Assembly: GCA_005239895.1 (NCBI GenBank) | Contig: SBBB01000025.1 | Location: 98,170 to 162,169, forward strand | Length of the DNA: 64,000 bases | From: a bacterium | GTDB taxonomy: Bacteria > Patescibacteriota > Patescibacteriia > SBBB01 | Direction of reading: 5' to 3' | The notes under the pieces: model-generated | What the model saw: only the letters and a program-made list of their open reading frames with translations | Database searches by the model: none | Told to the model about the DNA's origin: nothing | In this document: positions 1 to 64,000 of the stretch, one piece after another | How the letters are laid out: each line of letters begins with the position of its first letter | Position numbering within the stretch: the stretch's first letter is position 1 | Position numbers and translations under genes: made by a program

Positions 1-2204
1 TATTGATAAGGACAAGTTTCAAAACTTTTTAATTGCGTATAGCTAAAATAATTTGGTAAAATTGCGCTGGTTTTTAAATCCGTCTCTGATATTTTAAATT
101 TTATTTTAGGGGTTGAAAAAATATCCGGCAGGTTTAACATTTCTTGCTTCCCTTCTAATCCCAATTCGTACAAAAATATAGACGGCTTTTTAACTCTGGA
201 CCCGCCATAGTTTTTTGCCATTAAAAAAAATACACTTTCTTTGGCGCGCGTAACTGCCACGTACAATAATCGCCGCTCTTCTTCTAAGTGCCAGTTAGCA
301 TTCTCTAAAATTTTTTCGCGAATAAATATATCGAGTATAGGAATAGGATTTTCGCGCTCCATAGATGGAAAACGCCTTTCCACCATATTAACTATAAACA
401 CATGCTTGAATTCTAAACCCTTAGCAGCGTGAATAGTCATAATATTAACCATGTCCGGACCAGATTCAATATCAAAATCTAATGAACCCTCGTCTCCGGA
501 TTCTAATTCTAAATTCATAATATTAATAAAATCCGCTAAACCAAAAGTGTCTGGGCCTAATTCCTCTAAATGTTTAATATGTTTAAAAAATTGATGCAAA
601 TAATTAAATTGTAAATTTTGATCAGCGGCGGGCAAACTACTTAAGTATTTTAAATAACCAGTGTCTTGTAAAATAGTTAAAAATAGTTGGCTTACTTTGG
701 CGTCGCGACTCTGACCAGTATGCTTAATAATATTATCAATAATAGTTAAAAATTTTGTAGCGACACTGGGAATGATTTGCGGAAGCATATAAATTTTCTG
801 GCAAACTTCATATAACGATAAGTTTTTTTTATGAGCATAATGGGAAACATTTATTAAATCTTGATCCGAAATTTCCCATAATTTCCAATTTAAAACCCTC
901 CACATCGCGGTTGACTCGTGATAATTGTCCAGAACTCTCAAATAAGCTAAAATATCTAAAATTAGAGGTTTATTATACAAGCCCTTACACGCTAAAAACC
1001 TATAAGGAATATTAGCGCTATCCAAATGAGGTATAAATTGCTTAGCATAATCATTGGCTCTTATTAAAATCGCAAAATTACTCCAAGTCGTATCAGGCTG
1101 ATTATTTTTTAATTCTACAATTTTTTGGATGACTAAACTGGCTTCGTCTTGGGCTGAATCGCAAACAAAATATTTAATGGTTCCGTCTCCACCACTGTTA
1201 GCTAAAAGTCTTTTATTGTTTTTAGCTGGATTTTGAAATTCGAAACGATTAGGATTATTGTGTTGAATAAAATTATAAGCTAAGTCTAAAATATTTTGTT
1301 TAGAACGATAATTTTGGGTTAAAAATATTTCCTGGCGATTGGGAAAATCTATACTAAATTGTAAAATATTGCTTAACGAAGCTCCTCTAAATTTATAAAT
1401 ACTTTGATCATCATCCCCCACTACAGTAATGTTATTACGCGGTATTGCCAATAATTTTAATAATTCATACTGGCACCAATTAGTGTCTTGAAATTCATCC
1501 ACTAAAATATATTTAAACTGCTGACGATATTTATTTAAAATTATCGGCCGAGTTTTAAAAAGTTTTAAAGTATAAATAATTAAATCCCCAAAATCTAAAA
1601 AATTGTTTTCTAATAATAAATTTTGATAAGTTTCATACGCTTGCGCTATCTCTTGAATACGTAACGATTCCTCATCTAGGTTTAGATCTAAGCCTTGATT
1701 TAATTTATAAGTTTCAGCGTAGCGCAAATAATCTTCCACACTCACGCCTTCATCTTTTATTCTACTAAAATGTTGGATTAAACTATGGATAAATTTAGTT
1801 GGATTACCTAGAGGTTTATAATAATTTAATTTAAACCTGGATAAATTTTGATAAACTATTTGCCAGGTTTGGGTTGTATTTAATACTTTAAAATTATTGG
1901 ATAATCCAATGTCTAGTGCGTGGGTTTGTAAAATTTTTTGACACATCCCATGAAAAGTATTTACCCACAAATCAACATAACCGTAGGGTAATAAAGAATT
2001 TATGCGCTCTTCCATTTCAGTCGTTGCGGCATCCGTAAAGGTAATCGCTAGGATTTCTTCATTTTTAGCTTTGTTGTTAGCAACCAGCCACGCGAAACGA
2101 TTGGCAATAACAGTTGTTTTACCAGTTCCGGCTCCAGCAATGATTAACAAAGGACCATTGTCGTGTTCTATGGCCTGTCGCTGTTCTGGGTTTAAAATAT
2201 TCAT
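1..2204 (-). CDS. uvrD: ATP-dependent DNA helicase UvrD/PcrA (partial; C-terminus lies beyond window start)
   Basis: Reverse-strand translation from about 2204 gives MNILNPEQRQAIEHDNGPLLIIAGAGTGKTTVIANRF...VDEFQDTNWCQYELL...VVGDDDQSIYKFRGAS, i.e. UvrD Walker A and motifs II/III. It is absent from the ORF track because it runs off the window. An alternative start at 2249 would overlap MITE sequence. Confidence 0.85.
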   Translation of the reverse strand, partial: MNILNPEQRQAIEHDNGPLLIIAGAGTGKTTVIANRFAWLVANNKAKNEEILAITFTDAATTEMEERINSLLPYGYVDLWVNTFHGMCQKILQTHALDIGLSNNFKVLNTTQTWQIVYQNLSRFKLNYYKPLGNPTKFIHSLIQHFSRIKDEGVSVEDYLRYAETYKLNQGLDLNLDEESLRIQEIAQAYETYQNLLLENNFLDFGDLIIYTLKLFKTRPIILNKYRQQFKYILVDEFQDTNWCQYELLKLLAIPRNNITVVGDDDQSIYKFRGASLSNILQFSIDFPNRQEIFLTQNYRSKQNILDLAYNFIQHNNPNRFEFQNPAKNNKRLLANSGGDGTIKYFVCDSAQDEASLVIQKIVELKNNQPDTTWSNFAILIRANDYAKQFIPHLDSANIPYRFLACKGLYNKPLILDILAYLRVLDNYHESTAMWRVLNWKLWEISDQDLINVSHYAHKKNLSLYEVCQKIYMLPQIIPSVATKFLTIIDNIIKHTGQSRDAKVSQLFLTILQDTGYLKYLSSLPAADQNLQFNYLHQFFKHIKHLEELGPDTFGLADFINIMNLELESGDEGSLDFDIESGPDMVNIMTIHAAKGLEFKHVFIVNMVERRFPSMERENPIPILDIFIREKILENANWHLEEERRLLYVAVTRAKESVFFLMAKNYGGSRVKKPSIFLYELGLEGKQEMLNLPDIFSTPKIKFKISETDLKTSAILPNYFSYTQLKSFETCPYQ

Positions 2205-2260
2205 ACGAATAAAGTTACCATTAACAAAATTATAACCTATTACTATCATTCCAGCCATTC

Positions 2261-2470
2261 TTGTCATTCCCGCGCTCCACCTGTCATTCCCGCGAAGGCG
2301 GGAATCCAGGAGCGTATACGTTTATAACTATTGTTTCAACTAATGTTAATATTAAACTACAATGTCAATGTTTAGGAGTTCAACTTCTAAACATTGTGTC
2401 ATACAGGTATTCTTTGAATAAACCTGGATTCCAGCCTTCGCGGGAATGACAAAAAGAGAAATAGGAATAA
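2261..2470. mobile_element. MITE-like element copy 1 (TIR CTGTCATTCCCGCGAAGGCGGGAATCCAGG; internal hairpin of the AATGTTTAG type)
   Basis: Left TIR at 2281-2310 and right TIR at 2423-2452 are reverse complements with one mismatch. The internal sequence resembles copies at 28141 and 40101. A partial tandem duplication of TGTCATTCCCGCG sits at 2261-2275. The + ORF 2261..2449 is only a translation of the repeat. Confidence 0.6.
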
Positions 2471-2513
2471 CAAAAAAATAAATTCTAATTTATTCTTAAT
2501 TCTGTTTTACTCT

Positions 2514-3803
2514 TTATAAACCATGCCTAGAAGCGCCACTACCACTTCCTCCGTGCGGAGAATGTTTGGACTGATTAGTTTTATCCGTAGCTAATAAATA
2601 ATCTTCTAGTACGCCCTTGGGATACCAAATACCAGTCCAACGATAAGCTTCACCCATTAACTGTTCATTGCTGTATTTATCTTTATAGTTTGTAAGCATA
2701 TATTTAAAGAATCCTCTCCAAGCTTTGGCATGTTTGCATCCACAATTTACAATAGCAGTTACAGTATTCGGACCACCGCAACAATAATTACACGTAAAGT
2801 TTGAAATTATGTCATCGTAGCGCTGCTGCAAATCACTGGTTAATTGAATTTGATTTTCAAAAACCATCCATTTATTTTGAGCTTCAATGGGATTATTAAA
2901 TGAAATATCATCCGGCGCATAAAACGGCTTTCCAGTTGGAATCATAACAACCCTAGCATCAGCTAGTAAATCTCCGGTATTGGGATTTGCTGGTACTTCA
3001 GTTATGGTGGGCTGAATGGTCAAAGATGTTGTCCTTCCATCTGAATTTAATTTAGGGGCAATAACAGAATAGGTAGCCTTATTAGATATGGAAAACAATC
3101 CTCTAAATTTTTCTTTAAAGCTTGAGTTCTGAAAAATATTATCAAAACCAATATTTATTCCAACCTTATTTGCTACGCGATTGATTAAGAAATAATTTAC
3201 AACAAACAACACGATTAATACGTACACAACTCTATTGTCAACTTTCTTTGCAATTTCCAGGTGTGTTTTCGCGCTGGAATCATAGGTTGTAATTTCACAT
3301 TCTCCGCAAGATTTTAATTGCTCAACTTTGCGACTTGCAAAAAACACCGACACCATAATTAAAACTAAACCAATTACTTGAAACTCTAGTCCTTTTAAGG
3401 GAAACAAAGCCACACCCGTTGTCACACCAAATAAAGATAATAAAAACGCCCCACAAATTGGGCACGCCACACCCAGGGCTGCCACTACAGCTCCTAACCA
3501 AGACGAAGCATCCGTACTAGGGCTAAATTTAGAACGGTTCCATAACCAAGACATCAAACCAATTGAAATTCCAAAAAATATAATCGTCAGGGTTGCGATA
3601 ATTAAATAAGCCACACTATAAGCTACACTATATTGACCAAAGTCTCCACCTTTAGTCATGGCTATAAAATTGGATACACTCGTAACCTGCGTAAATAAAA
3701 AATAGTAAACAACTAATAATATTAATCCGCCTATAATTGAGTTGCGGTAATAACGCTTATTTTCAAATGCTATTTTTAAACCCTGAATAGTTTGATGCAT
3801 CAT
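2514..3803 (-). CDS. Polytopic membrane protein with paired cysteines (CPIC within a TM region, CGEC loop, C-terminal CNYCCGG...CGC); putative thiol-disulfide oxidoreductase partner (DsbB/VKOR-like function inferred only)
   Basis: 429-aa ORF with several predicted hydrophobic helices and Cys pairs. Directly downstream of a multi-thioredoxin-fold protein on the same strand. Confidence 0.45.
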   Translation of the reverse strand: MMHQTIQGLKIAFENKRYYRNSIIGGLILLVVYYFLFTQVTSVSNFIAMTKGGDFGQYSVAYSVAYLIIATLTIIFFGISIGLMSWLWNRSKFSPSTDASSWLGAVVAALGVACPICGAFLLSLFGVTTGVALFPLKGLEFQVIGLVLIMVSVFFASRKVEQLKSCGECEITTYDSSAKTHLEIAKKVDNRVVYVLIVLFVVNYFLINRVANKVGINIGFDNIFQNSSFKEKFRGLFSISNKATYSVIAPKLNSDGRTTSLTIQPTITEVPANPNTGDLLADARVVMIPTGKPFYAPDDISFNNPIEAQNKWMVFENQIQLTSDLQQRYDDIISNFTCNYCCGGPNTVTAIVNCGCKHAKAWRGFFKYMLTNYKDKYSNEQLMGEAYRWTGIWYPKGVLEDYLLATDKTNQSKHSPHGGSGSGASRHGL

Positions 3804-3806
3804 ATA

Positions 3807-4922
3807 TTATTTTAAATCTTTATAAATAAGATCTTTAACATTTTCTTTAAGTTTGGCTATGTCCCTAAATACATACCAGCCATCTTTTTCAGTGGTGCCA
3901 ATACTGGGCCAAGCTTCTTGTAAAGATTTATATTCATTAGCGCTGGGAGATAACAATACCGTTGGAACAGATTTAATTTTATATTTACTAACTAAACTTT
4001 TACCATACTGACTATGAATATCTATGACCTCTTCTTTGGAAAACATTACCCTAAAGGCTGTGGTTAAAGCATTGCCATGAACATTTTTAGGATCGTAACA
4101 ATCTTTACACGCAGAATCTATAAGATATATGGCGTGAACTAACCCAATTAGTTTATTTTTTGCTAAATCCCTCCAAGGAGGATAAAGCTTGCGCGCTACA
4201 TAAGCATCTTCTTTTTCGGGTGTTTTTTCAACTGTCCCCAATTCATATATATGCCAAAATTTTATAAGTTCTTCATAAGCATCCATATCTCCCGTTAAGA
4301 TAAAGGTAGGAATTTTTGTAATTTTATATTGTTTGATCAGAACTTGCCCTTCCCTAGAGTTCCACAATACCCCTTTTTCATCACTTACAACCAAGTTCAT
4401 TTTTTGACGATAAGATCCAATTGTTCTCCGTAAATCTAAACACTGGGTACATTCATCATCATTAATATAAGTTACATTTATACGACCACGATATTTCTGA
4501 GTTTCAAGATCTAAAAAAACAGTACCAACCTTAGTATAAACAAAAGTTTTGTTAACCTTAACACCATTCGCGCTTAACGTATTTGTCAAATTAGAACTAT
4601 TTATGTCGCCTGTCAAAATATAAGTTGGGACCCTTTTAATGTTTAAATCTTGAATTAATTTTTTACCTTCTTCAGAATTATAAGCTACGCTTTGATCTTC
4701 TTTAATCTTAACATTATACTTACTTAGGTCTTCTACGGCGCGGTCTAAACTAAAACAATCCGCGCATTCGGGTATCATTATTCTGGTTACTGAAATTTTA
4801 GCTGGTCGAGTTTTTTTATCTAAATCTAAAATAGATTTACTCACACTCAAAAAACCAAAAATACCAAATATTAAAGCGCTAAAAATTAAAATATAACGCC
4901 CTTGATTACGAAGCCCAAACAT
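3807..4922 (-). CDS. Membrane-anchored protein with three thioredoxin/DsbA-like modules (CADC, CTQC, CKDC CxxC motifs)
   Basis: N-terminal TM helix followed by three repeats, each containing a CxxC motif in a thioredoxin-like context (IPECADCFSL, DDECTQCLDL, DSACKDCYDP). Confidence 0.6.
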   Translation of the reverse strand: MFGLRNQGRYILIFSALIFGIFGFLSVSKSILDLDKKTRPAKISVTRIMIPECADCFSLDRAVEDLSKYNVKIKEDQSVAYNSEEGKKLIQDLNIKRVPTYILTGDINSSNLTNTLSANGVKVNKTFVYTKVGTVFLDLETQKYRGRINVTYINDDECTQCLDLRRTIGSYRQKMNLVVSDEKGVLWNSREGQVLIKQYKITKIPTFILTGDMDAYEELIKFWHIYELGTVEKTPEKEDAYVARKLYPPWRDLAKNKLIGLVHAIYLIDSACKDCYDPKNVHGNALTTAFRVMFSKEEVIDIHSQYGKSLVSKYKIKSVPTVLLSPSANEYKSLQEAWPSIGTTEKDGWYVFRDIAKLKENVKDLIYKDLK

Positions 4923-5080
4923 ATTTAGAAATTTTTGAATTTTAATTATATACTTAAATCTTACTTGTCCTCCACCTTGTCCTCCGTAGCTCTTGCCGTC
5001 GCGTAGCCGCTATGGCGAAGCACGGTTAGCGTAGGAGGAAGCCTTCACTAAGGAGCGAAGGAGGAAGCCTTTAATCTGAT

Positions 5081-5356
5081 CTAACAACCCCCAACCATGC
5101 CCGGAGCTCCGGAATCGTTAGAAGTTGGAGTAGATACACTAGACGAACCATTGGTATTAACTCCACTGGTGCTTATTTTACCAGATAGTCGATATAGTTG
5201 AATGGTTTGAAAAAAAGTTACTAAAACAATTAAACCCAAAACAATGGTTTGGACATTAGGTTTCGCAATACGCAAAGTCATGGTATCATTATTTGAAGAT
5301 TCGGTATCCGTGGTTTCGGTATTTATTTGATCTTCGGATTCAGTATGATGTTTCAT
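5081..5356 (-). CDS. Small membrane protein (acidic N-terminus, one TM helix, Ser/Thr-rich tail)
   Basis: A strong SD (AAAGGAGGTG) lies 6 nt upstream of the ATG on the minus strand, with a TM segment IVLGLIVLVTFF. Confidence 0.5.
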   Translation of the reverse strand: MKHHTESEDQINTETTDTESSNNDTMTLRIAKPNVQTIVLGLIVLVTFFQTIQLYRLSGKISTSGVNTNGSSSVSTPTSNDSGAPGMVGGC

Positions 5357-5432
5357 ATTACACCTCCTTTAAAATATTAATATTTTAATAAAAATTAAAA
5401 CTAATAAATAATTATATTAACACCAGGTATAT

Positions 5433-5927
5433 ATGTCAATAGGAAAAATTTTTACTACCCACAAAAGAATTTACTACGATTATAATATTTTAGAAACTTT
5501 AAACGCCGGGATAGTATTAACAGGCCCGGAAGTTAAATCCGTCAAAAACGGACAGTGTAAACTTGACGGCTCTTATGCTATTTTAAAAATGACAAACTTA
5601 AAAAATAAATATAACACGGAACTTTTTCTTCTCAATGCTTATATTTCTCTTTATAAACCAGCTGGAGAATCAAAAAATTATGACCCCCAAAGAAGCCGCA
5701 AGTTATTATTAAATAAAAAGGAAATTAAAAATTTAAGCAATAAATTAATAAATAAACGCTTGACATTAATACCAATTAAGATGTATAATATGCATAATCG
5801 TGTCAAGGTTGAAATCGCCGTGTGTCAAATGAAAAAAAAGATTGACAAACGGCAATTAATCAAAAAACGAGAAATAAACCGAAAAATTCAAACTAATCTC
5901 CTGCAATCTCACAAGATTCGGGGATGA
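5433..5927 (+). CDS. smpB: SsrA-binding protein SmpB
   Basis: YYDYNILETLNAGIVLTGPEVKSVKNG matches the SmpB consensus, and tmRNA sits immediately downstream. Confidence 0.9.
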   Translation: MSIGKIFTTHKRIYYDYNILETLNAGIVLTGPEVKSVKNGQCKLDGSYAILKMTNLKNKYNTELFLLNAYISLYKPAGESKNYDPQRSRKLLLNKKEIKNLSNKLINKRLTLIPIKMYNMHNRVKVEIAVCQMKKKIDKRQLIKKREINRKIQTNLLQSHKIRG

Positions 5928-6335
5928 TCGGTATTGATAGTAAGTTTAATAGTAAGATTTGCAAGTTATGCTAAGCTCTTTAATGCATATAAAAATTTTA
6001 GGAGCAATCAATAAATGCAAAATCATTTATTAGCAAGGTTAGGTTGGCTTTAGATAACATCTTTAGCTCTCCCAGTTTTGCGCCTGTGGTAGCCTAACAA
6101 GACCACCACCGTCTATCTTTTTTTTCCTAAAAGAAAGAATAGATGTTATATCTTAGGATTATTCTATGATCATTGATTATTAGATCATAAAATAATGTTA
6201 CAATAATCAATAATTCTGGACGTTTCTTGTTCGAGTTCAGAATTTATTAAGGGTTCACCCAAAAAAATAAGATAAACTTGTAGACAGTCTAACTATTACT
6301 TATTAGACGCGGGTTCAATTCCCGCCATCTCCACC
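5920..6335 (+). ncRNA. ssrA: tmRNA (ssrA)
   Basis: The 5' end GGGGATGATCGGTATTGA resembles the tmRNA acceptor/D-like start. The 3' end GACGCGGGTTCAATTCCCGCCATCTCCACC is a tRNA-like T-arm plus acceptor that pairs with the 5' GGGGATG. Adjacent to smpB. A possible tag ORF (gca aaa tca...gta gcc taa) is uncertain. Confidence 0.75.
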
Positions 6336-6365
6336 TAATTAATTTGTTTAAATTTATTAAAATCC

Positions 6366-6908
6366 ATGCGTAAATCATATAAAAGAAAAGTAGTTCAACC
6401 CGTTAAACAAACCTGGATATTAAACAGATTGATTACTGCTCCGGAACTTTTTATTATAGGTGAAGATGGAAAAGGATTAGGCGTAATGAGCACAGCTAAG
6501 GCGCTAGAACTGGCTGATAGTCAGGGCTTAGATGTAGTAATGGTAAATCCAACCAATGTACCTCCGGCGGCTAAAATGGTAAACTTTAAACAGTTTAAAT
6601 ACCAACAAAATAAACTGCTACAAAAACAAAAATCTAAACAAAAAATAATTGACACCAAATGTCTGAGATTGTCCATGCGTATTGGAATTAAAGATTTAGA
6701 GGTTCGCAGCAAACAAGTTGCTAAATTTATAGAAAGCGGACATAAGGTACGGATTGAACTTTTATTAAAGGGTCGAGAGAGACAGCACGCAGATATTGCC
6801 AAAGAAGTAATAAGTAAATTTATAACGGGTATAGAAAATATTGACACGGAGCAGCCTTTAAAGTTAGAATCTAATAAGTTTAGTGTAATTATAAAGAAAA
6901 AAAGTTAA
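6366..6908 (+). CDS. infC: Translation initiation factor IF-3
   Basis: IIGEDGKGLGVMSTAKALELADSQGLDVVMVNP...KFKYQQ...KVRIELLLKGRE match IF3 N- and C-domain motifs. Sits in the conserved infC-rpmI-rplT order. Confidence 0.85.
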   Translation: MRKSYKRKVVQPVKQTWILNRLITAPELFIIGEDGKGLGVMSTAKALELADSQGLDVVMVNPTNVPPAAKMVNFKQFKYQQNKLLQKQKSKQKIIDTKCLRLSMRIGIKDLEVRSKQVAKFIESGHKVRIELLLKGRERQHADIAKEVISKFITGIENIDTEQPLKLESNKFSVIIKKKS

Positions 6909-6918
6909 ATATTCTAAA

Positions 6919-7122
6919 ATGAAAGCTAGAACAAAATTAAAAACTCAAAAAAGCGTTGTAAAACGTTTTAAAATTACAAAATCTAGTCATAAAATTTTAA
7001 ATAAAAAATCCGGACAAGATCATTTTAACGCTCGCGAATCTGGAAAAACAACGCGTAACAAAAGAAGATTGGTTGATACGAATAAAGCTTATAAAATAGT
7101 TATAAAAAGATACATGCAATAA
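6919..7122 (+). CDS. rpmI: 50S ribosomal protein L35
   Basis: 67-aa basic protein, MKARTKLKTQKSVVKRFKITKSSHKILNKKSG. Confidence 0.85.
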   Translation: MKARTKLKTQKSVVKRFKITKSSHKILNKKSGQDHFNARESGKTTRNKRRLVDTNKAYKIVIKRYMQ

Positions 7123-7134
7123 TAATTTTTTAAT

Positions 7135-7518
7135 ATGCCTAGAGTTAAACGTGGACAAATTCACATTAAAAAAAGAGAGAAATTATTAAAAAGCGTAAAA
7201 GGCTTCAAGTGGGGACGCAAATCCAAAATTAAATTAGCCAAAGTTGCCGCTCTTAAAGCGGGTGTGTACGCTTACCGAGATCGTAGACGCAAAAAACGAG
7301 ATATGCGCAGTCAGTGGCAAGTTGTAATTAACGCCGCCATAAGAGAGCACGGAATTAATTATTCTAAATTTATAGCTGGGTTAAAAAGCAAACAAATTGA
7401 AATTGATCGTAAAATATTAAGTGAATTAGCTAAAAAATATCCAGCAATTTTTAACAAAATTGCCGAAGATGTTGTTACTACTATAAAAGCAACAGTAAAA
7501 GCAACTGCTAAGGCCTAG
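7135..7518 (+). CDS. rplT: 50S ribosomal protein L20
   Basis: MPRVKRGQIHIKKREKLLKSVKGFKWGRKS...AYRDRRRKKRDMRSQWQVVINAA is the classic L20 sequence. Confidence 0.9.
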   Translation: MPRVKRGQIHIKKREKLLKSVKGFKWGRKSKIKLAKVAALKAGVYAYRDRRRKKRDMRSQWQVVINAAIREHGINYSKFIAGLKSKQIEIDRKILSELAKKYPAIFNKIAEDVVTTIKATVKATAKA

Positions 7519-7552
7519 GCTTTCTTCAAATACTAGATTTTCTAGATATTAA

Positions 7553-7594
7553 AATAACCGGACACTCGCTCAAGGCGTAGTCCGGTTATTTTTT
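7553..7594 (+). terminator. Rho-independent terminator after rplT
   Basis: Hairpin AACCGGAC...GTCCGGTT followed by ATTTTTT. Confidence 0.6.
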
Positions 7595-7666
7595 ACTCAA
7601 CAGATATTCTAAAATAGAATTTTTAAACCATCTTTTAAATATTTTTAAAACCGCTCCTGTCATTCC

Positions 7667-7717
7667 AGCGACTTAACCAATGTTTGGTGGTTCGACCGCC
7701 AAACATTAATTCTATAA
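7667..7717. repeat. Half MITE-TIR (CTGTCATTCCAGCGA) fused to hairpin-B copy AATGTTTGGTGGTTCGACCGCCAAACATT
   Basis: Direct sequence match to the TIR family and to the palindromes at 8641 and 21769. Confidence 0.5.
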
Positions 7718-7771
7718 AAAATACAGGAAAATACTGCTTAAATTTAAACTAACAAGTTTTTAAATATGAAT

Positions 7772-7809
7772 GGGGTAGTGTTTGTGAAGATTAATATTAA
7801 ACACTACCC
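7772..7809 (-). terminator. Hairpin GGGTAGTGTTT...AAACACTACCC downstream of tmk (candidate terminator)
   Basis: 11-bp perfect stem immediately 3' of the tmk stop on the minus strand, followed by an A/T-rich tract. Confidence 0.4.
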
Positions 7810-7840
7810 ATAATTATCTACACTCTTTTAAAAAATCGCA

Positions 7841-8509
7841 CTACTTGAGTCCTACACTAGGAATAATAATATCAAGAATAGTGCTTACAATTTGGCCTGT
7901 TATTTGCTCTTTTGGGAGCATTCCATCAATTTTTCCAACATGCAACGGATCTTTTTCCCATTGAGCAGTATAACCGCTTCGTATTCTTTCATGAAACGAC
8001 GAGGGTTTTTTATCATAACCATCAAGCTCCGTTCTGCCAGACTGTACTTTGCGCTTTTCAATTTCCGACACAGGAATATCAAACACAAAATAATAATCAA
8101 CCATTGAGGAACCTTCAATCATATTATTTATAATGCTTATGTGTTTCATATCAAGCCCCTCAGCATAACCCTGATATACAATAGTGCTCATGGTAAATCT
8201 ATCACACAACACAATATGTTTTTTATCCATGGCTGGATATATAACATCGCATATCACATTGCGTCTACCAGCAGAGAACAGGAGCAATTTAGTCAAATCA
8301 TCCATACTGTCTTGATACTCAGGATGTTTAACTATTTTCCTTATTGCCATTCCCAGGGAAGTTCCTCCGGGTGTAAATGTTCTAGTAACTAAATACCCAA
8401 GATTTACCAAGGCATCTTCTACTAACTTGAGCTGAGTGCTTTTACCAGAAAACTCTGGCCCTTCAAAAACAAACAAAAACCCCTTATCGACCTGAGTACT
8501 CATTAACAC
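7841..8509 (-). CDS. tmk: Thymidylate kinase
   Basis: FLFVFEGPEFSGKSTQ P-loop and the overall dTMP kinase pattern. Confidence 0.85.
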   Translation of the reverse strand: MLMSTQVDKGFLFVFEGPEFSGKSTQLKLVEDALVNLGYLVTRTFTPGGTSLGMAIRKIVKHPEYQDSMDDLTKLLLFSAGRRNVICDVIYPAMDKKHIVLCDRFTMSTIVYQGYAEGLDMKHISIINNMIEGSSMVDYYFVFDIPVSEIEKRKVQSGRTELDGYDKKPSSFHERIRSGYTAQWEKDPLHVGKIDGMLPKEQITGQIVSTILDIIIPSVGLK

Positions 8510-8640
8510 CTCCTTATTGACTGGTTTTTATACCAGTGGTTGACTAAACGCTTCTTACAAACTAAGCACTTTTAAGTATAAGCCTATTTACATCTTATTG
8601 TCAATATGTGTTTTTCATTAGAAAATATAACACCGTTAAT

Positions 8641-8669
8641 AATGTTTGGTGGTTCGACCGCCAAACATT
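8641..8669. repeat. Hairpin-B palindrome AATGTTTGGTGGTTCGACCGCCAAACATT
   Basis: Identical to the copies at 7689 and 21769. Confidence 0.5.
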
Positions 8670-8693
8670 GGTTTTATAGTAAACTATAAAAAC

Positions 8694-9926
8694 CTACGAT
8701 TTTAATTTGTTAAATAATTTTTTAAAAGATTCGCCAATATTGATGTCAAAAATACTAGTAGTGTCGGATTTATTTAGTTTTAATAAATAATCAGCCCAAG
8801 ACATCAATCCAATAGCTGTCGTGGTTGAAATATCCAAAGAAGAATTAGCAAGAATGCCTGGATTTAAATAATTAACATTAATACTAGAAGATAACTTTAG
8901 TTTACTTTTAGCAAATTCAGTCAATCCACTCAATTTTGAACCGCCGCCCATAAAAATAATACCAGACGGAAGAGCCCCGGATTTATTTATTTTCCTTAAC
9001 TCTTTATCAATGTTGGCTAAAATTTCTTCAACTCTCGCCTCAATAATTTCTATCACATAACGTTTAGAAATTTTTTCCGTATCCAGCCCAAATAAACTTA
9101 AATTAATTTCTTCTTTTTTGTGTATATCTTTGCTTACGCAAGAGCCGTATTCTATTTTAATGCGTTCTGCAATATCAACTGAAACCCTTAAACCAATCGC
9201 AATATCACAAGTAATATGCTCAGAACCAATGGGTATAACAACTGTATGAATCACATTCCCCTCTTCTAAAACAATCAAACTGGTTGTAACACTTCCAATA
9301 TTTACTAAAGCCACTCCCAATTCTTTTTGTCTGGCCGTAAGAATATTTTCAGATACAGCCAAGGGTGAAAAAACTAAATCTAATATAGTTAAACCAGCTC
9401 TCTGTAAACATTTATTAACATTTTTAACGTGTATGGATGGTATTTGAATAACCTCGGCCTCAACTTCTAGTCTTAACCCAGTCATTCCCAAAGGATCTTT
9501 AATATTGGTTTGTTCGTCTACGGTAAAAACATGCGGCAAAATATGTAAAATTTCATAATTAGCCGGAGTGGCAATCATACGCGCTGCTTCTAAGGCTCGC
9601 GCTACATCGTCTTCTTGAATCTCACCATTGGTTTTAGCTACAGCTACAATACCCTTGCTAATTTGAGATCTAATATAAAACCCCGACACCCCAACTACAA
9701 CCTCTTTAATTGTCATTCCCGTAAGTCGTCTAGCCTGATCTAAACATTCGAGGAGACTCTTAACCACATCGTCAATACTAGTGATGTTTCCCTTATAAAT
9801 TCCAGATGACATTCGCTCAATAACCCCGATTAATTGAGTATTTTTATTTTTAAACGCCTTGCCTAAAGCCAAACGAACATTGTTTGATCCAATATCTAAC
9901 CCTGCGATAATATTTCCTTCAGCCAT
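8694..9926 (-). CDS. ftsA: Actin-like ATPase of the FtsA/PilM family (most likely cell division protein FtsA)
   Basis: IAGLDIGSNNVRLALGK phosphate-1 motif, 410 aa, sugar-kinase/actin fold pattern. No ftsZ is adjacent, so PilM cannot be excluded. Confidence 0.65.
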   Translation of the reverse strand: MAEGNIIAGLDIGSNNVRLALGKAFKNKNTQLIGVIERMSSGIYKGNITSIDDVVKSLLECLDQARRLTGMTIKEVVVGVSGFYIRSQISKGIVAVAKTNGEIQEDDVARALEAARMIATPANYEILHILPHVFTVDEQTNIKDPLGMTGLRLEVEAEVIQIPSIHVKNVNKCLQRAGLTILDLVFSPLAVSENILTARQKELGVALVNIGSVTTSLIVLEEGNVIHTVVIPIGSEHITCDIAIGLRVSVDIAERIKIEYGSCVSKDIHKKEEINLSLFGLDTEKISKRYVIEIIEARVEEILANIDKELRKINKSGALPSGIIFMGGGSKLSGLTEFAKSKLKLSSSINVNYLNPGILANSSLDISTTTAIGLMSWADYLLKLNKSDTTSIFDINIGESFKKLFNKLKS

Positions 9927-9960
9927 ATAAATATTGTTTTATATAAATTTTTTAGATTAA

Positions 9961-10362
9961 CTATTTAATTAACAATTGATTAGCTTGTTTATCCATTTCT
10001 TCCCGATCTTTATTGGTTTTATGATCATAGCCCAGAATATGCAACATGCCATGCACGAATAAAAATTCAATTTCAGCTTGAGTTGAATGATGATATAAAA
10101 TGGCTTGTCTCTTAGATTGTTGATAGTCTATAAAAATTTCTCCTAAATTATATTCCGGATATCCAAAACTTAAAACATCGGTAACCTTATCTTTTTTATT
10201 ATACAACATATTTAATTTTTTAATCAATCTATCGTTTGTTATTACGAGTACTAATTCTGAAAAACAAGAATCAAACTTAGCATCTATTTTTTTAACCAAT
10301 GTTTTTAGTCGCGCTAATTTTACTATATATTTAGTATCATTATGATACTCAAATTTTATCAT
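9961..10362 (-). CDS. ybeY: Endoribonuclease YbeY (rRNA maturation factor)
   Basis: HGMLHILGYDH zinc-binding H3xH5xH motif, 133 aa. Confidence 0.85.
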   Translation of the reverse strand: MIKFEYHNDTKYIVKLARLKTLVKKIDAKFDSCFSELVLVITNDRLIKKLNMLYNKKDKVTDVLSFGYPEYNLGEIFIDYQQSKRQAILYHHSTQAEIEFLFVHGMLHILGYDHKTNKDREEMDKQANQLLIK

Positions 10363-11384
10363 TGTATAAACTTAATACTATTTAACATCATTAAATAGGT
10401 TGAATAAAAATTAAACTCTTTTTTAGGATCAAAATTATATGTAAATTCATAAACTTTTAATAGGTCTGGGGATGAAAAATATACTTGAAAACCATCCTCA
10501 GAAACAAGACCACTCAAAACCTTATTATTCCAGGGGCGCATAACCGCAGATTTGTCGGACTGCGAATTATACCAATCTTGAAGTGGCAATTTTTTAGAAT
10601 TTTCTTGTGTAGATATTTTTACATTTTCTCCTTGTTCGGATGTAAATTGCGTAATAGTGCCATTTAAATCTTCTTGGTTAGTAGTCCAATTAGCTGGATA
10701 ATACAAAGTATAATTATGAGCTAGATTCTTATAAACCTTAATTGTAGTAGTATCCTTTAAAAGAGCGCTGGGACCCTGAGTAATGCTATATAAGTTTTGT
10801 ATTTCTAATCCGTCTAAATAACCGTCATTATCAGTATCAGTAAGATTAATGTTACCACCGTATAATTGTTCTTCAATATTTGTTAAATTATCTTTATCTG
10901 AATCTTGTCCGGGTATATTTTTTGGAACAGGTGTTTCAGTGGTGCTAGTAGGCGCAGTTGAGGTTGGGGTGGGGCTTGCCACGTCGGATGACGTGGTGGA
11001 TGTAGGTGTAGGTGTAGGTACCGGAGTTGGGGTGGGGCGTACCACGTCGGATGACGGAGTTGGTGTAATAACTGGTTGAGATAACGTTGGGATTATGTCA
11101 GATTGCGTAGAAGTTGGTGTGCTGGTAGCATTTATATTTATATTTGTAGTTGTAGTTGTAGTTTTAGAAACTGGATTTATTTGAATAATATAATAAACAA
11201 CTGCGGCTATAATTAAAAAACCAATAATCAAAAAAAACTTTTTAGATGAACCACTTGATGATTGCGAAGTTGGTTTTAAATGATCTTTGGGCATGGTGTA
11301 GATCGTCAACGGCATTTCATCCGATAACGATGCGTCACTAGAAGCGCTTGAACTTATAATTAAAGGTTTAGTTTCCTCCTCCAT
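10359..11384 (-). CDS. Membrane-anchored surface protein with a Pro/Thr-rich linker and a thrombospondin type-3-like Ca-binding repeat (DTDNDGYLDGLE)
   Basis: N-terminal TM (FFLIIGFLIIAAVVYYII), PTPTPVPTPTPTST low-complexity region, DxDxDGxxDxxE repeat. Paralogous to the next gene. Confidence 0.6.
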   Translation of the reverse strand: MEEETKPLIISSSASSDASLSDEMPLTIYTMPKDHLKPTSQSSSGSSKKFFLIIGFLIIAAVVYYIIQINPVSKTTTTTTNININATSTPTSTQSDIIPTLSQPVITPTPSSDVVRPTPTPVPTPTPTSTTSSDVASPTPTSTAPTSTTETPVPKNIPGQDSDKDNLTNIEEQLYGGNINLTDTDNDGYLDGLEIQNLYSITQGPSALLKDTTTIKVYKNLAHNYTLYYPANWTTNQEDLNGTITQFTSEQGENVKISTQENSKKLPLQDWYNSQSDKSAVMRPWNNKVLSGLVSEDGFQVYFSSPDLLKVYEFTYNFDPKKEFNFYSTYLMMLNSIKFIQ

Positions 11385-11393
11385 ATTATTATA

Positions 11394-12140
11394 TTATTGC
11401 TGACCACCACCTGGTAAAATAAGTAACTTTCCAGGTCCATTTGGATTATATCCACTCTTGACTTCCGCCCCATCTAAATATCCATCATTATCTGTGTCTG
11501 ATAATAAGGGATTAGTGCGATATACTTTAATTTCAGCCTGATCAAATAATCCATCATTGTCAGTGTCAACTGATAAGGGATTAGTATCTAAGGCTTTTTC
11601 TTCAATGTCAGTCAAACCATCTTGATCACTATCAATAACAACTGGAATAATTGGCTCTATGTTAACTTGAATATTAGGGGCTGAAGAAGTCTCAGCTCCG
11701 GGGATTGGGATAGGGGTTGTAACCGGGGTTGTTGTGTTTACTAAATTATTACTGTCAGTTGTGTTGATTGGCTCGACAGGATTAGAATCCGTGGGCGGAG
11801 TTAAGACTGGTGCTGGTATTGCTGGTGTAGGTGTCGTAGATATTGTAGATGTAGATGTTGTGCCTGGTTTTGAAACTTCTGAGGTGGTAGGCGCTTTTTG
11901 TTTATATATATAAATACCACCCAATAACAAAACAATCAATATTATCACAAAAATACTCCAAATTATCCTGTGTATATTGGATGTTATGACGGGTTGAGGT
12001 GTTGGAATGCTGCTAGGGGGAATTGCCCCAGTAACATCCACCTGGTTATTTACCTTGTCAACTTCCTGAAAAATATCCTCAACTTTATTTAAATTATTTT
12101 GATTCGGCGTATTTGAAGTAATAGAAGTTAAATCGGGCAT
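11394..12140 (-). CDS. Membrane-anchored surface protein with a Pro/Thr-rich linker and three TSP type-3-like repeats
   Basis: DSDQDGLTDIEE, DTDNDGLFDQAE and DTDNDGYLDGAE repeats; one TM; PT-rich spacer. Confidence 0.6.
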   Translation of the reverse strand: MPDLTSITSNTPNQNNLNKVEDIFQEVDKVNNQVDVTGAIPPSSIPTPQPVITSNIHRIIWSIFVIILIVLLLGGIYIYKQKAPTTSEVSKPGTTSTSTISTTPTPAIPAPVLTPPTDSNPVEPINTTDSNNLVNTTTPVTTPIPIPGAETSSAPNIQVNIEPIIPVVIDSDQDGLTDIEEKALDTNPLSVDTDNDGLFDQAEIKVYRTNPLLSDTDNDGYLDGAEVKSGYNPNGPGKLLILPGGGQQ

Positions 12141-12185
12141 AAATAATATTTTAATAAATCAAATTACTAATAAATGATAATGGTT

Positions 12186-13643
12186 TTATTTACTATCATG
12201 CTGTGTTTCATAATGCGATCCGATTTCAAATAAAATAGTCTCACCAAACTGAGGGCCTATAAGTTGCAAACCAACGGGTAATTTTTTATTATCAACATCT
12301 ATAAAACCACACGGCATAGACATAGCTGGCAAACCAACAATATTTACAGCAACTGTAAAAATATCAGACAAATACATTGTCAAAGGATCATTTATTTTTT
12401 CTCCAATTTTAAAAGCTACGGTTGGACAAGTTGGAGTTAAAATACAATCCACAGTTTCAAATGCTTTATCAAAATCTTGCTTTAACAAGCTTCTAACTTT
12501 CTGAGCTTTTAAATAAAACGCGTCGTAATAACCAGCTGATAATATATAAGTTCCTAACATTATTCTGCGTTTTACTTCTGACCCCAAACCAATTTCACGC
12601 GACTGACAATATATATCATTAAAGCCTAAAGATTTACCATTAGCATCTGATCGTTTGGAATAACCATATCTTATTCCATCATACCTCGACATATTCGCGC
12701 TAACTTCAGCAGCTACAATAATATAATAAACTGCTAACGCATATTCAGTGTGCGGTAAATTAATTTTTTTTATATTATAACCTAATTTTTCAAATTCTTG
12801 AATAGCGTTACGAATTGTTTTATCCACAGTTGGATCCATACCATCTATAAAATACTCTTTAGGAATTCCAATTGTTAATTTGTTTTTTTTATTAACCGCA
12901 TTTAATCTTTCCGGAAAATCTAAACTGGTAGAATCGTGAGAATCTTTCCCCTTAATCGCTTGAAATATAATTTTAGAATCAGATACGGTTTTTGAAAATG
13001 GTCCAATTTGATCCAAAGAAGAACCCATGGCTATTAAACCATGTCGTGACACTGTTCCGTAAGTTGGTTTTAATCCAACTACTCCGCAAAATGCAGCGGG
13101 TTGCCTAATAGAGCCGCCTGTGTCTGACCCTAGAGCATATAAACACATATTACTACTCAAAGCCGCAGCTGACCCGCCCGAAGAACCACCCGGCACTCTT
13201 TCTAAGTCATGAGGATTATAAGTTTTTTGAAAAGAGGAATTTTCAGTTGAACCGCCCATAGCGAATTCATCCATGTTAGTTTTTCCCATCATTACATACC
13301 CTTCTTGTTTTAATTTAGTAATAACTGTAGCATCATAACTAGCAATATAATTTTCTAAAATTTGCGAGGCTGCGGTTGTTACGATTCCCTGCACCAAAAT
13401 ATTATCCTTAATTACAACTGGTATACCAGCTAATAAACCTATATTTTCATTAGCTTTAATTTTTTTATCAATCTCTTTGGCAGCAGCTTCGCCACTTTCG
13501 TAGGTTTTTAATAAAAAAGCATTAATTTTACTATTTGCATCTTCAATTTTTTTACGACAAGCTTCAAACAATTCTAGAGCTGAAAATTTCTTTTCTATTA
13601 AACCCTGATGAGCTTGCTTAATATTTAATTCATTTAATAACAT
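12186..13643 (-). CDS. gatA: Glutamyl-tRNA(Gln) amidotransferase subunit A
   Basis: Amidase signature GGSSGGSAAAL, 485 aa, GatA-like throughout. Confidence 0.9.
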   Translation of the reverse strand: MLLNELNIKQAHQGLIEKKFSALELFEACRKKIEDANSKINAFLLKTYESGEAAAKEIDKKIKANENIGLLAGIPVVIKDNILVQGIVTTAASQILENYIASYDATVITKLKQEGYVMMGKTNMDEFAMGGSTENSSFQKTYNPHDLERVPGGSSGGSAAALSSNMCLYALGSDTGGSIRQPAAFCGVVGLKPTYGTVSRHGLIAMGSSLDQIGPFSKTVSDSKIIFQAIKGKDSHDSTSLDFPERLNAVNKKNKLTIGIPKEYFIDGMDPTVDKTIRNAIQEFEKLGYNIKKINLPHTEYALAVYYIIVAAEVSANMSRYDGIRYGYSKRSDANGKSLGFNDIYCQSREIGLGSEVKRRIMLGTYILSAGYYDAFYLKAQKVRSLLKQDFDKAFETVDCILTPTCPTVAFKIGEKINDPLTMYLSDIFTVAVNIVGLPAMSMPCGFIDVDNKKLPVGLQLIGPQFGETILFEIGSHYETQHDSK

Positions 13644-13651
13644 AGTTAATG

Positions 13652-13732
13652 TTAGCTTCTTAGCTTTTTAGCTTCTTAGCTTTTTAGCTTTTTAGCTTTT
13701 TAGCTTGTAGCTTATTAGATTTTTAAATTTTA
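13652..13732. repeat. Tandem array (TAGCTTYTT)n of about 9 units
   Basis: ttagcttct tagcttttt agcttct tagcttttt agcttttt agcttttt... read directly. It is the inverted partner of the array at 14603-14665. Confidence 0.7.
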
Positions 13733-13752
13733 ATTCAATAAACTTTATAATT

Positions 13753-14307
13753 TTATAAACTGTCTACTTTCTTGACGTGTGACTGAATATAAGCGTGCAC
13801 TAGCGCGCTAATTTTATTTGAAATAATTTGGGGATCTGCAACTTGCTCAAAAACAAAACGGTTTTTTTCAGCCGCGGTTTGAATATACACATTACCGTAA
13901 TTAAATATCGTTGGCAAAATGCCGTTTATTTCTATGGTTACATCTTGAACATTACGAAAAGATAGCTCAGATGTCACCCTAGAAAAAACACCGTTTTGTT
14001 CCGTGTTTACTATACGTTCATTAGTAATAATCCAAACATCTAAGTAATAATCTATGAAAGCATGATATGCAAATAAACACACATAAATATAATACAAGCT
14101 AATTAAAAAAGCAACCAAGGCATACACCTCATCCGAAATATTATCTATAAAAATATTAAAATATATAGCTAGGCCATATAGAGCCACTGGTCCGATTGCT
14201 AATAATATCCAAAAGGAAATATATCCCAAAAATATAAGCCAATGGCGACGAACAAGCAATATAATTTCTTCATTGGGATTTTTGTGAGGAATATAATGTT
14301 TTATCAT
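13753..14307 (-). CDS. Membrane protein with a bacterial PH-like (DUF304/YdbS-like) domain
   Basis: EEIILLVRRHWLIFL followed by two TM helices and a beta-rich tail, typical of the bPH_2 family. Confidence 0.5.
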   Translation of the reverse strand: MIKHYIPHKNPNEEIILLVRRHWLIFLGYISFWILLAIGPVALYGLAIYFNIFIDNISDEVYALVAFLISLYYIYVCLFAYHAFIDYYLDVWIITNERIVNTEQNGVFSRVTSELSFRNVQDVTIEINGILPTIFNYGNVYIQTAAEKNRFVFEQVADPQIISNKISALVHAYIQSHVKKVDSL

Positions 14308-14338
14308 ATGCCAAAGTTAAAAATTATAAAGCAGAAAG

Positions 14339-14542
14339 TTATAAAGTTGAAAAATCGCTAAATTTTTGAAATGACTGTTGTAAAATTAGCACAGAAATAA
14401 ATATATAAACTATAGTTACCCATATGGCCACTGCGCTATATTTACTAAATCTCATTAATTGAAATATATTAAACAGACTTAATAAACCCCATATACCCAA
14501 TAATCCCAAATAAATAATATAACCCAATGTTACAATAGTCAT
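14339..14542 (-). CDS. Small two-TM membrane protein
   Basis: 67-aa hydrophobic ORF co-oriented with the PH-like gene inside the repeat-flanked segment. Confidence 0.4.
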   Translation of the reverse strand: MTIVTLGYIIYLGLLGIWGLLSLFNIFQLMRFSKYSAVAIWVTIVYIFISVLILQQSFQKFSDFSTL

Positions 14543-14602
14543 ATAAAGTTAAAAAGTCTAAAGCTTGTAAAGTTGTAGAGTTTATTGAATTAAAATTTAA
14601 AA

Positions 14603-14665
14603 ATCTAAGAAGCTACAAGCTAAAAAGCTAAGAAGCTAAAAAGCTAAGAAGCCAAGAAGCTATTT
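14603..14665. repeat. Tandem array (AAAAAGCTAAGAAGCTA)n, reverse complement of the array at 13652-13732
   Basis: About 90% identical to the reverse complement of 13652-13732, including the shared start AAAAATCTAA.AAGCTACAAGCTAAAAAGCTA. Confidence 0.7.
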
Positions 14666-14823
14666 AACACTATACCAGAAAGATAAAAAATATTAAAGTC
14701 ATTACTATACTCTTGACCCTATAAAAATTTTTATTACACAAAATTTGTGTTCTAAAATTATTCACCCCGCCAAGTCATTAAGTTACAGACTGGCGGGGAC
14801 AATTGTTTTGATTGATAATCGAC

Positions 14824-14852
14824 TTGATTAAATTCTCTTAATCTGCTATAGT
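14824..14852 (+). promoter_or_regulatory. Sigma70-like promoter (TTGATT-17 bp-TATAGT) for the gene at 14927
   Basis: Near-consensus -35 and -10 hexamers with a 17-nt spacer. A GC hairpin CCCCGCCAAG...CTGGCGGGG lies upstream at 14765-14798. Confidence 0.5.
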
Positions 14853-14926
14853 AGGAATACAAAGTAACAACAAAAATTGTTTAACAACAAGCAAGAAATG
14901 CCTAATCAAACGGCAGAAAGGATGTC

Positions 14927-15412
14927 ATGAAAAAAATAGCGCAGCAGTTAGTTTTTGTTTTGTTTTTTGCAATACAAGCAACCGTCTTTGCATCAATACC
15001 AGTAGACACAGAACAACAAATCGCAGAAGAAGCGCCACCTGAAACAATATCTTGCAAGGAACAAGAATGTATTTTTGTAGGCGCTGAAATTGTCGGAAAG
15101 GGAGTTGTAAGTTTTAACTGGCACACCGGAAAACTATACGGTAGTTTTGAATGCAAATGGACAAAATGCTTTGTACCATTACTTCCAGGTACCACTCTAA
15201 CTCTTACAGCTATTCCATCGAATGCCCAATACTTTTTTGACGGGTGGTCACGTGATGGTTGCAAATTAAATGATCTTAATCAGTGTGTCATTACCATCAT
15301 TTTACAGTCTGGAGATAAAGATCAAGAAATCACGGCTCGCTTCATGCTAAGAAATCTTAATGAAGAACCTTCAAATGAGCCACCTCCACCCTACCCTACA
15401 GAAACGCCATAA
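14927..15412 (+). CDS. Secreted Cys-rich protein (signal peptide, Pro-rich C-terminus)
   Basis: N-terminal signal-like segment VFVLFFAIQATVFAS, 7 Cys, C-terminal EPPPPYPTETP. Confidence 0.55.
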   Translation: MKKIAQQLVFVLFFAIQATVFASIPVDTEQQIAEEAPPETISCKEQECIFVGAEIVGKGVVSFNWHTGKLYGSFECKWTKCFVPLLPGTTLTLTAIPSNAQYFFDGWSRDGCKLNDLNQCVITIILQSGDKDQEITARFMLRNLNEEPSNEPPPPYPTETP

Positions 15413-15724
15413 TGCAAACATCCGCGCGTTAATATTAATCTTGGTGGCGGAAGAAACATAATTTCGCCACCCAGATCACAAAACTTTTAAATATTACAAA
15501 ACTTTTTAGACAATAATAATCCTAATGTTTAGACAAAAATAACACGGACAACAATAATCGCAATTTTTAAACAACAATAGTCGCAAAATTATTTTTAAAA
15601 AACAAAATTACCGTGACAACCTATCACGATCGAGATGAAGTGTCACGCTTATAATACTATAACAAAAAATATGATATACCAATATCATATAATATAAATA
15701 CAAGTTAAATATTGATAAGTATTT

Positions 15725-15799
15725 TGGAGCCAATGGCCGGGATTGAACCGGCGACCTACTCCTTACCATGGAGTTGCTCTGCCACTGAGCTACATTGGC
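15725..15799 (-). tRNA. tRNA-Thr (anticodon GGT), CCA encoded
   Basis: Reverse complement GCCAATGTAGCTCAGTGGCAGAGCAACTCCATGGTAAGGAGTAGG..GGTTCAATCCCGGCCATTGGCTCCA. Cloverleaf with anticodon loop ATGGTAA. Confidence 0.85.
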
Positions 15800-15874
15800 G
15801 TATTAATATGCTAATATAATATAACTATTTAAACCTTCATAGTATAACTATTTAAATAACAACTGTCAAAAATC

Positions 15875-15899
15875 TACTTGGAAGTCCGACTTCCAAGTA
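15875..15899. repeat. REP-like hairpin TACTTGGAAGTCCGACTTCCAAGTA
   Basis: Perfect 10-bp arms with a 5-nt loop, the same family as 33065-33099 and 33520-33544. A GTAG motif is present on the minus strand. Confidence 0.55.
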
Positions 15900-16259
15900 A
15901 CTTCCAAAGTTCGTATATAACCATTGACCCAGCTGTAGATTTTACTTGATATTTATAGCTAAACAAACAAGCCGTAACAATCCTATCTAGAACAGATAAA
16001 ATTAATTTTTAAATCTACGGCGGGGTTGACACGCTAATTGACCTTATGGTACAATAAATAAATCATACCATAGATAATAGGCGCAGCAGTATTTAACAAT
16101 ACTGCCTTATAAGTCCTGTTGAGGTACAAATCTTATAATATTGAAGAAATTCACTACTATCTGTGGTATTCATTTATATTTGTTAGTCTAATAACCCTTA
16201 GGTCGATAATAGCTTAAAACAAATATAAATTACTACAGATTTTTTTATTTTCATTATTT

Positions 16260-16796
16260 ATGCCAAAAACTAAAGAACAGAAACAAACAATCATTGATAA
16301 TATTCAAAAAGTATTATCAGATGCCAAAAGCGTGGTATTGGTTTCTTTCGATAAAATCAAACTCCAAGAAATTGATAAAATACGCAAAGAATGTAGAGCG
16401 ATTAATGTAAATTATCAGGTTGTTAAAAAAAATCTTTTAAAGATTGCCATGAAAAACCTGGGTATAGATATGCCCCAAATAGATGATACTGCCACGGGTA
16501 TAGCCATAGCCACATCTTTAACTGATGAAGTTGGTCCAGCTAAAGTAACTCATAATTTTGCAAAAAACAACGCTTTACTAAAATTAATTAGCGGTGTATT
16601 AAAAAATAATGATGCCACCTCTCAAGTTTTAGATTTTAATGGTGTCACAGCCATGGCCAGCCTGCCAGGTAAGCAAGAATTACAGGGTATGGTTTGTGGA
16701 ACCTTAAAATCTTTGCTATACAGATTAACTGGGGCTCTAAATTATAATACACTTAAGTTAATAATGGTACTAAAATTAAAAAGTCAAAAAGAATAA
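16260..16796 (+). CDS. rplJ: 50S ribosomal protein L10
   Basis: L10-like sequence directly upstream of rplL. Confidence 0.9.
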   Translation: MPKTKEQKQTIIDNIQKVLSDAKSVVLVSFDKIKLQEIDKIRKECRAINVNYQVVKKNLLKIAMKNLGIDMPQIDDTATGIAIATSLTDEVGPAKVTHNFAKNNALLKLISGVLKNNDATSQVLDFNGVTAMASLPGKQELQGMVCGTLKSLLYRLTGALNYNTLKLIMVLKLKSQKE

Positions 16797-16826
16797 TAAT
16801 TTAATTTAATTATCTAATAATAAAAT

Positions 16827-17228
16827 ATGTCTACTAAAAATGAATCTAAATTTAAAGGACTGATTGATCAAATTGCAAGTATGTCGGTCTTGGAATTATC
16901 TGAATTCGTAAAGACTTTGGAAGAAATATTTGATATCAAGGGTATGCCCATGATGTCCGCTGGTCCAGCCGCAGCCCCTGCAGCCGGAGCTCCAGCCAAT
17001 GCCGCTGCTGAAGAAAAAAGTATCTTTAATGTAGAATTAGTAAGCGCCGGGGAAAAAAGAATTGATGTTATTAAATTGGTTCGCGATATAACTCAAAAAG
17101 GAATAGCGGATTGCAAGGCCTTAGTTGATTCTCTTCCTCAAATCATAAAATCTAGCGCTGGAAAAGAAGACGCTGAAAATATCAAAAAACAGTTTGAAGC
17201 TGTGGGAGCAAAAGTTAACCTTCAATAG
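16827..17228 (+). CDS. rplL: 50S ribosomal protein L7/L12
   Basis: N-terminal dimerisation helix, Ala/Pro-rich hinge (AAAPAAGAPANAAAEEK), and C-terminal domain KLVRDITQKGIADCKALVDS. Confidence 0.9.
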   Translation: MSTKNESKFKGLIDQIASMSVLELSEFVKTLEEIFDIKGMPMMSAGPAAAPAAGAPANAAAEEKSIFNVELVSAGEKRIDVIKLVRDITQKGIADCKALVDSLPQIIKSSAGKEDAENIKKQFEAVGAKVNLQ

Positions 17229-18192
17229 CTGCTTGACAAATTAATTGCTTATAACCTCTTAAAAATTCACTGGCGGTCATAATATTTCTGCCCTCTAATT
17301 GAACTGTGTGTAAAATTAAATATCCATCGGAACAGTTCACAACCAAACCAGTATTATCTAACAAACTAAAAACTGGTGAAAGTTGCGTAATTTGGTTTGA
17401 TGAAACTTGAGAAGTAGAAATGGCGCTAGCTTTAATAATTTTTAAGCGGCGTTTAAAAATTTGAGAACCATGGCCTGTATTTAGTAGTAATACTGAACCA
17501 GGCCATTTCTCATAAGCTCTAATTTGACGATCTAAAGAAATGACAGACTTTTTTAAATCTAAACTACTATCTGAAGATTTTAATAATTTTGTAAAAGTCG
17601 CCGCAGTGTGATCTTGCTCTTGGGGTTGTATTTGGCCTGTTAAAAATAATGGCAGGGTTTCAATCAATAAATCCGCACTCATATTTGACAAATCTTTTTC
17701 TAAATTTTCAATGGTGGTTGATGGTTTAATATTCATTGACTTTTGCGCCACAATAGCTCCATGATCCATTAAATCATCTACCAACATAATTGTTACTCCG
17801 GTTATAGTATCGCCATTTAAAATAGCAGACTGAATCGGCGAAGGACCTCTTAATTTTGGCAATAAGGATGGGTGTATGTTTAATACACCTTTGGGTATTT
17901 CTAATATAGAATTTGGTATTAAAGCTCCGTAAGCGCACACTACAATTAATTCCGGATCAAAGTTTTTAATAGTTTTAAATGCCAATGAATCTTTCAGAGA
18001 TTCAGGTTGATAAATATTTAAGTTATGTTTTTCTGAAAATATTTTTATAGGAGAACTGTTTGCAACCTGATGTCGACCAGCTGGTTTATCAGGACGCGCG
18101 ATAATTAGTCCAGGAATATAATTGTTCGCAATTAATTTATCTAAAATTGGTACTGCAAAATCAGAAGTAGCAATAAAAATAAATTTAACCAT
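17215..18192 (-). CDS. fmt: Methionyl-tRNA formyltransferase
   Basis: MVKFIFIATSDFAVPIL...NIHPSLLPKLRGPSPIQ formyltransferase motifs. Downstream of def. Confidence 0.9.
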   Translation of the reverse strand: MVKFIFIATSDFAVPILDKLIANNYIPGLIIARPDKPAGRHQVANSSPIKIFSEKHNLNIYQPESLKDSLAFKTIKNFDPELIVVCAYGALIPNSILEIPKGVLNIHPSLLPKLRGPSPIQSAILNGDTITGVTIMLVDDLMDHGAIVAQKSMNIKPSTTIENLEKDLSNMSADLLIETLPLFLTGQIQPQEQDHTAATFTKLLKSSDSSLDLKKSVISLDRQIRAYEKWPGSVLLLNTGHGSQIFKRRLKIIKASAISTSQVSSNQITQLSPVFSLLDNTGLVVNCSDGYLILHTVQLEGRNIMTASEFLRGYKQLICQAAIEG

Positions 18193-18213
18193 AAATATTG
18201 AAGTGTTTAATCA

Positions 18214-18690
18214 TCAAAACATTTTAGCTTTTTCAATATACAAATGACCGTTCAAATGGTCAATTTCGTGTTGTAAAATTTGAGCTTGTAAATCTTTAGC
18301 TTTAATTTGAACGACATTACCATTTCTATCTAGGGCCTTTACCCTAACTTTTTTAGCTCTTTCTATAACCCCCCATTTTTTAGGCACACTCAAACAACCC
18401 TCTTCTAAATTAACTTTTTCTTTAGAAATAAAAGTAATAACGGGATTAATAAGAGCAGTGGCATTTTTGCGAATATCAGCTGTTTCGCGATCCTTAGCTG
18501 TAATAATCAAACGAATGCTTCTACCTATTTGAGGAGCAGCTAAACCAACCCCATGATATTTAATCATGGAATCAATCATATCTTCAATTAATTGTTGAAA
18601 TTTAGAATTTTTAATTTCAGATAAATCAACATCCTGGGCTGAGGTATGCAGCACAGCGTTATAATCAACTACCAATGGTAATATAGACAT
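18214..18690 (-). CDS. def: Peptide deformylase
   Basis: GVGLAAPQIG, EGCLSVP and HEIDHLNG motifs. Confidence 0.9.
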   Translation of the reverse strand: MSILPLVVDYNAVLHTSAQDVDLSEIKNSKFQQLIEDMIDSMIKYHGVGLAAPQIGRSIRLIITAKDRETADIRKNATALINPVITFISKEKVNLEEGCLSVPKKWGVIERAKKVRVKALDRNGNVVQIKAKDLQAQILQHEIDHLNGHLYIEKAKMF

Positions 18691-18701
18691 ATAAGATTAT
18701 A

Positions 18702-20678
18702 TTATACAGGATTAACATCAATTGTCCATTTGTCTGGTATGATTTGCATAATTTTATTTTTAAGGTCTAAATTAATATTCACTGCTAATTTTAATAAAAT
18801 CTCAAACTGATACTGCTTTTTAATTTTAGACCTAAAAGCTAAATGAGGTGGAGAAACTTTCATTAAATCAGATTCAAGTGTAACTAGCTTGGAATACAAA
18901 TCATTGGCTTCTTTTTTAATCACAGATTGATCTTTGTGTTTATACCCTAATTTTACTAAATTAAAAAACGGAAGATAGTTAAAATCCTGACGTTCTTGAA
19001 TCTCATTTTTATAAAATTGATCATAATTGCCTTTTAGGGATAATTGTAAAATCGGTCTTTGGGGTTGATAGGTTTGAACTATAAATTGATCTTGGGCTAA
19101 ATTTTTTAAAATATTAACTAAATAATATATTTTTTCATTACACCTGAAATCCGGAGAACTCCAAATTAAATCCATATTTAACATCGCCACCAAAGATACT
19201 TGAAATTTGGACTGCAAAAAACATAACTTTAAAATGGCTTGAGTAGACACAATAATATCCACTGCTTCATAATCAGCTGTTGTAAAATCAGTTTTTCTAT
19301 CCATGTTTAAAATTTTTACTTTGGGAAAATATGTTTTTAAAATATGGGTAATACGTTTGGTTCCTATACCAAAAAAACGTAAATTTACACCCGAACACTT
19401 AGGGCAAGCCAATGGAATATCAGTATCGTAATTACAATAATTACAAATTAATTTACCGCCTTTTAAAGACATGCCCTGTACCAAGGCCTGATCTTCGGAA
19501 GTGTTTAGTTTAGACGTTTTGTTTTGTAAACGTAAAGATACACTACAATTAGGACAAATAAAAATATAAAAACAGTCTGCGCAGCGAACTAAAGTGTAAA
19601 AACTACTGTTATCTAAATATAAAATGATTTTTTGGTGCTTGTCTAAAGCTTTCGCTATAATAGTTTTTAATTTTTTACTAATCAAAGTATAATTTCCATA
19701 TTCTTGTTCCTTAGCTAAAGATATAATTTCCGTAGAAAGTTTTGTTGGTTTATTTTTATCAAGCTCTAAATAACCATACTTTGCTTGGCTGCAAAAATAA
19801 TAAGATCGCACGGACAATATGTTACTTAATAATAAAATTTTAATGGATTGAGATTCACTCAAATACAAAGCAACATCTTCAGCGTTATATTTAGGATATT
19901 GATCCCAAGATTTATAAGAACTACTCCCCTCTTGATCTATAACAATTAAACCTAATTTATTAAATCTAGTAAAAACAGAGCTACGCGTGCCAATAATTAT
20001 TTTTACAGATCCATTGTAAATATCGTTTAAACGTATTTGTAATTCCGAAGGTTTAATATCTGAATGTAATATAGTCACTAAACTTTCTCCAAAAACTTTA
20101 CGATAATATTGATAATATTGCTGAGATGCAAAGATTTCAGGAACCAAAAATAATATTTGTTCGTTCTTTAAAATATGGGTTTTAAAAATACCAGACAAAT
20201 CACACAATTCAGGTTGATATTGAACTACGACTATGTTTTTCTTTTTAAAAACGGATAAAATTTTATTTTGAATAGGATTTAAATTAATAGTATCAAAATT
20301 AATACTAGAAAACACTAAGTCGTTCTGCTGTTTTTTGTTTGGGGATTTAAAATTTTTAGATACATACCTTGGTAGTATAGTTTGTAAACCATGACTAACA
20401 GAAGATCCAAAATATTGACTAAACCAATATAAAAAATCAATCCATGGTTGATCAAAATAATGCGAGTCTATAATTCGAGATATAAATTTTAATTTTATAG
20501 GGCTAGGATTCTGGGAAGTAGATATTACTAACCCCAATATGTTGCGAGATCTAAAAGGAATAACAACTAAACTGCCAACAAAAATCTGGTCAGTTAAGGT
20601 GTCGGGAATAGAGTAACTAAAAGATTGCCTTTTAGATCGTGGTAGTGTTACAGCTGGTATAATATCAGCGCTAAACAT
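18702..20678 (-). CDS. priA: Primosomal protein N' (PriA) homologue; the P-loop looks degenerate by my visual alignment
   Basis: N-terminal 3' DNA-binding region, helicase motifs LVPEIFASQQY, IIGTRSSVF and IVIDQEGSSSYK, and a Cys-rich insertion CADCFYIFICPNCS...CNYCNYD...CPKC. The position aligned to GxGKT reads YQPELCD. Confidence 0.8.
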   Translation of the reverse strand: MFSADIIPAVTLPRSKRQSFSYSIPDTLTDQIFVGSLVVIPFRSRNILGLVISTSQNPSPIKLKFISRIIDSHYFDQPWIDFLYWFSQYFGSSVSHGLQTILPRYVSKNFKSPNKKQQNDLVFSSINFDTINLNPIQNKILSVFKKKNIVVVQYQPELCDLSGIFKTHILKNEQILFLVPEIFASQQYYQYYRKVFGESLVTILHSDIKPSELQIRLNDIYNGSVKIIIGTRSSVFTRFNKLGLIVIDQEGSSSYKSWDQYPKYNAEDVALYLSESQSIKILLLSNILSVRSYYFCSQAKYGYLELDKNKPTKLSTEIISLAKEQEYGNYTLISKKLKTIIAKALDKHQKIILYLDNSSFYTLVRCADCFYIFICPNCSVSLRLQNKTSKLNTSEDQALVQGMSLKGGKLICNYCNYDTDIPLACPKCSGVNLRFFGIGTKRITHILKTYFPKVKILNMDRKTDFTTADYEAVDIIVSTQAILKLCFLQSKFQVSLVAMLNMDLIWSSPDFRCNEKIYYLVNILKNLAQDQFIVQTYQPQRPILQLSLKGNYDQFYKNEIQERQDFNYLPFFNLVKLGYKHKDQSVIKKEANDLYSKLVTLESDLMKVSPPHLAFRSKIKKQYQFEILLKLAVNINLDLKNKIMQIIPDKWTIDVNPV

Positions 20679-20706
20679 AGAGTGTGCTTATGCATTCTGT
20701 GGAATG

Positions 20707-21705
20707 CTATAAAACCCCTAAATATTTATAAGCTAAATCTGTGGCAATTCTACCCTTGGGCGTACGATGCAGAAAACCAAGTTGCAATAAAAATGGCTCA
20801 TAAATGTCTTCAACAGTTGCCATTTCTTCCGATATAGCAGCTGAAATAGTATTTAAACCAACTGGACCACCCTTAAATTTTTTAATAATAGTTTCTAAAA
20901 TTAGTCTGTCCGTAGCATCTAGCCCATATTGATCAATCTCTAAGAGGGTGAGGGCGTCTCTGGTAATATCGGGTGAAATCTGACCATCAACTTTTACTGT
21001 AACATAATCTCGAACTCGTTTTAATAAACGATTAGCTATACGCGGAGTTTTTCTAGATCTTTTAGCAATTTCCTCAGCTGACTCCGTGTCAATATTTACA
21101 TTTAATATCTTGGCTGAGTGTTTAATAATATCCACCAATTCAAATAATTCATAAAAATTAAAATGATAAGTTACGCCAAATCTGTCACGTAAAGGCGCGC
21201 CCAATAAACTAATTTTAGTGGTCGCGCCAATAATTGTAAAATGAGGTAAATCCAATCTTAAAATTTTCGCGCCCGGACCTTTTCCAATAACTAAATCCAA
21301 AGCAAAATCTTCTAAAGCTGGATACAATATTTCTTCGGTAGTTTTAGGAAGACGGTGTATTTCATCAATAAATAAAATATCCTTATCTTGCAAATTAGTT
21401 AAAATCGCAGCTAAATCACCAGCCCTTTCTAACGCTGGACCAGAAGTAATTTTAATGTTTACACCCAATTCGTGAGCTAAAATATACGCTAGAGTTGTTT
21501 TGCCTAAACCTGGTGGACCATAAAATAAAACATGCTCTAAAGATTCTTTGCGAACCTTGGCAGCTTGCATTAAAATATCCAGCTGATTTTTAATTCTAGT
21601 TTGACCAACATAATCCGCCAAAGTTAAAGGACGCAAGGTTAAATCTAAGACCTGATCATCGCTATTGTTTTTAAGTTTTGACTCAATTAATCTATCAACT
21701 ATCAT
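20707..21705 (-). CDS. ruvB: Holliday junction branch migration helicase RuvB
   Basis: [24 protein letters not shown] and the full-length RuvB pattern. Confidence 0.95.
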
Positions 21706-21768
21706 AAAAAAATAATATTAATTATATTTATGTATTATAAATGATTTTAAGACATAATAGCAACTTAT

Positions 21769-21797
21769 ATGTTTGGTGGTTCGACCGCCAAACATTG
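21769..21797. repeat. Hairpin-B palindrome ATGTTTGGTGGTTCGACCGCCAAACAT
   Basis: Identical to the copies at 7689 and 8641. Confidence 0.5.
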
Positions 21798-21861
21798 AAC
21801 CTTAAAAAGTGCACCCCTTTTCTGTTTTATTAAAAAAGATTATGATATAAATGTTAAATTA

Positions 21862-21948
21862 GCCGAAGTGGTGAAATTGGTATACACGCTAGGTTTAGGG
21901 CCTAGTGCTTTTATCGGCATGGGGGTTCGAGTCCCCCCTTCGGCACCA
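21862..21948 (+). tRNA. tRNA-Leu (anticodon TAG), long variable arm, CCA encoded
   Basis: GCCGAAGTGGTGAAATTGGTA...CTAGGTTTAGGGCCTAG...GGGGGTTCGAGTCCCCCCTTCGGCACCA; 87 nt. Confidence 0.85.
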
Positions 21949-22117
21949 AATTTTGCTTCTTTAATAACTACGCAAAATTAAGATGACGATGAAGATGAAG
22001 AAGCTAGATATTAGATGATATATTGCAAAACAAAATTTTCCCTCATCTTCACCCTCATCCTTTAAAATACTAATTACTTACACTAATTATAAAAAATAAT
22101 AATTCTTAAAAAAAATC

Positions 22118-22167
22118 AATGTTTGGGAGTTGAACTCCCAAACATTGATTACTCCCAAACATTGATT
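22118..22167. repeat. Hairpin-B variant CAATGTTTGGGAGTTGAACTCCCAAACATTG plus a partial duplication ACTCCCAAACATTGATT
   Basis: Outer stem conserved. The inner stem GGGAG/CTCCC co-varies relative to GGTGG/CCGCC in other copies. Confidence 0.5.
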
Positions 22168-22214
22168 AAATTAAAAAGTTTAGTTTTCAATGCATTTTGA
22201 TAGATAAAAAATAA

Positions 22215-22281
22215 AATGTTAGAAGCCTATTTCTAACATTTTAGTAGGCTCTATGTTTAGTACTCCGAATACTAAACAGTA
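22215..22281. repeat. Two further palindromic hairpins (AAAATGTTAGAA-GCCTAT-TTCTAACATTTT; TGTTTAGTA-CTCCGAA-TACTAAACA)
   Basis: Perfect 12-bp and 9-bp arms, related in sequence to the AATGTT(T)AG hairpin family. Confidence 0.45.
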
Positions 22282-22373
22282 GTAGCCTTTTCTCGTAAAA
22301 CTTTATACTGCTCTTCAGTTAAAGACTTTTTCCACTCCTCCTCACTTTTTAAAAATATTTTTTCGCTATCCAT
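22272..22373 (-). pseudogene. msrB: msrB (peptide methionine sulfoxide reductase B) N-terminal remnant, truncated after 33 codons
   Basis: Minus-strand ORF MDSEKIFLKSEEEWKKSLTEEQYKVLREKATTV* matches the conserved MsrB N-terminus (EEWKK.LTPEQY.VLREKGTE). The stop lies inside the hairpin at 22255-22281 and no continuation exists in any frame. Confidence 0.55.
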
Positions 22374-22388
22374 ACGCAGATTATTTTT

Positions 22389-22814
22389 TTACTCGCTCAA
22401 CCCAAGCATTTGATTAAGGGGTTTGATGATATAACGCCACGCAACACCATAAGCTAACGCCGATAATGGCAAAGTTATATACTGGATTGGCCCAGAAAGA
22501 AGAAAAACTTCGGTTGGAATATGCAAGACAAAGTTTCCATATAAGGACAAGATCAATCCTGTAATCAAGCCAGTTACCCATAATCTACTATTTTGGTTTT
22601 TTATTGGAATGCGTTTCTCGTTGAGAATGTATAAAATATTTATCAGACCAAGAATAATTGGAATGATCGTGGCGAGGTATCCAAAAATAAAACCACTTCC
22701 AGTCTTTAAAATCAAAAGAAAGCTATTATAATAAAAGATAAGAAAAACAACAACTGGAAAAGCTGAACCAGCCACAAAAGCTTTTGCATATTTATTTTCT
22801 ACTATTTTATTCAT
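22389..22814 (-). CDS. Small polytopic membrane protein (4 TM)
   Basis: 141-aa hydrophobic ORF overlapping the upstream gene's stop by 8 nt. Confidence 0.45.
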   Translation of the reverse strand: MNKIVENKYAKAFVAGSAFPVVVFLIFYYNSFLLILKTGSGFIFGYLATIIPIILGLINILYILNEKRIPIKNQNSRLWVTGLITGLILSLYGNFVLHIPTEVFLLSGPIQYITLPLSALAYGVAWRYIIKPLNQMLGLSE

Positions 22815-24441
22815 AAATAAAGACTTTTGAATTTATTTTAACACTATCTAGCGTCTTTGTTGTCCCAGAAGACCAAATCACTTTAAGAGATTTGATTTTT
22901 GTATCGCCTCCTAAACCAAAAAATAAATCTGGGCTTTGATCAGTAACTAATCCAGTACTGGTTACAAATTGCTTTGTTAATTCAGAGCCGTCCATTTTTT
23001 GAACAACAACCCTGGCTCCAATTGAACTAGGAATATCTTTTAAAGATACGGTTAAGTAATTGCTAACCCCGCCATTATTTATAAATGCACGCAGAGGACC
23101 GTTAAGATTGACGTAAACCATGTCAGGATAACCATCTTGATTAAAATCTGCGACCAAAGGCGATTGACCTAAGTATCTGTTAGTTAAACCAGATATATCT
23201 TCGGTCGAAACAAATTGGCCATTATTTTTTTGCACAAAAAATTTTCCAGGGGCTCTAAAAAATTTAAACTTATGAGTAGGCCACTGAATATAATTTTCCG
23301 CTACAATTAAATCTTGTCGTCCGTCTAAATTAAAATCTTCCAAAAGAGATCCCCAGGCAAACTGATTTTTCTTTAAGCCACTTTGATTGGTTATGTCGGT
23401 AAAAGTAAAGTTTCCCTCATTTCTTAAAAGAGCCCACTGAACAGTGACCTTTTGATCGTCCCGAAGGTCTCCCTTGAAAAGTATTTCCGAGATTTTATTT
23501 CCCACATTACTAATGGGCAAAGTGTTTCCGACATTAGTAAAAAACAAATCAATATCAGCGTCGTTATCAATATCGCCAATTCCCAACCCCATCCAAGACC
23601 CATAATCAGTAGGAGAAGGCATTTCCTTAAATGTAGAATTACCAAGGTTTTTATATATTTTTACACGATGTGTGTCGGTAGATACCACTAAATCAATCCA
23701 ACTATCATAATCAAGATCAACAAAAACCGATAAAAAAGTGTTTTTCTTAAACTGTAATCCAGAGCTTTGGGTGATATCTTTAAAAGTATTGTCACCGTTA
23801 TTGAGTAGCATTACATTTGATCTTTCATTGCTGGGATCATTGAACTTAAGGGTTTTAAAATTAGCAAGATTAGCAAAAACGCTTATGTAAAGATCCACAA
23901 AGCCATCTTTATTAATATCGCCAGCGGCAATGGCTATGGGGATGGTATTTTCTTCAAAATCTACTGTAATTTTTCTTTCAGAAAAAACACCATTGTTATT
24001 GATGTATAAATAAATACCTGAATCTCGAGCTACGAACAGGTCAATTTGATTGTCATTATTAACATCGATTGAAACCGCCCCGTAAGTTCCTTCTTTTGTT
24101 TTAGAAATCTTGGCGCTTTCAATAATATTTTTAAAATTACCATTTTTATATACAAAAAGTGCATCAGGTTGGCTTGCTCCACCACCAACAAACACCTCTT
24201 GAACCCCATCATTATCTATATCAATAATTGCACCCCCAGCAAAAGCATGCCCAGGTTTATTATATTGATGAGCAAAATCTATAGGAATTTCACGAAAAGT
24301 TGGAATAAACGACTCTTTTTCAGATTTAAACAATTGCTCCCTGTTATATCTATCCAAAAACGGATAGACAAAAAACACAACAATGCCTATAAAAAAAATA
24401 AATAAAAATATTTTTTTCTTATGACTCATCTTGCTCGTCAT
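22807..24441 (-). CDS. FG-GAP/VCBS repeat protein (CRTAC1/ASPIC-UnbV-like), N-terminal membrane anchor
   Basis: Repeated DIDNDGxQE.FVGG, DVNNDNQIDLFVA, DINKDGFVDLYIS and DIDNDADIDLFFTN FG-GAP-type Ca-binding repeats. Confidence 0.7.
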   Translation of the reverse strand: MTSKMSHKKKIFLFIFFIGIVVFFVYPFLDRYNREQLFKSEKESFIPTFREIPIDFAHQYNKPGHAFAGGAIIDIDNDGVQEVFVGGGASQPDALFVYKNGNFKNIIESAKISKTKEGTYGAVSIDVNNDNQIDLFVARDSGIYLYINNNGVFSERKITVDFEENTIPIAIAAGDINKDGFVDLYISVFANLANFKTLKFNDPSNERSNVMLLNNGDNTFKDITQSSGLQFKKNTFLSVFVDLDYDSWIDLVVSTDTHRVKIYKNLGNSTFKEMPSPTDYGSWMGLGIGDIDNDADIDLFFTNVGNTLPISNVGNKISEILFKGDLRDDQKVTVQWALLRNEGNFTFTDITNQSGLKKNQFAWGSLLEDFNLDGRQDLIVAENYIQWPTHKFKFFRAPGKFFVQKNNGQFVSTEDISGLTNRYLGQSPLVADFNQDGYPDMVYVNLNGPLRAFINNGGVSNYLTVSLKDIPSSIGARVVVQKMDGSELTKQFVTSTGLVTDQSPDLFFGLGGDTKIKSLKVIWSSGTTKTLDSVKINSKVFIYE

Positions 24442-24460
24442 ATGTGCTAAAAAATATTAT

Positions 24461-25177
24461 TTAATTTTTTGTTATAGTTCCTTCAAGAACATGGTCAGCA
24501 GGACTGGAATTATTATCATCAGGCTCTAAAGTTAAAACATAAAAACTATGACCAACTAAATTAGTTTTTGAAGAGTATTCATTTGTATAAACACCGTTAA
24601 CTTTTTTTGCTTTTCCAGTACTTATAACACTGAAATACAAACCTTTTCGTACTAACCAACCTTCGTAAAAATCACTTCCCTTGGGATCTGGCAATCCATT
24701 AAATGTTGCCTTGAGATTATAAATATCATCCTTGAAATTAGACTGAACAATGCCAGAACTATTATCTTCAAATTTAACACCAAGAATGGTTTTACCATTA
24801 GCAACATTTTTTAATTGACCAGAGTATTGATAAGTCATTGCTTCGATTTGATTTTTGTGCTCCATCGTCGCTCCAGCTTCCTTGTTGTCTACAGCTTCAA
24901 CTCCAGAAGTTTTTTCCATCATAGTTTCTTCCTTCTTTTCCATGACTGCACCATCTTTGTTCATCACCTCTTCTGGTGTTGCAACTGTCTCTTTCTTTTC
25001 CATCATTGCTTCGTCCTTTTTTATAACACCGTGATCTACTGAGGGCTTTCTCATAACAAAATATAAAGTTACTCCCCCTATCAAGACCAAAACTATAATA
25101 GCGATACTAATGGGCATCGCGAAGCCCTGCATCGTCTGGTTCTGGGCAAAACCTTTTTGTGAATTATTGCTTGTCAT
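24461..25177 (-). CDS. Membrane-anchored protein with Met/Glu/Lys-rich repeats and a C-terminal beta-rich domain
   Basis: TM helix AMPISIAIIVLVLIGGVTLYFV, then repeats VMEKKEETMMEKTSG. Confidence 0.5.
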   Translation of the reverse strand: MTSNNSQKGFAQNQTMQGFAMPISIAIIVLVLIGGVTLYFVMRKPSVDHGVIKKDEAMMEKKETVATPEEVMNKDGAVMEKKEETMMEKTSGVEAVDNKEAGATMEHKNQIEAMTYQYSGQLKNVANGKTILGVKFEDNSSGIVQSNFKDDIYNLKATFNGLPDPKGSDFYEGWLVRKGLYFSVISTGKAKKVNGVYTNEYSSKTNLVGHSFYVLTLEPDDNNSSPADHVLEGTITKN

Positions 25178-25491
25178 AAGTTTTTAATAAACATTAATTT
25201 AATTCAATTAATACTTTAAGTATAACCTAAAACATAAGTCACGTAAACTATACTTTACATCTAATTTGGGGATAACTTCTAACTTTATCCTACGGATGTG
25301 CGATCTAACAAAGGTTTTTGTTTATCGCCTAGATGGCACACTACCAAGTGCAATACATCCGTGGTAGTCTTGATCCCGTTAGAGGTTATTAAGAAGTATT
25401 TTGACTGGTTTAAACTAAATTATGATTAAAACGATATTTTATCATTTAGTGGTGCATTATGATTAGACTTCTGCCCGAAACCCCCACGATC

Positions 25492-25520
25492 TTGACAAAA
25501 GTTCAATAACATGCTATAAT
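25492..25520 (+). promoter_or_regulatory. Consensus sigma70 promoter TTGACA-17 bp-TATAAT
   Basis: Exact TTGACA (25492-25497) and TATAAT (25515-25520) with a 17-nt spacer, then a 5'-UTR hairpin AACCTTA-TAATCAG-TAAGGTT and SD GGAAAGGAG. Confidence 0.6.
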
Positions 25521-25566
25521 GCAACCTTATAATCAGTAAGGTTATAACAATAACGGAAAGGAGCAC

Positions 25567-25725
25567 ATGGACAGCGCAAAAACCAAAAACAAACAATTCA
25601 CCCTCCTCACTATGGAGAATATTTCGATTTTTAATGTTGATGGATGTCAAAAAACCAAACTGACAGGAAAGGAGCGAGAAGAGCTGCTTCTCAGACTTGA
25701 GCAAGGCGGCTGCTTGCCTGTTTAG
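25567..25725 (+). CDS. Unannotated small protein (52 aa): MDSAKTKNKQFTLLTMENISIFNVDGCQKTKLTGKEREELLLRLEQGGCLPV
   Basis: ATG 7 nt after SD GGAAAGGAG, preceded by a perfect promoter and followed by hairpin 25741-25775. Below the 60-aa cutoff of the ORF track. Local GC is higher than the surroundings. Confidence 0.5.
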   Translation: MDSAKTKNKQFTLLTMENISIFNVDGCQKTKLTGKEREELLLRLEQGGCLPV

Positions 25726-25740
25726 TTTCACAAACACACA

Positions 25741-25775
25741 TTAAAGCATTTATATTTACACCCGCCAGGATATTG
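25741..25775 (+). terminator. Hairpin CACCCGCCAGG-N13-CCTGGCGGGAT downstream of the small ORF
   Basis: 9-bp GC stem. The downstream T-tract is weak (ATCACTATGTATTTAAAAAAATTATTTTT). Confidence 0.4.
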
Positions 25776-25860
25776 TTCAACACCTGGCGGGATCACTATG
25801 TATTTAAAAAAATTATTTTTACCACCAATTCTTTGAAATCTAGCGTAATGTTTGAATATC

Positions 25861-25891
25861 TAATGTTTGGAGATCGGATCTCCAAACATTA
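25861..25891. repeat. Hairpin-B variant TAATGTTTGGAGATCGGATCTCCAAACATTA (plus a partial copy TAATGTTTG at 25846)
   Basis: Conserved outer stem; inner stem GGAGATC/GATCTCC co-varies. Confidence 0.5.
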
Positions 25892-25931
25892 AAATTTAAA
25901 ATATTTACTATTTTAACCATTAAAATAAAAA

Positions 25932-27305
25932 TTATTTGCTCATGGATATAACTTTTAATTGGCAAAGTTCTCTGAATCCAACTATACCATGCTCTCTACC
26001 CATACCAGATTTTTTGTATCCCCCAAAAGGATTAACTGGCAACCAACGATTGGCCTGATTAATCTCAACAGTTCCAGCTTCAATTTTTAATGCCACTCGT
26101 TTAGCGCGCTCTATATCCTTAGAAATAATTCTACTCCCAAGACCATAAATTGTATCATTGGCTAATTTAATTGCTTCTTCTTCGGTTTTAAATGTTACTA
26201 CTGGTAAAACTGGCCCAAAAACTTCTTCTTTCCAAACGCGCATATCTTTGGTGATATTTGTCAAAATCGTTGGTTCAAAAAAAGCTCCTTTTAAATTTTG
26301 GGGTGTTTTTCCACCTATAATCAATTTTGCTCCCTTAACTAAAGCATCTTTCAATTGTTGCTGTAATAAAATTAGTTGTCTTTTTGCTACTAAACTACCA
26401 AGGTCTGTATTTTTATTAAGCGGATCACCGATCTTTTTAGTTTTAACTAATTTTGTTAATTCTAAAATTACTCTTTCAAAAACTGATTCATGCACAATTA
26501 ATCTTTTTAACGCATCGCAAGATTGTCCACAATTTTGAAACCTGTCATTATAAATAATTTGTATCGCGCTGGGAATATTTACATCTTCAAAAACTATACA
26601 AGGATTTGATCCTCCCATTTCAAAAATTACTTTTATAAATTTTTTAGCCGCAGTTTGATAAAGTAATTGCCCTACTTTACTGCTTCCTGTAAACCAAATA
26701 AAATTAATATCACTCTGTGCAAGTTTTTCTCCTATGTCTCCACCTCCATAAATTTCTGAAAATACACCATTTGGTAAATCGTGATTTTTTAACATTTTTT
26801 CAATAAATTTTCCAACTAAGGGGCATTCTTCAGAAATCTTAAAAACAACAGTATTACCAACTATTAAGTTGGGTATAATACCCCAGACAGCCATCCCAAA
26901 AGGATAATTCCAAGGAGTAATCACTGCTGTTAATCCAAATGGTTCATAAATAATTTTATGAACTGAATTATCGTCTTCGTGGGTAATCTCGTCCTTTAAG
27001 GCCTGTTCACCATTGTCCATAAACCACTTAAATTTTTTAAGACCAGAATTTACCTCAGCCAAAGATCCCATAATAGGTTTACCTATTTCTAGAGAAATAA
27101 GTTTCGCAATTTCATCAGACCTATTTTGAAATTCAGTATAAATAGGTTTTAATAATTTAATTCTCTTTTTAATACCAAGTTCTTTCCAGGGTGTTTTAGC
27201 TTTGTGAGCTAAATCAACTTTTTCTTTAATTTCTTGATCTGTAGATATTTCCACTTCACCAATAGCCTCATAGTTTCGGGCTGGATTTGTTGAAATTAAT
27301 TTCAT
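25932..27305 (-). CDS. NAD(P)-dependent aldehyde dehydrogenase
   Basis: FTGSSKVGQ, catalytic Cys region NCGQSCDA, and EEVFGPV Glu motif. Confidence 0.9.
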   Translation of the reverse strand: MKLISTNPARNYEAIGEVEISTDQEIKEKVDLAHKAKTPWKELGIKKRIKLLKPIYTEFQNRSDEIAKLISLEIGKPIMGSLAEVNSGLKKFKWFMDNGEQALKDEITHEDDNSVHKIIYEPFGLTAVITPWNYPFGMAVWGIIPNLIVGNTVVFKISEECPLVGKFIEKMLKNHDLPNGVFSEIYGGGDIGEKLAQSDINFIWFTGSSKVGQLLYQTAAKKFIKVIFEMGGSNPCIVFEDVNIPSAIQIIYNDRFQNCGQSCDALKRLIVHESVFERVILELTKLVKTKKIGDPLNKNTDLGSLVAKRQLILLQQQLKDALVKGAKLIIGGKTPQNLKGAFFEPTILTNITKDMRVWKEEVFGPVLPVVTFKTEEEAIKLANDTIYGLGSRIISKDIERAKRVALKIEAGTVEINQANRWLPVNPFGGYKKSGMGREHGIVGFRELCQLKVISMSK

Positions 27306-27367
27306 AATAATATTTAATAATTATATTATTATAATTATATACTATTACTAAAATAAAAAATAGTATC

Positions 27368-28108
27368 TTATAAACTCCCCATAAATACTTTTTCTAAAAT
27401 ATCATTTCCTAATAATTCTTGCGATGTTTTATGCACCACAATTTTTCCTTTGTCTAAAACATAAGCACGATTAGTAATTTCAAGCAAAGATTTAGTATTA
27501 TGTTCAACTACCATAATCGCAGTTTTATGTCTCTCGTTGATTTCTTTAATCTTTGCAAATACTTCTTTAACAATTTTTGGAGCTAGACCTAAAGATGGTT
27601 CATCCAAAAGCAAAACTTTAGGATCAGTCATGAGTCCTCTAGCCAAAGCTACCATTTGTTGTTGCCCACCTGACAATACCCCTGCTTTTTCTTTTCTCTT
27701 GGATTTCAACGCTGGAAAAGTATCCAAAACCTCAGTCATTTGTCTTTTAACTTTTTTAGAGTCTCTAAAAATATAACCGCCAATTTCTAAATTTTCTTCA
27801 ACAGTCATGCTACTAAAAACGCGTCTGCCTTGAGGTACAAAAACAATACCCATTTCAACTATTTCATAAGAAACTGGTTTTAATTCTCTTTCATGCCAAA
27901 ATACTTTACCTCCCTGAATGGGGGTTAAACCAAAAATAGTTTTTAACATTGTTGATTTACCAGCGCCATTAGGTCCCATTAAAGCAATAATTTCACCTTC
28001 ATCAATATCTATATCAACCCCATCTAAGGCCTTAACTCCACCATAATGAACGGAAATATTTTTTAATTGTAATAAAACTTCTTTGTTCATTTTTTTAATG
28101 TTATTCAC
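27368..28108 (-). CDS. livF: Branched-chain amino acid ABC transporter ATP-binding protein LivF
   Basis: GPNGAGKST Walker A, LSGGQQQM signature, LLLDEPSLGL Walker B. Part of the liv cluster. Confidence 0.85.
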   Translation of the reverse strand: MNNIKKMNKEVLLQLKNISVHYGGVKALDGVDIDIDEGEIIALMGPNGAGKSTMLKTIFGLTPIQGGKVFWHERELKPVSYEIVEMGIVFVPQGRRVFSSMTVEENLEIGGYIFRDSKKVKRQMTEVLDTFPALKSKRKEKAGVLSGGQQQMVALARGLMTDPKVLLLDEPSLGLAPKIVKEVFAKIKEINERHKTAIMVVEHNTKSLLEITNRAYVLDKGKIVVHKTSQELLGNDILEKVFMGSL

Positions 28109-28140
28109 TAGTCAAAACTCATTGTGTTTTATACTTAATT

Positions 28141-28330
28141 GTCATTCCCGCGAAGGCGGGAATCCAGGTTTATTCAAATATAAAAAATAAATAAAATTTA
28201 AACTTTTTTCAAAAAGTCCTCTATAAAAAAATAATTATTAGATTACAGTTGTAGTTTAATATTAATATTAATTGGTGCAATAATGATAAGTGTACATGCT
28301 TCTGGATTCCCGCCTTCGCGGGAATGACAA
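28141..28330. mobile_element. MITE-like element copy 2 (inverted orientation relative to copies 1 and 3)
   Basis: TIRs GTCATTCCCGCGAAGGCGGGAATCCAGG (28141-28168) and CTGGATTCCCGCCTTCGCGGGAATGAC (28302-28328). The internal sequence is the reverse complement of copy 1/3 internal sequence. Lies between livK and livF. Confidence 0.65.
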
Positions 28331-28396
28331 GGGTGGATGTAAATTCAAATTTATGTAATAATTCTTAATTCATAATTCATAATTCATAATTCTTTT

Positions 28397-29578
28397 TTAA
28401 TCTTCGTATTTAACAAACTTTCCATCCTTAACTGTTTTTAACATTATGGGTTTGTTAACATCACCATTCTTGTCAAAAGTAGTTAAACCACCCATTCCAG
28501 GATAATCTTTAACTACGTATAAATAATCTCTAATACAATCGGTTTTTTCCCCGCCGCACTTTTGAATAGCATCGCTAATCAACATAACAGCATCATAGGC
28601 ATTGGCCTCAAAAGCATCAGCATCTTTATTATATTTTATTTTATAAGTTTCGTTAAAAGCTTGAACCTTGGGATCATTTAAATCAAAAACCGGACTGCTA
28701 AAAATAACCCCCTCAGCAACTAAACCAATATCTAAAAATTCTTTAGTTCCAATAGCCGCACTGCCAGTGATTAAAGTTTCAGGAGCCAGTTCTTTAATTT
28801 GTTTTACTAAATTGCCAGCGTCTTTACCCAAAGCCACAGCTAGATAAAACGTTTTAGCGCCACTATTTTTGGCTTTTAAAATATCAGTTCTAAAATCAGA
28901 AGTATTTTCATCGTATTGATGATCCATGCTTATTTGACCACCTAATTTTTCAAATTCCTCTTTGAAAAATTTACTATAACTAATGGAGTTAGCTGATTTA
29001 GCAGTAAATAACGCAAGTTTATCAATGTTTTTATTTTTTAGAAATTTAGCCATTCCTTTTCCATGACTAACAGCGCTTTCTCTATTTCGAAAAACATAAT
29101 CACCAGCTTGAGAAATCTCGTCAGCCGCAGCAATAGGGGTAAATAAAATAACTTTACTTTGTTCAGTAATAGGGGCAATAGCTAAAACATCATTAGAACG
29201 AACTGGACCAATAACCACCTTAACTTTATCAATATCAACTAACTTTCTAGCGACTGAAACTGCTGAGTCTACCTCGCTTAAAGTATCTTCATAAACAACT
29301 TCCAATTTTAAGTTTCCCTGTTTATTAATTTTTTCTACAGCTAAATCTATACCATTTTTTAATCTTTCACCTAAAGAAGCGCCCTTGCCTGTAAAAGTTA
29401 AAGCCGCGCCAATTTTAATTGGCTCTTTAATTACCGGTTGATTTGTTTTAAATGTTTCTTTAACACTTGACTCATTTTTATTCATTCCATACCAAAACCC
29501 TAACATAACAATTAAAAATAAAACCACACCAATTATGATTTTTGTCCCATTAGAAGTTTTTGCGTCATTTGTATTCAT
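28397..29578 (-). CDS. livK: Branched-chain amino acid ABC transporter substrate-binding protein LivK/LivJ
   Basis: N-terminal TM/signal anchor, then a periplasmic-binding-protein type I fold pattern (IKIGAALTFTGKGASLG). Confidence 0.8.
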   Translation of the reverse strand: MNTNDAKTSNGTKIIIGVVLFLIVMLGFWYGMNKNESSVKETFKTNQPVIKEPIKIGAALTFTGKGASLGERLKNGIDLAVEKINKQGNLKLEVVYEDTLSEVDSAVSVARKLVDIDKVKVVIGPVRSNDVLAIAPITEQSKVILFTPIAAADEISQAGDYVFRNRESAVSHGKGMAKFLKNKNIDKLALFTAKSANSISYSKFFKEEFEKLGGQISMDHQYDENTSDFRTDILKAKNSGAKTFYLAVALGKDAGNLVKQIKELAPETLITGSAAIGTKEFLDIGLVAEGVIFSSPVFDLNDPKVQAFNETYKIKYNKDADAFEANAYDAVMLISDAIQKCGGEKTDCIRDYLYVVKDYPGMGGLTTFDKNGDVNKPIMLKTVKDGKFVKYED

Positions 29579-29793
29579 ACATTTTATGTTTAAAAATTAT
29601 TCTACTGCATACCACTGCATACCACGTTAGAGTATTAAAGACTTCTAACGGGGATCATATATTTTATAGTTGAAACTTAAATTATTACCATACTATAATC
29701 AGTATCTTATACAACTTTGGAAAATTTGTCTACTTAGTACTTTAAACATTTTCCGTAATTCTTATATCTTAAATCGTAAATCTTAAATCTATT

Positions 29794-30549
29794 TTACTCT
29801 CCTAAATACGCTTCAACTACTTCTCTTTTTGCTAAAACTTTATCAGGGGCACCTTCGGCTAATAACCTGCCTTCGTCCATAACAAAAATATAATCACAAA
29901 GTTCACGCATTAAACCCATATCGTGTTCAATTAAAATTACAGTTTTATTTTCTTTTTTAAATTCTTGAATAATATCCGCAAGCATTTTTTTCATTTCTGG
30001 AAAAAGTCCAGCAAAAGGTTCGTCTAATAAATAAATGTCGGCTTTCATGGCTAATATCCTAGCAATTTCCAAAAGCTTTCTTTGCCCGTAAGATAGATTA
30101 ATAACTAATTGATCTTTTTTGCTCCAAAGATTAATTTTATGCAAAACTTCTTCGGCAATTTTTAAATGATAAGTTGTGTGTTTTTCAAAAAGAGAACCAA
30201 AAATATTTCTTTCAGTTAAAACAACCAAAATATTATCCAACACGGTCATTTGTTCAAAAAGCCTAACATTTTGAAAGGTTCGCGTAATTCCGTAAAAAGA
30301 AATTTGGCGCGATAATATTTTATTAAATTTTTGAGCTTCATTAATTACCACTTCTCCAGCATCTATAGATAACATGCCACTCAATAAATTTATAAATGTA
30401 GTTTTCCCCGATCCATTTGGGCCTACTATACCAGTAATACTCCCCCTTTCTATGTTTATAGAAAGATGATCAACAGCGTGAACACCACCAAATTGTTTTA
30501 TTAAATTTTTAGTTTCAATAGCTAACATAAACAAGTTAAAAGTTCGCAA
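29794..30549 (-). CDS. livG: Branched-chain amino acid ABC transporter ATP-binding protein LivG
   Basis: LIKQFGGVHAV, GPNGSGKTT, LSYGQRKLLEIAR and LLDEPFAG motifs. Confidence 0.85.
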   Translation of the reverse strand: MRTFNLFMLAIETKNLIKQFGGVHAVDHLSINIERGSITGIVGPNGSGKTTFINLLSGMLSIDAGEVVINEAQKFNKILSRQISFYGITRTFQNVRLFEQMTVLDNILVVLTERNIFGSLFEKHTTYHLKIAEEVLHKINLWSKKDQLVINLSYGQRKLLEIARILAMKADIYLLDEPFAGLFPEMKKMLADIIQEFKKENKTVILIEHDMGLMRELCDYIFVMDEGRLLAEGAPDKVLAKREVVEAYLGE

Positions 30550-30582
30550 AGTTATAAAGTTCGTAAAATTTTAAAAAAATAG

Positions 30583-30867
30583 TTATTTTTCTAAAACAAA
30601 CCTTTCCACTAATTTGTCATTGAATTTTACTATAGAGAACCACTCATCAAGTGGCCTTGTAAATAATTCAGCGTCAGCATTTTGATAAAGCGGTTTATAC
30701 ACAACCATCCAAATATCATCATTAGAATGAATTGCAAGACCAACTACTTCATACTTGTCACCTTTATAATGAAGATATTTTTCGCCTTTCTTTGGTGTTC
30801 TTTCTGGCATTTTAGGTATCCATCCTTTTGTCATAATAAATATATTATCACAAACAAAACAATACAA
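30583..30867 (-). CDS. DUF1653-family small protein
   Basis: YLHYKGDKYEVVGLAIHSNDDIWMVVYKPLY...LFTRPLDEW matches the DUF1653 consensus. The true start may be an internal Met. Confidence 0.55.
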   Translation of the reverse strand: MYCFVCDNIFIMTKGWIPKMPERTPKKGEKYLHYKGDKYEVVGLAIHSNDDIWMVVYKPLYQNADAELFTRPLDEWFSIVKFNDKLVERFVLEK

Positions 30868-30873
30868 GAAGCA

Positions 30874-31824
30874 TTAAGAGCAAGACCGAGAAACTCCGTC
30901 TGCTAATCCTAGACATGTATTCATATTTTTATCAGAAAATTTTAAAGTCGAAATTTCTGGACTAGCCCGATGATTTAATACAGTTAAACCAGTATCAATT
31001 CGTATCTGATCTGGATATTTATAAGTTGTACTGTGTAGTTCATGACGCAAAACTTCTAAAGATAAATCGTTGTTATCACTATCAGTAATAGGAACAATAA
31101 GGAAGGGATGATCAAATGTTAAACGATTACCACCAAAACTACGCTCACTAAAAGCAATACCAATCGCAACCCTTATATTCTTCTGGGCAACTTCTTTTGC
31201 AAAATGAGACCTAGATATAATAAAACCCTGCGGTAATTGTTCAGTATTATTAAAACGACCTGTAGCATCATAATAAGCAACAAAGGCTCTATGAAAACCT
31301 TCTGGTCTTTGCATAGATAAATCCACTAAAGAATCTTTTTGCCAATCTATATGACCTAAATATTTAGTATTACAAATCTCGGCTAATTTTTTTGCCCATT
31401 CAATGGCGTAATAATCTGGAGGAAGAGATATATCAATTTTATCTTTATTTTTATTAATATAAACTGTGGCGCAACCACACTCTGCGTGACTATACACGCC
31501 TTTAATGTTTTTTCCTTTTAAAGCTTCTACCACTTGCTCTTGATGCAAAATACCAGATCCACCAATTCTAATACCACCACCAGATATACCTTCGTCAATA
31601 CAACGAACACAATTATCATTTTCTCTAAACATTGAATCTGTATTTATATTAGTATCTTCAATATATTTTTTAAAACCTTTTTCCCACAAAGACTTAAACT
31701 TATTTTTTTGTTCTTTCCAATATTCTTCAATATTAAAATGTTCTTCAGGCTCAGATAATTTATGCATATTTTTTATGTTTACAAATAATAATTTAAAAAC
31801 AATCAAAAAATAATACACCCACAC
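30874..31824 (-). CDS. Hypothetical Cys/His-containing protein (CxxC...HAECGC), function unknown
   Basis: 316-aa ORF with no recognisable family. The first 19 aa are possibly a spurious extension (internal MHKLSEPEE). Confidence 0.5.
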   Translation of the reverse strand: MWVYYFLIVFKLLFVNIKNMHKLSEPEEHFNIEEYWKEQKNKFKSLWEKGFKKYIEDTNINTDSMFRENDNCVRCIDEGISGGGIRIGGSGILHQEQVVEALKGKNIKGVYSHAECGCATVYINKNKDKIDISLPPDYYAIEWAKKLAEICNTKYLGHIDWQKDSLVDLSMQRPEGFHRAFVAYYDATGRFNNTEQLPQGFIISRSHFAKEVAQKNIRVAIGIAFSERSFGGNRLTFDHPFLIVPITDSDNNDLSLEVLRHELHSTTYKYPDQIRIDTGLTVLNHRASPEISTLKFSDKNMNTCLGLADGVSRSCS

Positions 31825-31974
31825 AATATAAGTGTCAAGTAAATTTATCTACCTAATATAACCTGTAAATTAAAAGAGCCCCTATGTTGCGATTGTAGGG
31901 GCTCACTATGTTAATGTTGCTTTTTTATAATGCGCATTTCGGTTAAAAAAACCAAAAAGCAGCAACTCTTCTAT

Positions 31975-32181
31975 TTATTTATCTGTCCTGGATGTTAATT
32001 TTACCTGCCATATATCAGTTAAACATAACATGAGTAAGAAAAAACACACTATCGACACTAAGCCTGCTACCTGAATGTCTGTAAAAAGAAACACTATAAA
32101 ACTTATGGAACAAAGAGCCGAAGAAAGATATACAGATACTACTAAAAAACTGGTTCGTATTTGCGTTATAAGATTTTTCAT
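31975..32181 (-). CDS. Small two-TM membrane protein
   Basis: SD AGGAGAA 5 nt upstream of the ATG; 68 aa, hydrophobic. Confidence 0.45.
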   Translation of the reverse strand: MKNLITQIRTSFLVVSVYLSSALCSISFIVFLFTDIQVAGLVSIVCFFLLMLCLTDIWQVKLTSRTDK

Positions 32182-32532
32182 GATGTTCTCCTAATTATTT
32201 ACAAGGGTTGATTAAATTTCAAAACTTCAAAATTAAACTAGAGATACGCCATAAGCATTTTTAGTTTATATTTAAGTTTACCGTAAATATATTTTTTGTC
32301 AACCTCGTTAGAGATTATAAAAACCTATCTTATCTATATTTTAGACAGAATTATAGCTACCAATTATTTAACCATAAATATAAAATATAAACCTCTAACT
32401 GGGTCAACCAAATATTTTTTAAAAAACAGGTAGGGAGTCATCCAATAAAGACTCCCTACCACCATAATAAACCGCAATAAACCGCGGTAATATTTTACCA
32501 AAAAAATACCATCATCTTCGTGAAAATTGATA

Positions 32533-32928
32533 TCACCCAAACGAACAATCAAGATCACGAAAGTTAATCAATATTCCTTCTGGTAACTTGGTTTTTAGCT
32601 CTTTTATCTTGGTTGCTAATCCATCCGAACACTGATTGTCGCCAATGTTTCGAGAAAGATTATAAACATTGGCTGTGCCCCAATAAACACGCTCCTGATA
32701 AATAGCCTTTTGGCCATAAGTGTTTATAACCACAAACCGAAGCATGTGTCCAAAATATAACTCAGGACCTGTGCTCCCAATTTGATTGCTATTGTTTCTT
32801 ACGACCCAGTATGACTCTGCCTCTACAGATTTGCAGCTTGACTCTTTCGCAATCTCTACAAGTTCTTCCATGGTCTCAACCTCGTACGGAAAAAACTGTA
32901 AAATTAAACGTTTAATAAACTCTAACAT
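32533..32928 (-). CDS. Hypothetical protein (131 aa from the Met with SD)
   Basis: SD AAAGGAGG 6 nt upstream of the internal ATG (MLEFIKR...). The ORF-track start at 32967 has no SD. Local GC is elevated. Confidence 0.5.
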   Translation of the reverse strand: MLEFIKRLILQFFPYEVETMEELVEIAKESSCKSVEAESYWVVRNNSNQIGSTGPELYFGHMLRFVVINTYGQKAIYQERVYWGTANVYNLSRNIGDNQCSDGLATKIKELKTKLPEGILINFRDLDCSFG

Positions 32929-33064
32929 GGTGGCCTCCTTTCGTGCGTCGGTTCTACTTAGAGCCATTGCCTAAGCTCTCTATAAATATAACATATTATT
33001 TAATTTTAACAAATTTTGTTGTTTTTCAAACAATTGCATTTTAAGTATATATAGAATAAACTAT

Positions 33065-33099
33065 GAAGCTACTTGGAAGTTTCGCTTCCAAGTAGCTTC
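33065..33099. repeat. REP-like hairpin GAAGCTACTTGGAAG-TTTCG-CTTCCAAGTAGCTTC overlapping the RayT stop codon
   Basis: Perfect 15-bp arms; contains GTAG; sits immediately 3' of the transposase gene. Confidence 0.6.
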
Positions 33100-33767
33100 T
33101 AATCGACTTCTAAAGCTTTTTTTCTAGACTGTGTGTCCTGCCAAGATTCTATAGCAAAGTCTAGATATATTTTTGGGTTTTTAAATTGATCTAATATAAT
33201 TTTTGTATCACATAAACCTTTCTCGTTTTTAATATATTCTTCTAAGCTAGATTTACTTAAACTAAGAATTTTATTTCCGGATTTATCTCGATTGTTCATA
33301 TTTATATAAGCGCTTAAATGAATCAGGTATCGATTATCAGATATATGTTTTGATTGAAAATTCCCCTGAAATAACACACCATTTCTTTTATATTTTTCAT
33401 TGAAATATTTAGTATAACCACCAATCCGTTGCATAAATTTTTCAATTCCTTTTTCTACAACAGGGGTGATAAGAAAATGAAAATGGTTTGGATTTATACA
33501 AAAAGCTATAATTGAAACCAACTTGGAAGTTTCGCTTCCAAGTTTTTCTTTGTCTTTTTTAAAAGAAAATTCATAAATACTCCCAATGGGTTCTAATCTA
33601 TTAAAATCTTTTATACTTTTTAACAAACGATCTAAATCAAATTTATCAAGAATTATTTTTCTTTTATCAACACCACGATTGTATATGTGATAATATTCTC
33701 CAATAATAAATTCATGTTTTCTAGTACTCATAAATAAATAATAACATATTTGGTTAATTAGTAACAA
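33099..33767 (-). CDS. IS200/IS605-like HUH Y1 transposase of the REP-associated (RayT-like) type
   Basis: YHIYNRGVDKRKIIL, HUH motif NHFHFLITP, and GVLFQGNFQSKHISDNRYLIHLSAYINMN (matching the G.LWQGR.KS...YL..RYIELNP pattern of RayT/TnpA-REP). The real start is probably the second Met (MSTRKHEF). Confidence 0.65.
   Translation of the reverse strand: MLLINQICYYLFMSTRKHEFIIGEYYHIYNRGVDKRKIILDKFDLDRLLKSIKDFNRLEPIGSIYEFSFKKDKEKLGSETSKLVSIIAFCINPNHFHFLITPVVEKGIEKFMQRIGGYTKYFNEKYKRNGVLFQGNFQSKHISDNRYLIHLSAYINMNNRDKSGNKILSLSKSSLEEYIKNEKGLCDTKIILDQFKNPKIYLDFAIESWQDTQSRKKALEVD
33520..33544. repeat. REP-like hairpin AACTTGGAAGTTTCGCTTCCAAGTT located inside the RayT coding sequence
   Basis: Encodes LGSETSKL in frame; same core as the 33065 and 15875 copies. 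Confidence 0.5.
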
Positions 33768-33813
33768 CCACTTAGGAGCAAGGCACCTAAGTTAGTAGGA
33801 AGTAACTCTCAGT

Positions 33814-34698
33814 TTACAATTTATACTCCCCTATTAAGCCTTGCGGCCTATAAAGCATTAATAAAATTAAAATAACTCCATATACTACTTGCCTCATTTG
33901 AGCGGCTATGTCTGGTGGAAAACCAACAAAACGCAAAATTTCAGGCAATAATATTAAAAACAATGCTCCCAAAACTGCGCCACGCAAATTAGCTAGTCCT
34001 CCTAAAATAATAATAGCTAGAATAAATATGGATTCGTGTATAGTAAAACTAGTGGGGTCAATAAATGTAATATAAGAAGCGAAAAGCGAACCAGCGATGG
34101 ATGCCATAACAGCAGCCACAATAAAAATCATTAATTTAAAATATAAAACATTGTAACCAAAGACCTCTATGGCCTTTTCATCTTCTCTAATAGCTTTCAA
34201 AACCCTACCAAACGAAGAATTAATTATAAAATATGACAAATAATAAATTAAAATTAAAAACGCAAAAGTAAGAATTAAAAATGCGAAATTATTCGAAATT
34301 AAAAATTGGAAATTAAAAATTTTTATTTCCGGTCTAGCAATGCCTGGTATACCCAAAGGCCCTCTCGTAACACTTTGCCAATTTAATAAAATCGCAAAAA
34401 TAATAGTATTAAAACCCAAAGTGCCCAAAGCATAATAATCGCCTTTAAATTTTGATAATACTAAACCAATCAACAAACTAATAACAGCGGTTATAATCAT
34501 GCCCAATATAATTGAAACAAAAAATCCCAATTTAAATTGAGTTAATAAAATAGCGGTAGTATAAGCTCCAATACCATAAAAAGCAGCATGAGTTACAGAT
34601 AACAATCCAGTATAACCTACAACTAAATTTAAGCTAACCACAAGCATGGCGTAAATAGCGAACAAAATTGAGAGATGAACTAAGTATTCCATAAACAA
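33814..34698 (-). CDS. livM: Branched-chain amino acid ABC transporter permease LivM
   Basis: Polytopic permease with the LivM-type pattern GYTGLLSVTHAAFYGIGAYT. Confidence 0.8.
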   Translation of the reverse strand: MFMEYLVHLSILFAIYAMLVVSLNLVVGYTGLLSVTHAAFYGIGAYTTAILLTQFKLGFFVSIILGMIITAVISLLIGLVLSKFKGDYYALGTLGFNTIIFAILLNWQSVTRGPLGIPGIARPEIKIFNFQFLISNNFAFLILTFAFLILIYYLSYFIINSSFGRVLKAIREDEKAIEVFGYNVLYFKLMIFIVAAVMASIAGSLFASYITFIDPTSFTIHESIFILAIIILGGLANLRGAVLGALFLILLPEILRFVGFPPDIAAQMRQVVYGVILILLMLYRPQGLIGEYKL

Positions 34699-34700
34699 TA

Positions 34701-34842
34701 AAACCCTAAACTCTAAACACTAAATACTAAACACTAAACAAAATAATTATAACACAAACTTTATACTCTAAATCTACCACAAATTCCACTATAAGCAAAA
34801 GAATAAACCCTAAACTCTAAACAAACTTAAAAACTAAAATAC
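34701..34842. repeat. Two direct copies of AAACCCTAAACTCTAAACA, the first extended into a (ACTAAAY)n array
   Basis: 34701-34744 and 34805-34842 read directly. Inverted partner at 35211-35255. Confidence 0.6.
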
Positions 34843-35205
34843 TTACGATCTACATTTTTCTACTATAGAACCAAAAATCTTCATCAGCTCAGTAACTTCC
34901 TGAATCAACTCATCTTTCTCTCTATGTTGATCTAACTTAGGCTCACTTAAAACCAACCAATACCTACTTTCTTTAGCTTCTTTCCTAGATATTTTTATTC
35001 TCATAATAAAATCTTTTTTACTTAATGATTCTTCGACTTCAATATAATTAGCCCCCACTGATCCAGCCGATCTAACCAATTGCTTACCAATTTCAATATT
35101 AGATATAGTTTTGGATAAATTATTTACATAAACATTAGCTCTCTTAGCAAATTTAAGAGTTCTGTCCCCTAAGTCATATTGTTTTGTATTTTGAATTTTG
35201 ATCAT
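34843..35205 (-). CDS. Four-helix-bundle protein of the 23S rRNA intervening-sequence protein family
   Basis: RSAGSVGANYIEVEES...SRKEAKESRYWL matches the TIGR02436/PF05635 signature (GS..SI..NIAEG...E..YWL). Inserted between livH and livM. Confidence 0.65.
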   Translation of the reverse strand: MIKIQNTKQYDLGDRTLKFAKRANVYVNNLSKTISNIEIGKQLVRSAGSVGANYIEVEESLSKKDFIMRIKISRKEAKESRYWLVLSEPKLDQHREKDELIQEVTELMKIFGSIVEKCRS

Positions 35206-35210
35206 TTGAA

Positions 35211-35255
35211 TTTGTTTAGTGTTTAAAATTTAGTATTTAGTGTTTTATTTTCTAA
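35211..35255. repeat. (GTTTAGT)n array, reverse complement of the 34701-34744 array; overlaps the livH stop
   Basis: TTTGTTTAGTGTTTAAAATTTAGTATTTAGTGTTTT is the reverse complement of AAAACACTAAATACTAAATTTTAAACACTAAACAAA. Confidence 0.6.
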
Positions 35256-36117
35256 TGATTCCGGTCGGTCTGAATATCAAAAATAGTATTAATAATCCAA
35301 AAGCAATGGCATCTTTCCATTCTCCGGATATTTTCCAAATACCAAAATTTTCTACAAAACCTAAAATAAACGCGCCCAGCACACCACCAAAAATACTCCC
35401 AATTCCACCAACAATAGAAGCAATAACACCCTTAAGCAGCAATCCTAATCCCATAGTTGGTTCAATACCAGTATCAAAACCAACTAAAATACCAGTTAAT
35501 CCAGCAATAGCTGAACCTATAAAAAACACCACACTGATTATCTTGTTAGTATTAATGCCAACTATTTTGGCTACTTCTTCATCGTCAGTCACAGCTCTGA
35601 CAGCTTTACCAAATTTAGTTTTATAAAGAAACAAAATCAGTCCGCATGCAACTGCAATAGCAGATATTAAAATAATCAGTTGGGTTTGAGTTATTAAACC
35701 ACCGAAAATATTAAAAATTTTTGAAGTGTCAATGTTAAATGAAAGCGTTTGAAATTGACTTGTAAATAAAATAGCAATTATGGCTTGAATGGCTGTAAAA
35801 GTTCCCAATGAAGCTACTAATAAAACCATACTGGACGCTTTTCTTTTTCTAAGCGGTAAATAAATAATTTTATCTAAAGCATAACCAAATAAACCAGTAA
35901 TTATAATACCTAAAACAACAGCTAGATATAAATTTAAACCCAAGGTTTTAGTAAAATAAAAAACTGAATAGCCAGCTATAGTTGCCATTACTCCGTGCGC
36001 TAGGTTAAAAAATTTAGTAACTCCGTAAATTAAATTAAAACCCAGAGAAATTAAAGCATAAACTGCTCCGGCAATAAGACTATTTAAAACCAATTGAGAA
36101 AAAATAGACATAGACAA
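35245..36117 (-). CDS. livH: Branched-chain amino acid ABC transporter permease LivH
   Basis: LivH-like polytopic permease (LNSLIAGAVYALISLGFNLIYG...). Confidence 0.85.
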   Translation of the reverse strand: MSMSIFSQLVLNSLIAGAVYALISLGFNLIYGVTKFFNLAHGVMATIAGYSVFYFTKTLGLNLYLAVVLGIIITGLFGYALDKIIYLPLRKRKASSMVLLVASLGTFTAIQAIIAILFTSQFQTLSFNIDTSKIFNIFGGLITQTQLIILISAIAVACGLILFLYKTKFGKAVRAVTDDEEVAKIVGINTNKIISVVFFIGSAIAGLTGILVGFDTGIEPTMGLGLLLKGVIASIVGGIGSIFGGVLGAFILGFVENFGIWKISGEWKDAIAFGLLILFLIFRPTGIIRK

Positions 36118-36120
36118 AAG

Positions 36121-36180
36121 TTGAAAGTTAAAAGTTTAAAGTTAAAAAGTTAAAGATTAGAAAGTTAACCCATTTTTTGT
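36121..36180. repeat. (AAAGTTAA)n tandem array
   Basis: ttgaaagttaaaagtttaaagttaaaaagttaaagattagaaagttaacc. Inverted partner at 36275-36320. Confidence 0.55.
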
Positions 36181-36196
36181 CATTATTGTAATTTTC

Positions 36197-36245
36197 TGTC
36201 ATTCCCGCGAAGGCGGGAATCCAGGAGCGTATTCAACGTGTAACC
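36197..36245. mobile_element. Solo MITE end (TIR CTGTCATTCCCGCGAAGGCGGGAATCCAGGAGCGTA plus about 15 nt), no partner TIR
   Basis: Identical to the copy-1 left TIR through AGCGTAT, then diverges; no right TIR within 300 bp. Confidence 0.55.
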
Positions 36246-36274
36246 CAGATTCACATAAAAATTAACAATAAATA

Positions 36275-36320
36275 ACCTTATCAACTTTCAACTTTCTAAC
36301 TCTAAATCTAAATATATAAT
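36275..36320. repeat. (CAACTTT/CTAAAT)n array, inverted relative to 36121-36180
   Basis: atcaactttcaactttctaactctaaatctaaat. Confidence 0.45.
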
Positions 36321-36436
36321 ATAAACAAAAGAAAGTAAACGCAATTAACTATTGTTTTTATTTTAATTTTTGCTAATATAAGTGCAGTTACACAAGACAG
36401 GTTTAGTGTTAGTCAATCTATACTAATAAATGGAGG

Positions 36437-37399
36437 ATGAAAATGGAAACATTTGTTGACAAGTTACAAAAATCAATGCAAGAGAAAAAAAGTGTTTTGT
36501 GTGTAGGACTCGATCCACAATTACGGTTTATGCCCCCGCATCTTATTGAAGCCGCTATAAAAAAACACGGAGAAACATGGGAAGCGGTAGCTGAAGTTTA
36601 TCGCATGTTTAATCACGACATCATACACGCCATTGCTCCGTATGCAGCTGCAGTTAAACTTCAAGCTGCATTTTACGAAGCAAGTTATCATCTCTGGAAG
36701 GTGCTTGAAATAACTATTAGATATGCTAAGAATAATAACCTAATAAAAATCACAGACGCCAAAAGAAACGACGGCGGAGACACAGCTAAAATATACGCCC
36801 AAACTCATATCGGAGAAATTCCGTTTTTTAATGAATTAACAAAACAAGCTCCGATTAGGGTCGATGCCGTAACTATCAACGGTTACATTGCTGACAGTTG
36901 CGTTCCTTATTTTGTAGATGAAATTAAAAAACATGGAACCGGAGCATTCGTGGTTGATAAAACATCATTTATTCCAAACTCGTCTATAGAAGGATTAATG
37001 ACAGAAAACGACCTCACTGTTTGGGAAGAAATGGCTTACAAGGTTGCTAAATGGGGAGAGGGCACTGAGGGTCAAAATGGTTATCGCAATCTAGGCGTTG
37101 TAATGGGTGCTACCTATCCAGAAGATGCTGAAAAAATGCGAGAAATCCTCCCCAAAGCAATTAAATTGGTCCCGGGATATGGAAAACAAGGTGGCGGAGC
37201 AGATGGCGCTGTAATGTCATTCAACGAAGATGGATTTGGCGCTATAGTGAATTCATCTCGAGGAATTATTGCAGCCTGGAAAGAAGGACCCTTTGCATGC
37301 GATCCAAGAGATTATACAAAGGCAGCCGCTCAAGCCGCACAAGCAGCTCGCGATGAACTCAATGAAGCTCTAAAACGAGCCAATAAATATCCGTTCTAA
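36437..37399 (+). CDS. pyrF: Orotidine 5'-phosphate decarboxylase (long, type 2 form)
   Basis: SVLCVGLDPQ motif near the N-terminus and KITDAKRNDGGDT, characteristic of family-2 OMP decarboxylases. Confidence 0.55.
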   Translation: MKMETFVDKLQKSMQEKKSVLCVGLDPQLRFMPPHLIEAAIKKHGETWEAVAEVYRMFNHDIIHAIAPYAAAVKLQAAFYEASYHLWKVLEITIRYAKNNNLIKITDAKRNDGGDTAKIYAQTHIGEIPFFNELTKQAPIRVDAVTINGYIADSCVPYFVDEIKKHGTGAFVVDKTSFIPNSSIEGLMTENDLTVWEEMAYKVAKWGEGTEGQNGYRNLGVVMGATYPEDAEKMREILPKAIKLVPGYGKQGGGADGAVMSFNEDGFGAIVNSSRGIIAAWKEGPFACDPRDYTKAAAQAAQAARDELNEALKRANKYPF

Positions 37400-37426
37400 A
37401 AAACGGACAATAAACCTACTAGAATC

Positions 37427-37462
37427 GGCGGCGCTAAAGTATCACAGCGCCGCTTTCATATT
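37427..37462. terminator. Bidirectional terminator hairpin GGCGGCGCT-AAAGTATCAC-AGCGCCGC followed by a T-tract
   Basis: Between the convergent pyrF and thyX-like genes; TTTCATATTTT follows. Confidence 0.5.
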
Positions 37463-37482
37463 TTAAAAAACTAAAAACTTAT

Positions 37483-39261
37483 TTACAACGAAGAAAGTTG
37501 TTCAATTTTCTTTTGAATTTTTTCTTCTTGACCGCGGCGAGCAAAATCATAATTACCTAAATTTGCCAACATGTATTCAGTGACCAAAGGATAAACTTTT
37601 TGTAATAATTTAAATTTTTCTTGTTCAATATATCTATAATCCGTATGACCTTCGGGAATAGTTCGAAGCTCAATTTCCCAAAAACATTCCCGTAAATTTT
37701 GGAATTGCATAAAACGAATACGATGTGCTAAACACGTCGCATATTGCGCCAACTCTAAATCGTGTTGCGCTATTTTATAATACAAATCCTCTACTTTATT
37801 TATAGCTGAAGAAAACTCGCTATCTAATTTAGATTTTATTAATTCTGGAGCTACGTCATAACTATGATCACAAGTAAAATTTTGCTTTTGTTGCGTAAGC
37901 ATACGATGACGGTGCAAATCGCGCCAAGCGCCCAAATTCATAACGATTTCAAATCTAACATAAATATTTTCAAAAGCTCGACTTACTTTTTGCCACCTAA
38001 ATTTCCTATCTTGTAAATGCACCTTTAAAATTTCTTTTTTCTCTTCAACTGTTAAAGCTTTAACGGTTTGCAAAATTTTATTCCACGAAAGATGATTATT
38101 TACAGCTGAATAAAGAATTCCCGTAATAATTTTATCTTCTCCGTCAGTGTCAAATTCAACTAACTGCACGCGCGGACCAGTTTCTACTTCTTTCAAACTA
38201 TCTTTAAATAACCCTTTTACTACTGGCACGGTTTGTTTATTTTTATGACTTAAATATTTTTGATACTCTTCAATCATGTCTTTTCTAGTTTCATCTTTAA
38301 TACGCCTTAAAAATGAAGGTGTAATTTTATTCAACTCTTGATAAGCCATTTCTCCTGCCCAACGAACTTCTCCTAAAGAATGCCCCAAAGAGCGATTGAT
38401 CATGTGCTCAAAAGATTGCCCGTTGCCAAAAAATGTTACTTGCGAAAGTGTGGCCATGGGCAAAAGCCCCCTTAAAATATCAAACGCCTTCTTTTCTACC
38501 ACGGATTTTTTTTCTTCAGGAAAACGATCTTGCAACCACGCGGAAAGTTTAGGTAAAAGATCAATATAAGTTTCAAATAAATTATCCATAACAGTTTTAT
38601 ACTCTGCATCTAATCCTATATCTTTGAGGGTTGGATCAATATAATACTGATATTGATTATTAATTTTTTGAGCATAATTAACATAGCGCGTGGATTTTTC
38701 AATCGGAGCCAAACCAATTCTCTGATCTTCAAAATGTTTAATCACAATTTGCGAAACCCCTGAAAAAGCAAGATGAGTACCTGCCATTTGCGCAATAGAA
38801 TCATCTCCGTACTGAGCCAACCATTTAATATAAAAAGAACGAGCGCGCGGATTAGCAAAAAACTCCAACAAAGAATGATCCTTAAAAAAATTTAAAAAAT
38901 CATAAAGTTCCTCGCCATATTTAATAGTAGCTTGCCAAGCTTCGCTGGTTTCATTCTCTTGTCGAACAGGATTTAAAAAAGGATCTATAAATTCACGCAA
39001 AAAAATATGTCGCAAATCCGTCGTGGCTCGACTGGATCGCGAACAAAGAGCGCCAATTAATTCGGGTGATAAAATTAGAGGCACATACACAGATTTGTCT
39101 AAATTAGTAAAAAACGGCTGTAAACGAAGCTTTTCTTTATCTGTATACTCGTCTTTTTGAAAAAGTGGTGCAAATTCTTCTAAAGAATGTTTATTAATCA
39201 TATAATTATTAGTACTATAGAATTTTTTAAACAAATTATCAAGATCTGGTGTTTTTGTCAC
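37483..39261 (-). CDS. thyX: FAD-dependent thymidylate synthase ThyX-like protein (long form)
   Basis: AWRDLHRHRMLTQQKQNFT contains the ThyX RHR-x7-S signature. At 592 aa it is about twice the canonical length. tmk and xth are nearby. Confidence 0.5.
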   Translation of the reverse strand: MTKTPDLDNLFKKFYSTNNYMINKHSLEEFAPLFQKDEYTDKEKLRLQPFFTNLDKSVYVPLILSPELIGALCSRSSRATTDLRHIFLREFIDPFLNPVRQENETSEAWQATIKYGEELYDFLNFFKDHSLLEFFANPRARSFYIKWLAQYGDDSIAQMAGTHLAFSGVSQIVIKHFEDQRIGLAPIEKSTRYVNYAQKINNQYQYYIDPTLKDIGLDAEYKTVMDNLFETYIDLLPKLSAWLQDRFPEEKKSVVEKKAFDILRGLLPMATLSQVTFFGNGQSFEHMINRSLGHSLGEVRWAGEMAYQELNKITPSFLRRIKDETRKDMIEEYQKYLSHKNKQTVPVVKGLFKDSLKEVETGPRVQLVEFDTDGEDKIITGILYSAVNNHLSWNKILQTVKALTVEEKKEILKVHLQDRKFRWQKVSRAFENIYVRFEIVMNLGAWRDLHRHRMLTQQKQNFTCDHSYDVAPELIKSKLDSEFSSAINKVEDLYYKIAQHDLELAQYATCLAHRIRFMQFQNLRECFWEIELRTIPEGHTDYRYIEQEKFKLLQKVYPLVTEYMLANLGNYDFARRGQEEKIQKKIEQLSSL

Positions 39262-39268
39262 CCTAGTT

Positions 39269-40042
39269 CTATTTGATTAATAACCAAACTGGACAATGGT
39301 CGGATCCAAAATAATGATTCATAATACCAATATCATTAATTTTAGAAATAATGTTAGCGTCCGCGAAAAAATAATCTATACGCCAACCAATGTTTCTATC
39401 TCTCGCAAATGTTTTCATATCCCAATAAGTATAAGCATCTTTTTGATGGGGATAAAATTTTCTAAATACATCTATAAATTCATTCGCAACTACTTTATCA
39501 ATCCACGCGCGCTCTACGGGTAAAAAACCAGTGTTGTGTTCATTATCTTTAGGCCGAGCTAAATCCATTGGCGTGTGCGCGGTATTAATATCTCCACAAA
39601 AAATCACCCGCTCCCCTTTTTCTCTTAATTTCAAAATAAAATTTAAAAAAGCATCATAAAATTCTAATTTATATCGTAAACGCTCTGGACCTTGCCCGCC
39701 ATTAGGACAATAAATATTTATTAAAGTAAAATTTTTATATTTAGCAATAATCACCCGCCCCTCTTCGTCAAACTTTTTAATACCAATTCCGTACAAAACC
39801 TCTTGGGGTTTTTCTTTAGTATAAATTGCCACACCACTATAGCCTTTTTTAATCTCCGAAGAAGAAAAATATGAAGTATATCCTACTACATCTTTTATAA
39901 ACACATCTAATTGCTCAGGGCTAGCCTTGGTTTCTTGTAAACAAACAATATCGGGTTTAAAATCTTTAAATAACGGATCAAAAAAACCTTGCTTAACAGT
40001 CGCTCTTAAACCATTAGTGTTCCAAGAAATAATTTTTAACAT
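39269..40042 (-). CDS. xth: Exodeoxyribonuclease III (Xth/ExoA family)
   Basis: MLKIISWNTNGLRA...CLQETK...GDINTAHTPMDL...SDHCPV are Exo III motifs. The ORF-track N-terminus (MCTLLDSRLRGNDREK...) is read-through into the MITE TIR, so the start is set at the internal Met. Confidence 0.85.
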   Translation of the reverse strand: MLKIISWNTNGLRATVKQGFFDPLFKDFKPDIVCLQETKASPEQLDVFIKDVVGYTSYFSSSEIKKGYSGVAIYTKEKPQEVLYGIGIKKFDEEGRVIIAKYKNFTLINIYCPNGGQGPERLRYKLEFYDAFLNFILKLREKGERVIFCGDINTAHTPMDLARPKDNEHNTGFLPVERAWIDKVVANEFIDVFRKFYPHQKDAYTYWDMKTFARDRNIGWRIDYFFADANIISKINDIGIMNHYFGSDHCPVWLLIK

Positions 40043-40100
40043 AGTGTTATTTAAAATTTTTAATATATAATTTATACATTGTTGTGTTTCTACCTTCTCC

Positions 40101-40334
40101 CTGTCATTCCCGCGCAGGCGGGAATCCAGGAGCGTGCACATTTATCACCCTTGATCAAATTAATGTTAACATTAAACTACAACTACAATCCAGTAATTAA
40201 TTTTTTACAATATATTTTTTCAAATAAATCTAAAATCTATATTATTTTTATTGGTTAAAAATATATAATCGGTATTATTTGAACAAACCTGGATTCCCGC
40301 CTGCGCGGGAATGACAAAAAAATAGGAATGACGG
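40101..40334. mobile_element. MITE-like element copy 3 (TIR variant CGCGCAGGCGGG with matching compensatory change in the right TIR)
   Basis: Left TIR 40101-40130, right TIR 40289-40318 followed by AAAAAATAGGAATGAC as in copy 1. Internal TAATGTTAACATTAAACTACAA is shared with copies 1 and 2. Confidence 0.65.
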
Positions 40335-40360
40335 AAAAACCTTAATTCATAAATCTTATC

Positions 40361-41047
40361 CTACTCCTTGCTCACCACCATAATAGCATTTTTAGATGAC
40401 AGGTTTTTAATTTTAGGGTTAGGCACGCTGGTTGGATAATTATACAAAGCATTCATAAAAACATTATATTTATAACGATAACCCTGGCCGCGTTTTGTGC
40501 CAACATCGTTAGTTATAAATTCTTGTTTTTTATTATCATATCCAATAATAACTAACATGTGTTTTTCAGGGCCAGCTCCGCTATAATATTTGTTTTTTAG
40601 CTTTTGACCGTTCACAGGTGCAATAATTAAACTGCCATTTTTTAAAATATTCTTAATATCACTTACACTGACATTTTCTTTTGTAGTGACAGCATTGTAC
40701 TTAAAAAATTCTTTCATTAAAATCGCTGTGTCAACCACAGATGTATCTTTAGAAGTGCCAAATCTTTTTTGAGAATATTTAGATAAATCTGACATGGTCT
40801 TCTCTGCATACTTTAAATTTATCAAACCTATACCCTGAACCCAACTCATAGCAATTAAAATAGAAGCCTCTTCACACCCATTTTGCTGATCTGGGTTTTT
40901 CCAATCACCAAATGGTGCTTGGGACACAAATGGCGCAGAAATAATAACCTTACTACTATCAATAGTGCCAGAAACAACACCGGTCGCAAACAAACCGGTC
41001 AATAAAATTAAACCTAATCCTATTATTTTGTTCATCATATACCGCAA
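40361..41047 (-). CDS. Secreted papain-like cysteine peptidase, C39-like (Peptidase_C39_2) domain
   Basis: Signal peptide; QQNGCEEASILIAMSWV catalytic Cys context; downstream His. Confidence 0.55.
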   Translation of the reverse strand: MRYMMNKIIGLGLILLTGLFATGVVSGTIDSSKVIISAPFVSQAPFGDWKNPDQQNGCEEASILIAMSWVQGIGLINLKYAEKTMSDLSKYSQKRFGTSKDTSVVDTAILMKEFFKYNAVTTKENVSVSDIKNILKNGSLIIAPVNGQKLKNKYYSGAGPEKHMLVIIGYDNKKQEFITNDVGTKRGQGYRYKYNVFMNALYNYPTSVPNPKIKNLSSKNAIMVVSKE

Positions 41048-41054
41048 TTATATC

Positions 41055-41101
41055 ATTTTATTACTAAAAAGAGATGCCCGCAACTAATGAACGTTGCGGG
41101 C
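41055..41101 (-). terminator. Rho-independent terminator (GCCCGCAAC...GTTGCGGGC plus T-run on the minus strand)
   Basis: Minus-strand reading gives GCCCGCAACGTTCATTAGTTGCGGGCATCTCTTTTTAG. Confidence 0.5.
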
Positions 41102-41127
41102 AATATTATGAATTGAACATATTCTAA

Positions 41128-41328
41128 TCAAATGCCTTGCCGCCAACCTGGATTGTAAAATTGGTCACGGAGCACATCTTGCGTACTGTGAGTATCATTA
41201 AGTAAAATATCCACGCGCAATACTTCTTCACTTATTACTGTAAAATAAGTCTTGAACCCCACGCCTTCTTCACAAATAACGCAATCAATTTTAGTCTGCA
41301 ATCTTGTTAATGCGGTTTCTGTAATCAT
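41128..41328 (-). CDS. Small hypothetical protein (66 aa, CVICEEG)
   Basis: ORF followed by a terminator; no family recognised. Confidence 0.35.
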   Translation of the reverse strand: MITETALTRLQTKIDCVICEEGVGFKTYFTVISEEVLRVDILLNDTHSTQDVLRDQFYNPGWRQGI

Positions 41329-41600
41329 GCTTCTCCTCCTTTTGTGGCTTGATGTTTATTCTGCTAATATGCAAAACGCTATTTGTTTTAGCTTTTGCTA
41401 ACAACAAAAACCAGCCCTAGCAGTGAAGGACTGGCTTTTGTTCTTAAATGAAGTTATTTTAAAAACACGAAGTCAAACCTCCACTTTTAGCGAGGCTGAT
41501 ACATAAACTAATAATACTGCTAAACTGTTTTGTATTCTTCGTATTTTTACACATAATTCTAATTATATAATAAAACCGTTGATATTGTCAAGAGCAACAA

Positions 41601-42515
41601 TTAAACCTGTGTTAACCAATCTGAATGTTCAGCTTGTTCGCCACGAACAATTTCAAAAAACGCTTGTTGTAGGGTTTTGGTAACTGGACCAGGTTTTCCA
41701 TTACCTATAACTCTTCCGTCAACTTCGCTAATCGGAGTTACCTCAGCCGCCGTACCTGTAAAAAATGCTTCATCAGCTAAATAAAGTTCATCTCTAGTAA
41801 ACCGTTCTTCTTTAACTGTAAAGTTATACTTTTTAGCTAAACACAATATTGTATCCCGCGTAATACCTTCTAAAACAGATGTTAAGGGTGTAGTTTTTAA
41901 TACTCCCTTGCGTACAATAAAAAGGTTTTCTCCCGGACCTTCGGCCACAAAACCATCTGTATCTAACATAATAGCTTCGGTATAACCAGCATTAATAGCT
42001 TCTTTTTTAGCTAATTGAGAATTAACATAACTACCTGTAACCTTGGCATGCGACATACTAGAGTTAACATGATGACGAACAAATGATGAAATACCAACCC
42101 TAATACCATTTTGCAAACCATCTTCACCCAAATAAGTCCCCCATGGCCATGCAGCTATAGTTAAATTAACAGGACTATTTTTTACATAGAGACCCATTTC
42201 ACCATAACCAATAAAAGCAATTGGTCTAATATAACCTTCTTCTAATTTATTCACGCGAACGGTTTCAATAATAGCATTTTCAATCTCTGTCACTGTAAAT
42301 GGAATTTTTATTTGAACAATATGGGCCGAACCTAAAAGACGGCTAACATGTTCTTTGAGTCTAAATATGGCTGTTCCGGTTTTTCCTTTATAACAGCGAA
42401 TACCTTCAAATACCCCCAGTCCATAATGAAGCGTGTGAGTTAAAACATGAACTGTTGCCTCTTTCCAAGGAACAAATTTTCCATCCATCCAAATATAATC
42501 AGTTTCTTTTAACAT
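41601..42515 (-). CDS. ilvE: Branched-chain amino acid aminotransferase
   Basis: Full-length class IV aminotransferase pattern ([25 protein letters not shown]). Confidence 0.9.
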
Positions 42516-42604
42516 AAATGCAAATAAATTTTTAAAGACTTAAATAAGTTTTGTCTAATTAAATTAATTTATCACTCAATATGTGTACTGTCAATTTTAA
42601 TACC

Positions 42605-42679
42605 AATCATTTAGTACCGCTACCGGGATTTGAACCCGGGTTCTTAGGCTGAGAACCTAATGTCCTAGACCAGGCTAGA
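42605..42679 (-). tRNA. tRNA-Glu (anticodon CTC)
   Basis: Reverse complement GCCGCTATCGTCTAGCCTGGTCTAGGACATTAGGTTCTCAGCCTAAGAACCCGGGTTCAAATCCCGGTAGCGGTA. Anticodon stem TTAGG/CCTAA with loop TTCTCAG. Confidence 0.75.
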
Positions 42680-42698
42680 CGATAGCGGCAAATATTTT

Positions 42699-43484
42699 TT
42701 AACTAACTACAGAATCACTGTCGTTCTTTTTAAACACTTCAATAATATCAATTAAGTTTAAATTCAAATGTAAACCACACGCTATACTCATAATAGCATT
42801 ATTCACACTTAAATTACCCGATCTAGATTGTAGCACAACAGGCACAACGCTACCATGATAATGCATCTTAAAAGTAGTATAATCAACTTCTCCAGTCTCT
42901 TCTTTGGTGTGAGTATTTATATTACTAGCCATTATAAATGCTTCGCTATTTAGAGAACACGGCAACTGCTGAATGTTAATTTTATTTACAATTTTTATAA
43001 TCTGCTCATCGTCTTTGTTGTAAACAAGGATTGAATCTTTAGAAACCGAATGTAAAAGTTTTTGAATCTCAATTTTCATCGGATTTAAATCTAAACACTG
43101 ATTATCATTTAACATAGAAGACAATATCACAATGCATTTTGCATCTTTTGTAATTTTAGAAATTAAATCTAATTGCTCGTTCTTAATTTCTAAAATTAAA
43201 ATATCGGGATAAACTACCTTACGAAATATTTTTAAAAATACAAGCCTTAGTAAAACTAAACCTATCCAAAACTTATTTTTATAATGTTGACTCAGATTGG
43301 AGAGAGCGGAAAAAATTTCGGTTTCAGAACGACCATCCTCGTAAACATTAGATTGCGTGGTTAAGTTATTCCTGCGAAATATATCTGTGAGCATAGACGC
43401 AATGGAATTTATTCCCTCCGACCCTAACACTAAAATTATTTGGGGTTGATATTTACGAATAATTATTTTAGATAAAAAAATCAT
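42699..43484 (-). CDS. Mur-ligase-like protein, short, with a degenerate P-loop (GSEG in place of GxNGKT); possible inactive or pseudogenised MurE/MurF homologue
   Basis: ILVLGSEGINSIASML, ILEIKNEQLD and a HYHGSVVPVVLQSRSGNLSVNNAIMSIA pattern resemble Mur ligase core regions. It sits where murE usually follows ftsI. Confidence 0.4.
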   Translation of the reverse strand: MIFLSKIIIRKYQPQIILVLGSEGINSIASMLTDIFRRNNLTTQSNVYEDGRSETEIFSALSNLSQHYKNKFWIGLVLLRLVFLKIFRKVVYPDILILEIKNEQLDLISKITKDAKCIVILSSMLNDNQCLDLNPMKIEIQKLLHSVSKDSILVYNKDDEQIIKIVNKINIQQLPCSLNSEAFIMASNINTHTKEETGEVDYTTFKMHYHGSVVPVVLQSRSGNLSVNNAIMSIACGLHLNLNLIDIIEVFKKNDSDSVVS

Positions 43485-43569
43485 ATCAAAAAATGATAAA
43501 TATTAATCTAATACCATCTTTTCATTCACTTTTCATCCACGCACCAGAGGACCACAGACCCATAGTGCT

Positions 43570-45381
43570 TCACTTTCGATCGGGTGGAATCTCGTAATAC
43601 TCTAACATAAACTTCATTAATTGACCAAATAATGGCGCCGCAGAACTTTCCGCAAATTTTACCTTTTGTGGATTGTCAATTTTAACCAACATAACAATTT
43701 TAGGATTACTCAGTGGCCCAAAACCAACAAAAGACCCAATAACATTATCTTCATCATAGCCAGCAGCATTTTTCTTGGGTACTTGGGCTGTACCGGTCTT
43801 ACCTGCAATATAATACCCTGGCACACCCGCAGCTTTACCATGACCATTATCCACAACTGATACCATCATAGCAGATAAAATATTAGCGGTTGACTTAGAA
43901 ATAGGTGTCCGAACCTTTAAGGGATTGTTCCTTATTATTGAACCATTACTTTTACGAATTTCTTTAACTAGATAGGGTTTCATTAATTGACCATCATTAG
44001 CAATGGCTCCATAAGCCATTAACATTTGCAAAGGGGTGACAGTTACACCCTGTCCAAAAGAAGCTGTGGCATGATAAATTTCTGGGGTTTCATCCAGGGC
44101 TTTTATATTTCCTTTGGTTTCACCATACAAACTAATATCAGTTACAGCACCAAATCCAAAATCTTGAGTATATTTTTTTAAAATATCAACCCCGACCAAA
44201 CGCATAATAAAAATCACACCCGTATTAAGCGATTTTTCCAAAACTTGCGTCATAGTTTGAACACCGTGCGCTTTCTTATCTGAATTTTGAACAACATGCC
44301 CACTAATCTTAAGCTTTCCCCTGTCTTCGTAAGTTGTGTTGGCAGTAATTTTACTAACATCTAAACCAGCCGCCAAGGTTATAGGTTTAAAAATTGAACC
44401 TGGTTCATATTGATCAAATATCGCCGGATTGTTAAATAGGTTTAAATTTTTTACATATCTATATTCATTGGGGTCATAATTGGGAACACTGCACATAGCC
44501 AAAATAGCTCCAGTTTGAGGATCTCCAACCAAAACCGTACCAGACCTTGCCTCATGTTTTTTAACCCATAATTCTAAATCTTGGCAAACCTTAACTTGCA
44601 AATTATAATCAATAGTTAAAATTAAATCATCTCCATCTACAGGTGGCATAATTTCTTTATTCTCAAAAGCTATCCAAGTCCCTGAAGGATCTTTTTCAGC
44701 GCGGGAAAAACCGTCTTTACCTTTTAGGGTGTCTTCAAAATAATATTCAATACCATATCTTCCAACTTTTCCGTTTTCACTATCTCCCACAAATCCTAAA
44801 ACCTGCCCAGCTTTATTATGTAAAGGATAATAACGCCAAACTTCCGAACTCAAATATATGCCTTGCAAATTTAATTTGCTAATTTTTTGCGTTTCTTCTA
44901 AAGATAATTTATTTTTAATAACAATATATTCTTTATCTTTAGATTGTAAATTCGCCAACACCTCCTCAGTTTTTAAATCTAATACTTGATTTAGAGTTTT
45001 AGCAGCACTAATAGGATTTTTAATTACTTGAGGGTTGGCCCACACCAACCCATAATCACGATTGATAGCAGTTGGATATAAATTCTTTCCATAACGAAAT
45101 ATAGATAGTTTTAAGTCTGTAGTCACAATCTCTTTCGGATTTTGAAAAAAAATTTCACCGCGCTTAGGTTTTAAAATTTTGTATAAATCATGTTGACTCG
45201 CGGCTTTATTGCGATATATTTCATAATTTAAAACTTGTAATCTAAATAAATGAATAATAATAATAACTCCCACCACCATCCAAATACATATAAAAAAATA
45301 TAATCGTCGGTCAGACTTCCTATTAGTCATAAATATGCAATATAATACCGTTAGATTGAAGATGTTGAAATAATTCAACAA
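43570..45381 (-). CDS. ftsI: Penicillin-binding protein 2/3 (FtsI-type transpeptidase)
   Basis: N-terminal TM, PBP dimerisation region, SxxK (GSIFKP), SxN and KTG(T) motifs. Confidence 0.85.
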   Translation of the reverse strand: MLNYFNIFNLTVLYCIFMTNRKSDRRLYFFICIWMVVGVIIIIHLFRLQVLNYEIYRNKAASQHDLYKILKPKRGEIFFQNPKEIVTTDLKLSIFRYGKNLYPTAINRDYGLVWANPQVIKNPISAAKTLNQVLDLKTEEVLANLQSKDKEYIVIKNKLSLEETQKISKLNLQGIYLSSEVWRYYPLHNKAGQVLGFVGDSENGKVGRYGIEYYFEDTLKGKDGFSRAEKDPSGTWIAFENKEIMPPVDGDDLILTIDYNLQVKVCQDLELWVKKHEARSGTVLVGDPQTGAILAMCSVPNYDPNEYRYVKNLNLFNNPAIFDQYEPGSIFKPITLAAGLDVSKITANTTYEDRGKLKISGHVVQNSDKKAHGVQTMTQVLEKSLNTGVIFIMRLVGVDILKKYTQDFGFGAVTDISLYGETKGNIKALDETPEIYHATASFGQGVTVTPLQMLMAYGAIANDGQLMKPYLVKEIRKSNGSIIRNNPLKVRTPISKSTANILSAMMVSVVDNGHGKAAGVPGYYIAGKTGTAQVPKKNAAGYDEDNVIGSFVGFGPLSNPKIVMLVKIDNPQKVKFAESSAAPLFGQLMKFMLEYYEIPPDRK

Positions 45382-45744
45382 TTATTTACGAGCTATTTCT
45401 TCAGCGACATGCGCAGTAATATATTTAAAAGTTGATTTTTCAGTTAATTGTACAGATGACATGACCGCTTGATTTAAAGTAACAGCTTGAAGTTGAATTA
45501 TTTTTAATTCTAAATTTTTATTCTCTTGCAATAAATTAACTTTATCTTTCTCTAAAGACCTAAGACGATATCCATTTATCGCTAAGTTATTAACCATTAA
45601 AATATATAATATACTAATGGCTACGATACTCAATAAAATAGCAACCTTGCTTCGCAAATTCAGGGGTTGTTTGCGAGCTAGAGGCAGAGCTTTAATAAAC
45701 AATGCGCGATTAACAAATTGTTGATTCAAAGCATAGTTAGACAT
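45382..45744 (-). CDS. ftsL: Cell division protein FtsL-like
   Basis: 120-aa bitopic protein with TM plus coiled coil (LQENKNLELKIIQLQ), positioned between rsmH and ftsI. Confidence 0.6.
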   Translation of the reverse strand: MSNYALNQQFVNRALFIKALPLARKQPLNLRSKVAILLSIVAISILYILMVNNLAINGYRLRSLEKDKVNLLQENKNLELKIIQLQAVTLNQAVMSSVQLTEKSTFKYITAHVAEEIARK

Positions 45745-45745
45745 A

Positions 45746-46681
45746 TTATATTTTTTCAGCTACTCTTAATTTGGCGCTTCTACTTCTGGGATTCGCTTGA
45801 ATTTCTTCTAAAGTGGCTGTAACTGGTTTTTTAGTAATAATTTTTAAACTAGATTTATGATTACAAACGCAAACCATAAACATGCTAGGACAAATACAAT
45901 CCATACTTTCGGTTTTAAAAAACTTTTTCACAATTCGATCTTCTAAAGAATGAAAAGATATAACCGCTACCCTACCACCGACAACTAATAAATTTAATAT
46001 TTGCGATAAAACTGAAGTTAAGTTATCTAGCTCCTGATTAACAGCAATTCTTAAAGCTTGGAACACTCTCGTGGCTGGATGTATTTTTTGATGTAAATAA
46101 CGGGCGGGAACCGATGAAGTAATCACTCGAACCAAATCTTGGGTGGTTAAAATTTTATTAACCTGTCTTTCCTTAACAATATTTCTAGCAATAGATCGGG
46201 AATATCTTTCTTCGCCATACTTCCAAAAAATATCCGCTAAATCAACTTCACGAAACGTATTAATAATTTCACTAGCTGTTAATATATTTGAATTTGATAA
46301 ATTGTTAGTTAAGTAACGCATATCTAAATAACTATTACTTTGAAAACTAAATCCTCGCTCACTATCCGCCAACTGTTCAGATGATAATCCTAAATCTAGC
46401 AATACGCCGTTTAGGCTTCTAAAATTTAATCGCTCCGCAATGCAGCTTAGGTTTTTATAATTATCACAGACTAAATATAAATTATCTGGTTTACCTTGCT
46501 GCGTGGCACGATCTATATTTTTAGAATCCCAGTCTATACTTAATAACTTACCCGACTTACCTACTCTCTTTAAAATTTCTTTACTATGTCCGCCCGAACC
46601 ATAAGTACAATCTACAAATTCATTACCTTCAGCTGGAGCTAAATATTGCAATACTTCTTTCAATAAAACCGGAGTGTGCAT
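45746..46681 (-). CDS. rsmH: 16S rRNA (cytosine1402-N4)-methyltransferase RsmH (MraW)
   Basis: MHTPVLLKEVL, DCTYGSGGHS and GGRVAVISFHSLEDRIVK motifs. Confidence 0.9.
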   Translation of the reverse strand: MHTPVLLKEVLQYLAPAEGNEFVDCTYGSGGHSKEILKRVGKSGKLLSIDWDSKNIDRATQQGKPDNLYLVCDNYKNLSCIAERLNFRSLNGVLLDLGLSSEQLADSERGFSFQSNSYLDMRYLTNNLSNSNILTASEIINTFREVDLADIFWKYGEERYSRSIARNIVKERQVNKILTTQDLVRVITSSVPARYLHQKIHPATRVFQALRIAVNQELDNLTSVLSQILNLLVVGGRVAVISFHSLEDRIVKKFFKTESMDCICPSMFMVCVCNHKSSLKIITKKPVTATLEEIQANPRSRSAKLRVAEKI

Positions 46682-46691
46682 TTCTGAATAA

Positions 46692-47126
46692 TTACAGGAT
46701 ACCTATTTCTCCTAATTTTTCAGCTGTTCTGTCCGTACTTTTTTCAGCTGAATTCCTGTAAGCAATCCATTTATCAGTGTCCCAAATCTCTAATCTATTA
46801 TAAACACCTGTGATGGTTACATCTTTTTGTAAACCAGCATAGGTCTTTAAATAATCAGGGACTAAAACTCTACCCAAGCCATCGGTCTCTACTTCTACGG
46901 CTCCGCTTAATATTAGTCTAACCAAACTACGTACTTCAGCCGTGCCTTGAGATAACTTGCTAAGTTTATCAGCCACTAAAGACCACTCTTGCTGAGAGTA
47001 TAAAAATAAACAGCTATCAAAACCTCTGGTCAAAACAACCTTGTCCCCAAGTTCTTTCCTTAATTTGGCTGGAACAGCTAAACGCTTTTTATTATCTAAA
47101 TTGTATTGATACTCGCCTATTAACAT
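46692..47126 (-). CDS. mraZ: Transcriptional regulator MraZ
   Basis: MLIGEYQYNLDNKKRLAVPAKLR and a second SpoVT/AbrB-like repeat. Confidence 0.9.
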   Translation of the reverse strand: MLIGEYQYNLDNKKRLAVPAKLRKELGDKVVLTRGFDSCLFLYSQQEWSLVADKLSKLSQGTAEVRSLVRLILSGAVEVETDGLGRVLVPDYLKTYAGLQKDVTITGVYNRLEIWDTDKWIAYRNSAEKSTDRTAEKLGEIGIL

Positions 47127-47137
47127 ATTTTTCTTGG

Positions 47138-47253
47138 TTATCCACAGTTTTTAGTGGTTATTAACACTTTTATCCACTTTTATACACTGTAGATACACTA
47201 TACACCACCTATAAATATAAATTCAAGTAATATTTACTAAAAACTGTGGATAA
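47138..47253 (-). promoter_or_regulatory. Candidate MraZ operator: five or more AGTG[GT][AT]T boxes at about 10-11 bp spacing upstream of mraZ (two read as perfect DnaA boxes TTATCCACA on the opposite strand)
   Basis: Minus strand reads GGTGTAT AGTGTAT CTAC AGTGTAT AAA AGTGGAT AAA AGTGTTA ... CTGTGGATAA. DnaA-box-like 9-mers sit at 47138-47146, 47170-47178 and 47245-47253. Confidence 0.5.
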
Positions 47254-47413
47254 CACTTAATAACTACAAAGTAGAATGTAGAAAATAATTATTTTGCCAT
47301 TAAAGGCTTAGAACCAGGTGAATTGACGAAGAGCTTAAAAATACATTAAAATACTTACCGTAGTTTATCAATTTTTGACCCATAAACCGACATAAACCGC
47401 AAAGGAGAATATT

Positions 47414-47626
47414 ATGAGTAAGGATACCGCGGCACCAAATTTAAAATCTTCAATATCTTTAGAGTGTCCCTGTTGCACCAATTTAATGAAACCAGACGAA
47501 ATAACATGTGTGCGTTGTCATGTAGTCTCTACGGTCCACCAGCGGAACGAGCTATATCGAGAACATAGCACGCATATCAAGGAAAGTGCGGAACATAAAT
47601 TCCGCTCCTACTTAGCCAATTTGTAG
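47414..47626 (+). CDS. Small zinc-ribbon protein (ECPCC...CVRCH), paralogue A
   Basis: SD AAAGGAG upstream of the ATG. CxxC-x13-CxxC. Shares ECPxCxNLMxPxE..C..CH..ST..QR..L..EH..HI with the ORF at 47914. Confidence 0.55.
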   Translation: MSKDTAAPNLKSSISLECPCCTNLMKPDEITCVRCHVVSTVHQRNELYREHSTHIKESAEHKFRSYLANL

Positions 47627-47913
47627 CTCTGATCTAATTGAAAATTAGGGTATTGACTTTTAAAGCAGTTTTTAAAAACTGCCAAAAACTTATACCGCAT
47701 TATCGAACAATGATAATGCGGTTGTCTATTTTAAAAATTTTGATAGGTTGTATTTTAAATCATAAATCATAAATCTTATATCTTAAATTACTTTCAACTT
47801 TCAACTTTATAAACCTTCTAACTCTTCTAATTGACTCTGGTCTTAAAATTTATTAAAGTAATTAGTATGGTTTTGAGTTTTTGGTGTATAAATTATTAAG
47901 GAAGGAGGATTAC

Positions 47914-48156
47914 GTGGATAAAAAAGTTAGAAAAAAACCTTCAAATTCTTTTGAGTGTCCAGGTTGTCCTAACTTAATGGAACCAACAGAAAAAGAATGT
48001 CAAAAATGCCATTTATGTTCTACATATCAACAGCGTCGTGCGCTCCAACACGAACATGGTGTGCATATTTATGTAAGCACGGGATATAAACATACAGCCG
48101 AGGAAGACCTACCTTTTATGGAAAACGCCCGAAGAGTGCACGAAGGAGATTCCTAA
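47914..48156 (+). CDS. Small zinc-ribbon protein (ECPGC...CQKCH), paralogue B; GTG start inferred
   Basis: Strong SD AAGGAAGGAGGA 6 nt before the GTG at 47914. The ORF-track ATG at 47881 would place the SD inside the coding sequence. Confidence 0.5.
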   Translation: MDKKVRKKPSNSFECPGCPNLMEPTEKECQKCHLCSTYQQRRALQHEHGVHIYVSTGYKHTAEEDLPFMENARRVHEGDS

Positions 48157-48196
48157 ACCATGCTGTTAAAATCAATTGTTGTAAACAACTCATCAA

Positions 48197-48237
48197 AGTC
48201 TCCGAATACTTGCTGTTATTCGGAGACTTATCTTTTT
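48197..48237 (+). terminator. Strong rho-independent terminator (AAGTCTCCGAATA...TATTCGGAGACTT plus ATCTTTTT)
   Basis: 13-bp perfect stem and T-run directly after zinc-ribbon paralogue B. Confidence 0.7.
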
Positions 48238-48419
48238 AAAAAAGGAAGCTTTTGATTTAAACAAAAGACTTCCCAATATTTTTTGGAACCAATCATATAA
48301 TGATGTATTGAGTTTTTAAAAAATTCTTAAACCCGTCAATTTGCCAATACAAACAAACTTCAAGGGGTTGATCGTAAATAATATGATCAACCCTCCATGC
48401 AAACTATTTCATCTTTTAA

Positions 48420-48608
48420 TTAATTATGCGAGTGTGCATATGCATTTCTGCAGGCCTTTTTGTCAAAGTATGTAATTTTGTTGTTGAGGTTAATACCCCA
48501 GCGCCTACGAAATATGAATGACCTACATACAATACACACCAACCCACGGTCAATTAAATAAGATTGTAATTTCATAAACCAGTTTAATCTGATAATCCAG
48601 TTTGGCAT
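48420..48608 (-). CDS. Small hypothetical protein (62 aa, CIVC)
   Basis: SD AAGGAGG 7 nt upstream of the ATG on the minus strand. A hairpin GGGTTGATC...GATCAACCC lies downstream. Confidence 0.4.
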   Translation of the reverse strand: MPNWIIRLNWFMKLQSYLIDRGLVCIVCRSFIFRRRWGINLNNKITYFDKKACRNAYAHSHN

Positions 48609-48840
48609 TGCACGTTCCTCCTTATATTTTGCCTTTTTATGGCATTTTTACTGATATTATAACAATGATAGAAAAAAGCAATTTTGTCAATTCCTATCGG
48701 TAATGGCAGAAATCCAACCATAATCTCCTCTTGCTTTTTATCTAAAAACGTGCTATAATATAGTATTGATTTGTACCTTTATAAAAACACAAACAAATTT
48801 CGCAAATCTATTTATATAAGCAATTCAGTGGATAAAAAGT

Positions 48841-50172
48841 ATGGATTTTAATTTGGGAGATATATTAACAAACCTGGATATTTTTTTTTCGGGATCACCT
48901 TTAGATATATTTTTAAACTTATTTAGAAACGGTGGATGGTTTTTTATCTTAATAGCATTTCTAGTGGCTCTTTATAAAAGTTGGATTTTTTTGCGTCAAT
49001 GCAGATATGACGAATCTGTCAAACGTATTGTTTTGTCACTAACATTACCCAGGGTAAACACTAATAAAACTTTAAAATCTGTAGAAAATATTTTTGCGCA
49101 ACTAGCTGGAGCACACACAACTTTTAACTTATGGGAAACCTATGTTTTGGGAATATTCCAGTTAAGTTTTAGTTTTGAAATTGTTAGTATGAACGGCCGT
49201 CTGCATTTATTTGTGCGTACGCCGGTTAGATTTAAACCTCTAATTGAAAGTATTTTTTACGCGCAATACCCAGATATAGAAATTACCGAAGTAAATGACT
49301 ATGTAAACAGTGTTCCCAATACATATCCTGATCCCAATTATGATATCTGGGGCACGGAATTTATTTTAGTCAAAGATCAGTCCTATCCCTTACGTAGTTA
49401 TATAGAATTTGAAGAGCAACTGAGCCAAGAATTAAAAGACCCTATGGCTGGAATGTTAGAATGCTTAGGTAAACTCGGACCAGATGAACAGGGTTGGTTT
49501 CAAATTATAGTTAAACCCATAGCCGACACAGATTGGAAAGAGGGTAGCAAAAAAATGATTGATAAAATTTTAAAACAAGAGATTAAACACAGTGGACTGG
49601 GAGCGTCAATATCTAATGCCGCATCTAATGCCGCGTATAGTGGAGTTGAAATGTTTAATCAAACGTTATGGGGAACTGAACCAGCAGCTGCAGCTAAAGT
49701 TCAGGCCGGAGCTGATCAAAGCAGATTAAACCTCATGTTAAACCCAACTATTCGCCAAGAATTAGATGCCATTCAAAGAAAAGCTAGTAAAATTGGTTTT
49801 CATGTTAAAATACGGTATATTTACATAGGCAAACACCAATCTTTTGATAAAGCTAGGGGTGTGTATGGGGTAATAGGGGCTATCAAGCAATTAAATAGTG
49901 TTAATTTAAACTCCTTAAAACCAGATATGAAAAAAACAGCCACGCGCGCGTACTATTTTTTTGTTAAATTAAGAGTAAAATGGAAAAAAGAAAAAATAAT
50001 GCGAGGCTATAAAGCCCGCAGCACTGTGCGCGGTCGCAATATGTTCGTCTTAAATACGGAAGAATTAGCCACTCTCTTTCATTTGCCTGTGGATCAAGTT
50101 AAATCACCCTACTTGCAAAGAACCGGGGCTAAAAAGGCTGAACCACCCCTTACCTTACCTTTGGCTAATTAA
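48841..50172 (+). CDS. Single-pass membrane protein of unknown function, co-transcribed with the downstream T4CP-like ATPase
   Basis: N-terminal TM GGWFFILIAFLVALYKSWIFL, 443 aa, no recognised family; 24-nt gap to the next gene. Confidence 0.55.
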   Translation: MDFNLGDILTNLDIFFSGSPLDIFLNLFRNGGWFFILIAFLVALYKSWIFLRQCRYDESVKRIVLSLTLPRVNTNKTLKSVENIFAQLAGAHTTFNLWETYVLGIFQLSFSFEIVSMNGRLHLFVRTPVRFKPLIESIFYAQYPDIEITEVNDYVNSVPNTYPDPNYDIWGTEFILVKDQSYPLRSYIEFEEQLSQELKDPMAGMLECLGKLGPDEQGWFQIIVKPIADTDWKEGSKKMIDKILKQEIKHSGLGASISNAASNAAYSGVEMFNQTLWGTEPAAAAKVQAGADQSRLNLMLNPTIRQELDAIQRKASKIGFHVKIRYIYIGKHQSFDKARGVYGVIGAIKQLNSVNLNSLKPDMKKTATRAYYFFVKLRVKWKKEKIMRGYKARSTVRGRNMFVLNTEELATLFHLPVDQVKSPYLQRTGAKKAEPPLTLPLAN

Positions 50173-50195
50173 TTTTACTAAAAACAATTATAGAT

Positions 50196-52094
50196 ATGAA
50201 TGAAAGCAATGAAGTTAATACTAATCTTAATAACAATGGGGTCACGCCATTTGCTGCGACTACTTTTCGAAATCAACACAGAGTATTTGGAATTAAAAAA
50301 GATGACCGCCGAAGACATGTATATTTAGTTGGTAAAACCGGTATGGGAAAATCTGTAACTCTAGAGCATATGATTTACTCTGACATTCACGCTGGCAATG
50401 GTCTGGCTGTGGTTGACCCTCATGGAGATTTGGCTGAAAAAGTTTTAACATTTATTCCTAATAATAGAATTAATGATGTTGTTTATTTTAATCCCGGCGA
50501 CATTGAATACCCTGTCGCGTTTAATATATTAGAAAGCGTAGCGCAAGATAAAAAACATTTAATTGCTTCGGGATTAATTGGGGTTTTTAAAAAAATTTGG
50601 GCTGATAGTTGGGGACCGCGCTTAGAATATGTTTTAAGAAACACTATCTTGGCTTTATTAGATTATGATGGTTCAACTTTATTGGGTGTAATGAGAATCT
50701 TGGTTGATAAATCTTACCGCTCTATGGTTATACAACATGTCACTGACCCGGTTGTAAAATCTTTTTGGCTGGATGAATACAGTAAATATCCTGATAAATT
50801 TCAAATTGAAGCTATTGCGCCCATTCAAAACAAGGTCGGACGTTTTCTATCTAATTCCCTAGTTCGTAATATAATCGGACAAGTAAAGTCTAGTATTAAT
50901 ATTAGACAAATCATGGATACTAAAAAAATCTTAATTATGAATTTGTCTAAGGGTCATATCGGCGAAGACACGGCCGAACTTCTGGGATCTATGATGATTA
51001 CTAAAATCCAATTAGCGGCCATGGAAAGAGTGGATGTGCCTGAAACATCCAGACCAGATTTTTATTTATACGTTGACGAGTTTCAAAATTTTGCCACGGA
51101 TTCTTTTGCTAATATTTTATCTGAAGCGCGCAAATACCATCTTAATCTTATAATGGCTCACCAATATATTGAGCAACTGGGAGAAATAGTAAAACCAGCT
51201 GTATTTGGAAATGTGGGTAGTATGATTTGTTTTAGAGTGGGCGCTACGGACGCCATAGAATTAGAACCGGAATTTATGCCTCGTTTTACTCAAGAAGATT
51301 TAGTAAATTTAGCAAAATACGAAATGTGTCTTAAGCTTATGATTGATGGTGTTTCGTCCGAACCATTTTCAGCTTGCACCATTCCACCCATAACCAAAGA
51401 TTATAACACTAAAAATACTATTATTCAAGTCTCTCGCGAGAGATACACAAAACCTCGAGCCACGGTGGAAGAAAAAATAGTCAGATGGTCTGAGGGCCAA
51501 AGAACATTACCATCTACCACCAATCCATCTCCAACCTCTAAAGGTTCATCTATGCCGAGCATGAACGATCAACCAGAGGAAGAAAGTAATCAACCGCTCC
51601 AAGAAATAAAATGGTATCCTATCAATTGTAGTCACTGTGGAATTAGCACTGAAGTTCCTTTTAAACCCCTAGAAGGAAAACCAGCTTATTGTAAGGCTTG
51701 TTTAAAAATAGTTAAAGCCAACAAAACACAAACTCCAAAACAAAAAATAGTTTCTGCTCCGGATCAACTCCCCCAACGCGCTCCTGAACAAAAACCATTC
51801 AAACCAGTATTACCTAAAATTAATAATATCAACAATGAAACTATTCAAAATAGAACTTTTCGTCCGGTTACATCCCGTCAAATTTCACCCTCACAAAATG
51901 CGACTCAAGTAAATATAAACAAACCAGTGGATATACGTAGCACACAAAACAATTTTAAACTAACTAAAATTACACCTCCTCAAAATATCATAGAAGAAAA
52001 TACAATCCAACCAACCGAGCAAAATACCCCAACCAGTCGTAAACTACCAATATCTGGTAATCTTAAACCAGGTGATGTAGTAAAAATAGAATAA
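50196..52094 (+). CDS. TraD/TrwB/VirD4-like (type IV coupling protein family) AAA ATPase lacking N-terminal TMs, with a C-terminal CxxC...CxxC zinc ribbon
   Basis: RHVYLVGKTGMGKSVTLEHMI...AVVDPHGDL resembles the TrwB Walker A region (GATGTGKS...IVDPNGD). Walker B FYLYVDEFQNF. C-terminal NCSHCG...CKAC. Low-complexity linker. No TM helices. Confidence 0.65.
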   Translation: MNESNEVNTNLNNNGVTPFAATTFRNQHRVFGIKKDDRRRHVYLVGKTGMGKSVTLEHMIYSDIHAGNGLAVVDPHGDLAEKVLTFIPNNRINDVVYFNPGDIEYPVAFNILESVAQDKKHLIASGLIGVFKKIWADSWGPRLEYVLRNTILALLDYDGSTLLGVMRILVDKSYRSMVIQHVTDPVVKSFWLDEYSKYPDKFQIEAIAPIQNKVGRFLSNSLVRNIIGQVKSSINIRQIMDTKKILIMNLSKGHIGEDTAELLGSMMITKIQLAAMERVDVPETSRPDFYLYVDEFQNFATDSFANILSEARKYHLNLIMAHQYIEQLGEIVKPAVFGNVGSMICFRVGATDAIELEPEFMPRFTQEDLVNLAKYEMCLKLMIDGVSSEPFSACTIPPITKDYNTKNTIIQVSRERYTKPRATVEEKIVRWSEGQRTLPSTTNPSPTSKGSSMPSMNDQPEEESNQPLQEIKWYPINCSHCGISTEVPFKPLEGKPAYCKACLKIVKANKTQTPKQKIVSAPDQLPQRAPEQKPFKPVLPKINNINNETIQNRTFRPVTSRQISPSQNATQVNINKPVDIRSTQNNFKLTKITPPQNIIEENTIQPTEQNTPTSRKLPISGNLKPGDVVKIE

Positions 52095-52104
52095 AAAAAT
52101 ACTT

Positions 52105-52704
52105 TTAAAATTTTGAATTTGATTTTGTTTTTTTGGTTTTAACTTTATCCGTCTTAGTTTTGTCTGTGTTCACTGTAGCTTTATCTCTCCAATCCGTAAC
52201 ACCGTAAGTTAAAAATGTTTTAATTTCTGGTCCCAATATTAAATAAACATTAATATCTTTAGCTGGTCGCATATAAAACGAACCTGGCAACAGTCCCTCC
52301 TTACCAATATAAAACTTTAAGGTTTTACCTTTTACATCTACAGACAAAGTTAAACTATTTTTTTCGTCTACTCCTAATCTAGGATAGTTGTTAATATTTT
52401 TAGATGTTATTTCACTAATTTTTATCTCAGCTATCTGTTTTTTAAATTTTGAAACCAAAACATCTGAGGCTTTAAATTCATTAACCTGCCACTGATTACT
52501 AGATTTATTTAACACTATAGTATTGTTTAATGAACCTAAACTAATTTTATCTACGGAATTAATAGAAGAAATTAAAGTGTCAATATCTATGTTGATAATT
52601 TTACTATGTTTATTTAACCAATGCTCGGTTAACCACAAAATAGCGGTTAAAATAATTAAGCCTACAAAAACACTCAAAAAAATATGAAGATATTTTTTAG
52701 ACAT
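52105..52704 (-). CDS. DUF4340-like membrane-anchored protein (partner of a GldG-type ABC auxiliary component)
   Basis: N-terminal TM, beta-rich body, Lys-rich tail; located immediately after the ABC-2/GldG fusion gene. Confidence 0.45.
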   Translation of the reverse strand: MSKKYLHIFLSVFVGLIILTAILWLTEHWLNKHSKIINIDIDTLISSINSVDKISLGSLNNTIVLNKSSNQWQVNEFKASDVLVSKFKKQIAEIKISEITSKNINNYPRLGVDEKNSLTLSVDVKGKTLKFYIGKEGLLPGSFYMRPAKDINVYLILGPEIKTFLTYGVTDWRDKATVNTDKTKTDKVKTKKTKSNSKF

Positions 52705-54901
52705 AAATTTTTTTCGATAATTTCCTTCTACGCATTAAACGCCAAACTCCAACTAGTAGAGGTAAAAAAACAACCAGCGCTAAATTACCATATTTTATTA
52801 ATAAAACCTGCTTAAAATCCGTGGGTTGCAAGGACCTTAGATTGGACTGCTTTAAACTTAAACTAATAAGTGAATCTTCTTGGGTTAAATCAGATAATAA
52901 TCCCATTCCTAAAACTAAATTTTGAGATGTGGATTGTAAAAACGAATCTGTTAAAAAATCTGAATCTCCGATAATTACGACTCGACCAGCTCCAGCTTTA
53001 ATGTTTACACCTAAATATTGTTGACCCAAAATGGGATGACTAAATTGCTCTTCAGGTTCCACGGAAGTAATTTTTAAAACCTCTCTATTACCTCCAAATT
53101 TAGATGTAGTAATTAATGGTTGTATTTCTTTGGAAGCTAACTTAGTATTATCTTTAATGGATATGGAACTTGCCCAGGGCAATACTAAATAATCAAGTTT
53201 AAAACGTTTTTGTATATCATCTGTTAATTTAGCTTTCATCCAGTAAGGATAAGGTAATAAATAAACAATATTACCCTTGTTAAAACGCAACACTTCATTA
53301 AATTTTACATCATAGACAATGTCTGAATTTACTACCACGCCATAATCCAGCGCCAAATCAGCTAAACTAAATGGATTAACAGCTGCTTGCAAACTACCTG
53401 GAATTATTAAAGTAGGATCAATTAAAAATAGAACTCTTCCACCACTGGCAATAAATTTCTTAATCGCCACCCTAGCTTCACTATCCATTTCTTGAGTTGG
53501 ACCAGCTACGACCAACACTGACAAATCCTTAGGCATAGTAAAATTTTTATCATCCATTTTTAATTCTATAACCTCAAACTGATTTTTTAATTCTTGACCC
53601 CATATTCTATAATCCTCTTCTAACTTTTTTTCACCGTGCCCACTTACAAAAGCAATTTTATTTTTTTTAGTAACGGTGAGTTTTTTAATAATACTTGTTA
53701 ATTGATACTCTAGTTGATTAGTATTTTCTATAAATGGAATTACCTCTTTAACTCCCGCAAAATCTATGGACAAACCCAAATAACCCGACTGTATTTTAAA
53801 TTCTTCAGATTCAATGATATTAAACTGCACTTCGGTAATACCAACCTGACTTGCCTCTTTAGCTATTTCGGAGTTACCGGATATATTTTTATATTTTACA
53901 ACCACATTACCCTTACTCAACGCTTGATAATCCCGTAATAAATCTTTAGTATCTCTTAAAATTAATTGAAATTTAGGAGGCAATTTATCCGAAGTATAAA
54001 GAACTATATTAACAACGTCTGGCAAACTTAATAACTGTTTCTCAGTAATCTTGCTGAGGCTATAAATTTTATCACTGGTCAAATCGTATCTTAACGGAAC
54101 ATAACGAACAATAGTATTTATCAAAATCACAATACCCAATAATAAAATAATTCCAATCTTAGAATTACGATAAAAACTATGTTGTTTGTCAAACTTCCTA
54201 CCCAATAATAATAAATAAGCCCAACTTAAAAATATAGTTATAATTGATAAAAAATATAAAACATCTTTGGCGTCTAACACCCCTCTGGTTAAAACATTGA
54301 AATGTGACAAGATGGTTAATTGCTCCCAATACTCAGCGATAGCTAATGGCAAACGCATGGTCACCATGTCCATTCCAAATAAAACTAAAAACAAATTAAC
54401 AATTATACTTACCAATACAACTGAAATCTGGCTTGTAAATATAGCTGAAATAAATATACCCAAAGCTAAAAATGCAGCGGCCAATAAAATACTAGATGCG
54501 TACTGACCCGCAATCACACCCCAATCCAAAACACCTATAGTATTAATAGCTATTCCAATTGGCACAGTTAAAACTAAAATAATAATAATAAAACCCAAGC
54601 CACCTAAAAATTTTCCTAAAATTACTTCTATTTCTTGTAAGGGATGGGTTAATAATAACTCTAAAGTTCCAGAGTTTTTTTCTTGACAAATACTTTGCAT
54701 GGTCAAAATGGGAATCAAAAATATAAAAACCCATGGCAACAACGCGAATAGAATTCTTAAAGAGGCCTCACCAGCCAAAAAAACACTTTGAAAAAATAGA
54801 AATTCCCAAACCGCTAAAAAAACAATCAAAACAATATAACCAACAGGGTTATTAAAATAATGATTTATTTCTTTTTTGGCGATAATTAAAATATTACTCA
54901 T
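52697..54901 (-). CDS. Fusion of an ABC-2 type permease (GldF-like) and a GldG-like ABC transporter auxiliary domain
   Basis: Six N-terminal TM helices with the ABC-2 pattern, then a large extracytoplasmic domain ending in a C-terminal TM, as in GldG. Confidence 0.6.
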   Translation of the reverse strand: MSNILIIAKKEINHYFNNPVGYIVLIVFLAVWEFLFFQSVFLAGEASLRILFALLPWVFIFLIPILTMQSICQEKNSGTLELLLTHPLQEIEVILGKFLGGLGFIIIILVLTVPIGIAINTIGVLDWGVIAGQYASSILLAAAFLALGIFISAIFTSQISVVLVSIIVNLFLVLFGMDMVTMRLPLAIAEYWEQLTILSHFNVLTRGVLDAKDVLYFLSIITIFLSWAYLLLLGRKFDKQHSFYRNSKIGIILLLGIVILINTIVRYVPLRYDLTSDKIYSLSKITEKQLLSLPDVVNIVLYTSDKLPPKFQLILRDTKDLLRDYQALSKGNVVVKYKNISGNSEIAKEASQVGITEVQFNIIESEEFKIQSGYLGLSIDFAGVKEVIPFIENTNQLEYQLTSIIKKLTVTKKNKIAFVSGHGEKKLEEDYRIWGQELKNQFEVIELKMDDKNFTMPKDLSVLVVAGPTQEMDSEARVAIKKFIASGGRVLFLIDPTLIIPGSLQAAVNPFSLADLALDYGVVVNSDIVYDVKFNEVLRFNKGNIVYLLPYPYWMKAKLTDDIQKRFKLDYLVLPWASSISIKDNTKLASKEIQPLITTSKFGGNREVLKITSVEPEEQFSHPILGQQYLGVNIKAGAGRVVIIGDSDFLTDSFLQSTSQNLVLGMGLLSDLTQEDSLISLSLKQSNLRSLQPTDFKQVLLIKYGNLALVVFLPLLVGVWRLMRRRKLSKKIYV

Positions 54902-56456
54902 AATGAAGCCCTTTTTTAAATCTTATAATACCCAAATATACCACACTGCTAATTAATCCAGCAAGTATGGTTTGTACTAAAATCATTATATAGGCTTGAT
55001 ACCTAGATATGGAAGATGCGAATAATTGTAAAATAAAACCACTAATAATCGTGACCAATCCAATTTGCACCAAAGACCTAAACAAATTTTTATCTAAAAT
55101 AATCAAACCATAGCGCAATCTTAACATTATCCATAATAATGACAAACTCATAATACCACTTAAACTAAAACTTAGGGCTAAACCAGCCACGCCCAAAGTT
55201 TTACTTAAATATAATCCTGAAATGATCGTGATAATTGTAACGACAATATTAATTACTAAGGGTATGAGTGTGTTTTTTAAAGCGTAAAAAACTCTCAAAA
55301 AAAGTGGAATTAAACTCTGAGCAAATACGCCTATACAAAAAAACATTAACACTTCACTTATCCGATTAATAGTAATGAAATCCACTTTGGATCCACTAAA
55401 AAGTATCGTAACAACTTGTTCGCGCAAAATATACAACATCACGCTTAAAGGAATAACAATATGCGTAATGTTCAAAAACGACATTCTTAAGGTTTTTATA
55501 AATGCCAAGCTATCGTCTTTAGCAATTTCAAGTGATAATTTTGGAAACGCAGATATAGCTAACGAAATACCAACTACCCCTGTTAAAACACCTTGTAAAT
55601 TATTAGCTAAATTAAAAATACTAAGACCACCATCGTACGCAACATTTAAAGCTAAAATAGATAAAATAAATAAATTTAATTGATTTAACCCCAAAGTTAA
55701 AGCCCGAGGCGGCATAATTCTAAATACATCTCGTAAATTTTTATCCTTAAAATTCACAAGAAATTGATATTTATAACCCAACCCTCTTAAAGCTGGAATA
55801 TGAATGAAAAAATGCAAAAACGCCCCTAATACAACACCTAAAGCTAAACCTGATAAACCAAAAAATGGTGTAAAAAATATAGCCCCTAGAATAATACCAA
55901 CATTGTACATGGCAGCTGCTAAGCTATATGCTAAAAATCTTTTATAAACTTGCAATATGCCACTTAAAACTCCACTTAACATAAAGAACACTGTGGACAT
56001 CAACATAATTCGACTTAATAAAACAGTTTCATTTAATTGCGCTGGTGTAAATTGAGGCGCAATCAAAGCTATAATATAAGGCATGAATATCCATAAAATT
56101 ATATTCACACCTACAATAACTTGCAATAATAAAGTGATCAATAAATTAACAAAAGATCGCGCGTTTTCATTAAGCTGACCATCTTGATTTTTGGTTTTGT
56201 CTCCAATTAAGCACCTACTAAAAATAGGAATAAAACTAGCGGATAAAACTCCAGATACAATTAATATATATACTAAATCTGGAATTAAAATGGCAGTATA
56301 ATATTGATCTAAAGTAGTTGTAGCTCCAAAAATACTAGTTAATATTTTATCCCGAACTAGTCCCAACACGCGAGATAAAATACTAGCGCAACCAATTATA
56401 ATACCACCCATTATTACGGTTTTAGATTCTCGACAAAAAAAACCCGAAAACAACAT
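54894..56456 (-). CDS. murJ: Lipid II flippase MurJ (MviN)
   Basis: 14-TM MOP-family pattern, conserved N-terminal SRVLGLVRDKIL. Confidence 0.85.
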   Translation of the reverse strand: MLFSGFFCRESKTVIMGGIIIGCASILSRVLGLVRDKILTSIFGATTTLDQYYTAILIPDLVYILIVSGVLSASFIPIFSRCLIGDKTKNQDGQLNENARSFVNLLITLLLQVIVGVNIILWIFMPYIIALIAPQFTPAQLNETVLLSRIMLMSTVFFMLSGVLSGILQVYKRFLAYSLAAAMYNVGIILGAIFFTPFFGLSGLALGVVLGAFLHFFIHIPALRGLGYKYQFLVNFKDKNLRDVFRIMPPRALTLGLNQLNLFILSILALNVAYDGGLSIFNLANNLQGVLTGVVGISLAISAFPKLSLEIAKDDSLAFIKTLRMSFLNITHIVIPLSVMLYILREQVVTILFSGSKVDFITINRISEVLMFFCIGVFAQSLIPLFLRVFYALKNTLIPLVINIVVTIITIISGLYLSKTLGVAGLALSFSLSGIMSLSLLWIMLRLRYGLIILDKNLFRSLVQIGLVTIISGFILQLFASSISRYQAYIMILVQTILAGLISSVVYLGIIRFKKGLHYE

Positions 56457-56509
56457 AAATTATTATTTTAAATTCAAATCAAAAATAAATACTATAGAAA
56501 CAATTAAAT

Positions 56510-56803
56510 CTACTGTATCTTAAAAAAAACAGATTGCTTTGTAAATCTATCTATAAATATCTTTACGATGGTCAATTTCAAAAAATATTGCCCTGTTTTT
56601 ATTTTGAAAATAAAACAAGACCATATACTTTCGAGTAACACGAAAAGAAAAACTTGCTCTAAATCTTTTATTTTTTTAAGATGTAATCTTGTATCTCGCC
56701 AGTTATTGACAAAAATTCGTTCTTGACTTAAACACAATAATTTAATATTCGTTGGAAGTTTAGTGATTAATTTTTCAAAATCACCAGTATGAATTATTTC
56801 CAT
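56510..56803 (-). CDS. Possible RelE/ParE-like toxin (weak)
   Basis: N-terminus TGDFEKLITKLPTNIK resembles RelE/ParE FEKDLKKLPK.IQ. Overlaps the upstream small ORF by 10 nt (TA-like arrangement). Confidence 0.3.
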   Translation of the reverse strand: MEIIHTGDFEKLITKLPTNIKLLCLSQERIFVNNWRDTRLHLKKIKDLEQVFLFVLLESIWSCFIFKIKTGQYFLKLTIVKIFIDRFTKQSVFFKIQ

Positions 56804-57003
56804 ACCGCATCTATTGGGTATTTTTTAATGGCTTTTTTATAGGCAGTTTTAATTCTTTCGGGATTAGAATATCCTTCTAAATTTTCAGATCGTAAAAACA
56901 GGTCAATTGCATTTCTTAACGAACGAATTTCTTTAAGAATAGAATGTAATAATATATCTTTTACGCGAGCATGGCTTGTTTTTGTCTTAGTTTTGGTTAT
57001 CAT
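56794..57003 (-). CDS. Small basic protein, possible antitoxin partner
   Basis: 69-aa ORF overlapping the downstream RelE-like ORF. Confidence 0.3.
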   Translation of the reverse strand: MITKTKTKTSHARVKDILLHSILKEIRSLRNAIDLFLRSENLEGYSNPERIKTAYKKAIKKYPIDAVWK

Positions 57004-57107
57004 ATTTTATATTCTATGAAATATAGAACTGCTTGTCAATTTTATTTGAACTGCCGTGAGTCCATTTAGTAGTTTCGCTACTAAGTAACTATAATTAATC
57101 TCGAAAT

Positions 57108-58277
57108 TTAAAATTTAAAAGTTGAAATTTCGTAAATAATTCCCACTACCACAACCGTAAATATAATCGTTCCTCCCACATAAACATACCAAGGAATAGT
57201 ATGGGTATATTTACGCTTTACACTATAATAACAAATAATAATTAAAGCCACATCAATACCTACAATAATTACACCCATAAAACGAATAATCGCCGAAAAA
57301 TTTTGAAAACCAACCAAATATAAAAAAAGTGGAACACCTGAAACTAAAACCCACGCTAAAATGTTGGGTATTTTCATATCTAAGCGCATAAGCTCTTGAA
57401 AACTTTTACCCAAAGAAATATACGATGTTAATATAGCTAAAAACCCAATCAAGCTTCCGAGTAGCATCGTGTTTCTACCAATAACCACACCCAAAGAACT
57501 AATAGCTTCACTTCCAACATTAGATCCTACAACTCCAACCATAACTAACGCAAAACCAAAATATAACACCGCGGGTATTAAGGTGCCTATGGTAATGGCT
57601 GAACGTACGGCAGTCTTGTTTTTACCCAATACCGTAATCATGTCGGGAATAACCACACTACCAGACAAAGCAAATAAAAGCACTCCGTAAGGCTCTATAT
57701 AATACGACCAATTTATTCCGCTCAAATTCTTCACTTGAATATAAGAAGCTAAAAACACGACTAAACCAATTATTAACAACACTAACGCAGCTGTTAAAAC
57801 ACTGTCCACAATTGTCTCTTTCTTGGAAGGAAACAATAATATAATCGCAACCAATGCAATTAAGAATATTTCCCAGGGAAAATTAGTTAATCCTAGATTT
57901 GCGTCAGGTTTTACAAAAAACGCCACAATATTATATAAAAACTTTGATCCCATTAAAACATAGACCAATAAAGCGCAGGAAATACTAAAAAAAGATAAAA
58001 ACCTGGCAAACAAACCAGCCTTAGTTCCTAAGTACAAATTAATATAACCTGGCATGCGATGCTTTTCGTCAGTATATAAAACAATTTCACCATAAATTAA
58101 ATGAAAAAATATCATCACAATCGTTAATAAGAATAATTCTAACGCGCCCAGCCAAAAACCAGACTTCGCAAAAGCCTGAGGAATAGCAAACATTCCAACT
58201 CCAATAATCATACCAGATAAAACCAAAACACCCTTGGTAAATTTTAAAAACTTGGCACTAAACATGGAATTTAACAT
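57108..58277 (-). CDS. Amino acid permease (HAAAP/TyrP-Mtr-like family)
   Basis: 11 TM; LSGMIIGVGMFAIPQ resembles the HAAAP N-terminal signature. Confidence 0.55.
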   Translation of the reverse strand: MLNSMFSAKFLKFTKGVLVLSGMIIGVGMFAIPQAFAKSGFWLGALELFLLTIVMIFFHLIYGEIVLYTDEKHRMPGYINLYLGTKAGLFARFLSFFSISCALLVYVLMGSKFLYNIVAFFVKPDANLGLTNFPWEIFLIALVAIILLFPSKKETIVDSVLTAALVLLIIGLVVFLASYIQVKNLSGINWSYYIEPYGVLLFALSGSVVIPDMITVLGKNKTAVRSAITIGTLIPAVLYFGFALVMVGVVGSNVGSEAISSLGVVIGRNTMLLGSLIGFLAILTSYISLGKSFQELMRLDMKIPNILAWVLVSGVPLFLYLVGFQNFSAIIRFMGVIIVGIDVALIIICYYSVKRKYTHTIPWYVYVGGTIIFTVVVVGIIYEISTFKF

Positions 58278-58297
58278 ATTTTAATATAATAACATAT

Positions 58298-58330
58298 AAA
58301 TTAGCTTTTAGCTTGCAGCTTGTAGCCGAT
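58298..58330. repeat. (TAGCTTTT/AGCTTG)n array
   Basis: ttagcttttagcttgcagcttgtagcc. Inverted partner at 60441-60471; same unit as the arrays at 13652 and 14603. Confidence 0.5.
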
Positions 58331-58334
58331 ACCA

Positions 58335-59165
58335 TTACAACCGTAACAATTTGCGAGCATTAATAGTTGTAGCTTCAATTACATCGTTTACATCCCTACC
58401 GCGTATATCCGCAACGCACTGGCTAATATATTTTAAATACAGTGGACTATTTTGTTGCCCGCGAAATGGCACTGGAGCTAAGTAGGGCGCATCGGTTTCT
58501 AAAACTAGTTTATCCAATGGTATTTTAGCCACAACATCTATAAGATCTTGAAGCGCGTTCTTTTTAAGAAATAAAAATGTCAAAATACCATTAACACCTA
58601 TTACAAATCCTAAATCTATGTACTGTTGCGCTAGACTTAAATTACCGGTAAACGAATGAATCACACCCTTAAGACCAAGCCAGTGGTTGGTTTTAGTTTT
58701 TAAAATTTCTAACATATCGTCGTGGGCGTCTCGGCAATGAACCAACACGGGCAAATTTAATTCCTGAGCTAAGCCTAACTGTTGAATAAAAATCTTTTGC
58801 TGCGCTTGACGTCCAGCCTCCTTATTTTCTAAATTCGGCAACCTATAATAATCTAAACCTATTTCACCTATTGCCCGTACATATTTATCTTTACCAATCA
58901 CTAAAGTCTTATATTTATTTACATCATACTCTTCGTATTCATAAGACGTGTCTGGAGTCTGAGACTGATAAGTATGATTAGGATGCAAACCAATCGCGGC
59001 GTACACGAATTTATATTGACCTGCTAATTCAACCGCTTGAATTGAACTATCAAAATTAATTCCAGGCACTAACAAAGATATGCCCTCTTTAGCGCACTGG
59101 GTAAGAATATCTTTTTGGTTTTTATTGTAATCTTCGAGCTGTAAATGGCAATGTGTATCAAACAT
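58335..59165 (-). CDS. tatD: TatD-family metal-dependent DNase/hydrolase
   Basis: MFDTHCHL start, conserved His/Glu/Asp pattern. Confidence 0.85.
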   Translation of the reverse strand: MFDTHCHLQLEDYNKNQKDILTQCAKEGISLLVPGINFDSSIQAVELAGQYKFVYAAIGLHPNHTYQSQTPDTSYEYEEYDVNKYKTLVIGKDKYVRAIGEIGLDYYRLPNLENKEAGRQAQQKIFIQQLGLAQELNLPVLVHCRDAHDDMLEILKTKTNHWLGLKGVIHSFTGNLSLAQQYIDLGFVIGVNGILTFLFLKKNALQDLIDVVAKIPLDKLVLETDAPYLAPVPFRGQQNSPLYLKYISQCVADIRGRDVNDVIEATTINARKLLRL

Positions 59166-59232
59166 CTTGCTAAAAAATTTAACCTATGTTATAATTAAAT
59201 ATCGTATTATTTTAACTTGATAACTTAATTCT

Positions 59233-59508
59233 ATGGCACATACTAAATCGGGTACAACTACAGGACTAGGCCGCAATTCCGCTGGACAACGACTAGGTAT
59301 TAAACTCTCTGGTGGTTCCAAGGCTAAAATTGGTAGTATCATTGTTCGTCAAAATGGTTTTAAATACCGACCAGGGTTAAATGTTAAAACTGGTAAAGAT
59401 TATACCATTTTTTCTATGGTTAATGGAATAGTTCGTTTTTCTAAAAAAAGATTTCAATACACCCTGCGCACAGTTGTAAATATAGACCCGTATCAAACTC
59501 AAAATTAA
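59233..59508 (+). CDS. rpmA: 50S ribosomal protein L27
   Basis: MAHTKSGTTTGLGRNSAGQRLGIKLSGG...GSIIVRQNGFKYRPG. No rplU precedes it. Confidence 0.9.
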   Translation: MAHTKSGTTTGLGRNSAGQRLGIKLSGGSKAKIGSIIVRQNGFKYRPGLNVKTGKDYTIFSMVNGIVRFSKKRFQYTLRTVVNIDPYQTQN

Positions 59509-59539
59509 TAATCTTTTAATTGTTCGTAATTAAATAATT

Positions 59540-60133
59540 ATGAACCTTGCTAAGCATACTCAACCTGTATTAAACTTGTTGCGTTTAGTGATATGGTTAC
59601 TGCCTCTGATTATATTATATATATTGTTTTACAACCAACAAAAACCGTCGGGTTATTTAGAAGCAATTTATAACTTTCAAAAAAATCCACTAGGACTCCA
59701 AGAAGAATCACCCATCATATCTCATCTGGTTCCTAAATCCAGATTATACCCACCCAAGATTGAAAATAATTATCAATATCAAGAGTGGCACAGCGACCCC
59801 ATATATTTAGATTTAAAAATGCCACGCGTTTTTGAAACTATTGAAATTGAAATAACACATCGCAATAAATATAATATCCCTTTTAGTTTTGCTTATCAAA
59901 AATTAGCTACTACAACCTTAGAATGGGAATGGGAAGACCTGCCAAATGCCAACCCTGTCCAATCACCTACAATCGTATGGCAAAAATCAACTTTTTCCAC
60001 CAAACTACAAAACGTAAATATATCCAATCGTAAATTACGTTTTAGACTATCAGCGCCCACCTTAAAAAATAGCCATAAAACCATTGATATCAAAGAAATT
60101 AAGGTTATTTTTAAAGATAAATATGCTAAATAA
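59540..60133 (+). CDS. Hypothetical membrane-anchored protein
   Basis: N-terminal TM VIWLLPLIILYILF; no family recognised. Confidence 0.45.
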   Translation: MNLAKHTQPVLNLLRLVIWLLPLIILYILFYNQQKPSGYLEAIYNFQKNPLGLQEESPIISHLVPKSRLYPPKIENNYQYQEWHSDPIYLDLKMPRVFETIEIEITHRNKYNIPFSFAYQKLATTTLEWEWEDLPNANPVQSPTIVWQKSTFSTKLQNVNISNRKLRFRLSAPTLKNSHKTIDIKEIKVIFKDKYAK

Positions 60134-60305
60134 AAAAATAACTACTATTCTAACCCGAGATATATTCCAAATTTCGTTTATTACATTTATAATTTTATTT
60201 TGGGCAGAATTACTCTATCAAGGATTCGTCAGTTCTTATATTAATTTGAGTCTGATGTTGTTTATAGTTTTAATAAGCGCTATTATGTATTTATACACAG
60301 AATAA
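60084..60305 (+). CDS. Small two-TM protein (overlaps the previous ORF)
   Basis: 73-aa hydrophobic ORF. Confidence 0.3.
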   Translation: MISKKLRLFLKINMLNKKITTILTRDIFQISFITFIILFWAELLYQGFVSSYINLSLMLFIVLISAIMYLYTE

Positions 60306-60440
60306 GATTTAAGATTTAAGGTTTTTTTGTCATCCTTGGTGGTAAAAAGTTAAAAGCCTTTAGATCACTAGACTCAGAGAGTCATTGAACCGCTAGATCC
60401 CGAGAGACCCTCTGAACTCTAAAGTCTGAAAGCCTGAAGG

Positions 60441-60471
60441 GCTAAAAGCTAAAAGCTACAAGCTAATTCTT
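60441..60471. repeat. (AAAAGCTA)n array, inverted relative to 58298-58330
   Basis: gggctaaaagctaaaagctacaagcta. Confidence 0.5.
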
Positions 60472-60478
60472 ATATAAT

Positions 60479-60931
60479 ATGGAATGTATTTTTTGTGAAA
60501 TTATTAAAGGATCAATACCTAGTCATAAAATTTGGGAAGATGACAAGCATTTAGCGTTTCTTTCTATTTTTCCCAATACCGAGGGTTTTTCAGTGGTGGC
60601 AACCAAGCCACATTATACGTCTTATGTGTTTGATTTACCTCAACAAACTTTAATTGATTTAATTCTAGCAGCTAAACAAGTAGGTAAATTATTAGACGTA
60701 AAATTAGAAGATGTGGGACGCACAGGACTAATCGCAGAGGGTTTTGGAGTTGACCATGCTCATATCAAACTATTCCCAATGCACGGCACCAAAGTGAACG
60801 AATGGAAAAAACATACATCCCCTACTAATAAATATTTTGAAAAATATGAAGGCTATATTTCATCGCATGATTCTAAAAGAGCTGACGACCAAAAACTAGC
60901 TCAATTAGCTCAAAAAATTAGAACGAAATAA
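60479..60931 (+). CDS. HIT-family nucleotide hydrolase
   Basis: CIFCEI N-terminus and HAHIKLFPMHG histidine triad. Confidence 0.8.
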   Translation: MECIFCEIIKGSIPSHKIWEDDKHLAFLSIFPNTEGFSVVATKPHYTSYVFDLPQQTLIDLILAAKQVGKLLDVKLEDVGRTGLIAEGFGVDHAHIKLFPMHGTKVNEWKKHTSPTNKYFEKYEGYISSHDSKRADDQKLAQLAQKIRTK

Positions 60932-61039
60932 AAAACTTCTAGACAATTCACAGATATAGATGTATTATATGGGTAATATAATTTTAATTTTACAAATAAA
61001 AATTAAAACTATAAACAATTAACTTTTAATTTTACAAAT

Positions 61040-61960
61040 ATGAAAATAATGACTCTTGAAAAAAATTTAACTTGGGTTGACATTGAAAACCCAGCAGAAG
61101 CTGACATTGAGTATCTAAAAACTAACTTTAATTTTCATCAATTTGTATTGGGTGAATTAACGGTTGATTTGCCTTCGTCTAAAATTGAAAAATTTAATGA
61201 TTATGTATATATAGTTTTACATATTCCAACCTTTGACAACGTGGCTAATACAACTATCCCCCATGAATTAGACGTCTTAATAACTAAAGAAGCTTTAATT
61301 ACCGTGCATCATCGCCCTATCCAAACTTTACAAGAATTTGCCGAACAACATGCCACGCCTTCAGCTGTACAAAAATGCACCTTAGACAACAGTGGAAAAC
61401 TACTTTACGATATATTAAAACATACAATGGTATTTTACTCTCGACAAATATTGCACATCAATGACAAAATCGCGGATCTTGAAAATAAAATATTTAATAG
61501 CAAAAACGGATACGCAACTCCCATAACTATATCTGTTATTAAAAGAGATGTTTTAGATTTTCGCAGAAACTTAAAACCCAAAGAACACATTTTTACAACT
61601 TTAGTAAATGATATGTCTGAATTCTTTGGTAATGACGCTAAATTATATTTCCGTGAAATCTTGCATGATTATAAAAATGTTTGGGATGTATTAGAAAATT
61701 ATAAAGCTACGATTGAATCTTTAGAAAATACTAATGACAGTATTTTATCAGCTAAAACTAATGAAGTTATTAGAACCTTAACCGTAGTCTCAACTATACT
61801 TTTTACAATTGGAACCACGCTCGCCATGTTTCATACTGGAATATTTATAGGTATACCCATATTTACGAGCGGGTGGCATAGTTTTGCCGCTTCTCTTTTT
61901 ATAATTACTACGGTAGGCGCTGTACTGGGAATTTTTTGTAAAAAGAAACAGTTATTTTAA
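61040..61960 (+). CDS. corA: CorA-family divalent cation transporter with a non-canonical motif (MFHTG) where GMN is expected
   Basis: N-terminal LTWVDIENPAEADIEYL...VLHIPTF and two C-terminal TMs are CorA-like. The loop reads LAMFHTGIF instead of YGMNF. Confidence 0.6.
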   Translation: MKIMTLEKNLTWVDIENPAEADIEYLKTNFNFHQFVLGELTVDLPSSKIEKFNDYVYIVLHIPTFDNVANTTIPHELDVLITKEALITVHHRPIQTLQEFAEQHATPSAVQKCTLDNSGKLLYDILKHTMVFYSRQILHINDKIADLENKIFNSKNGYATPITISVIKRDVLDFRRNLKPKEHIFTTLVNDMSEFFGNDAKLYFREILHDYKNVWDVLENYKATIESLENTNDSILSAKTNEVIRTLTVVSTILFTIGTTLAMFHTGIFIGIPIFTSGWHSFAASLFIITTVGAVLGIFCKKKQLF

Positions 61961-62796
61961 CCCTTAATAAAATTTTGGTTTTTAATTTTGAATGTAATTA
62001 CTAAAATTATAAACACTATAGTGGCGTTAAAAATTCTTTTTAAACGACGAGGTTGCCTAATTAATCTAAACAACCATTCTAATCCGATTTTTCTTAGTAT
62101 AATAGGCGCACGTTGAATATTTCCCGAAATAAAATCTAAAGAACCACCTACTCCAATCGCTAGTTTAACAGTTGGTAAATTTTTTAAATTTCTAGCAATC
62201 CATTTATTTTGTTCAATGTGATCAAAAGCCACAACTAAAACATCGGGTTGTTTTTGATTTATCATTTGCGTTAATTCTAAATCACACCCTTTCTTAGATG
62301 AACCTTCATAAATACCAACTATTTTTAATTCTGGATATAAATTAGACAGTTTGGTTGCTGTAAGTTCTCCGGACTTATTATAACTACCAAGTAAAAACAT
62401 TGAACTCCCTTTAGAAGCACAAAGTTTAGCCATATCTAATAATAAGTCAACCCCTGGTAAACGCTCCACAACTGACGCGCAATATTTGGGAAAAAATATT
62501 AAGCTAAAAAGAGTATATATGGCTTGAAAAATTATTTGGGGGTAACGAACAACCTTACAGTTAGATAACTTTAAGCTTAAATATTTTGTAGCCCATAAAA
62601 CACCAACTGTATCAGCCAAAACCAAAGAAGCCGTGTTAATTACAGACTTAAATTCTTGATCTTTTTGAGCCGCAACTATAAACTCTGAATTTAAGGTTAT
62701 AATTTGATGACTAGTTTTGTCATCCAACCATTTTTCAATAATACCAAGCGCTTCAGCTAAAATGTAAACATCTAGTTTAACACCCAACAAATACAT
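61957..62796 (-). CDS. WecB/TagA/CpsF-family glycosyltransferase
   Basis: GVGGSLDFISGNIQRAPIILRKIGLEWLFRL is the PF03808 signature region. Confidence 0.8.
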   Translation of the reverse strand: MYLLGVKLDVYILAEALGIIEKWLDDKTSHQIITLNSEFIVAAQKDQEFKSVINTASLVLADTVGVLWATKYLSLKLSNCKVVRYPQIIFQAIYTLFSLIFFPKYCASVVERLPGVDLLLDMAKLCASKGSSMFLLGSYNKSGELTATKLSNLYPELKIVGIYEGSSKKGCDLELTQMINQKQPDVLVVAFDHIEQNKWIARNLKNLPTVKLAIGVGGSLDFISGNIQRAPIILRKIGLEWLFRLIRQPRRLKRIFNATIVFIILVITFKIKNQNFIKG

Positions 62797-62797
62797 A

Positions 62798-64000
62798 TTA
62801 TTTTAAGAGTTCCAAAGCCTTGTCCATTTGAGGATCGATTTCTTTCTCAACATCTTGAGGTGTAATTTCAATTTCAATATCTGGTTTGATTCCATCTTTA
62901 TCAATAGAACGACCCAAAGGTGTAAGCCATTTAGCAATAGTTAATTTAACTGCTGATATATTATCGGACAAAGTTTTTAATTCCTGTACAGAACCTTTTC
63001 CAAAAGTACGATTGCCAACAATAGTAGCTTTTTTATAATCTTGTAAGGCTCCGGACACAATTTCTGAAGCGCTCGCGCTACCACGATTTACCAAAACTAT
63101 TGTTTTTACATCTTTTAATAAAGCTTTATTTTTACTACGATAATCTTTTTTATTCTGCTTATCATTATTGCGAACTTCGCTAACTATAATATTTTTATCA
63201 ATCCAGTATCCAGCTATATCCACTGAACCCTCTAAATAACCACCAGGATTATTTCTTAAATCTAAAATCATCTTTTGTTTATTATTTGCTAACAACTTAA
63301 CAACTTCCGACTGAAAATTTTTCACCGTATCATCTCCAAATTGATTTATTTTAATATAAGCTATCTTGCGTTTTTCAACCAAATTAGCGTAGGTTTTATT
63401 TTTAATCAGAGTTGAAACACTCAAAACATTTATCACATCTCGCACTATAGTTACGTCTTTAGGATAAATATCTACTTTGGATGGAGTGGTTTTTTTTATT
63501 ACTTTTTTCTGTGTATCGGTTTTAGGGTTCACAACCTTACTAGTAACAACCATCTCTCGAAAAATACTTAAAGTAACTGGAGTTTTTTGCTTTCCGCGTA
63601 TTAAACTAACTGCTGTGTGTAAGGGCATATCCAGAGTCTCTTTTTTGTCAATAGCCAAAATTCTATCCCCAGCTTGCAAGCCAGCTTTTTCAGCGGGAGT
63701 ACCTTCTAAGGGAGCTATAACAGTTAAAAAACCATCCTTTATTCCAATTTCAATACCTATGCCACTAAACGTACCACTCAACTCTTCTTGAAAACGTCGC
63801 ATAACTTCTGGACTTAAATAAACTGAATGAGGATCTTCTAAGCTACTAACCAAACCGCCCAAGCTTCCATAAAATAATTTTTGATCAATAGATCCATCTT
63901 TTGCAAATTGATTAGCATGCTCTTTCTTTAATAAAGACCATAGTTCCCAAAATAGATTAAAATCTATTTCTGAATCTAATCCTTCGGGCACTACGTCCAC
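62798..64000 (-). CDS. ctpA: Carboxyl-terminal processing peptidase (S41, CtpA/Prc) (partial; N-terminus beyond window end)
   Basis: PDZ region GIGIEIG...AEKAGLQAGDRIL; catalytic NRGSASASEIVSGALQD and TFGKGSVQ. Confidence 0.9.
   Translation of the reverse strand: MDVVPEGLDSEIDFNLFWELWSLLKKEHANQFAKDGSIDQKLFYGSLGGLVSSLEDPHSVYLSPEVMRRFQEELSGTFSGIGIEIGIKDGFLTVIAPLEGTPAEKAGLQAGDRILAIDKKETLDMPLHTAVSLIRGKQKTPVTLSIFREMVVTSKVVNPKTDTQKKVIKKTTPSKVDIYPKDVTIVRDVINVLSVSTLIKNKTYANLVEKRKIAYIKINQFGDDTVKNFQSEVVKLLANNKQKMILDLRNNPGGYLEGSVDIAGYWIDKNIIVSEVRNNDKQNKKDYRSKNKALLKDVKTIVLVNRGSASASEIVSGALQDYKKATIVGNRTFGKGSVQELKTLSDNISAVKLTIAKWLTPLGRSIDKDGIKPDIEIEITPQDVEKEIDPQMDKALELLK

Follow-up and report, generated by a model that had tools for sequence, protein, structure and literature searches.

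Convergent CGTC-1/NTS-type hairpin doublets with long, partly conserved spacers in a Patescibacteria genome

The 64,000-nt stretch of DNA analyzed here (the window) carries three pairs of inverted 29-nt hairpins and one truncated element. These are almost certainly convergent doublets of CGTC-1 REP/NTS-type hairpins, a known class of repeats in a new host lineage. The doublets have unusually long, partly conserved and mosaic spacers. Their best explanation, which we hold with moderate confidence, is a tie to Ssn-type processing of single-stranded DNA (ssDNA) in this Patescibacteria genome. Earlier descriptions of the CGTC-1/NTS repeat come mainly from Pseudomonadati; its range is here extended to Patescibacteria, where it forms doublets with a long, partly conserved spacer.

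Repeat inventory and genomic setting

A search with the 29-mer TGTCATTCCCGCGAAGGCGGGAATCCAGG gave seven matches with at most one mismatch in the window (0.00 in 100 shuffles), organized as three inverted pairs and one lone site. The first-pass annotation had described three full copies and one solo end sharing a terminal inverted repeat (TIR) and an internal core, with copy 2 inverted, and this description was borne out. The core TAATGTTAAYATTAAACTACAA is present once in each of the three full copies, and its orientation (minus strand in copy 2) shows copies 1 and 3 to run one way and copy 2 the other. The spacers between paired arms are AT-rich and 112-157 nt long.

In copy 1, the left arm (2282-2310, plus strand) is an exact 29-mer, an NTS/CGTC-1 REP hairpin composed of the tag TGTC, the stem ATTCCCGC/GCGGGAAT, the loop GAAG and the tail CCAGG. 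The spacer (2311-2422, plus strand; 112 nt, 27% GC) comprises a left module (AGCGTATAC...TAATGTTAATATTAAACTACAA, with the core at 2341-2362), a nested copy of a second hairpin, hairpin B (around 2367-2395), and a right module (GGTATTCTTTGAATAAA). The right arm (2423-2451, minus strand) has one mismatch, a G to T change (GGCTGGAAT). Two 5' half-sites are stacked upstream of the left arm (2247-2274, plus strand), TCATTCCAGCC at 2247 and TGTCATTCCCGCG at 2262-2274, each followed by a pyrimidine-rich linker of 5-8 nt. Outside the right arm, a degenerate half-site (GTTATTCCTA; 2462-2471, minus strand) is part of a right-flank extension common to copies 1 and 3. Copy 2 consists of an arm adjoining the TTTATTCAAA module (28140-28168, plus strand), a spacer of 132 nt and 17% GC (28169-28300, minus strand; core at 28249-28270) and an arm adjoining the AGCATGTAC module (28301-28329, minus strand); its two arms differ at the last base, which is A instead of G in the latter. 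In copy 3, the left arm (40102-40130, plus strand) and the right arm (40288-40316, minus strand) both have the loop variant GCAG (GCGCAGGCG / CGCCTGCGC). They enclose a spacer of 157 nt and 20% GC (40131-40287, plus strand), whose core (40161-40182) contains a perfect 16-bp palindrome, TTAATGTTAACATTAA, and a half-site (GTCATTCCTA; 40323-40332, minus strand) lies outside the right arm. The lone site (36197-36245, plus strand) contains a full arm (36197-36225) and about 20-25 nt of the left module. It is identical to the left end of copy 1 over 36 bases before the similarity decays, and is thus a truncated element.

Alignment divided the spacers into three parts, namely a left module that extends over about 56 nt and shows 75-77% identity among the copies, a middle that varies, and a short right module, GGTATTATTTGAAYAAA; the modules adjoin the arms as AGCGTAT... 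and ...TTTGAATAAA. The arms are 96% identical in pairwise comparison and the spacers, with 17-27% GC, 56-66% identical over all alignment columns. The hairpins themselves thus seem to be constrained or renewed, since a recent transposon burst would not produce such a difference. The spacer core contains a 16-bp palindrome, TTAATRTT/AAYATTAA (2339-2356; 28253-28268, minus strand; 40159-40174), in which a single pair varies: copy 1 has G-T at this place, copy 2 has A-T and copy 3 has G-C. The palindrome could bind a dimeric protein or form a small hairpin, three sequences being too few to judge.

Hairpin B forms a family of its own, with copies at 7679-7707, 8641-8669, 21768-21796, 22118-22146 and 25862-25890 in addition to the one nested in copy 1. 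Its structure is AATGTTTGG-(3-4 nt)-loop-(3-4 nt)-CCAAACATT, with a constant outer stem and an inner stem that varies with compensating changes (GTGG/CCGC, GGAG/CTCC, GAGA/TCTC and AGGAG/CTTCT). This covariation is clearer than anything in the NTS arms. An isolated 5' half-site (TGTCATTCCAGCG; 7658-7670, plus strand) is located 8 nt upstream of the hairpin-B copy at 7679-7707. The half TIR that the first-pass annotation had noticed beside hairpin B is therefore real, and its position is 7658-7670 rather than 7667.

The window has a GC content of 32% and contains a one-piece tmRNA. The best named relatives of its proteins are 41-53% identical and belong to Uhrbacteria, Pacebacteria, Daviesbacteria, Magasanikbacteria and the "Patescibacteria group", which places the host in the candidate phyla radiation (CPR)/Patescibacteria. 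All seven sites are intergenic. Each of the three doublets lies between minus-strand genes of the same direction, 45-68 nt past the upstream stop codon, and the truncated copy at 36197 lies between divergent genes, in a divergent promoter region.

Other features of the window were also recorded. A 429-aa membrane protein is encoded at 2514-3803; in relatives, its homologue and a thioredoxin-like neighbor are found in clusters resembling those for copper or mercury resistance, which contain Cu-oxidase, P-type ATPase, MerR and DsbA genes. From this context, the uncharacterized pair may have a function related to metals or disulfides. A 23S_rRNA_IVP (four-helix-bundle) gene (34843-35205) is positioned between two branched-chain amino-acid ABC permease genes; with inverted repeats of 50 nt on either side (34693-34742 / 35211-35260), it resembles an inserted cassette. 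Finally, inverted repeats of 110 nt (13650-13770 / 14553-14662; 89% complementary), made of tandem 8-nt TTAGCTTY units, bracket an ORF at 13753-14307.

The arm hairpin and its association with ssnA genes

When folded alone as ssDNA, the arm forms the 8-bp stem ATTCCCGC/GCGGGAAT with a GAAG tetraloop (GCAG in copy 3), a CCAG tail and an additional lower CCTG/CAGG stem, with an energy of about -12 kcal/mol (-12.2 for the left arm of copy 1). The G to T change in the right arm of copy 1 breaks the hairpin of that arm (-4.6 versus -12.2 kcal/mol). The stems are perfect in six of the seven arms, and the tag TGTC is present at every site (7/7). Whole elements fold with a z-score of about -10.8.

These features correspond to those of a described repeat. 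CGTC-1 REPs have an 8-bp stem starting with AT, a 4-nt loop, a CCA tail and a CGTC tag that is often TGTC (Di Nocera et al. 2013, PMC3733652). They mostly form inverted homodimers, whose spacers measure 20-100 bp and are frequently conserved, and they correspond to dRS3 of Neisseria and RPE-6 of Rickettsia conorii. The same 2013 survey reported CGTC repeats in five phyla, CPR not being among them, and found "no dedicated transposase" for CGTC-1 (PMC3733652). More recently, the 28-nt NTS (CGTCATTCCCGCGMAVGCGGGAATCYRG) and a degenerate pattern, the Ssn-related motif (SRM), were defined (2025, PMC11893778). The SRM pattern fits all seven sites of the window, for 0.04 expected. Six of the seven also agree with the NTS consensus in 27 of its 28 positions, the exception being T instead of C at the first base.

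The NTS is the substrate of SsnA, a 94-aa GIY-YIG protein (cd10448) of Neisseria meningitidis, which binds and cuts the hairpin only as ssDNA, in one orientation only and a few bases 5' of the motif (PMC11893778). Such binding and cutting were demonstrated for the Neisseria and Wolbachia enzymes, and ssnA genes are typically bracketed by the NTS/SRM motif. The demonstrated role of Ssn is to restrict transforming ssDNA, while the spreading of repeats by Ssn is a hypothesis only (PMC11893778).

The motif is widely distributed. The exact 29-mer was found in at least 120 metagenome contigs, with GC contents of 0.33-0.69, and in at least 120 IMG/VR viral contigs. Extended by the adjoining AGCRT, it was found in six unrelated genomes, including MAGs labelled Bdellovibrionales, Comamonadaceae, Deltaproteobacteria and Saccharibacteria. 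A plasmid collection gave only two matches (Azospirillum and Photobacterium) and was uninformative. Of 26 close pairs in the metagenome contigs, 23 are convergent doublets, which are also the dominant form across 246 NTS-bearing loci. Their spacers have a median of 37-54 nt and range from 18 to 248 nt, so that the spacers of the window, in the upper tail of this range, are long but not unique.

SsnA homologues were detected by phmmer and the Pfam GIY-YIG profile in 10 of these 246 loci (about 1.7 Mb). Seven or eight of the ten ssnA genes are directly bracketed by the motif, in the order arm, 10-45 nt, ssnA, with a stop codon that overlaps the opposite arm. Flanking SRM variants were likewise present in a further set of 39 ssnA loci, taken from IMG/VR. 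The left arms beside ssnA continue as CCAG(G/T)AGC, as do the left arms of the window (CCAGGAGCGT). Some ssnA homologues elsewhere are flanked by other hairpin variants (GTCATTGCGAGG..., GTCATCCCGGGCTTGACCCGGGAT and GTCATTGCCCGGCTTGACCGGGCAA), and some ssnA loci have the opposite arrangement, with the tails outward.

No ssnA homologue was found by regular expression or phmmer in the window or in a near-identical 5.4-kb Logan contig, which carries copy 1 and is the sole near-identical sequence found. The loci searched contained no NTS-ssnA-NTS unit that had the spacer of the window or came from an AT-rich relative, and the sole AT-rich ssnA unit found carries a different SRM variant. When compared by blastn with 127 loci, the spacers matched only the near-identical Logan contig and nothing outside this organism, and a pattern joining arm to core had no match in the metagenome contigs. 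No coding remnants of ssnA were detected in the spacers; a ...TTGAA(n)CCTGG junction shared by spacers and ssnA and the arm reading frame PGF(P/Q)P(S/A)RE* were considered as remnants and rejected as too short to count. In the nearest accessible relatives (50-53% amino-acid identity), synteny is lost downstream of the 429-aa gene and no empty site was found; about 55 kb of sequence from three relatives lacks the SRM motif. Given the lack of ssnA in the window, spacers unmatched elsewhere and relatives sharing neither synteny nor motif, the link to an Ssn enzyme in this genome, the origin of the doublets by deletion from an NTS-ssnA-NTS unit and the mobility of the elements are putative.

A mechanism can be proposed, to which we give about even chances. 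In the folding computed here, each arm forms on ssDNA an 8-bp stem with a tetraloop and a short lower stem. The hairpin would be the substrate of a putative Ssn-family GIY-YIG nuclease (cd10448) of this genome, which would bind it in one orientation only and cut it a few bases 5' of the tag. Two inverted arms, with tags outward and CCAG tails inward, would then provide one cleavable site per strand at the outer edges of the element. This geometry is the same as that of the motifs bracketing ssnA elsewhere, which is why the three copies can be read as nuclease-less, presumably non-autonomous versions of an NTS-ssnA-NTS unit with a lineage-specific AT-rich spacer. They may be duplicated or maintained by hairpin-directed ssDNA processing or recombination rather than by cut-and-paste DDE transposition. 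The arms would be the recognized and selected part of the element; conserved arms beside drifting spacers are the observed pattern, of which such selection is the putative cause.

A more specific version, in which the three copies are miniature NTS-ssnA-NTS derivatives that an Ssn nuclease from another part of the genome mobilizes in trans, is conceivable but doubtful. If true, it would be direct evidence that Ssn/NTS is a class of self-propagating mobile elements using a GIY-YIG single-strand nuclease, and that this class reaches even the reduced, DNA-uptake-dependent genomes of Patescibacteria. Ssn/NTS would also have its own MITE-like offspring, and the stacked 5' half-hairpins (about 5% of sites in unrelated genomes) would be by-products. 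These half-hairpins consist of GTCATTCCCGC(G) and a pyrimidine-rich linker of 6-10 nt directly upstream of a full NTS (2247-2281, 2452-2472 and 40317-40332 in the window). The same arrangement was observed at 10 of 180 NTS sites in unrelated contigs, sometimes as exact 21-nt tandem units. To our knowledge, nothing described for Ssn or REPs accounts for them.

Transposition, host function and decay as alternative explanations

The first-pass annotation had interpreted the elements as a MITE-like family with compensatory TIR evolution. Like MITEs, they are small and non-coding and have terminal inverted repeats; this interpretation is right in that the repeat is real and has inverted 29-nt ends, an interior conserved in part and several copies, one of them truncated. 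These features would also be expected of a classical MITE, an internally deleted DDE-transposase IS moved by cut-and-paste, for which the 29-nt ends would be transposase binding sites. However, the check for target-site duplications suggested with that interpretation was negative at all three copies in any register (flanks ACC/AAA, AAT/AGG and CCC/AAA). No transposase or transposon with these ends was found in the 64-kb window, and in other genomes ssnA is the only coding unit found with such ends. The "TIR" is itself a self-complementary, self-folding hairpin, of a family that occurs across phyla both singly and in short doublets, and the arms are far more conserved than the interiors, the opposite of a recent burst. 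An origin as a classical MITE is therefore highly improbable.

Compensatory evolution of the arms did not stand either. The matching change reported in both TIRs of copy 3 is present in both arms, but this A to C change sits in the unpaired tetraloop, at the A/C-variable position that the NTS consensus writes as M (PMC11893778), and the other two arm differences (copy 1 right arm and copy 2) are unmatched. Two of the seven arms are C-type, and they would end up in the same pair by chance with a probability of 3/21 = 0.14. Among 50 doublets of other genomes, loop concordance was 13/16 versus 10.3 expected (P = 0.09, not significant), a test confounded by genome-specific loop preferences. That CGTC-1 dimers are mostly homodimers had already been described (Di Nocera et al. 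2013, PMC3733652).

The doublet architecture is also the definition of a REPIN, and mobilization of the doublets by a RAYT (Y1/HUH) transposase has a precedent in Neisseria, where it was proposed for the identical ATTCCCGCGCAGGCGGGAATC; this repeat was assigned to a group-2 RAYT by Bertels and Rainey (bioRxiv 10.1101/2021.07.10.451892). RAYT-type mobility likewise leaves no target-site duplication, and the window does contain a RAYT-like Y1_Tnp gene (33099-33767, minus strand). Nevertheless, this gene is flanked by, and contains, a different hairpin of GTAG type, not TGTC: the hairpins have the form ACTTGGAAG-CGAAA-CTTCCAAGT(AG) or ACTTGGAAG-CGAAA-CTTCCAAGTAG, with the GTAG-type hairpin AGCTACTTGGAAGCGAAACTTCCAAGTAGCT on the 3' side of the gene, and the locus spans 33066-33800. 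Moreover, no RAYT flanked by CGTC repeats was reported by Di Nocera et al. (PMC3733652), and the 246 NTS-bearing loci (about 1.7 Mb) gave no Y1 match, versus 10 SsnA matches, when searched with the Y1 protein of the window and an E. coli RAYT sequence. We consequently consider mobilization by a RAYT unlikely. The Y1_Tnp ORF holds an in-frame copy of the same GTAG-type hairpin (33516-33543, coding for KLGSETSKL), further copies are located at 15871-15898 and 57059-57086, and the RAYT-like protein had no match in a PDB sequence search. The locus looks like a REPtron in a CPR genome, with a REP inserted in the transposase itself and a separate repeat family.

Two other explanations do not call for present mobility of the doublets. 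The hairpins could be structural RNA or DNA elements of the host, transcribed to stabilize or process mRNA (with an RNase III-type long stem) or punctuating operons, their copies arising by ordinary recombination. The stems are indeed long and very stable, and the location of the doublets between same-direction genes, 45-68 nt past the stop codon, is typical of REPs (PMC3733652). This role is compatible with the Ssn-linked explanation, but as an account of its own it is quite improbable, given that both orientations relative to transcription occur and that there is neither a terminator-like T-run (no terminator-like site at any of the three copies in the search for intrinsic terminators) nor a promoter signal above background. 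An inward promoter seen by eye in the left module (TTGnnn-16-TAAACT) was dropped, as it did not exceed shuffles. An identical 29-mer across genomes of 33%-69% GC is also hard to explain by host RNA function alone. Alternatively, the doublets could be decaying and now inert relics of an NTS-ssnA unit that was acquired horizontally and lost its nuclease. The lack of ssnA in 64 kb, the damaged arm, the truncated copy, the divergence of the spacers (about 20-40%) and the absence of the motif from about 55 kb of three relatives are consistent with decay. Yet six of the seven arms are perfect or differ only at the tolerated loop position or the last position despite the diverged spacers, which argues for continuing constraint or renewal and makes inert relics an unlikely account.

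Annotation effects and comparison with known systems

The prediction that read-through translation of the TIR creates spurious ORFs was confirmed. The 62-aa ORF at 2261-2449 (plus strand, TTG start), translated from copy 1, belongs to no Pfam family and has no homologue among 5.8 billion proteins. The longest xth ORF starts at an ATG (40141-40139, minus strand) placed in the left arm of copy 3. The Exo_endo_phos profile begins at residue 38 of this 290-aa ORF, beside the internal Met34, so the 33-codon N-terminal extension (40043-40141, minus strand) is spurious, as had been proposed; the true xth start is most likely the Met at 40042. It had also been expected that annotation pipelines would mis-call such elements, and a public gene caller did place a 54-aa product inside copy 1 on the Logan contig. 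One end of this contig falls in copy 1 and the opposite end in hairpin B, as expected where repeats of at least 29-36 identical bases break an assembly. In this CPR genome, the hairpins thus give rise to false ORFs (SFPR..., CHSREGGNP and RLRGNDRE peptides), extend N-termini falsely and break assemblies; such artifacts would disappear if the NTS/SRM pattern were masked before genes are called. If a cognate ssnA exists in the genome, the organism would offer a small and simple setting to ask whether Ssn nucleases propagate their own repeats, and whether Ssn polices incoming ssDNA in organisms that rely on DNA uptake.

Among known systems, the NTS/SRM-SsnA system of Neisseria meningitidis (PMC11893778) shares the hairpin itself, the arm sequence being identical to the consensus CGTCATTCCCGCGMAVGCGGGAATCYRG except for T instead of C at the first base, as well as the intergenic location and the inverted arrangement seen around ssnA genes. 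It differs in that the host of the window is a member of Patescibacteria with 32% GC, without ssnA in the window, and that the arms enclose a non-coding spacer of 112-157 nt instead of a gene or a short spacer. CGTC-1 REPs (PMC3733652) have in common with the repeats of the window the (C/T)GTC tag, the 8-bp stem starting with AT, the 4-nt loop, the CCA tail, the inverted homodimers and the conserved spacers. They also lie between same-direction genes and give spurious small ORFs. The spacers of the window, however, are longer than the customary 20-100 bp, and an unrelated second hairpin repeat is present in one of them.

The NIMEs, RS segments flanked by dRS3, likewise have interiors of 50-150 bp bounded by inverted ATTCCC-N8-GGGAAT. 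Their interiors are mosaic too, as in the window, where hairpin B is nested in copy 1. NIMEs form long arrays of many units, whereas the window has one doublet per locus, with interiors unrelated to the Neisseria RS. REPIN-RAYT systems share with the window doublets the two inverted REPs that form one long hairpin, the non-autonomous nature and the lack of target-site duplications, and a single-copy partner gene is expected. In contrast, the spacers of the window are at or above the usual limit, the tag is TGTC rather than GTAG and the RAYT-like gene of the window goes with another hairpin family. Correia elements, which are MITEs, resemble the window copies in being short, non-coding and intergenic, in having inverted ends and in disturbing annotation, but they have TA target duplications and ends that do not self-fold, whereas the elements described here consist of self-folding arms, with neither a target-site duplication nor a cognate DDE transposon in the window.

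Follow-up and report, generated by a model that had tools for sequence, protein, structure and literature searches.

Since 1990, intervening sequences (IVSs) have been known as a curiosity of rRNA genes, and the ORF-less IVSs of Salmonella and other Enterobacteriaceae are extended stem-loops that are cut by RNase III. To our knowledge, neither the mobility of IVSs nor the role of their four-helix-bundle protein has been explained so far. The IVS of Coxiella burnetii carries an S23p ORF in the loop of a 28-bp terminal stem that is cut by RNase III, with tandem heptamers of variable copy number just upstream of the ORF start (PMC4990558), and PF05635 ORFs have been found in insertions inside CPR rRNA genes (PMC11270868).

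Here we describe inverted pairs of short tandem arrays in a 64,000-nt stretch of DNA (hereafter the window) from a Patescibacteria (CPR) genome, which has no close sequenced relatives (best GatA match 62%, best non-self bPH_2 match 50%). A first-pass annotation of this DNA had reported four gene cassettes bounded by such arrays, which are numbered here as pairs 1 to 4 in order of position. All four inverted pairs exist, at or near where it had placed them, and each scores above 500 of 500 local dinucleotide shuffles. Its view that this is not the architecture of a CRISPR, a classical IS or an integron also held: the arrays have a period of 7-9 nt without spacers, in contrast to the 23-50-nt repeats with unique spacers of CRISPRs, the arms on both sides are tandem arrays with no single attC, and no integrase was found among the annotated ORFs in the part of the window's ORFs that was scanned. 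The architecture is, however, not specific to this lineage as had been suggested, since it is found widely in metagenomes and corresponds to the Coxiella IVS described in the literature (PMC4990558). In a window-wide intergenic comparison, pairs 1, 2 and 4 exceeded the 99th percentile of distant pairs; of 96 near pairs, 4 lay above this level (a palindromic MITE among them), against 1 expected.

An IVS-type cassette between two permease genes

The arrays of pair 2 enclose, as had been proposed, a four-helix-bundle gene (34843-35205, minus strand), which encodes a 23S rRNA intervening-sequence protein (PF05635, E 1.1e-12; TIGR02436, E 1.3e-18) and is the only gene of this family in the window; no remnants of such a gene were found in pairs 1, 3 and 4. 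The cassette lies outside rRNA, of which there is none in the window, between two genes for branched-chain amino-acid permeases (PF02653) that are located on the minus strand upstream (35245-36117) and downstream (33814-34698) of it. Its 5' arm (35206-35255, minus strand) overlaps the upstream permease gene at the stop codon and reads (ACTAAAY)n ... AAACAAATTCAA, then ATG, with the heptamers reaching 12 nt before the ATG both here and in 53 related cassettes. A proximal 3' arm (34800-34842, minus strand; TTTGTTTAG AGTTTAG GGTTTAT) occupies the canonical position 17 nt past the stop codon, and a distal copy (34699-34745, minus strand; (GTTTAGN)n) extends as far as the downstream permease start codon and is the partner of the 5' arm in the predicted fold. 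The inverted pair measured in the window is 34708-34742 versus 35211-35245 (35 nt, 89%, E 4.5e-5), and the array is also present as a direct copy (34693-34731 and 34798-34838). The spacer between the two 3' arms contains an extended -10-like box, TGTTATAAT (34746-34754, minus strand), a putative promoter that is identical in the window and in the one relative with the same insertion (L088).

Empty sites, which the first-pass annotation had proposed to look for, were found for this cassette: in four loci (L179-L182) the two permease genes are 1 nt apart, while the window and L088 carry the insertion. In the latter the arms are kept (38 nt, 82%), with two positions changed on both arms, and the adjoining spacer cannot be aligned with that of the window. 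No target-site duplication was detected at this single compared site (occupied window and L088 versus empty L179, L180 and L182). A toxin-antitoxin insertion at the liv junction of L180 and L181 carries no arrays, indicating that not every junction insertion is armed in this way. Pair 2 is therefore a complete member of a widespread mobile cassette of the IVS kind, inserted in the direction of transcription into what is a 1-nt junction of the liv permease genes in relatives, here inside an amino-acid transporter operon. The proposal of a cassette-like mobile unit thus stands for pair 2, for which it is borne out by the empty sites and by the occurrence of gene and arms in 66 unrelated contexts.

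The same gene and arm design was found in 82 metagenomic cassettes, which fall into these 66 flank clusters. Their layout is an ORF of about 120 aa for a four-helix-bundle protein (S23p/PF05635), held tightly between mutually complementary arms of 4-6 heptamers each. The cassettes point the same way as the gene upstream of them in 66 of 76 cases (p 3e-11), and as the gene downstream in 60 of 72 (p 8e-9); they sit between assorted protein genes or, in L009, between tRNA genes. The most frequent gap before the ORF is about 40-50 nt, roughly one arm length, and the most frequent gap after it about 65-80 nt, roughly an arm plus a short spacer. For 56 of the 71 distinct cassettes, the inverted repeat of the arms scored above every one of 100 shuffles, the median arm being 35 nt and the median identity 85%. 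Both arms of a cassette are of the same unit type (CTAAA or CGAAA). Other four-helix-bundle subfamilies, represented by L009 and in a second case by L013, keep the layout with different units, so that arm sequences differ completely between subfamilies. Copies consisting of arms only were found in L019, L027 and L153, and serial arms in L153 and L160. High protein identity of the four-helix-bundle protein across phyla was considered as proof of transfer, but this argument is weakened by LivH, which is also 74-85% identical across many CPR lineages; the case for transfer consequently rests on the contexts and the empty sites.

Compared with the 23S rRNA IVSs of Coxiella burnetii and Leptospira, the cassette of pair 2 has the same ORF family (PF05635/TIGR02436), placed likewise in the loop of complementary termini, the same tandem heptamers directly before the start codon and a similar size (about 430-470 nt), and the cassettes share with IVSs a sporadic distribution that suggests horizontal transfer (PMC4990558). 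They differ in location, helix 9, 25 or 45 of 23S rRNA for the IVSs versus a junction between protein-coding operon genes, and in the stem, which is 28 bp in the former and built from arms of 35-50 nt in the latter. Cutting by RNase III has been demonstrated for rRNA IVSs, whereas for pair 2 it is suggested by analogy. Long-range pairing of both sides of a gene in the primary transcript is also known from the RNase III stems that flank 16S and 23S rRNA; here, in contrast, the enclosed RNA is protein-coding and the stems consist of short tandem units. With MITEs and other non-autonomous TIR elements, the cassettes have in common inverted termini, small size, many insertion contexts and an intergenic preference, but they lack a target-site duplication, show a strong orientation bias and have tandem-array termini that vary by subfamily. 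The window and the 82 related cassettes thus present an IVS element in ordinary operon junctions, in the direction of transcription and with heptamer-built arms, and provide a large comparative set for the roles of the arms and of the four-helix-bundle protein.

A bracketed gene pair upstream of gatA and two shorter pairs

Pair 1 is the strongest repeat pair of the whole window (top self-BLAST pair, E 6e-35). Its arms, 13661-13770 and 14553-14662, are 110 nt each, 89% complementary and 782 nt apart, in agreement with the reported inverted repeats of about 90% identity around two small membrane-protein genes. On the strand of the enclosed genes, the 5' arm (14553-14662, minus strand) consists of an 8-nt array (14598-14662) and a unique segment, and stops about 10 nt upstream of the ATG of the first ORF. 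The 3' arm (13661-13770, minus strand), with the (TAGCTTYT)n array at 13652-13725 and the unique segment at 13718-13770, covers the last 6 codons of the second ORF and the entire spacer, ending 8 nt short of the ATG of gatA (12186-13643, minus strand), the host gene directly downstream. A 27-nt piece of the unique segment is identical in both arms and present nowhere else in the 64 kb. The unit variants follow the same order in both arms, which differ by one 8-nt unit, so the arms go back to an inverted duplication of about 120 nt rather than to independent expansion. Pair 1 is the same architecture with another unit, in which this inverted duplication brackets a conserved host gene pair from start to stop codon. 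Unlike MITEs, its arms are not multi-copy in the window, and unlike the 23S rRNA IVSs with their PF05635 ORF, it holds an unrelated cargo.

The first cargo gene (14339-14542, minus strand) encodes a 67-aa membrane protein with 2 TM helices, which has an 80-aa counterpart directly upstream of bPH_2 in relatives. The second (13753-14307, minus strand) encodes a 184-aa membrane protein with a bacterial PH domain (bPH_2, PF03703), for which 329 homologues were found, the best non-self match being 50% identical. In relatives, ruvB, the small TM gene and bPH_2 form one run without an inverted repeat, and scores around the pair in three of them (L083, L085 and L086) were at shuffle level; the ruvB gene of the window is about 6 kb away. 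The bracket position upstream of gatA is occupied by gatC in 9 of 10 CPR relatives, and a search of the window for gatC gave no match at E below 1e-3. The conserved pair is displaced from the ruvB operon, where it usually lies, to the normal place of gatC. Pair 1 is a single case, its cargo bears no sign of horizontal spread, and there are no close relatives in the collections in which its presence or absence could be compared; look-ups with the exact proteins gave only short Logan contigs that end in the arms. Its neighbours are gatA, genes for a TSP3-repeat protein and an InlB-repeat protein, tRNA-Thr and L10/L7-L12, and neither a recombinase nor a site-specific invertase gene is among those annotated.

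The arrays of pair 3 enclose, as had been noticed, a solo end of a MITE family (GTCATTCCCGCGAAGGCGGGAATCCAGG; 36196-36232). The left arm (36116-36170), (AAAGTTR)n, abuts the permease start codon and the right arm (36275-36325) reads (YAACTTT)n, then (TCTAAA)n; the arms are complementary over 34 nt (79%) and no cargo gene lies between them. Pair 3 is a cargo-less arm pair, which together with the arms-only copies resembles the ORF-less IVSs in being a stem-loop without cargo. These stem-loops lie outside rRNA, however, and their arms are tandem arrays.

Pair 4 encloses tatD (minus strand) and the L27 gene rpmA (plus strand) as described, but instead of two hypothetical genes there is one ORF of at least 60 aa, a 197-aa ORF on the plus strand. 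About 25 nt separate the left arm (58298-58330; AATTAGCTT-TAGCTT-CAGCTT-TAGCC) from the start of the permease gene that follows it on the minus strand, and 13 nt separate the right arm (60441-60471), the complement of the left (36 nt, 83%), from the start of the HIT gene that follows on the plus strand. Given that the flanked genes are on both strands, one transcript cannot sensibly carry both arms, and pair 4 probably represents no unit but two short arrays related to each other, or arm remnants. An association with variable gene content finds no support in pairs 1 and 4, because their cargo is conserved (the bPH_2 pair, tatD and L27).

Repeat units are not private to each pair, as had been assumed: AGCT units are common to pairs 1 and 4 (13652, 14605, 58302 and 60441), AAAGTT-type units occur at at least six loci (14313, 14544, 30533, 36116, 36281 and 47790) and TAAATCT-type units at 29756, 36295, 47756 and 60303. 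Tandem heptanucleotide arrays are also known as the STRR heptamers of heterocystous cyanobacteria, which, as reportedly described by Mazel and colleagues in 1990, are intergenic and occasionally inside genes. STRRs consist of few fixed units genome-wide, whereas many units are present here, and we know of no description of STRRs in a paired inverted arrangement around genes. A search of the literature on heptamer arrays in CPR gave nothing specific. A DnaA-box and origin reading of 47127-47413 was dropped, as the boxes resemble an MraZ operator and lie upstream of mraZ.

Pairing of the arms and its possible meaning

Across 53 cassettes, 77.7% of the alignment cells in the arms were paired compared to 74.4% in shuffles (0 of 500 reached the observed value), while slid controls gave at most 53%. 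Changes on both sides were seen in 145 cells versus 112 in shuffles (0 of 500), as in column pair 43/73 (UA 26, GC 24, unpaired 1); since the shuffle control keeps relatedness, common descent may account for this covariation. The inner core, AAACAAA/TTTGTTT, hardly varies and does not covary, a pattern compatible with a stem and equally with a sequence-specific protein site. Among the arm mismatches of 39 cassettes, G.U on the sense strand was not in excess (49 G.U versus 78 A.C), and the T/C differences between the arms of pair 1 give A.C in the sense RNA; the mismatch patterns are thus without RNA-specific signal. In the predicted folds of pairs 1 and 2, pairing between the arms is present in the MFE and centroid structures alike. 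Pair 1 folds at -260.5 kcal/mol (z -8.35) and pair 2 at -114.3 kcal/mol (z -1.75), the latter little better than shuffles (7 of 100). Six of the seven arms of at least 43 nt, as delimited in the first-pass annotation, contain stop codons in all six frames, compared to 20% of random 50-nt intergenic windows. A signature motif search revealed no RNase III gene in the window, 64 kb being part of the genome, and Rfam gave only tmRNA and tRNAs at gathering threshold, with nothing at E up to 1 in either cassette (pairs 1 and 2).

We give roughly even credence to the reading that the inverted arrays are the two complementary arms of IVS-type stem-loop brackets with excision at the RNA level. The transcript of the host operon would carry both arms of pair 2, which would form a duplex of 35-45 bp that loops out the ORF, and RNase III may cut this duplex as in the rRNA IVSs, freeing the cassette RNA and separating the upstream and downstream host messages. 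An interrupted upstream ORF would end at once because the arms hold stops in all frames, and the downstream start codon would lie only a few nt past the 3' arm. Such processing predicts, in a form simple to probe by experiment, RNase III ends within the arms. The RNA of pair 1 may behave likewise, with a predicted 110-bp duplex closing an 800-nt loop. A broader version, which we regard as doubtful, is that complementary arms built from arrays serve generally, in Patescibacteria as in other uncultivated phyla, as a portable bracket, making the enclosed gene a self-contained module in a tight operon junction that is cut from the transcript; the gene pair of pair 1 would have been captured and relocated in this way by a cassette system free of integrase and transposase, and scattered heptamer arrays, including those in gatA, would be its raw material or scars. 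If the architecture can carry host genes, as pair 1 suggests, this would give the highly compact CPR genomes a new way of relocating genes.

The nearly invariant core and the lack of a G.U excess speak for arms acting at the DNA level, as TIRs composed of heptamer binding sites for a transposase or recombinase in trans or for the four-helix-bundle protein itself, serving mobility or regulation and not RNA processing. This is possible but on balance rather unlikely. The 66 contexts, the agreement in unit type between both arms, the arms-only copies and serial arms, and a Y1 (IS200-like) transposase gene (33099-33767) 50 nt downstream of livH are in its favour. However, the cassette encodes no transposase, the liv junction has no target-site duplication, a strong co-orientation with host genes is unexpected for a plain TIR transposon, arm sequences are wholly different between subfamilies, and Y1 transposases use subterminal hairpins rather than long inverted repeats. 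A neutral origin, in which slippage creates the arrays and template switching or rearrangement their nearby inverted copies, so that the pairs, especially 1, 3 and 4, are functionless, is unlikely in our estimate. In many Patescibacteria loci, coding regions included, arrays of period 7 with 4-5 copies are common, and in six loci they lie in frame at two loops of gatA; the same unit families recur across the window, pairs 3 and 4, both short, fall below E 0.05 in a self-BLAST of the window, and the arm differences of pair 1 have no RNA-compatible bias. To this extent, the arrays as such do resemble the ubiquitous filler that the first-pass annotation had named as what would refute its reading, being general in Patescibacteria loci. 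The conserved arm pairs do not: although the proteins are only 60-79% identical, 56 of 71 cassettes have kept their arms, arms are retained between the window and L088 next to an unalignable spacer, and same-family arrays cluster locally with three of three such pairs inverted.

The inverted appearance might also come from diverging flanking genes, each array being an outward-facing leader or promoter module of the gene it precedes. Seen on the coding strand of the gene that it faces, each of the four AGCT-type arrays reads (AAGCTAMA)n, the genes being gatA, that at 14927, the permease gene at 58277 and the HIT gene at 60479; pairs 1, 3 and 4 straddle strand-switch points, and TGTTATAAT is conserved before the distal arm of pair 2. 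We consider this very improbable, as a scan for promoters and terminators around pair 1 was not above shuffles (10 promoter-like sites versus 8.6 expected), its right arm is 265 nt from the gene at 14927, both genes flanking pair 2 are on one strand, and the 27-nt unique segment points to duplication, not convergence. It is likewise highly unlikely that homologous recombination between the arms of pair 1 flips the two-gene segment to switch its expression. The length and identity of these arms, with a perfect block of about 30 nt, would permit it, but no invertase or recombinase gene is annotated nearby, and the four-helix-bundle cassettes are 87% co-oriented with their hosts, suggesting that arms of such design seldom flip. 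In the Logan assembly of the source sample (SRR6943130), contigs end inside both arms of pair 1, a point in favour of inversion, although the tandem arrays themselves explain these breaks; the practical consequence is that such arms break short-read assemblies.

An IVS-type cassette within the liv operon

All four inverted array pairs (instances 1-4) described in the first-pass annotation are real features of the sequence, as their arrays were recovered by both TRF and a repeat finder and each pair beat 500/500 local dinucleotide shuffles. The claim that the repeat units are locus-specific did not hold, the AGCT, AAAGTT and TAAATCT units each being found at several loci. Window self-BLAST returned instance 1, the arms around a bPH_2 gene pair, as the strongest repeat pair (E 6e-35); instance 2, around a four-helix-bundle gene, also passed (35 nt, 89%, E 4.5e-5), and instances 3 and 4 failed at E 0.05. 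Among all intergenic regions compared, instances 1, 2 and 4 exceeded the 99th percentile of distant pairs.

The window has a G+C content of 32% and mostly minus-strand genes. The best matches of GatA, the bPH_2 protein and LivH come from Patescibacteria (CPR) metagenome bins, none of them from a close relative (best GatA match 62%, best non-self bPH_2 match 50%); exact copies of the window's proteins are recorded on a 194,557-bp NCBI contig and on SRR6943130 Logan contigs.

The instance 2 gene encodes a four-helix-bundle "23S rRNA intervening-sequence protein" (PF05635, TIGR02436) and has a branched-chain amino-acid permease gene on either side. These two are 1 nt apart in four relatives (L179, L180, L181 and L182; LivH 77% identical to that of the window), which makes the 546 nt between them in the window an insertion. 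The same insertion is present in locus L088 (protein identities of the three genes 75, 87 and 84%), where the arms are kept (38 nt, 82%) with two arm positions altered on both sides, and the spacer beside them is unalignable except for a conserved TGTTATAAT.

A metagenome scan with the instance 2 protein gave 80 loci, which with the window's own cassette and earlier loci made up 82 cassettes in 66 flank clusters. The cassette shares the orientation of its upstream gene in 66 of 76 cases and of its downstream gene in 60 of 72, with gaps to the neighbours of about one arm length. Nearly all cassettes carry (AAAYNC[T/G])n-AAACAAAYYCAA-ATG on the 5' side and TTTGTTT[A/C]G(NNTTT[A/C]G)n, beginning 17-35 nt past the stop, on the 3' side. 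Of 71 distinct cassettes, 56 have an arm inverted repeat that outscored every shuffle. In an anchored 53-cassette alignment, 77.7% of cells were paired compared to 74.4% in shuffles (0/500) and at most 53% in slid controls, double changes in the arms numbered 145 versus 112 in shuffles, and one column pair was UA in 26, GC in 24 and unpaired in 1. More distant four-helix-bundle genes, one lying between two tRNA genes in L009 and one in L013, have arms built of different units to the same design. Instance 2 is a mobile cassette of the IVS type; the earlier reading of the bracketed units as possibly mobile is thus supported in part, for this instance, by the empty liv junctions and the 66 flank clusters.

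In Coxiella, the IVS occupies 428 nt within 23S rRNA; its loop holds the S23p ORF, RNase III cleaves its 28-bp terminal stem, and tandem heptamers of variable copy number lie just 5' of the ORF start (PMC4990558). Insertions with PF05635 ORFs are also present in CPR rRNA genes (PMC11270868). Given these published elements, instance 2 is of a known kind in an unusual location and adds to a known element family a member at a new kind of site; a limited literature search found no published description of the operon-junction habit or of array-built double arms.

The liv operon (27368-36117), read on the minus strand, is broken up at almost all of its gene junctions: livM, the cassette and livH are followed by a Y1 (IS200-like) transposase gene and about 3 kb of unknown ORFs, one of them a DUF1653 ORF, then by livG, a 215-nt spacer with arrays and livJ, and finally by a MITE and array before livF. 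The five liv genes are contiguous in L179 and L182. The Y1 transposase gene (33099..33767) weakly matches REP-associated tyrosine transposase, and a REP-like hairpin, AGCTACTTGGAAG-N5-CTTCCAAGTAGCTT (33065-33099), directly follows its stop; a similar hairpin lies near tRNA-Thr (15875-15899).

The bracketed bPH_2 gene pair

The instance 1 arms (13661-13770 and 14553-14662) are 110 nt long and 89% complementary, each consisting of an 8-nt array and then a unique segment, a 27-nt piece of which is identical in both arms and absent elsewhere in the window. Unit variants occur in the same order on both arms, which therefore arose when about 120 nt were duplicated in inverted orientation. Between the arms lie genes for a two-helix protein of 67 aa and a bPH_2 protein of 184 aa. 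The homologous pair of three relatives (45-48% identity) sits immediately after ruvB, followed by an ordinary terminator, with no inverted repeat around it; the window's ruvB is about 6 kb from the pair. Here the pair lies 8 nt upstream of gatA, the position of gatC in nine of ten CPR relatives, and gatC was not detected within the window.

The arms span from about 10 nt 5' of the first start codon to six codons inside the second gene's end, a tight geometry equal to that of the four-helix-bundle cassette, and the predicted RNA fold pairs them across 800 nt (-260.5 kcal/mol, z -8.35). Instance 1 is a single case that lacks a second copy and shows no sign of horizontal spread. Judged by its sequence features, we take it to be a variant of the IVS-type cassette architecture carrying host cargo.

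Both cargo genes are preceded by similar (AACTTTN)n leaders (14308-14356 and 14543-14582), whose TTTTTAACTTT end is a few nt from the ATG, without a Shine-Dalgarno sequence. Similar AACTTT arrays also precede livM (36118-36170) and livG (30550-30582), and a clear GGAGG stands in front of many other window genes. In L003, the closest GatA relative (62%), an inverted-repeat hairpin element of 52 nt is inserted at the gatC-gatA junction (9793-9980), and L005 has a related sequence (14809-14953).

Possible roles of the arms: pairing in RNA or protein sites in DNA

Insertion, arm conservation, arm complementarity and co-orientation with host genes are established. The arms may pair within the operon transcript, where RNase III would cut the duplex by analogy with rRNA IVSs. 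Against a purely RNA-based reading stand the lack of a G.U excess on the sense strand (49 vs 78), A.C mismatches in the sense RNA of instance 1 and an inner arm core that is invariant, without covariation; a DNA-level role, in which the heptamers would serve as protein sites, therefore remains a serious alternative. Stops in all six frames were found in six of the seven arms of at least 43 nt delimited in the first-pass annotation, versus 20% of random 50-nt intergenic windows.

Period-7 arrays and other repeats

Arrays of period 7, with 4-5 copies of a unit particular to each array, are frequent in the Patescibacteria loci retrieved via GatA, the median count over all loci scanned being zero. 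In six Patescibacteria genomes, in-frame, translated heptamer arrays occupy the same two variable loops of gatA (L027, 10731-10767 and 10979-11009; L009, 10712-10747 and 10980-11010; L016, 10730-10763; L018, 10728-10754; L019, 2548-2580; L081, 3971-3997), again with 4-5 copies and a unit that differs per array; literature searches found no description of them. In Patescibacteria the arrays by themselves are thus a common product of mutation; what comes in addition is conserved inverted pairing around a gene. Instance 3 encloses only a solo MITE end, and similar cargo-less arm pairs occur in L019, L027 and L153. The instance 4 pair is made up of AGCT arrays of 30 nt separated by 2.1 kb, each just upstream of an outward-facing gene, with genes between them on both strands; in L153 and L160 host genes appear bracketed merely by array-armed elements on either side. 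A neutral origin is plausible for instances 3 and 4.

In the GatA loci, period-7 arrays are common outside gatA as well, both in other genes and in spacers. In L013 (5407-5442, 6003-6037 and 6064-6102), the (AAAACCT)n array codes for the prepilin leader peptide in two tandem pilin-like genes, with an inverted array copy after the first gene's stop codon.

The window's MITE family has GTCATTCCCGCGAAGGCGGGAATCCAGG ends, with a full copy at 28139-28330 and copies or solo ends at 2276-2452, 36196-36232 and 40100-40317. Its core matches the Neisseria dRS3 pattern ATTCCC(N8)GGGAAT, and the copy at about 40289-40308 (ATTCCCGCCTGCGCGGGAAT) exactly matches the Nf1-targeted dRS3 type (PMC3898611). A second small palindromic element, AATGTTTGGTGGTTCGACCGCCAAACATT, has at least five intergenic copies (7679-7716, 8641-8678, 21769-21808, 22114-22150 and 25847-25905). 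Upstream of mraZ (46692..47126, minus strand) lie repeated AAAGTGG/AAAGTGT boxes (TTATCCAC-like, 47127-47200), which we take to resemble the MraZ operator rather than DnaA boxes. The tmRNA gene (5920-6336) encodes an unusually long tag peptide, AKSFISKVRLALDNIFSSPSFAPVVA.

Follow-up and report, generated by a model that had tools for sequence, protein, structure and literature searches.

A full-consensus promoter and a candidate orphan gene for a 52-residue protein in a patescibacterial intergenic spacer

What is encoded by a short stretch of intergenic DNA that carries a perfect promoter, a hairpin at either end, a strong Shine-Dalgarno (SD) sequence and an open reading frame (ORF) of 52 codons? 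This question is raised by a 754-bp spacer (25178-25931) between two minus-strand genes, which is the home of the unit described here and lies in a 64,000-nt stretch of a patescibacterial contig, hereafter the window (Table 1). The preliminary description presented the unit as an unannotated small gene and offered toxin, bacteriocin precursor, signalling peptide and regulatory leader as its possible roles. The word unannotated has to be withdrawn, since public annotation had called the ORF and the identical 52-residue protein is present once, from NCBI, in an NCBI-derived protein set, where it belongs to a contig of 194,557 bp; this favors the reading as a protein gene. A separate, strongly promoted unit encoding a 52-residue peptide, as first described, is the most likely interpretation, in view of the rarity of such an ORF with an SD in shuffled sequence and of its gene-like composition in frame. 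With slightly more confidence than doubt, we regard the unit as a monocistronic gene that stands by itself and encodes a soluble cytoplasmic protein confined to its lineage (an orphan), a reading that is based on sequence features.

Table 1. Coordinates of the unit, its neighbors and related features in the window
Feature	Position	Strand	Remarks
RskA_C-like membrane protein gene	24461-25177	minus	upstream of the unit, divergent
Sigma-70-type promoter	25492-25520	+	-35 TTGACA 25492-25497, 17-nt spacer, TG 25512-25513, -10 TATAAT 25515-25520
5' hairpin, AACCUUAU-AAUCA-GUAAGGUU	25523-25543	+	at or beside the predicted 5' end of the transcript; 8 bp, 5-nt loop
Shine-Dalgarno-like GGAAAGGAG	25555-25563	+	3 nt lie between the AAGGAG core and the ATG at 25567
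52-codon ORF and stop, MDSAKTKNKQFTLLTMENISIFNVDGCQKTKLTGKEREELLLRLEQGGCLPV	25567-25725	+	ATG 25567; stop 25723-25725
GC hairpin, CCCGCCAGG-N13-CCTGGCGGG	25761-25791	+	9-bp stem, 13-nt loop; 36 nt after the stop codon
AT-rich long palindrome, core AATGTTTGGAGATC / GATCTCCAAACATT	25847-25905		between the unit and the convergent ALDH gene
Aldehyde dehydrogenase (ALDH) gene	25932-27305	minus	next gene after the unit, convergent
Seven GC hairpins	14765-14798, 15443-15471, 25761-25791, 31876-31904, 32429-32460, 37428-37453, 41075-41102		
DUF1653 gene	30583-30867		insertion inside the liv operon
IS200-like Y1 transposase gene	33099-33767		inside the liv operon; 15-bp hairpin at the 3' end, 33065-33099
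23S-rRNA-IVP/Avd-like protein gene	34843-35205		inside the liv operon

The window has a GC content of 32.7% and contains tmRNA, SmpB and bacterial ribosomal-protein genes. Genes neighboring the unit are of the housekeeping or transport type, namely fmt, def, priA, ruvB, a tRNA gene and those for an FG-GAP/ASPIC protein, the RskA-like protein, the ALDH and a Liv-type ABC importer. For the ALDH and the RskA-like protein, the closest relatives belong to genome bins of the candidate phyla radiation (Patescibacteria) and of DPANN, which points to a Patescibacteria-like uncultured bacterium. Those of the ALDH come partly from DPANN archaeal bins (Woesearchaeota, 69%) and partly from various Patescibacteria, and a partial copy, 85% identical, occurs in a different gene context (locus L019 of L001-L020); together, these observations suggest that the ALDH gene was horizontally transferred. 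The operon for the Liv-type ABC importer (29794-36117) is itself broken up by small inserted genes (Table 1).

The promoter had been called a perfect consensus and a rarity, and both statements stand. It scores 12/12 with an extended -10 element, and the exact arrangement TTGACA-17-TATAAT is observed twice in the window against 0.02 occurrences expected from shuffles, which favors the protein-gene reading. When at most one mismatch is permitted, seven sites are found where 1.36 are expected, a number reached in 0 of 100 shuffles. The predicted transcription start lies at about 25527-25529, and no promoter-like site is present on the minus strand between 25500 and 25800. Consensus promoters appear to be used in the organism harboring the unit, since a near-consensus site (15841-15869) sits just upstream of a tRNA gene (15728-15799) and the second perfect site (5411-5439, minus strand) precedes a 91-residue gene with a perfect SD.

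This second perfect promoter overlaps the start of smpB and drives an ORF of 91 residues (5081-5356, minus strand), which is preceded by AAGGAGGT, shows native codon use and encodes a product with one membrane helix and the C-terminal sequence ...APGMVGGC that has no Pfam, NCBIfam or PHROG family. The 91-residue gene resembles the unit in its 12/12 promoter, its strong SD and its small product in an SD-poor genome, and the occurrence of the same signal set before an ORF with native codons is in favor of the protein reading. However, its native codons (LLR 0.26, GC3 0.26), better SD spacing and hydrophobic helix are features of which the 52-codon ORF has none.

The hairpin reported in the 5'-UTR is present. 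It has a predicted stability of -7.2 kcal/mol (z -4.0), which was equaled in 0 of 200 shuffles, and it may adopt an alternative register at 25527-25547 if transcription starts at 25527. A GC hairpin had likewise been described downstream of the ORF; the hairpin itself is there, but the end then given for the unit, 25775, cuts it in half. It folds with -18.6 kcal/mol (z -4.8), and the minus strand folds equally well. While its stem, with 8 GC pairs among the 9 bp, is canonical, its loop and its tail, AUCACUAUGUAU, are not. A canonical intrinsic terminator was therefore rejected, as the loop exceeds the short range of 3-8 nt and a U tract is lacking. Nevertheless, the hairpin is presumed to be the 3' end or terminator of the unit. 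It may work as a terminator because two like hairpins, at 15443 and 37428, follow other genes, about 30 nt past the gene ends, and it probably belongs to a non-canonical way in which the organism ends its transcripts.

The window has seven hairpins of this type, with GC stems of 7-11 bp and loops of 8-15 nt but without a U tract, all of them intergenic; three longer, less GC-dense palindromes are not counted among the seven. Such GC-stem, large-loop intergenic hairpins may be non-canonical terminators of the organism. The stems at 14765 and 25761 are nearly identical in sequence. The hairpin at 14765 had also been noted, together with a near-consensus promoter, ahead of the secreted Cys-rich protein gene at 14927. 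The hairpin was found there, whereas the promoter-like site, TTGATT-17-TATAGT (14824-14852), reaches only 9/12, with an extended -10 element. A search of viral contigs with the GC-hairpin pattern returned 115 matches, which were dismissed as generic GC hairpins without extended similarity.

The strong SD of the preliminary description is present as well, with the caveat that its spacing to the ATG, 3 nt, is short. In the clearest SD of the window, 6 nt follow AAGGAGG, a difference that counts against the protein reading. Within the 25 nt before the start codon, an SD-like motif is absent in 43 of the 56 window genes, whose upstream regions are simply AT-rich, and present in about 13. Translation initiation in the organism thus appears to be largely SD-independent, and the SD of the 52-codon ORF is unusual for this genome, since most window genes lack one, which likewise tells against the protein reading. 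The SD forms part of a 10-mer, GGAAAGGAGC, at 25555-25564, which recurs exactly at 25666-25675, 111 nt away and in frame.

The ORF was found exactly as it had been written, and several measures support its being a gene. ATG-initiated ORFs of at least 52 codons arise in 2.7% of 20,000 dinucleotide shuffles of the transcript body; when an upstream SD-like motif is also demanded, the proportion falls to 0.1%. The amino-acid composition score in the ORF frame is 0.139, compared with a mean of 0.137 for real genes, and is reached by 1.8% of out-of-frame controls, while scores in the five remaining frames of this DNA range from -0.04 to -0.20. Additionally, GC1 (0.50) and GC2 (0.33) are close to the values for the genes of the genome (0.42 and 0.33). 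The transcript body of 213 nt has no significant RNA structure (z -0.74 and -0.78 on the two strands), a further point for a protein gene; in the centroid fold, neither the SD nor the start region is paired, and significant structure is confined to the two terminal hairpins. RNAs of the 6S, SRP or RNase P type are excluded by this unstructured body, which fits an mRNA with protective end hairpins.

The synonymous positions point the other way. The codon-usage score of the ORF is -0.13 to -0.14 per codon, against a mean of 0.23 for 52 reference genes, all of which score -0.02 or higher. A score this low is seen in 0.1% of 52-codon pieces of real genes, whereas 41% of spurious ORFs score as high. 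Similarly, GC3 is 0.46, outside the range of 0.17-0.40 in the 52 window genes, which argues against a native gene. High expression was considered as the cause of this shift in GC3 and codon use and was rejected, as ribosomal-protein genes show no such shift. The local rise in GC that had been pointed out is real, with 0.43 in the ORF, 0.25-0.27 in the AT-rich flanks and a window mean of 0.327; nevertheless, 0.43 is barely above the GC-richest genes of the window (0.41), and the true outlier is GC3. The plus strand is also poor in T, which is a point against the protein reading. Because fewer stop codons then arise on both strands, this bias explains the antisense ORF (25426-25737, minus strand; 103 residues), which had rightly been judged implausible and scores as non-coding (codon LLR -0.25).

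A coding signal at the amino-acid level, combined with an anomaly at synonymous sites only, has the look of a young or imported gene, and the GC-rich third positions suggest that the ORF is young or was derived from a GC-richer donor. The lesson is that a single coding measure is insufficient here, as the amino-acid signals indicate a gene, while the synonymous-site signals indicate foreign or non-coding DNA. A single-sequence AlphaFold2 model of the 52-residue product adopts a beta-beta-beta-alpha arrangement, with a best pLDDT of 74.9 (range 47.8-74.9), and has no fold match. No weight was given to this model because the antisense translation of the same DNA reaches a pLDDT of 69.6.

Relatives of the product were sought widely. 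A word-indexed search of 5.8 billion clusters matched the ORF to itself only, making the protein a singleton among about 15 billion proteins. An exhaustive phmmer search of 1.84 billion representatives gave eight matches at E ≤0.001. One of them is the query, and the other seven are long repeat proteins (PD40 propellers, tandem Rad51 P-loops and a 126-residue tandem repeat). These seven are regarded as artefacts, since their scores sum many weak repeats and their families disagree; the ORF itself has no PD40 match. Profiles of Pfam, NCBIfam, PHROGs and PADLOC gave no match to the ORF, translated scans of JGI metagenomes and IMG/VR viral contigs gave no relative, and neither tblastn of the ORF against plasmid records nor blastn of the 754-bp spacer against plasmid and phage records returned a match. 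The sole PDB match, an aminomethyltransferase (E 0.12), was set aside because the GcvT/YgfZ alignment registers are inconsistent and Smith-Waterman P values are 0.78 for E. coli GcvT and 0.09 for E. coli YgfZ. A resemblance to CsrA that was seen by eye gives no alignment in BLASTP. At the nucleotide level, an Rfam search of the unit yielded nothing meaningful at gathering thresholds or even at E up to 10, and self-BLAST revealed no second copy in the window.

A search for homologous small ORFs beside the FG-GAP or ALDH genes of related genomes had been proposed; none of the 60 FG-GAP loci and 20 ALDH loci inspected has the gene neighborhood of the unit. No shared neighborhood emerged through the RskA-like protein either (43 proteins including the query; three contigs fetched). 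The nearest flanking-gene relatives in this synteny search are 40-69% identical. The Logan contigs of SRR6943130 match the window exactly, without any variation.

The functional roles first offered for the peptide fare poorly, each of toxin, bacteriocin or RiPP precursor, secreted signal and leader peptide being contradicted by at least one defining feature. A type I toxin requires a hydrophobic, membrane-spanning peptide, whereas the 52-residue peptide is hydrophilic (GRAVY -0.43; best 19-residue hydropathy window 0.38) and has neither a signal peptide nor a membrane helix, which makes both a type I toxin and a Sec-secreted peptide unlikely; the lack of a minus-strand promoter that could supply an antisense RNA is a further reason to reject the toxin. 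That the peptide is the precursor of an exported or modified product (bacteriocin, RiPP or signal), processed by cleavage behind the Gly-Gly at residues 47-48 or by modification of both Cys residues (27 and 49), is very improbable and already weakly refuted by context. The attraction of this reading lies in the strong promoter, the two Cys residues and a C-terminus, ...ELLLRLEQGG|CLPV, loosely like the end of a double-glycine leader. In double-glycine-leader peptides, which include class II bacteriocins and NHLP/Nif11-type RiPP precursors, the likeness extends to a Leu/Glu-rich amphipathic helix that ends in Gly-Gly and, here, is followed by Cys. However, only four residues remain after the Gly-Gly in the 52-residue peptide, a signal peptide or hydrophobic segment is lacking, no leader-peptide family matches in Pfam or NCBIfam, and among the genes scanned within about 10 kb (17.2-37.4 kb) there is no C39-peptidase ABC exporter and no RiPP-modifying enzyme (radical-SAM, YcaO or lanthipeptide type), the nearby ABC genes being Liv-type importers. 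The earlier suggestions of a bacteriocin precursor and of a signalling peptide lose their footing for the same reasons. The reading as a leader peptide, an attenuator or an antisense regulator acting on a neighboring gene would account for a small ORF that has a strong promoter in front and a hairpin on either side, but can hardly be sustained, as the upstream gene is divergent, the ALDH gene that follows is convergent and separated from the unit by two strong hairpins, and no gene lies downstream on the same strand for a leader to control.

Two further explanations place the function outside the protein or deny it altogether. Under the first, the unit specifies a regulatory RNA of about 270 nt (base-pairing, protein-titrating or dual-function) in which the ORF is incidental or secondary, and activity would reside in an A/C-rich, unstructured segment containing CCUCCU (25576-25610) or in the numerous GGA motifs. 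We consider this unlikely, though it accommodates much of the evidence: the perfect promoter and terminal hairpins are arranged as for RNA genes in the window, the unit is GC-richer than the surrounding intergenic DNA, codon use is non-native, no protein homologue was found, the SD-to-ATG spacing is short, the 10-mer repeats exactly, and an anti-SD-like CCUCCU is present at about 25601-25606. GGA occurs nine times in the transcript (25527-25795) against 3.6 expected (P 0.004); however, such an excess is what the ORF's Gly, Lys and Glu codons would produce, and no array of GGA-loop hairpins, as in a sponge of the CsrB/RsmZ type, accompanies it. The lack of an Rfam family, the unstructured body, the low chance frequency of the ORF with its SD and the gene-like amino-acid composition in the ORF frame only also stand against the RNA. 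SgrS/SgrT, RNAIII/delta-haemolysin and SR1/SR1P are dual-function sRNAs, and the unit is like them in its transcript of about 270 nt, strong promoter, terminal hairpins, small ORF and unstructured, pairing-capable stretches; it differs in having no homology to them and no target, conserved seed or chaperone recognizable in the 64-kb window, and its ORF makes up 60% of the transcript, above most such RNAs. Under the second explanation, which we judge quite unlikely, the unit has no selected function and is either a remnant of foreign DNA in decay or a proto-gene that carries strong expression signals by chance, any peptide made having no role. The singleton status of the protein, its foreign GC3, a neighborhood that took up an IS200-like Y1 transposase, DUF1653 and 23S-IVP genes in the liv operon, and a spacer GC of 0.33, the second-highest among gene-free spacers of more than 200 bp in the window, all accord with this view. 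Against it, the 12/12 promoter, the SD, the intact ORF and the hairpins at the 5' and 3' ends follow one another in the right order and spacing, a set that would be unlikely to persist or arise together without selection, and neither a transposase or integrase remnant nor convincing terminal repeats flank the region.

We give little credence to a wider version, in which the GC-richer island of about 550 bp at 25250-25800 is an acquired module that combines a structured RNA (25264-25398) with a highly expressed orphan mini-protein or dual-function RNA. If this were true, the module might have a role in an episymbiotic, Patescibacteria-like lifestyle, e.g., as an RNA of the titrating or anti-SD kind or as a mini-protein that binds a partner. 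The RNA in question is a 135-nt element with a three-way junction fold and a 13-bp closing stem, situated about 95 nt upstream of the perfect promoter. On the plus strand, which is favored by G-U pairs, it folds with -43 kcal/mol (z -3.8), compared with -35.9 kcal/mol (z -2.5) on the minus strand. It has no Rfam match, tRNA-like call or second copy in the window, and a single-sequence covariance model, run over 505 kb of fetched loci, detected no further one.

Returning to the orphan protein gene as the favored explanation, the full-consensus, TG-extended sigma-70 promoter would direct strong, probably constitutive transcription from near 25527. The first 20 or so nucleotides of the transcript could then form a 5'-terminal stem-loop that would slow 5'-end-dependent decay. 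The SD, unusually strong for the genome, lies where it would bring ribosomes to the ATG; both the SD and the ATG are seen in the sequence, and translation is predicted from them. Judging from its position and from the like hairpins after other genes, the GC hairpin would end and protect an mRNA of about 270 nt. The product has no export signal and, being too small for an enzyme, would act by binding a partner. Trypsin would release QFTLLTMENISIFNVDGCQK, EELLLR and LEQGGCLPV from it.

Such a unit would be an ordinary member of a very common class, the orphan small ORFs of uncultured bacteria. It resembles orphan small proteins, which are of about 50 codons or fewer and have their own promoter and terminator, in being a stand-alone monocistronic unit with intact expression signals and no detectable family, and its 52 codons lie just over the usual 50-codon limit. 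It differs from them in that its synonymous codon use is foreign to the genome, no relative was found and its translation is a prediction. Translation of the ORF would add a further lineage-specific mini-protein to those of bacteria whose small proteins are almost unexplored. Furthermore, the promoter, 5' hairpin, SD and hairpin terminator together make up a compact expression cassette, which is a potential genetic part for these organisms.

Other spacers of the window are long for a small genome, namely 31825-32532, 41048-41600 and 47127-48840 (553-1714 bp), and have no Rfam match. That at 31825-32532 contains two GC hairpins, along with a near-consensus promoter on the minus strand (31810-31838). 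Ahead of the secreted Cys-rich protein gene, the divergent spacer of 619 bp includes a low-complexity run based on AAGCT (aagctaagaagctaaaaagctaagaagcc...) at 14600-14660. The AT-rich palindrome beyond the unit (-20 kcal/mol, z -6.0 on the minus strand) is probably the terminator of the ALDH gene and an insulator between the convergent transcripts. A second palindrome, at 22114-22167, shares with it the common core AATGTTTGG(G)AG / CTCCCAAACATT and carries a third tandem arm. Both palindromes lie downstream of minus-strand genes, and they could represent a repeated terminator or a REP-like element.

Follow-up and report, generated by a model that had tools for sequence, protein, structure and literature searches.

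The locus analyzed here raises the question of whether the long, gene-filled spacers of a transporter operon are insertions or an ancestral feature of the lineage. The operon lies in a 64-kb stretch of DNA (64,000 nucleotides, hereafter the window) from an uncultured, tiny-genome bacterium of the Paceibacteria (CPR). A first-pass annotation had described a livH-livM-livG-livK-livF operon broken by three independent insertions, here called blocks (a) to (c). The livH-livM, livM-livG and livK-livF spacers do hold these blocks, and a fourth inserted piece was found upstream of livH, with at least four unrelated DNA insertions in total between the operon genes. The reading we consider likely is that unrelated selfish or accessory DNA occupies the intergenic junctions of a working ABC amino-acid uptake operon of the HAAT family whose transporter genes are undamaged.

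Transporter genes and their junctions in relatives

All five liv genes are located on the minus strand. The livH-type permease (35245-36117; BPD_transp_2) aligned with relatives over residues 2-290 of 290 at 57-76% identity, and the livM-type permease (33814-34692; PF02653, 160 bits) aligned with 80 relatives over residues 1-292 of 292 (64-77% identity); its product is identical on the independent Logan contig L001. For the livG-type ABC ATPase (29794-30549; ABC_tran 103 bits plus BCA_ABC_TP_C), which probably starts at the ATG at 30528, relatives aligned over residues 8-251. The livK-type substrate-binding protein (28397-29578) covers profile positions 1-342 of 343 of Peripla_BP_6 (189 bits). 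The livF-type ABC ATPase (27368-28108; ABC_tran 119 bits; residues 7-246 of 246 aligned, 55-74% identity) displays Walker A (GPNGAGKS), LSGGQ and LLLDEP motifs. The earlier description of the genes as intact was thus confirmed, as full-length alignments to relatives (55-77% identity), free of stops, were obtained for all five proteins. The gene assigned as ilvE at 41601 likewise encodes a class IV aminotransferase (41601-42515).

As in Escherichia coli livKHMGF and the HAAT family (TC 3.A.1.4), two permeases and two ATPases are combined with a Peripla_BP_6 binding protein, and the best NCBIfam matches were LivF, LivG, LivM and the LivJ/K subfamily. In contrast to the E. coli proteins, scores stayed far under the equivalog cut-offs, every one of which was missed, and the urea-transporter subunits UrtE and UrtD scored as well as LivF and LivG. 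Judging by these profile scores, the liv names are valid for the family level only and do not specify a substrate. The gene order, previously called canonical, is H-M-G-K-F and not the K-H-M-G-F of E. coli. It is common in Paceibacteria, where livK lies between livG and livF in many species (L006, L030, L034, L043, L051, L079, L080 and others) and relatives hold up to a dozen binding-protein paralogues within the operon.

In the nearest relatives by LivH+LivM identity (73-77%; L014, L003, L009, L011, L012 and L016), the junctions were compact: 4 bp for H-M (68 bp in L014), overlapping genes for M-G, and 4-12 bp for G-F. The closest relative found, GCA_964395945.1 (L163), shares 85% LivM identity; since none nearer was found, no junction can be dated precisely. 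Its contig covers LivH-4HB-LivM-LivG (4HB, four-helix bundle), with the K-F junction off the contig. The M-G spacer of L163 comprises just 81 bp, compared to 3,264 bp in the window, and therefore represents an empty site for block (b). In relatives with identical gene order, K-F spacers measured about 50 bp or less. The G-K spacer of the window, at 215 bp, likewise exceeds that of relatives. Relatives sharing the window's intergenic content at every junction were looked for; the insertion reading survived, with compact spacers and the empty M-G site in its support. The notion of an insertion hotspot came out stronger than first put, as the H-M junction has varied contents across 80 species, comprising (i) 4HB cassettes (five); (ii) toxin-antitoxin pairs (two); (iii) an NYN-like gene; (iv) an NTS-type hairpin element; (v) another MITE; and (vi) LivK paralogues.

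The four-helix-bundle cassette between livH and livM

The livH-livM spacer (552 bp) has the anatomy reported for block (a), a 4HB gene between inverted tandem-repeat arrays. The gene (34843-35205, minus strand, 120 aa) belongs to PF05635 (48.5 bits), the family of proteins that 23S rRNA intervening sequences encode, and also matches TIGR02436 (67 bits) and PDB 2RLD (E 4e-12). The entire cassette (34693-35260, minus strand) resembles an rRNA intervening sequence. Around the gene it consists of (i) a 5′ arm of CTAAAYN heptamers overlapping the livH stop (35206-35260); (ii) a proximal 3′ array (34804-34842); (iii) the motif TGTTATAAT (34746-34754); and (iv) a distal 3′ arm of GTTTAGN heptamers ending 8 nt before the livM ATG (34693-34742), all on the minus strand. 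The inverted arrays (34693-34742 and 35211-35260) are 50 nt long and 78% complementary, and their duplex reaches -38.6 kcal/mol versus -22.4 ± 3.7 for shuffles. No promoter of its own was recognizable upstream of the cassette, and neither the cassette nor block (b) is delimited by target-site duplications or sharp ends.

Inverted heptamer arms were present in about 55 of 68 metagenomic 4HB homologues (z 5-25), and throughout the family the heptamers are in register with the ATG. These homologous cassettes are nearly always found in sense orientation within other operons; 25 of 31 were co-directional with both neighbours and one was antisense. Arms of the same element paired better than arms from different elements (34.6 versus 28.9, matched by 0 of 10,000 permutations), and their complementarity stems for the most part from the heptamer consensus shared by the family, and not from covariation specific to one element. 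Arm mismatches in 57 cassettes displayed no sense-strand G:U excess (121 G:U versus 128 A:C) and folding of the whole spacer gave z = -1.08 only, so that an RNA stem is at most putative. If formed, the stem would extend over about 45 bp and take in the livH stop codon as well as the livM translation-start region.

The cassette shares several features with 23S rRNA intervening sequences carrying S23p/23S_rRNA_IVP (Leptospira, Coxiella burnetii, CPR rRNA insertions), i.e. the PF05635/TIGR02436 family, terminal inverted repeats around the ORF, the sense of the host transcript, and a sporadic distribution suggesting horizontal spread (PMC4990558, PMC11270868). Its size is similar, with a 363-nt ORF and arms of about 45-50 nt; the intervening sequence of C. 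burnetii has 428 nt and a 28-bp terminal stem (PMC4990558, PMC11270868). It differs in lying in a protein-operon spacer and not in an rRNA helix, in having arms of phased tandem heptamers and not of unique sequence, in arm mismatches lacking a sense-strand G:U bias, and in a putative stem that includes the stop of the upstream gene and the start region of the downstream gene.

An orthologous cassette occurs in L163 (4HB 87% amino acid identity, spacer about 90% nucleotide identity). Cassette and whole spacer are 87-90% identical at the nucleotide level, versus 74-80% for the flanking liv genes, and codon identity at identical amino acids amounts to 76% in the 4HB gene versus 57-63% in the liv genes. 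These values suggest a cassette more recent than the host genes. When the L163 comparison is taken alone, the shared cassette looks vertically inherited. Its entry into the H-M junction would predate the split from L163, and, since L163 shares the cassette and has an empty M-G junction, it is older than block (b).

On the LivH+LivM tree, 4HB-bearing loci are scattered, and the cassette is missing from the next-nearest species after L163. The cassette recurs at the H-M junction of five more scattered species, and its architecture, with different heptamer units, was found in L004, L017, L062, L038 and L073. In the liv-centred DNA of the 80 species, 1.27 Mb in all, every one of the six 4HB genes or remnants fell within the liv operon. 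Five occupied the H-M junction, where two different 4HB subfamilies occur at one and the same site. The cassette thus appears to be a member of a family residing in sense orientation in the spacers of many different operons.

Heptamer arrays also occur singly. Using TRF, we detected GAATTAT × 5 just after the livK stop (28358-28392; period 7, 5 copies, 92% matches) and AGATTTA × 5 in the livG-livK spacer (29756-29790), both given for the sense strand, while TRF and sequence reading revealed an AACTTTN array directly upstream of livG (30533-30575), all three on the minus strand. Further single arrays precede livH and a few other window genes, with arrays present at only 6-7 of 60 window genes; in L005, L027 and L039, one lies directly upstream of livM without a 4HB gene. 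The units differ among genes of one genome (AACTTTN, CTAAAYN, GTTTAGN, AAGCTAA). TAACTGA heptamer repeats near start codons are known from Beggiatoaceae, Cyanobacteria and Bacteroidetes (PMC4679880). Like these, the window arrays are intergenic, consist of 3-7 tandem 7-nt units, are oriented with the downstream gene, end a few nt before the start codon, and are confined to a subset of genes; unlike them, they comprise several units per genome, also form inverted pairs enclosing a gene, and belong to another lineage.

The livM-livG block and the REPIN-like element

Block (b), previously put at roughly 3.2 kb with patches of higher GC, measures 3,264 bp and reaches a GC content of 0.41 over a 144-aa ORF versus about 0.30 elsewhere. 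It is a mosaic, with probably more than one event behind it. All of its features lie on the minus strand. The gene described as a RayT transposase (33099-33767; 210 aa as called, 33099-33731) can be assigned to the Pfam Y1_Tnp family only (PF01797, 35 bits, cut-off 23) and missed the NCBIfam REP_Tyr_transpos cut-off (26.6 bits, cut-off 80). The protein has an HUH motif (NPNHFHF) and a tyrosine motif (YINMNN); of its 5,990 homologues the best are 70-77% identical, and homologues sit elsewhere, between split transketolase genes in L164 and L165/L166. A REP-like, also terminator-like hairpin, GAAGCTACTTGGAAGCGAAACTTCCAAGTAGCTTC, straddles its stop (33065-33099), and its pattern has three copies in the window (0.01 expected). 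One lies inside the RayT-like ORF (33520-33544) and encodes KLGSETSKL; the peptide LGSPT(S/T)K recurs among family members.

The block further contains a 131/144-aa ORFan of raised GC (32533-32967; 0.37-0.41), for which only itself and two weak matches were found among 1.84 billion representative proteins, and a small membrane ORF (32364-32558). A 68-aa two-helix membrane ORF (31975-32181), with AGGAG as its ribosome-binding site and with a promoter-like site (32275-32302), had no family match in our searches, and it is uncertain because contig L001 has no gene call for it. After it, we read from the sequence a terminator-like hairpin, gagcccctac...ggggctc followed by TTTTAATTT (31869-31904), which the terminator scan missed as its loop exceeds 8 nt. 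The 316-aa ORF noted as Cys-rich (30874-31824) is present, but is read as a beta-carbonic-anhydrase-like protein of 297 aa (30874-31767) with a promoter-like site (31810-31838); in L163, this gene is located elsewhere in the genome, adjoining a tRNA gene (84% nucleotide identity). The last gene encodes a DUF1653 protein (30583-30867; PF07866, 66 bits) 33 bp upstream of livG.

Given its predicted promoter- and terminator-like sites, the block may alter transcription. The livH-livM transcript would end at the two terminator-like hairpins, a strong promoter before the carbonic-anhydrase-like gene would now drive DUF1653-livG-livK-livF, and the operon would run as two transcription units.

Block (c), described as a full MITE copy between livK and livF, does contain a repeat copy; it shows no target-site duplication, and the term REPIN-like doublet, made of NTS-type hairpins, suits it better. 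This non-autonomous element (28139-28330) has two inverted NTS/dRS3-type hairpins, TGTCATTCCCGCGAAGGCGGGAATCCAGG, with a spacer of about 130 nt. Besides this copy, the window holds two more full copies (2280-2455 and 40100-40320) and a solo end (36186-36235). None of them displayed a target-site duplication; left flanks are C-rich and right flanks A-rich. Apart from its first position, the hairpin fits the NTS consensus CGTCATTCCCGCGMAVGCGGGAATCYRG (PMC11893778) throughout; its core equals the Neisseria REP 21-mer ATTCCCGCGCAGGCGGGAATC except for variable loop bases, and L040 and L063 have the hairpin in their liv spacers as well. The solo end lies in the livH upstream region (36116-36301), between an AAAGTTR × 7 array (36116-36168) and an inverted CAACTTT mini-array (36281-36301), whose duplex reaches -30.3 kcal/mol versus -15.6 ± 3.1 for shuffles. 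The K-F spacer carries a full copy and the livH leader a half copy of the element.

With REPIN-RAYT (Bertels and Rainey) and with Neisseria NTS/dRS3 and its GIY-YIG ssDNA nuclease SsnA, the element shares paired inverted hairpins, extragenic location, multiple copies and the lack of target duplication; a Y1/HUH gene, present once and highly conserved, lies nearby. It differs in its long inter-hairpin spacer (110-160 nt, while a whole REPIN usually has about 100 bp), in having just 3.5 copies visible in 64 kb, and in that the Y1 gene is flanked by another hairpin, CTTGGAAG-N5-CTTCCAAG. The described systems come mainly from Proteobacteria and the present host belongs to the CPR; no GIY-YIG/Ssn homologue was found in the window. 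A Y1 (RAYT) or GIY-YIG (Ssn) enzyme from another part of the genome may process the element ends in single-stranded DNA form.

Alternative explanations and implications

Short repeats, which can mislead short-read assemblers, abound in the region, and heptamer arrays or hairpins might have joined unrelated contigs. Such a metagenome assembly artefact is highly improbable even for part of the arrangement: an independent Logan assembly of another run (SRR6943130; L001, 4,134 bp), covering neither the K-F spacer nor the junction of DUF1653 with livG, shows the succession 4HB-LivM-RayT-ORFan-small ORFs-carbonic-anhydrase-like gene again, with proteins 98-100% identical, the NCBI contig spans 194,557 bp, and L163 independently gives LivH-4HB-LivM-LivG. 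We also regard it as improbable that this lineage inherited the spacers and extra genes from its ancestor and that the compact operons of relatives reflect deletions from an eroding liv operon. The cassette common to the window and L163 would fit this, as would the long, gene-filled liv spacers of many Paceibacteria (mostly LivK paralogues) and the DUF1653 homologues of L042, where one precedes LivH by 12 bp, and of L020, where one lies in the vicinity of the liv operon. However, the tree sister of each 4HB-bearing locus lacks the cassette (three are compact; L015, the sister of L017, has a LivK paralogue), so that with 4HB loci this scattered many independent, precise losses would be needed. 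Further points against it are the two 4HB subfamilies at one junction, the lower silent-site divergence of cassette and carbonic-anhydrase-like gene than of the liv genes, the absence of the M-G block from L163, the finding of block genes elsewhere or nowhere else, and the multi-copy nature of the hairpin element.

A rather unlikely but more plausible alternative is that the cassette is a useful host module and not selfish DNA, its heptamer arrays being candidate binding sites or leaders through which a 4HB oligomer, or another RNA/ssDNA-binding protein, couples or uncouples livH-livM translation. The 4HB protein is more conserved between window and L163 (87%) than LivH (77%), and both the phasing from the ATG and the single arrays at genes without a cassette speak for such a role. 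The cassette 3′ arm reads UAG-N4-UAG-N4..., which we take to be akin to the spacing bound by ring-shaped RNA-binding proteins (HutP), and we counted this in its favour. On the other hand, most liv operons lack the cassette, those of the nearest species included, homologous cassettes reside in many unrelated operons, and the few arrayed genes of the window have units so varied that one protein cannot read all of them. Toxin-antitoxin pairs and MITEs at the H-M junction of other species point to a permissive site and not to a regulatory need.

Under the favoured reading of accessory DNA in an otherwise working operon, block (b), with its RayT-like Y1 gene and REP-like hairpins, ORFan, membrane ORFs, carbonic-anhydrase-like protein and DUF1653, would be the younger arrival, following a gene cassette of a type otherwise known inside rRNA genes that has reached the same junction in several distant relatives.

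Transporter genes and their junctions in relatives

The window has a GC content of ~30%, and its five transporter genes lie on the minus strand over a span of 8.75 kb. Gene calling and Pfam/NCBIfam identified livH (35245-36117), livM (33814-34692), livG (29794-30549), and livF (27368-28108), while livK (28397-29578) was recognized by its Peripla_BP_6 domain. According to Pfam, the component set of a HAAT-family (Liv-type) transporter is complete, with two BPD_transp_2 permeases, two ABC ATPases (one with a BCA_ABC_TP_C tail), and a Peripla_BP_6 binding protein. Every NCBIfam equivalog cut-off for branched-chain identity was missed, i.e. those for LivF (score 220, cut-off 441), LivG (201 vs. 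362), LivM (176 vs. 366), and the binding protein (94 vs. 477), and the urea-transporter models UrtE and UrtD scored equal to the LivF and LivG models. The name liv, as used in the first-pass annotation, thus holds at the family level only. The coordinates and descriptions given there for the genes of the liv region were correct. The order livH-livM-livG-livK-livF, which had been termed canonical, is indeed present and common in Paceibacteria, but it is not that of E. coli. The transporter genes had also been considered intact, which was borne out by near-full-length, stop-free alignments with relatives at 55-77% identity (LivH residues 2-290 of 290, LivM 1-292 of 292, LivG 8-251 of 251, and LivF 7-246 of 246). 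The livK product spans 342 of the 343 Peripla_BP_6 profile positions (Pfam), and ATPase motifs are readable in the translations of the LivG- and LivF-type genes.

For comparison, window proteins were mapped onto 80 liv loci (L002-L081) with 10-kb flanks. All 80 relatives retrieved with LivM were metagenome-assembled genomes of the source group, Paceibacteria/Parcubacteria (CPR). Many of their operons carry two to more than ten LivK-type paralogues interleaved among livH, livM, livG, and livF (e.g. L015, L017, L021, and L076), which suggests one transporter core serving many binding proteins. By LivH and LivM identity, the nearest species were L014 (76.7%), L003 and L009 (both 75.7%), followed by L011, L016, and L012. 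In the nearest species the livH-livM junction measures 4 bp (68 bp in L014), livM and livG overlap by one base, and the livG-livF junction is 4-12 bp long. A protein search returned a closer relative, GCA_964395945.1, whose contig L163 encodes LivH (77% identity), a four-helix-bundle protein (4HB; 87%), LivM (85%), and LivG (78%) in this order. Its livM-livG spacer comprises 81 bp only, so the block found between livM and livG in the window is absent there. The closest available genome thus lacks this block and has in common with the window the 4HB cassette between livH and livM (34693-35260), which is absent from the next-nearest species. The livK-livF spacer is ~50 bp or less in relatives with the same livG-livK-livF order vs. 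288 bp in the window, where 192 bp belong to a member of a repeat family (28139-28330). The livG-livK spacer is also inflated (215 bp), and a fourth inserted piece, including a solo repeat end at 36186-36235, sits upstream of livH. An independent assembly (L001, a Logan contig of run SRR6943130) agrees with the window from the 4HB gene as far as the gene for a 297-aa protein of the livM-livG block, which argues against misassembly of that stretch; LivM and neighbouring proteins of the window are encoded there in exact form.

The compact junctions of the nearest species and the empty livM-livG site of L163 agree with the earlier claim of three independent insertions, to which the fourth piece upstream of livH has to be added. 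That the operon is a hotspot for mobile elements gained support from the livH-livM junction of other species, which is filled by varied occupants: an AbrB/Doc-like pair, a HicB/HicA pair, an NYN-like gene, an unknown 125-aa gene, LivK paralogues, a gene-less inverted heptamer hairpin (L078), a hairpin element of the Neisseria Transformation Sequence (NTS) type (L063), and another MITE (L060). The earlier interpretation, in which separate insertions entered an intact operon serving as their hotspot, is therefore supported and extended. Such piling up of selfish DNA in operon spacers is the ordinary part of the case.

The livK-livF repeat element and the livM-livG block

The livK-livF element belongs to a family with three full copies (176-221 bp) and one solo end in the window, i.e. 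3.5 copies in 64 kb, with hairpin ends TGTCATTCCCGCGAAGGCGGGAATCCAGG and a conserved internal core. It had been annotated as a MITE. It is a repeat-family element with terminal inverted repeats, but none of its three full copies lies between direct repeats, and identity as a classical (DDE-type) MITE was rejected for want of a target-site duplication. The element consists of two REP palindromes in inverted orientation, is extragenic and is repeated in the window; judging from its sequence, it is most aptly described as a REPIN-like doublet made of NTS-type hairpins. Its end TGTCATTCCCGCGAAGGCGGGAATCCAG fits the NTS CGTCATTCCCGCGMAVGCGGGAATCYRG, the substrate of the GIY-YIG single-strand nuclease SsnA (PMC11893778), at all but the first base, and the same hairpin core is the Neisseria REP/REPIN 21-mer linked to Group 2 RAYT (bioRxiv 10.1101/2021.07.10.451892). 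The inverted REP doublet is shared with REPINs; as counted in the window, the family differs from their length of ~100 bp, their hundreds of copies, and their cognate Group 2/3 RAYT with the same REP. The Y1 transposase gene close to the element is flanked by a different hairpin than the element ends, and neither regular expressions nor Pfam scans of 47 ORFs detected a GIY-YIG (Ssn) gene in the window. NTS-type hairpins also occur in liv spacers of two other Paceibacteria, at livM-livG in L040 (a short doublet) and at livH-livM in L063, and the motif was found in more than 120 IMG/VR contigs with a GC content of 32 to 72%.

Several further observations concern these palindromes. At the IMG/VR loci L168-L247, the 21 specified bases GTCATTCCCGC-N4-GCGGGAATCC are unchanged in viral or proviral contigs across the GC range of 32% to 72%; some of these loci carry Neisseria uptake sequences, and the commonest loops are GCAG, GAAG, and GAAA. 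One NTS-type copy in the window (2280-2455) contains a nested copy of a second palindrome family, AATGTTTGG-N-CCAAACATT, with five to six intergenic copies in the window (the others at 7679-7721, 8641-8683, 21768-21810, 22118-22160, and 25862-25904). A 592-aa ThyX-like protein with two Thy1 stretches (37483-39261) adjoins an Exo_endo_phos protein (39269-40141), whose listed ORF runs into an NTS-type element end at 40100-40141.

The livM-livG block is a mosaic. Next to livM it holds a Y1_Tnp gene (33099-33767, minus strand), followed on the same strand by a 144-aa ORF, two small membrane ORFs, the 316/297-aa ORF, and DUF1653 (30583-30867), which closes the block 33 bp before livG. The Y1 gene had been annotated as a RayT transposase. 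It matched PF01797 with 35 bits over profile positions 38-119, and its HUH motif (NPNHFHF) and tyrosine (YINMNN) are conserved in the family alignment, but with 26.6 bits it fell below the cut-off of 80 for NCBIfam REP_Tyr_transpos. A sequence search returned no PDB relative. The gene, present once in the window, belongs to a very large and well-conserved family of Patescibacteria (5,990 matches, the best 70-77% identical; JGI name RayT), whose members in other genomes lie between split transketolase genes or elsewhere. A REP-like hairpin, CTTGGAAG-N5-CTTCCAAG (CTAC/GTAG), was found at the Y1 stop (33065-33099), inside the Y1 ORF (33520-33544), and at 15877-15897, i.e. in three copies in 64 kb vs. 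0.01 expected, and without doublets. Homologues of the family repeat the hairpin-encoded peptide, LGSPT(S/T)K, two or three times, and the Y1 gene seems to carry its own palindromes in-frame.

Among the remaining genes of the block, the 144-aa ORF is an ORFan of raised GC, and a 68-aa ORF comes with a ribosome-binding site, a site resembling a promoter, and a hairpin resembling a terminator. The 297-aa protein (30874-31767), previously described as Cys-rich, has no Pfam family and gave a confident structural model (pLDDT 85.7). The model predicts a beta-carbonic-anhydrase (CsoSCA-like) fold with Cys-Asp...His-x-x-Cys as putative zinc ligands, as would be expected of the beta class; C56, D58, H94, and C97 are invariant in the family and form the CxD...HxxC zinc-site pattern. 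In GCA_964395945.1, a homologue (81% aa and 84% nt identity, with little silent divergence) is found in other surroundings, beside a tRNA gene. Fusions to FliL domains were seen in two distant homologues. In L042, a DUF1653 gene (3229-3474) lies 12 bp upstream of livH; either a recurrent association of DUF1653 with liv genes or chance may account for this. Searches for a phage or defence origin of the block returned two weak PHROGs matches of unknown function, both to DUF1653, and nothing from PADLOC. Two terminator-like hairpins lie 3′ of livM, and a site with 11 of 12 promoter positions precedes the 297-aa gene, suggesting that the operon may now comprise two transcription units, livH-4HB-livM(-Y1) and [297-aa]-DUF1653-livG-livK-livF.

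The 4HB cassette between livH and livM

The unusual part of the locus is the 4HB cassette, which resembles the intervening sequences (IVS) of 23S rRNA yet lies outside rRNA, and which combines phased inverted heptamer arms, strict sense orientation, and recurrence at livH-livM. The 552-bp spacer consists of (i) a 5′ arm of CTAAAYN heptamers over the livH stop; (ii) a 363-nt ORF (34843-35205, minus strand); (iii) a proximal GTTTAGN array; and (iv) a distal GTTTAGN array ~60 nt further on, ending 8 nt before the livM ATG. The 50-nt arms are 78% complementary and paired in both the MFE and the centroid fold, with a duplex energy of -38.6 kcal/mol vs. -22.4 ± 3.7 for shuffles (z -4.3). The 120-aa protein matched PF05635 (48.5 bits, cut-off 33.8), TIGR02436 (67 bits, cut-off 24), and PDB entry 2RLD (E 4e-12). 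That entry has five chains, which invites comparison with the Avd pentamer. A role as Avd of a diversity-generating retroelement was rejected, as livH and livM are the sole neighbours, with no adjoining reverse transcriptase or repeat pair. The S23p family (PF05635/TIGR02436) and inverted repeats around the ORF are shared with the IVS of 23S rRNA, which are ~430 nt long, have terminal inverted repeats forming a 28-bp stem, and are excised by RNase III (PMC4990558); in CPR bacteria, too, rRNA insertions encode members of the family (PMC11270868). The window cassette differs in its location outside an rRNA gene: no rRNA was found in the window, and no Rfam family at E ≤ 0.1 in 27000-36500. Neither target-site duplications around the cassette nor paralogues of its gene in the window were seen.

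Among the 80 liv loci, a 4HB gene at the livH-livM junction was seen in five further species (L004, L017, L062, L038, and L073), those of L038 and L073 belonging to a different subfamily with the motif NIAEGF. All five are bracketed by inverted heptamer arrays with differing units (CAAATTA, TCGAAAT, AAAGTCN, and AAGATTT); such arrays were absent from all four non-4HB insertions tested at this junction. In a neighbour-joining tree of LivH and LivM the 4HB-bearing loci are scattered, each with a cassette-less sister; three sisters have compact livH-livM junctions, and L015, the sister of L017, has a LivK paralogue there. The 80 loci amount to 1.27 Mb, in which six 4HB genes or remnants were detectable; none lay outside the liv operon, five being at livH-livM and one, a remnant, at livG-livF (L059).

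A metagenome scan with an alignment of 4HB proteins yielded 80 further loci at 58-75% identity, all outside liv operons. Terminal inverted repeats enclose the ORF here as in the liv-locus relatives: inverted heptamer arms flank the gene in ~55 of the 68 evaluable loci (z 5-25 vs. shuffles). The family consensus comprises four to five NNCKAAA units in fixed register 5′ of the gene, ending ...CTAAACAAAYTCAA-ATG, and a complementary TTTGAATTTGTTTAG(NNTTTAG)n beginning shortly past the stop. These cassettes are packed tightly between genes; with two substantial neighbours, 25 of 31 are co-directional with both, and only one lies antisense inside a co-directional pair. Linkage of the RayT-like gene to 4HB cassettes was rejected, as it was seen at one of the 80 loci (L110), about chance level, with no hairpins around that gene. 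An outward promoter was likewise discarded as a family-wide cassette trait: TGnTATAAT stands between stop and 3′ arm in the window and in L163, but in 4 of 72 family members vs. 2 in the reverse-complement control.

Over its full length, the livH-livM spacer of the window is ~90% identical to that of L163. The 4HB gene reaches 86.6% nt identity vs. 74-80% for livH, livM, and livG, and identical amino acids use the same codon in 76% of cases vs. 57-63% in the liv genes. These values would fit a cassette that arrived or was exchanged more recently, or else one whose nucleotide sequence is under constraint.

Role of the arms and significance

The arms may act as an RNA stem, as inverted repeats at the DNA level, or as iterated protein-binding sites, and the sequences fit these readings equally well. 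Pairing scores were higher for arms of the same element than for arms of different elements (34.6 vs. 28.9, matched by none of 10,000 permutations); the effect is significant but small and does not separate an RNA stem from DNA inverted repeats. Of 70 arms, only 5 matched their own partner best, and most of the complementarity is that of the shared heptamer consensus. In the arm mismatches of 57 cassettes, sense-strand G:U pairs showed no excess over A:C (121 vs. 128), which gives no support for selection on the arms at the RNA level, and the fold of the whole livH-livM spacer reached a z of only -1.08. Single heptamer arrays also occur apart from cassettes. Three cassette-less species (L005, L027, and L039) have one directly before the livM ATG, and 6-7 of 60 window genes, livH and livG among them, are likewise preceded by such an array. 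This placement is similar to that of heptamer repeats near start codons known from Beggiatoaceae, Cyanobacteria, and Bacteroidetes (PMC4679880).

Comparable layouts were seen with other contents. In L078 (9868-10001), the gene-less hairpin at livH-livM has a 38-bp stem, formed by inverted arrays of TCTAATG heptamers, and a loop of 45 nt. At 13652-14662 of the window, 110-nt inverted arrays of AAGCTAAN octamers enclose a small ORF and the gene of a bPH_2 membrane protein (13753-14307), a layout as in the 4HB cassette with other cargo; the arms are 89% complementary (duplex -122.7 kcal/mol, z -22), and the 3′-side array doubles as leader of the next gene (12186-13643).

To our knowledge, the function and mobility of the IVS-encoded protein have remained unexplained since the early 1990s. 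In the searchable literature we found no description of a 4HB cassette outside rRNA with phased heptamer arms, sense orientation, and recurrence at livH-livM. We tentatively propose, as a joint claim that we consider rather unlikely as a whole, that 4HB 'IVS protein' genes are cargo of distinct mobile cassettes, which are defined by inverted phased heptamer arrays and enter transcribed spacers in sense, rRNA helices being only their best-known site and livH-livM a strongly preferred one in Paceibacteria; the oligomeric 4HB protein may bind single-stranded nucleic acid of its own arms, at their four to seven tandem heptamers, for its own spread or for processing of host transcripts. The family appears here as a well-delimited cassette in ordinary operons, with no recognizable promoter of its own and at one junction in independent lineages, and hence offers a defined element and target. 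The same pattern may explain the 4HB-type genes recorded in cas loci, including one site between cmr3 and cmr2, as well as IVS-protein genes in other operons, where they were read as functional partners (PMC3936711). The NTS/dRS3-type hairpin of Neisseria extends into the CPR, and an uptake operon can be split by an insertion of 3 kb, which probably supplies its distal half with a new promoter. Streamlined CPR genomes tolerate selfish passengers, i.e. toxin-antitoxin pairs, NYN genes, REPIN-like elements, and 4HB cassettes, at particular operon junctions.
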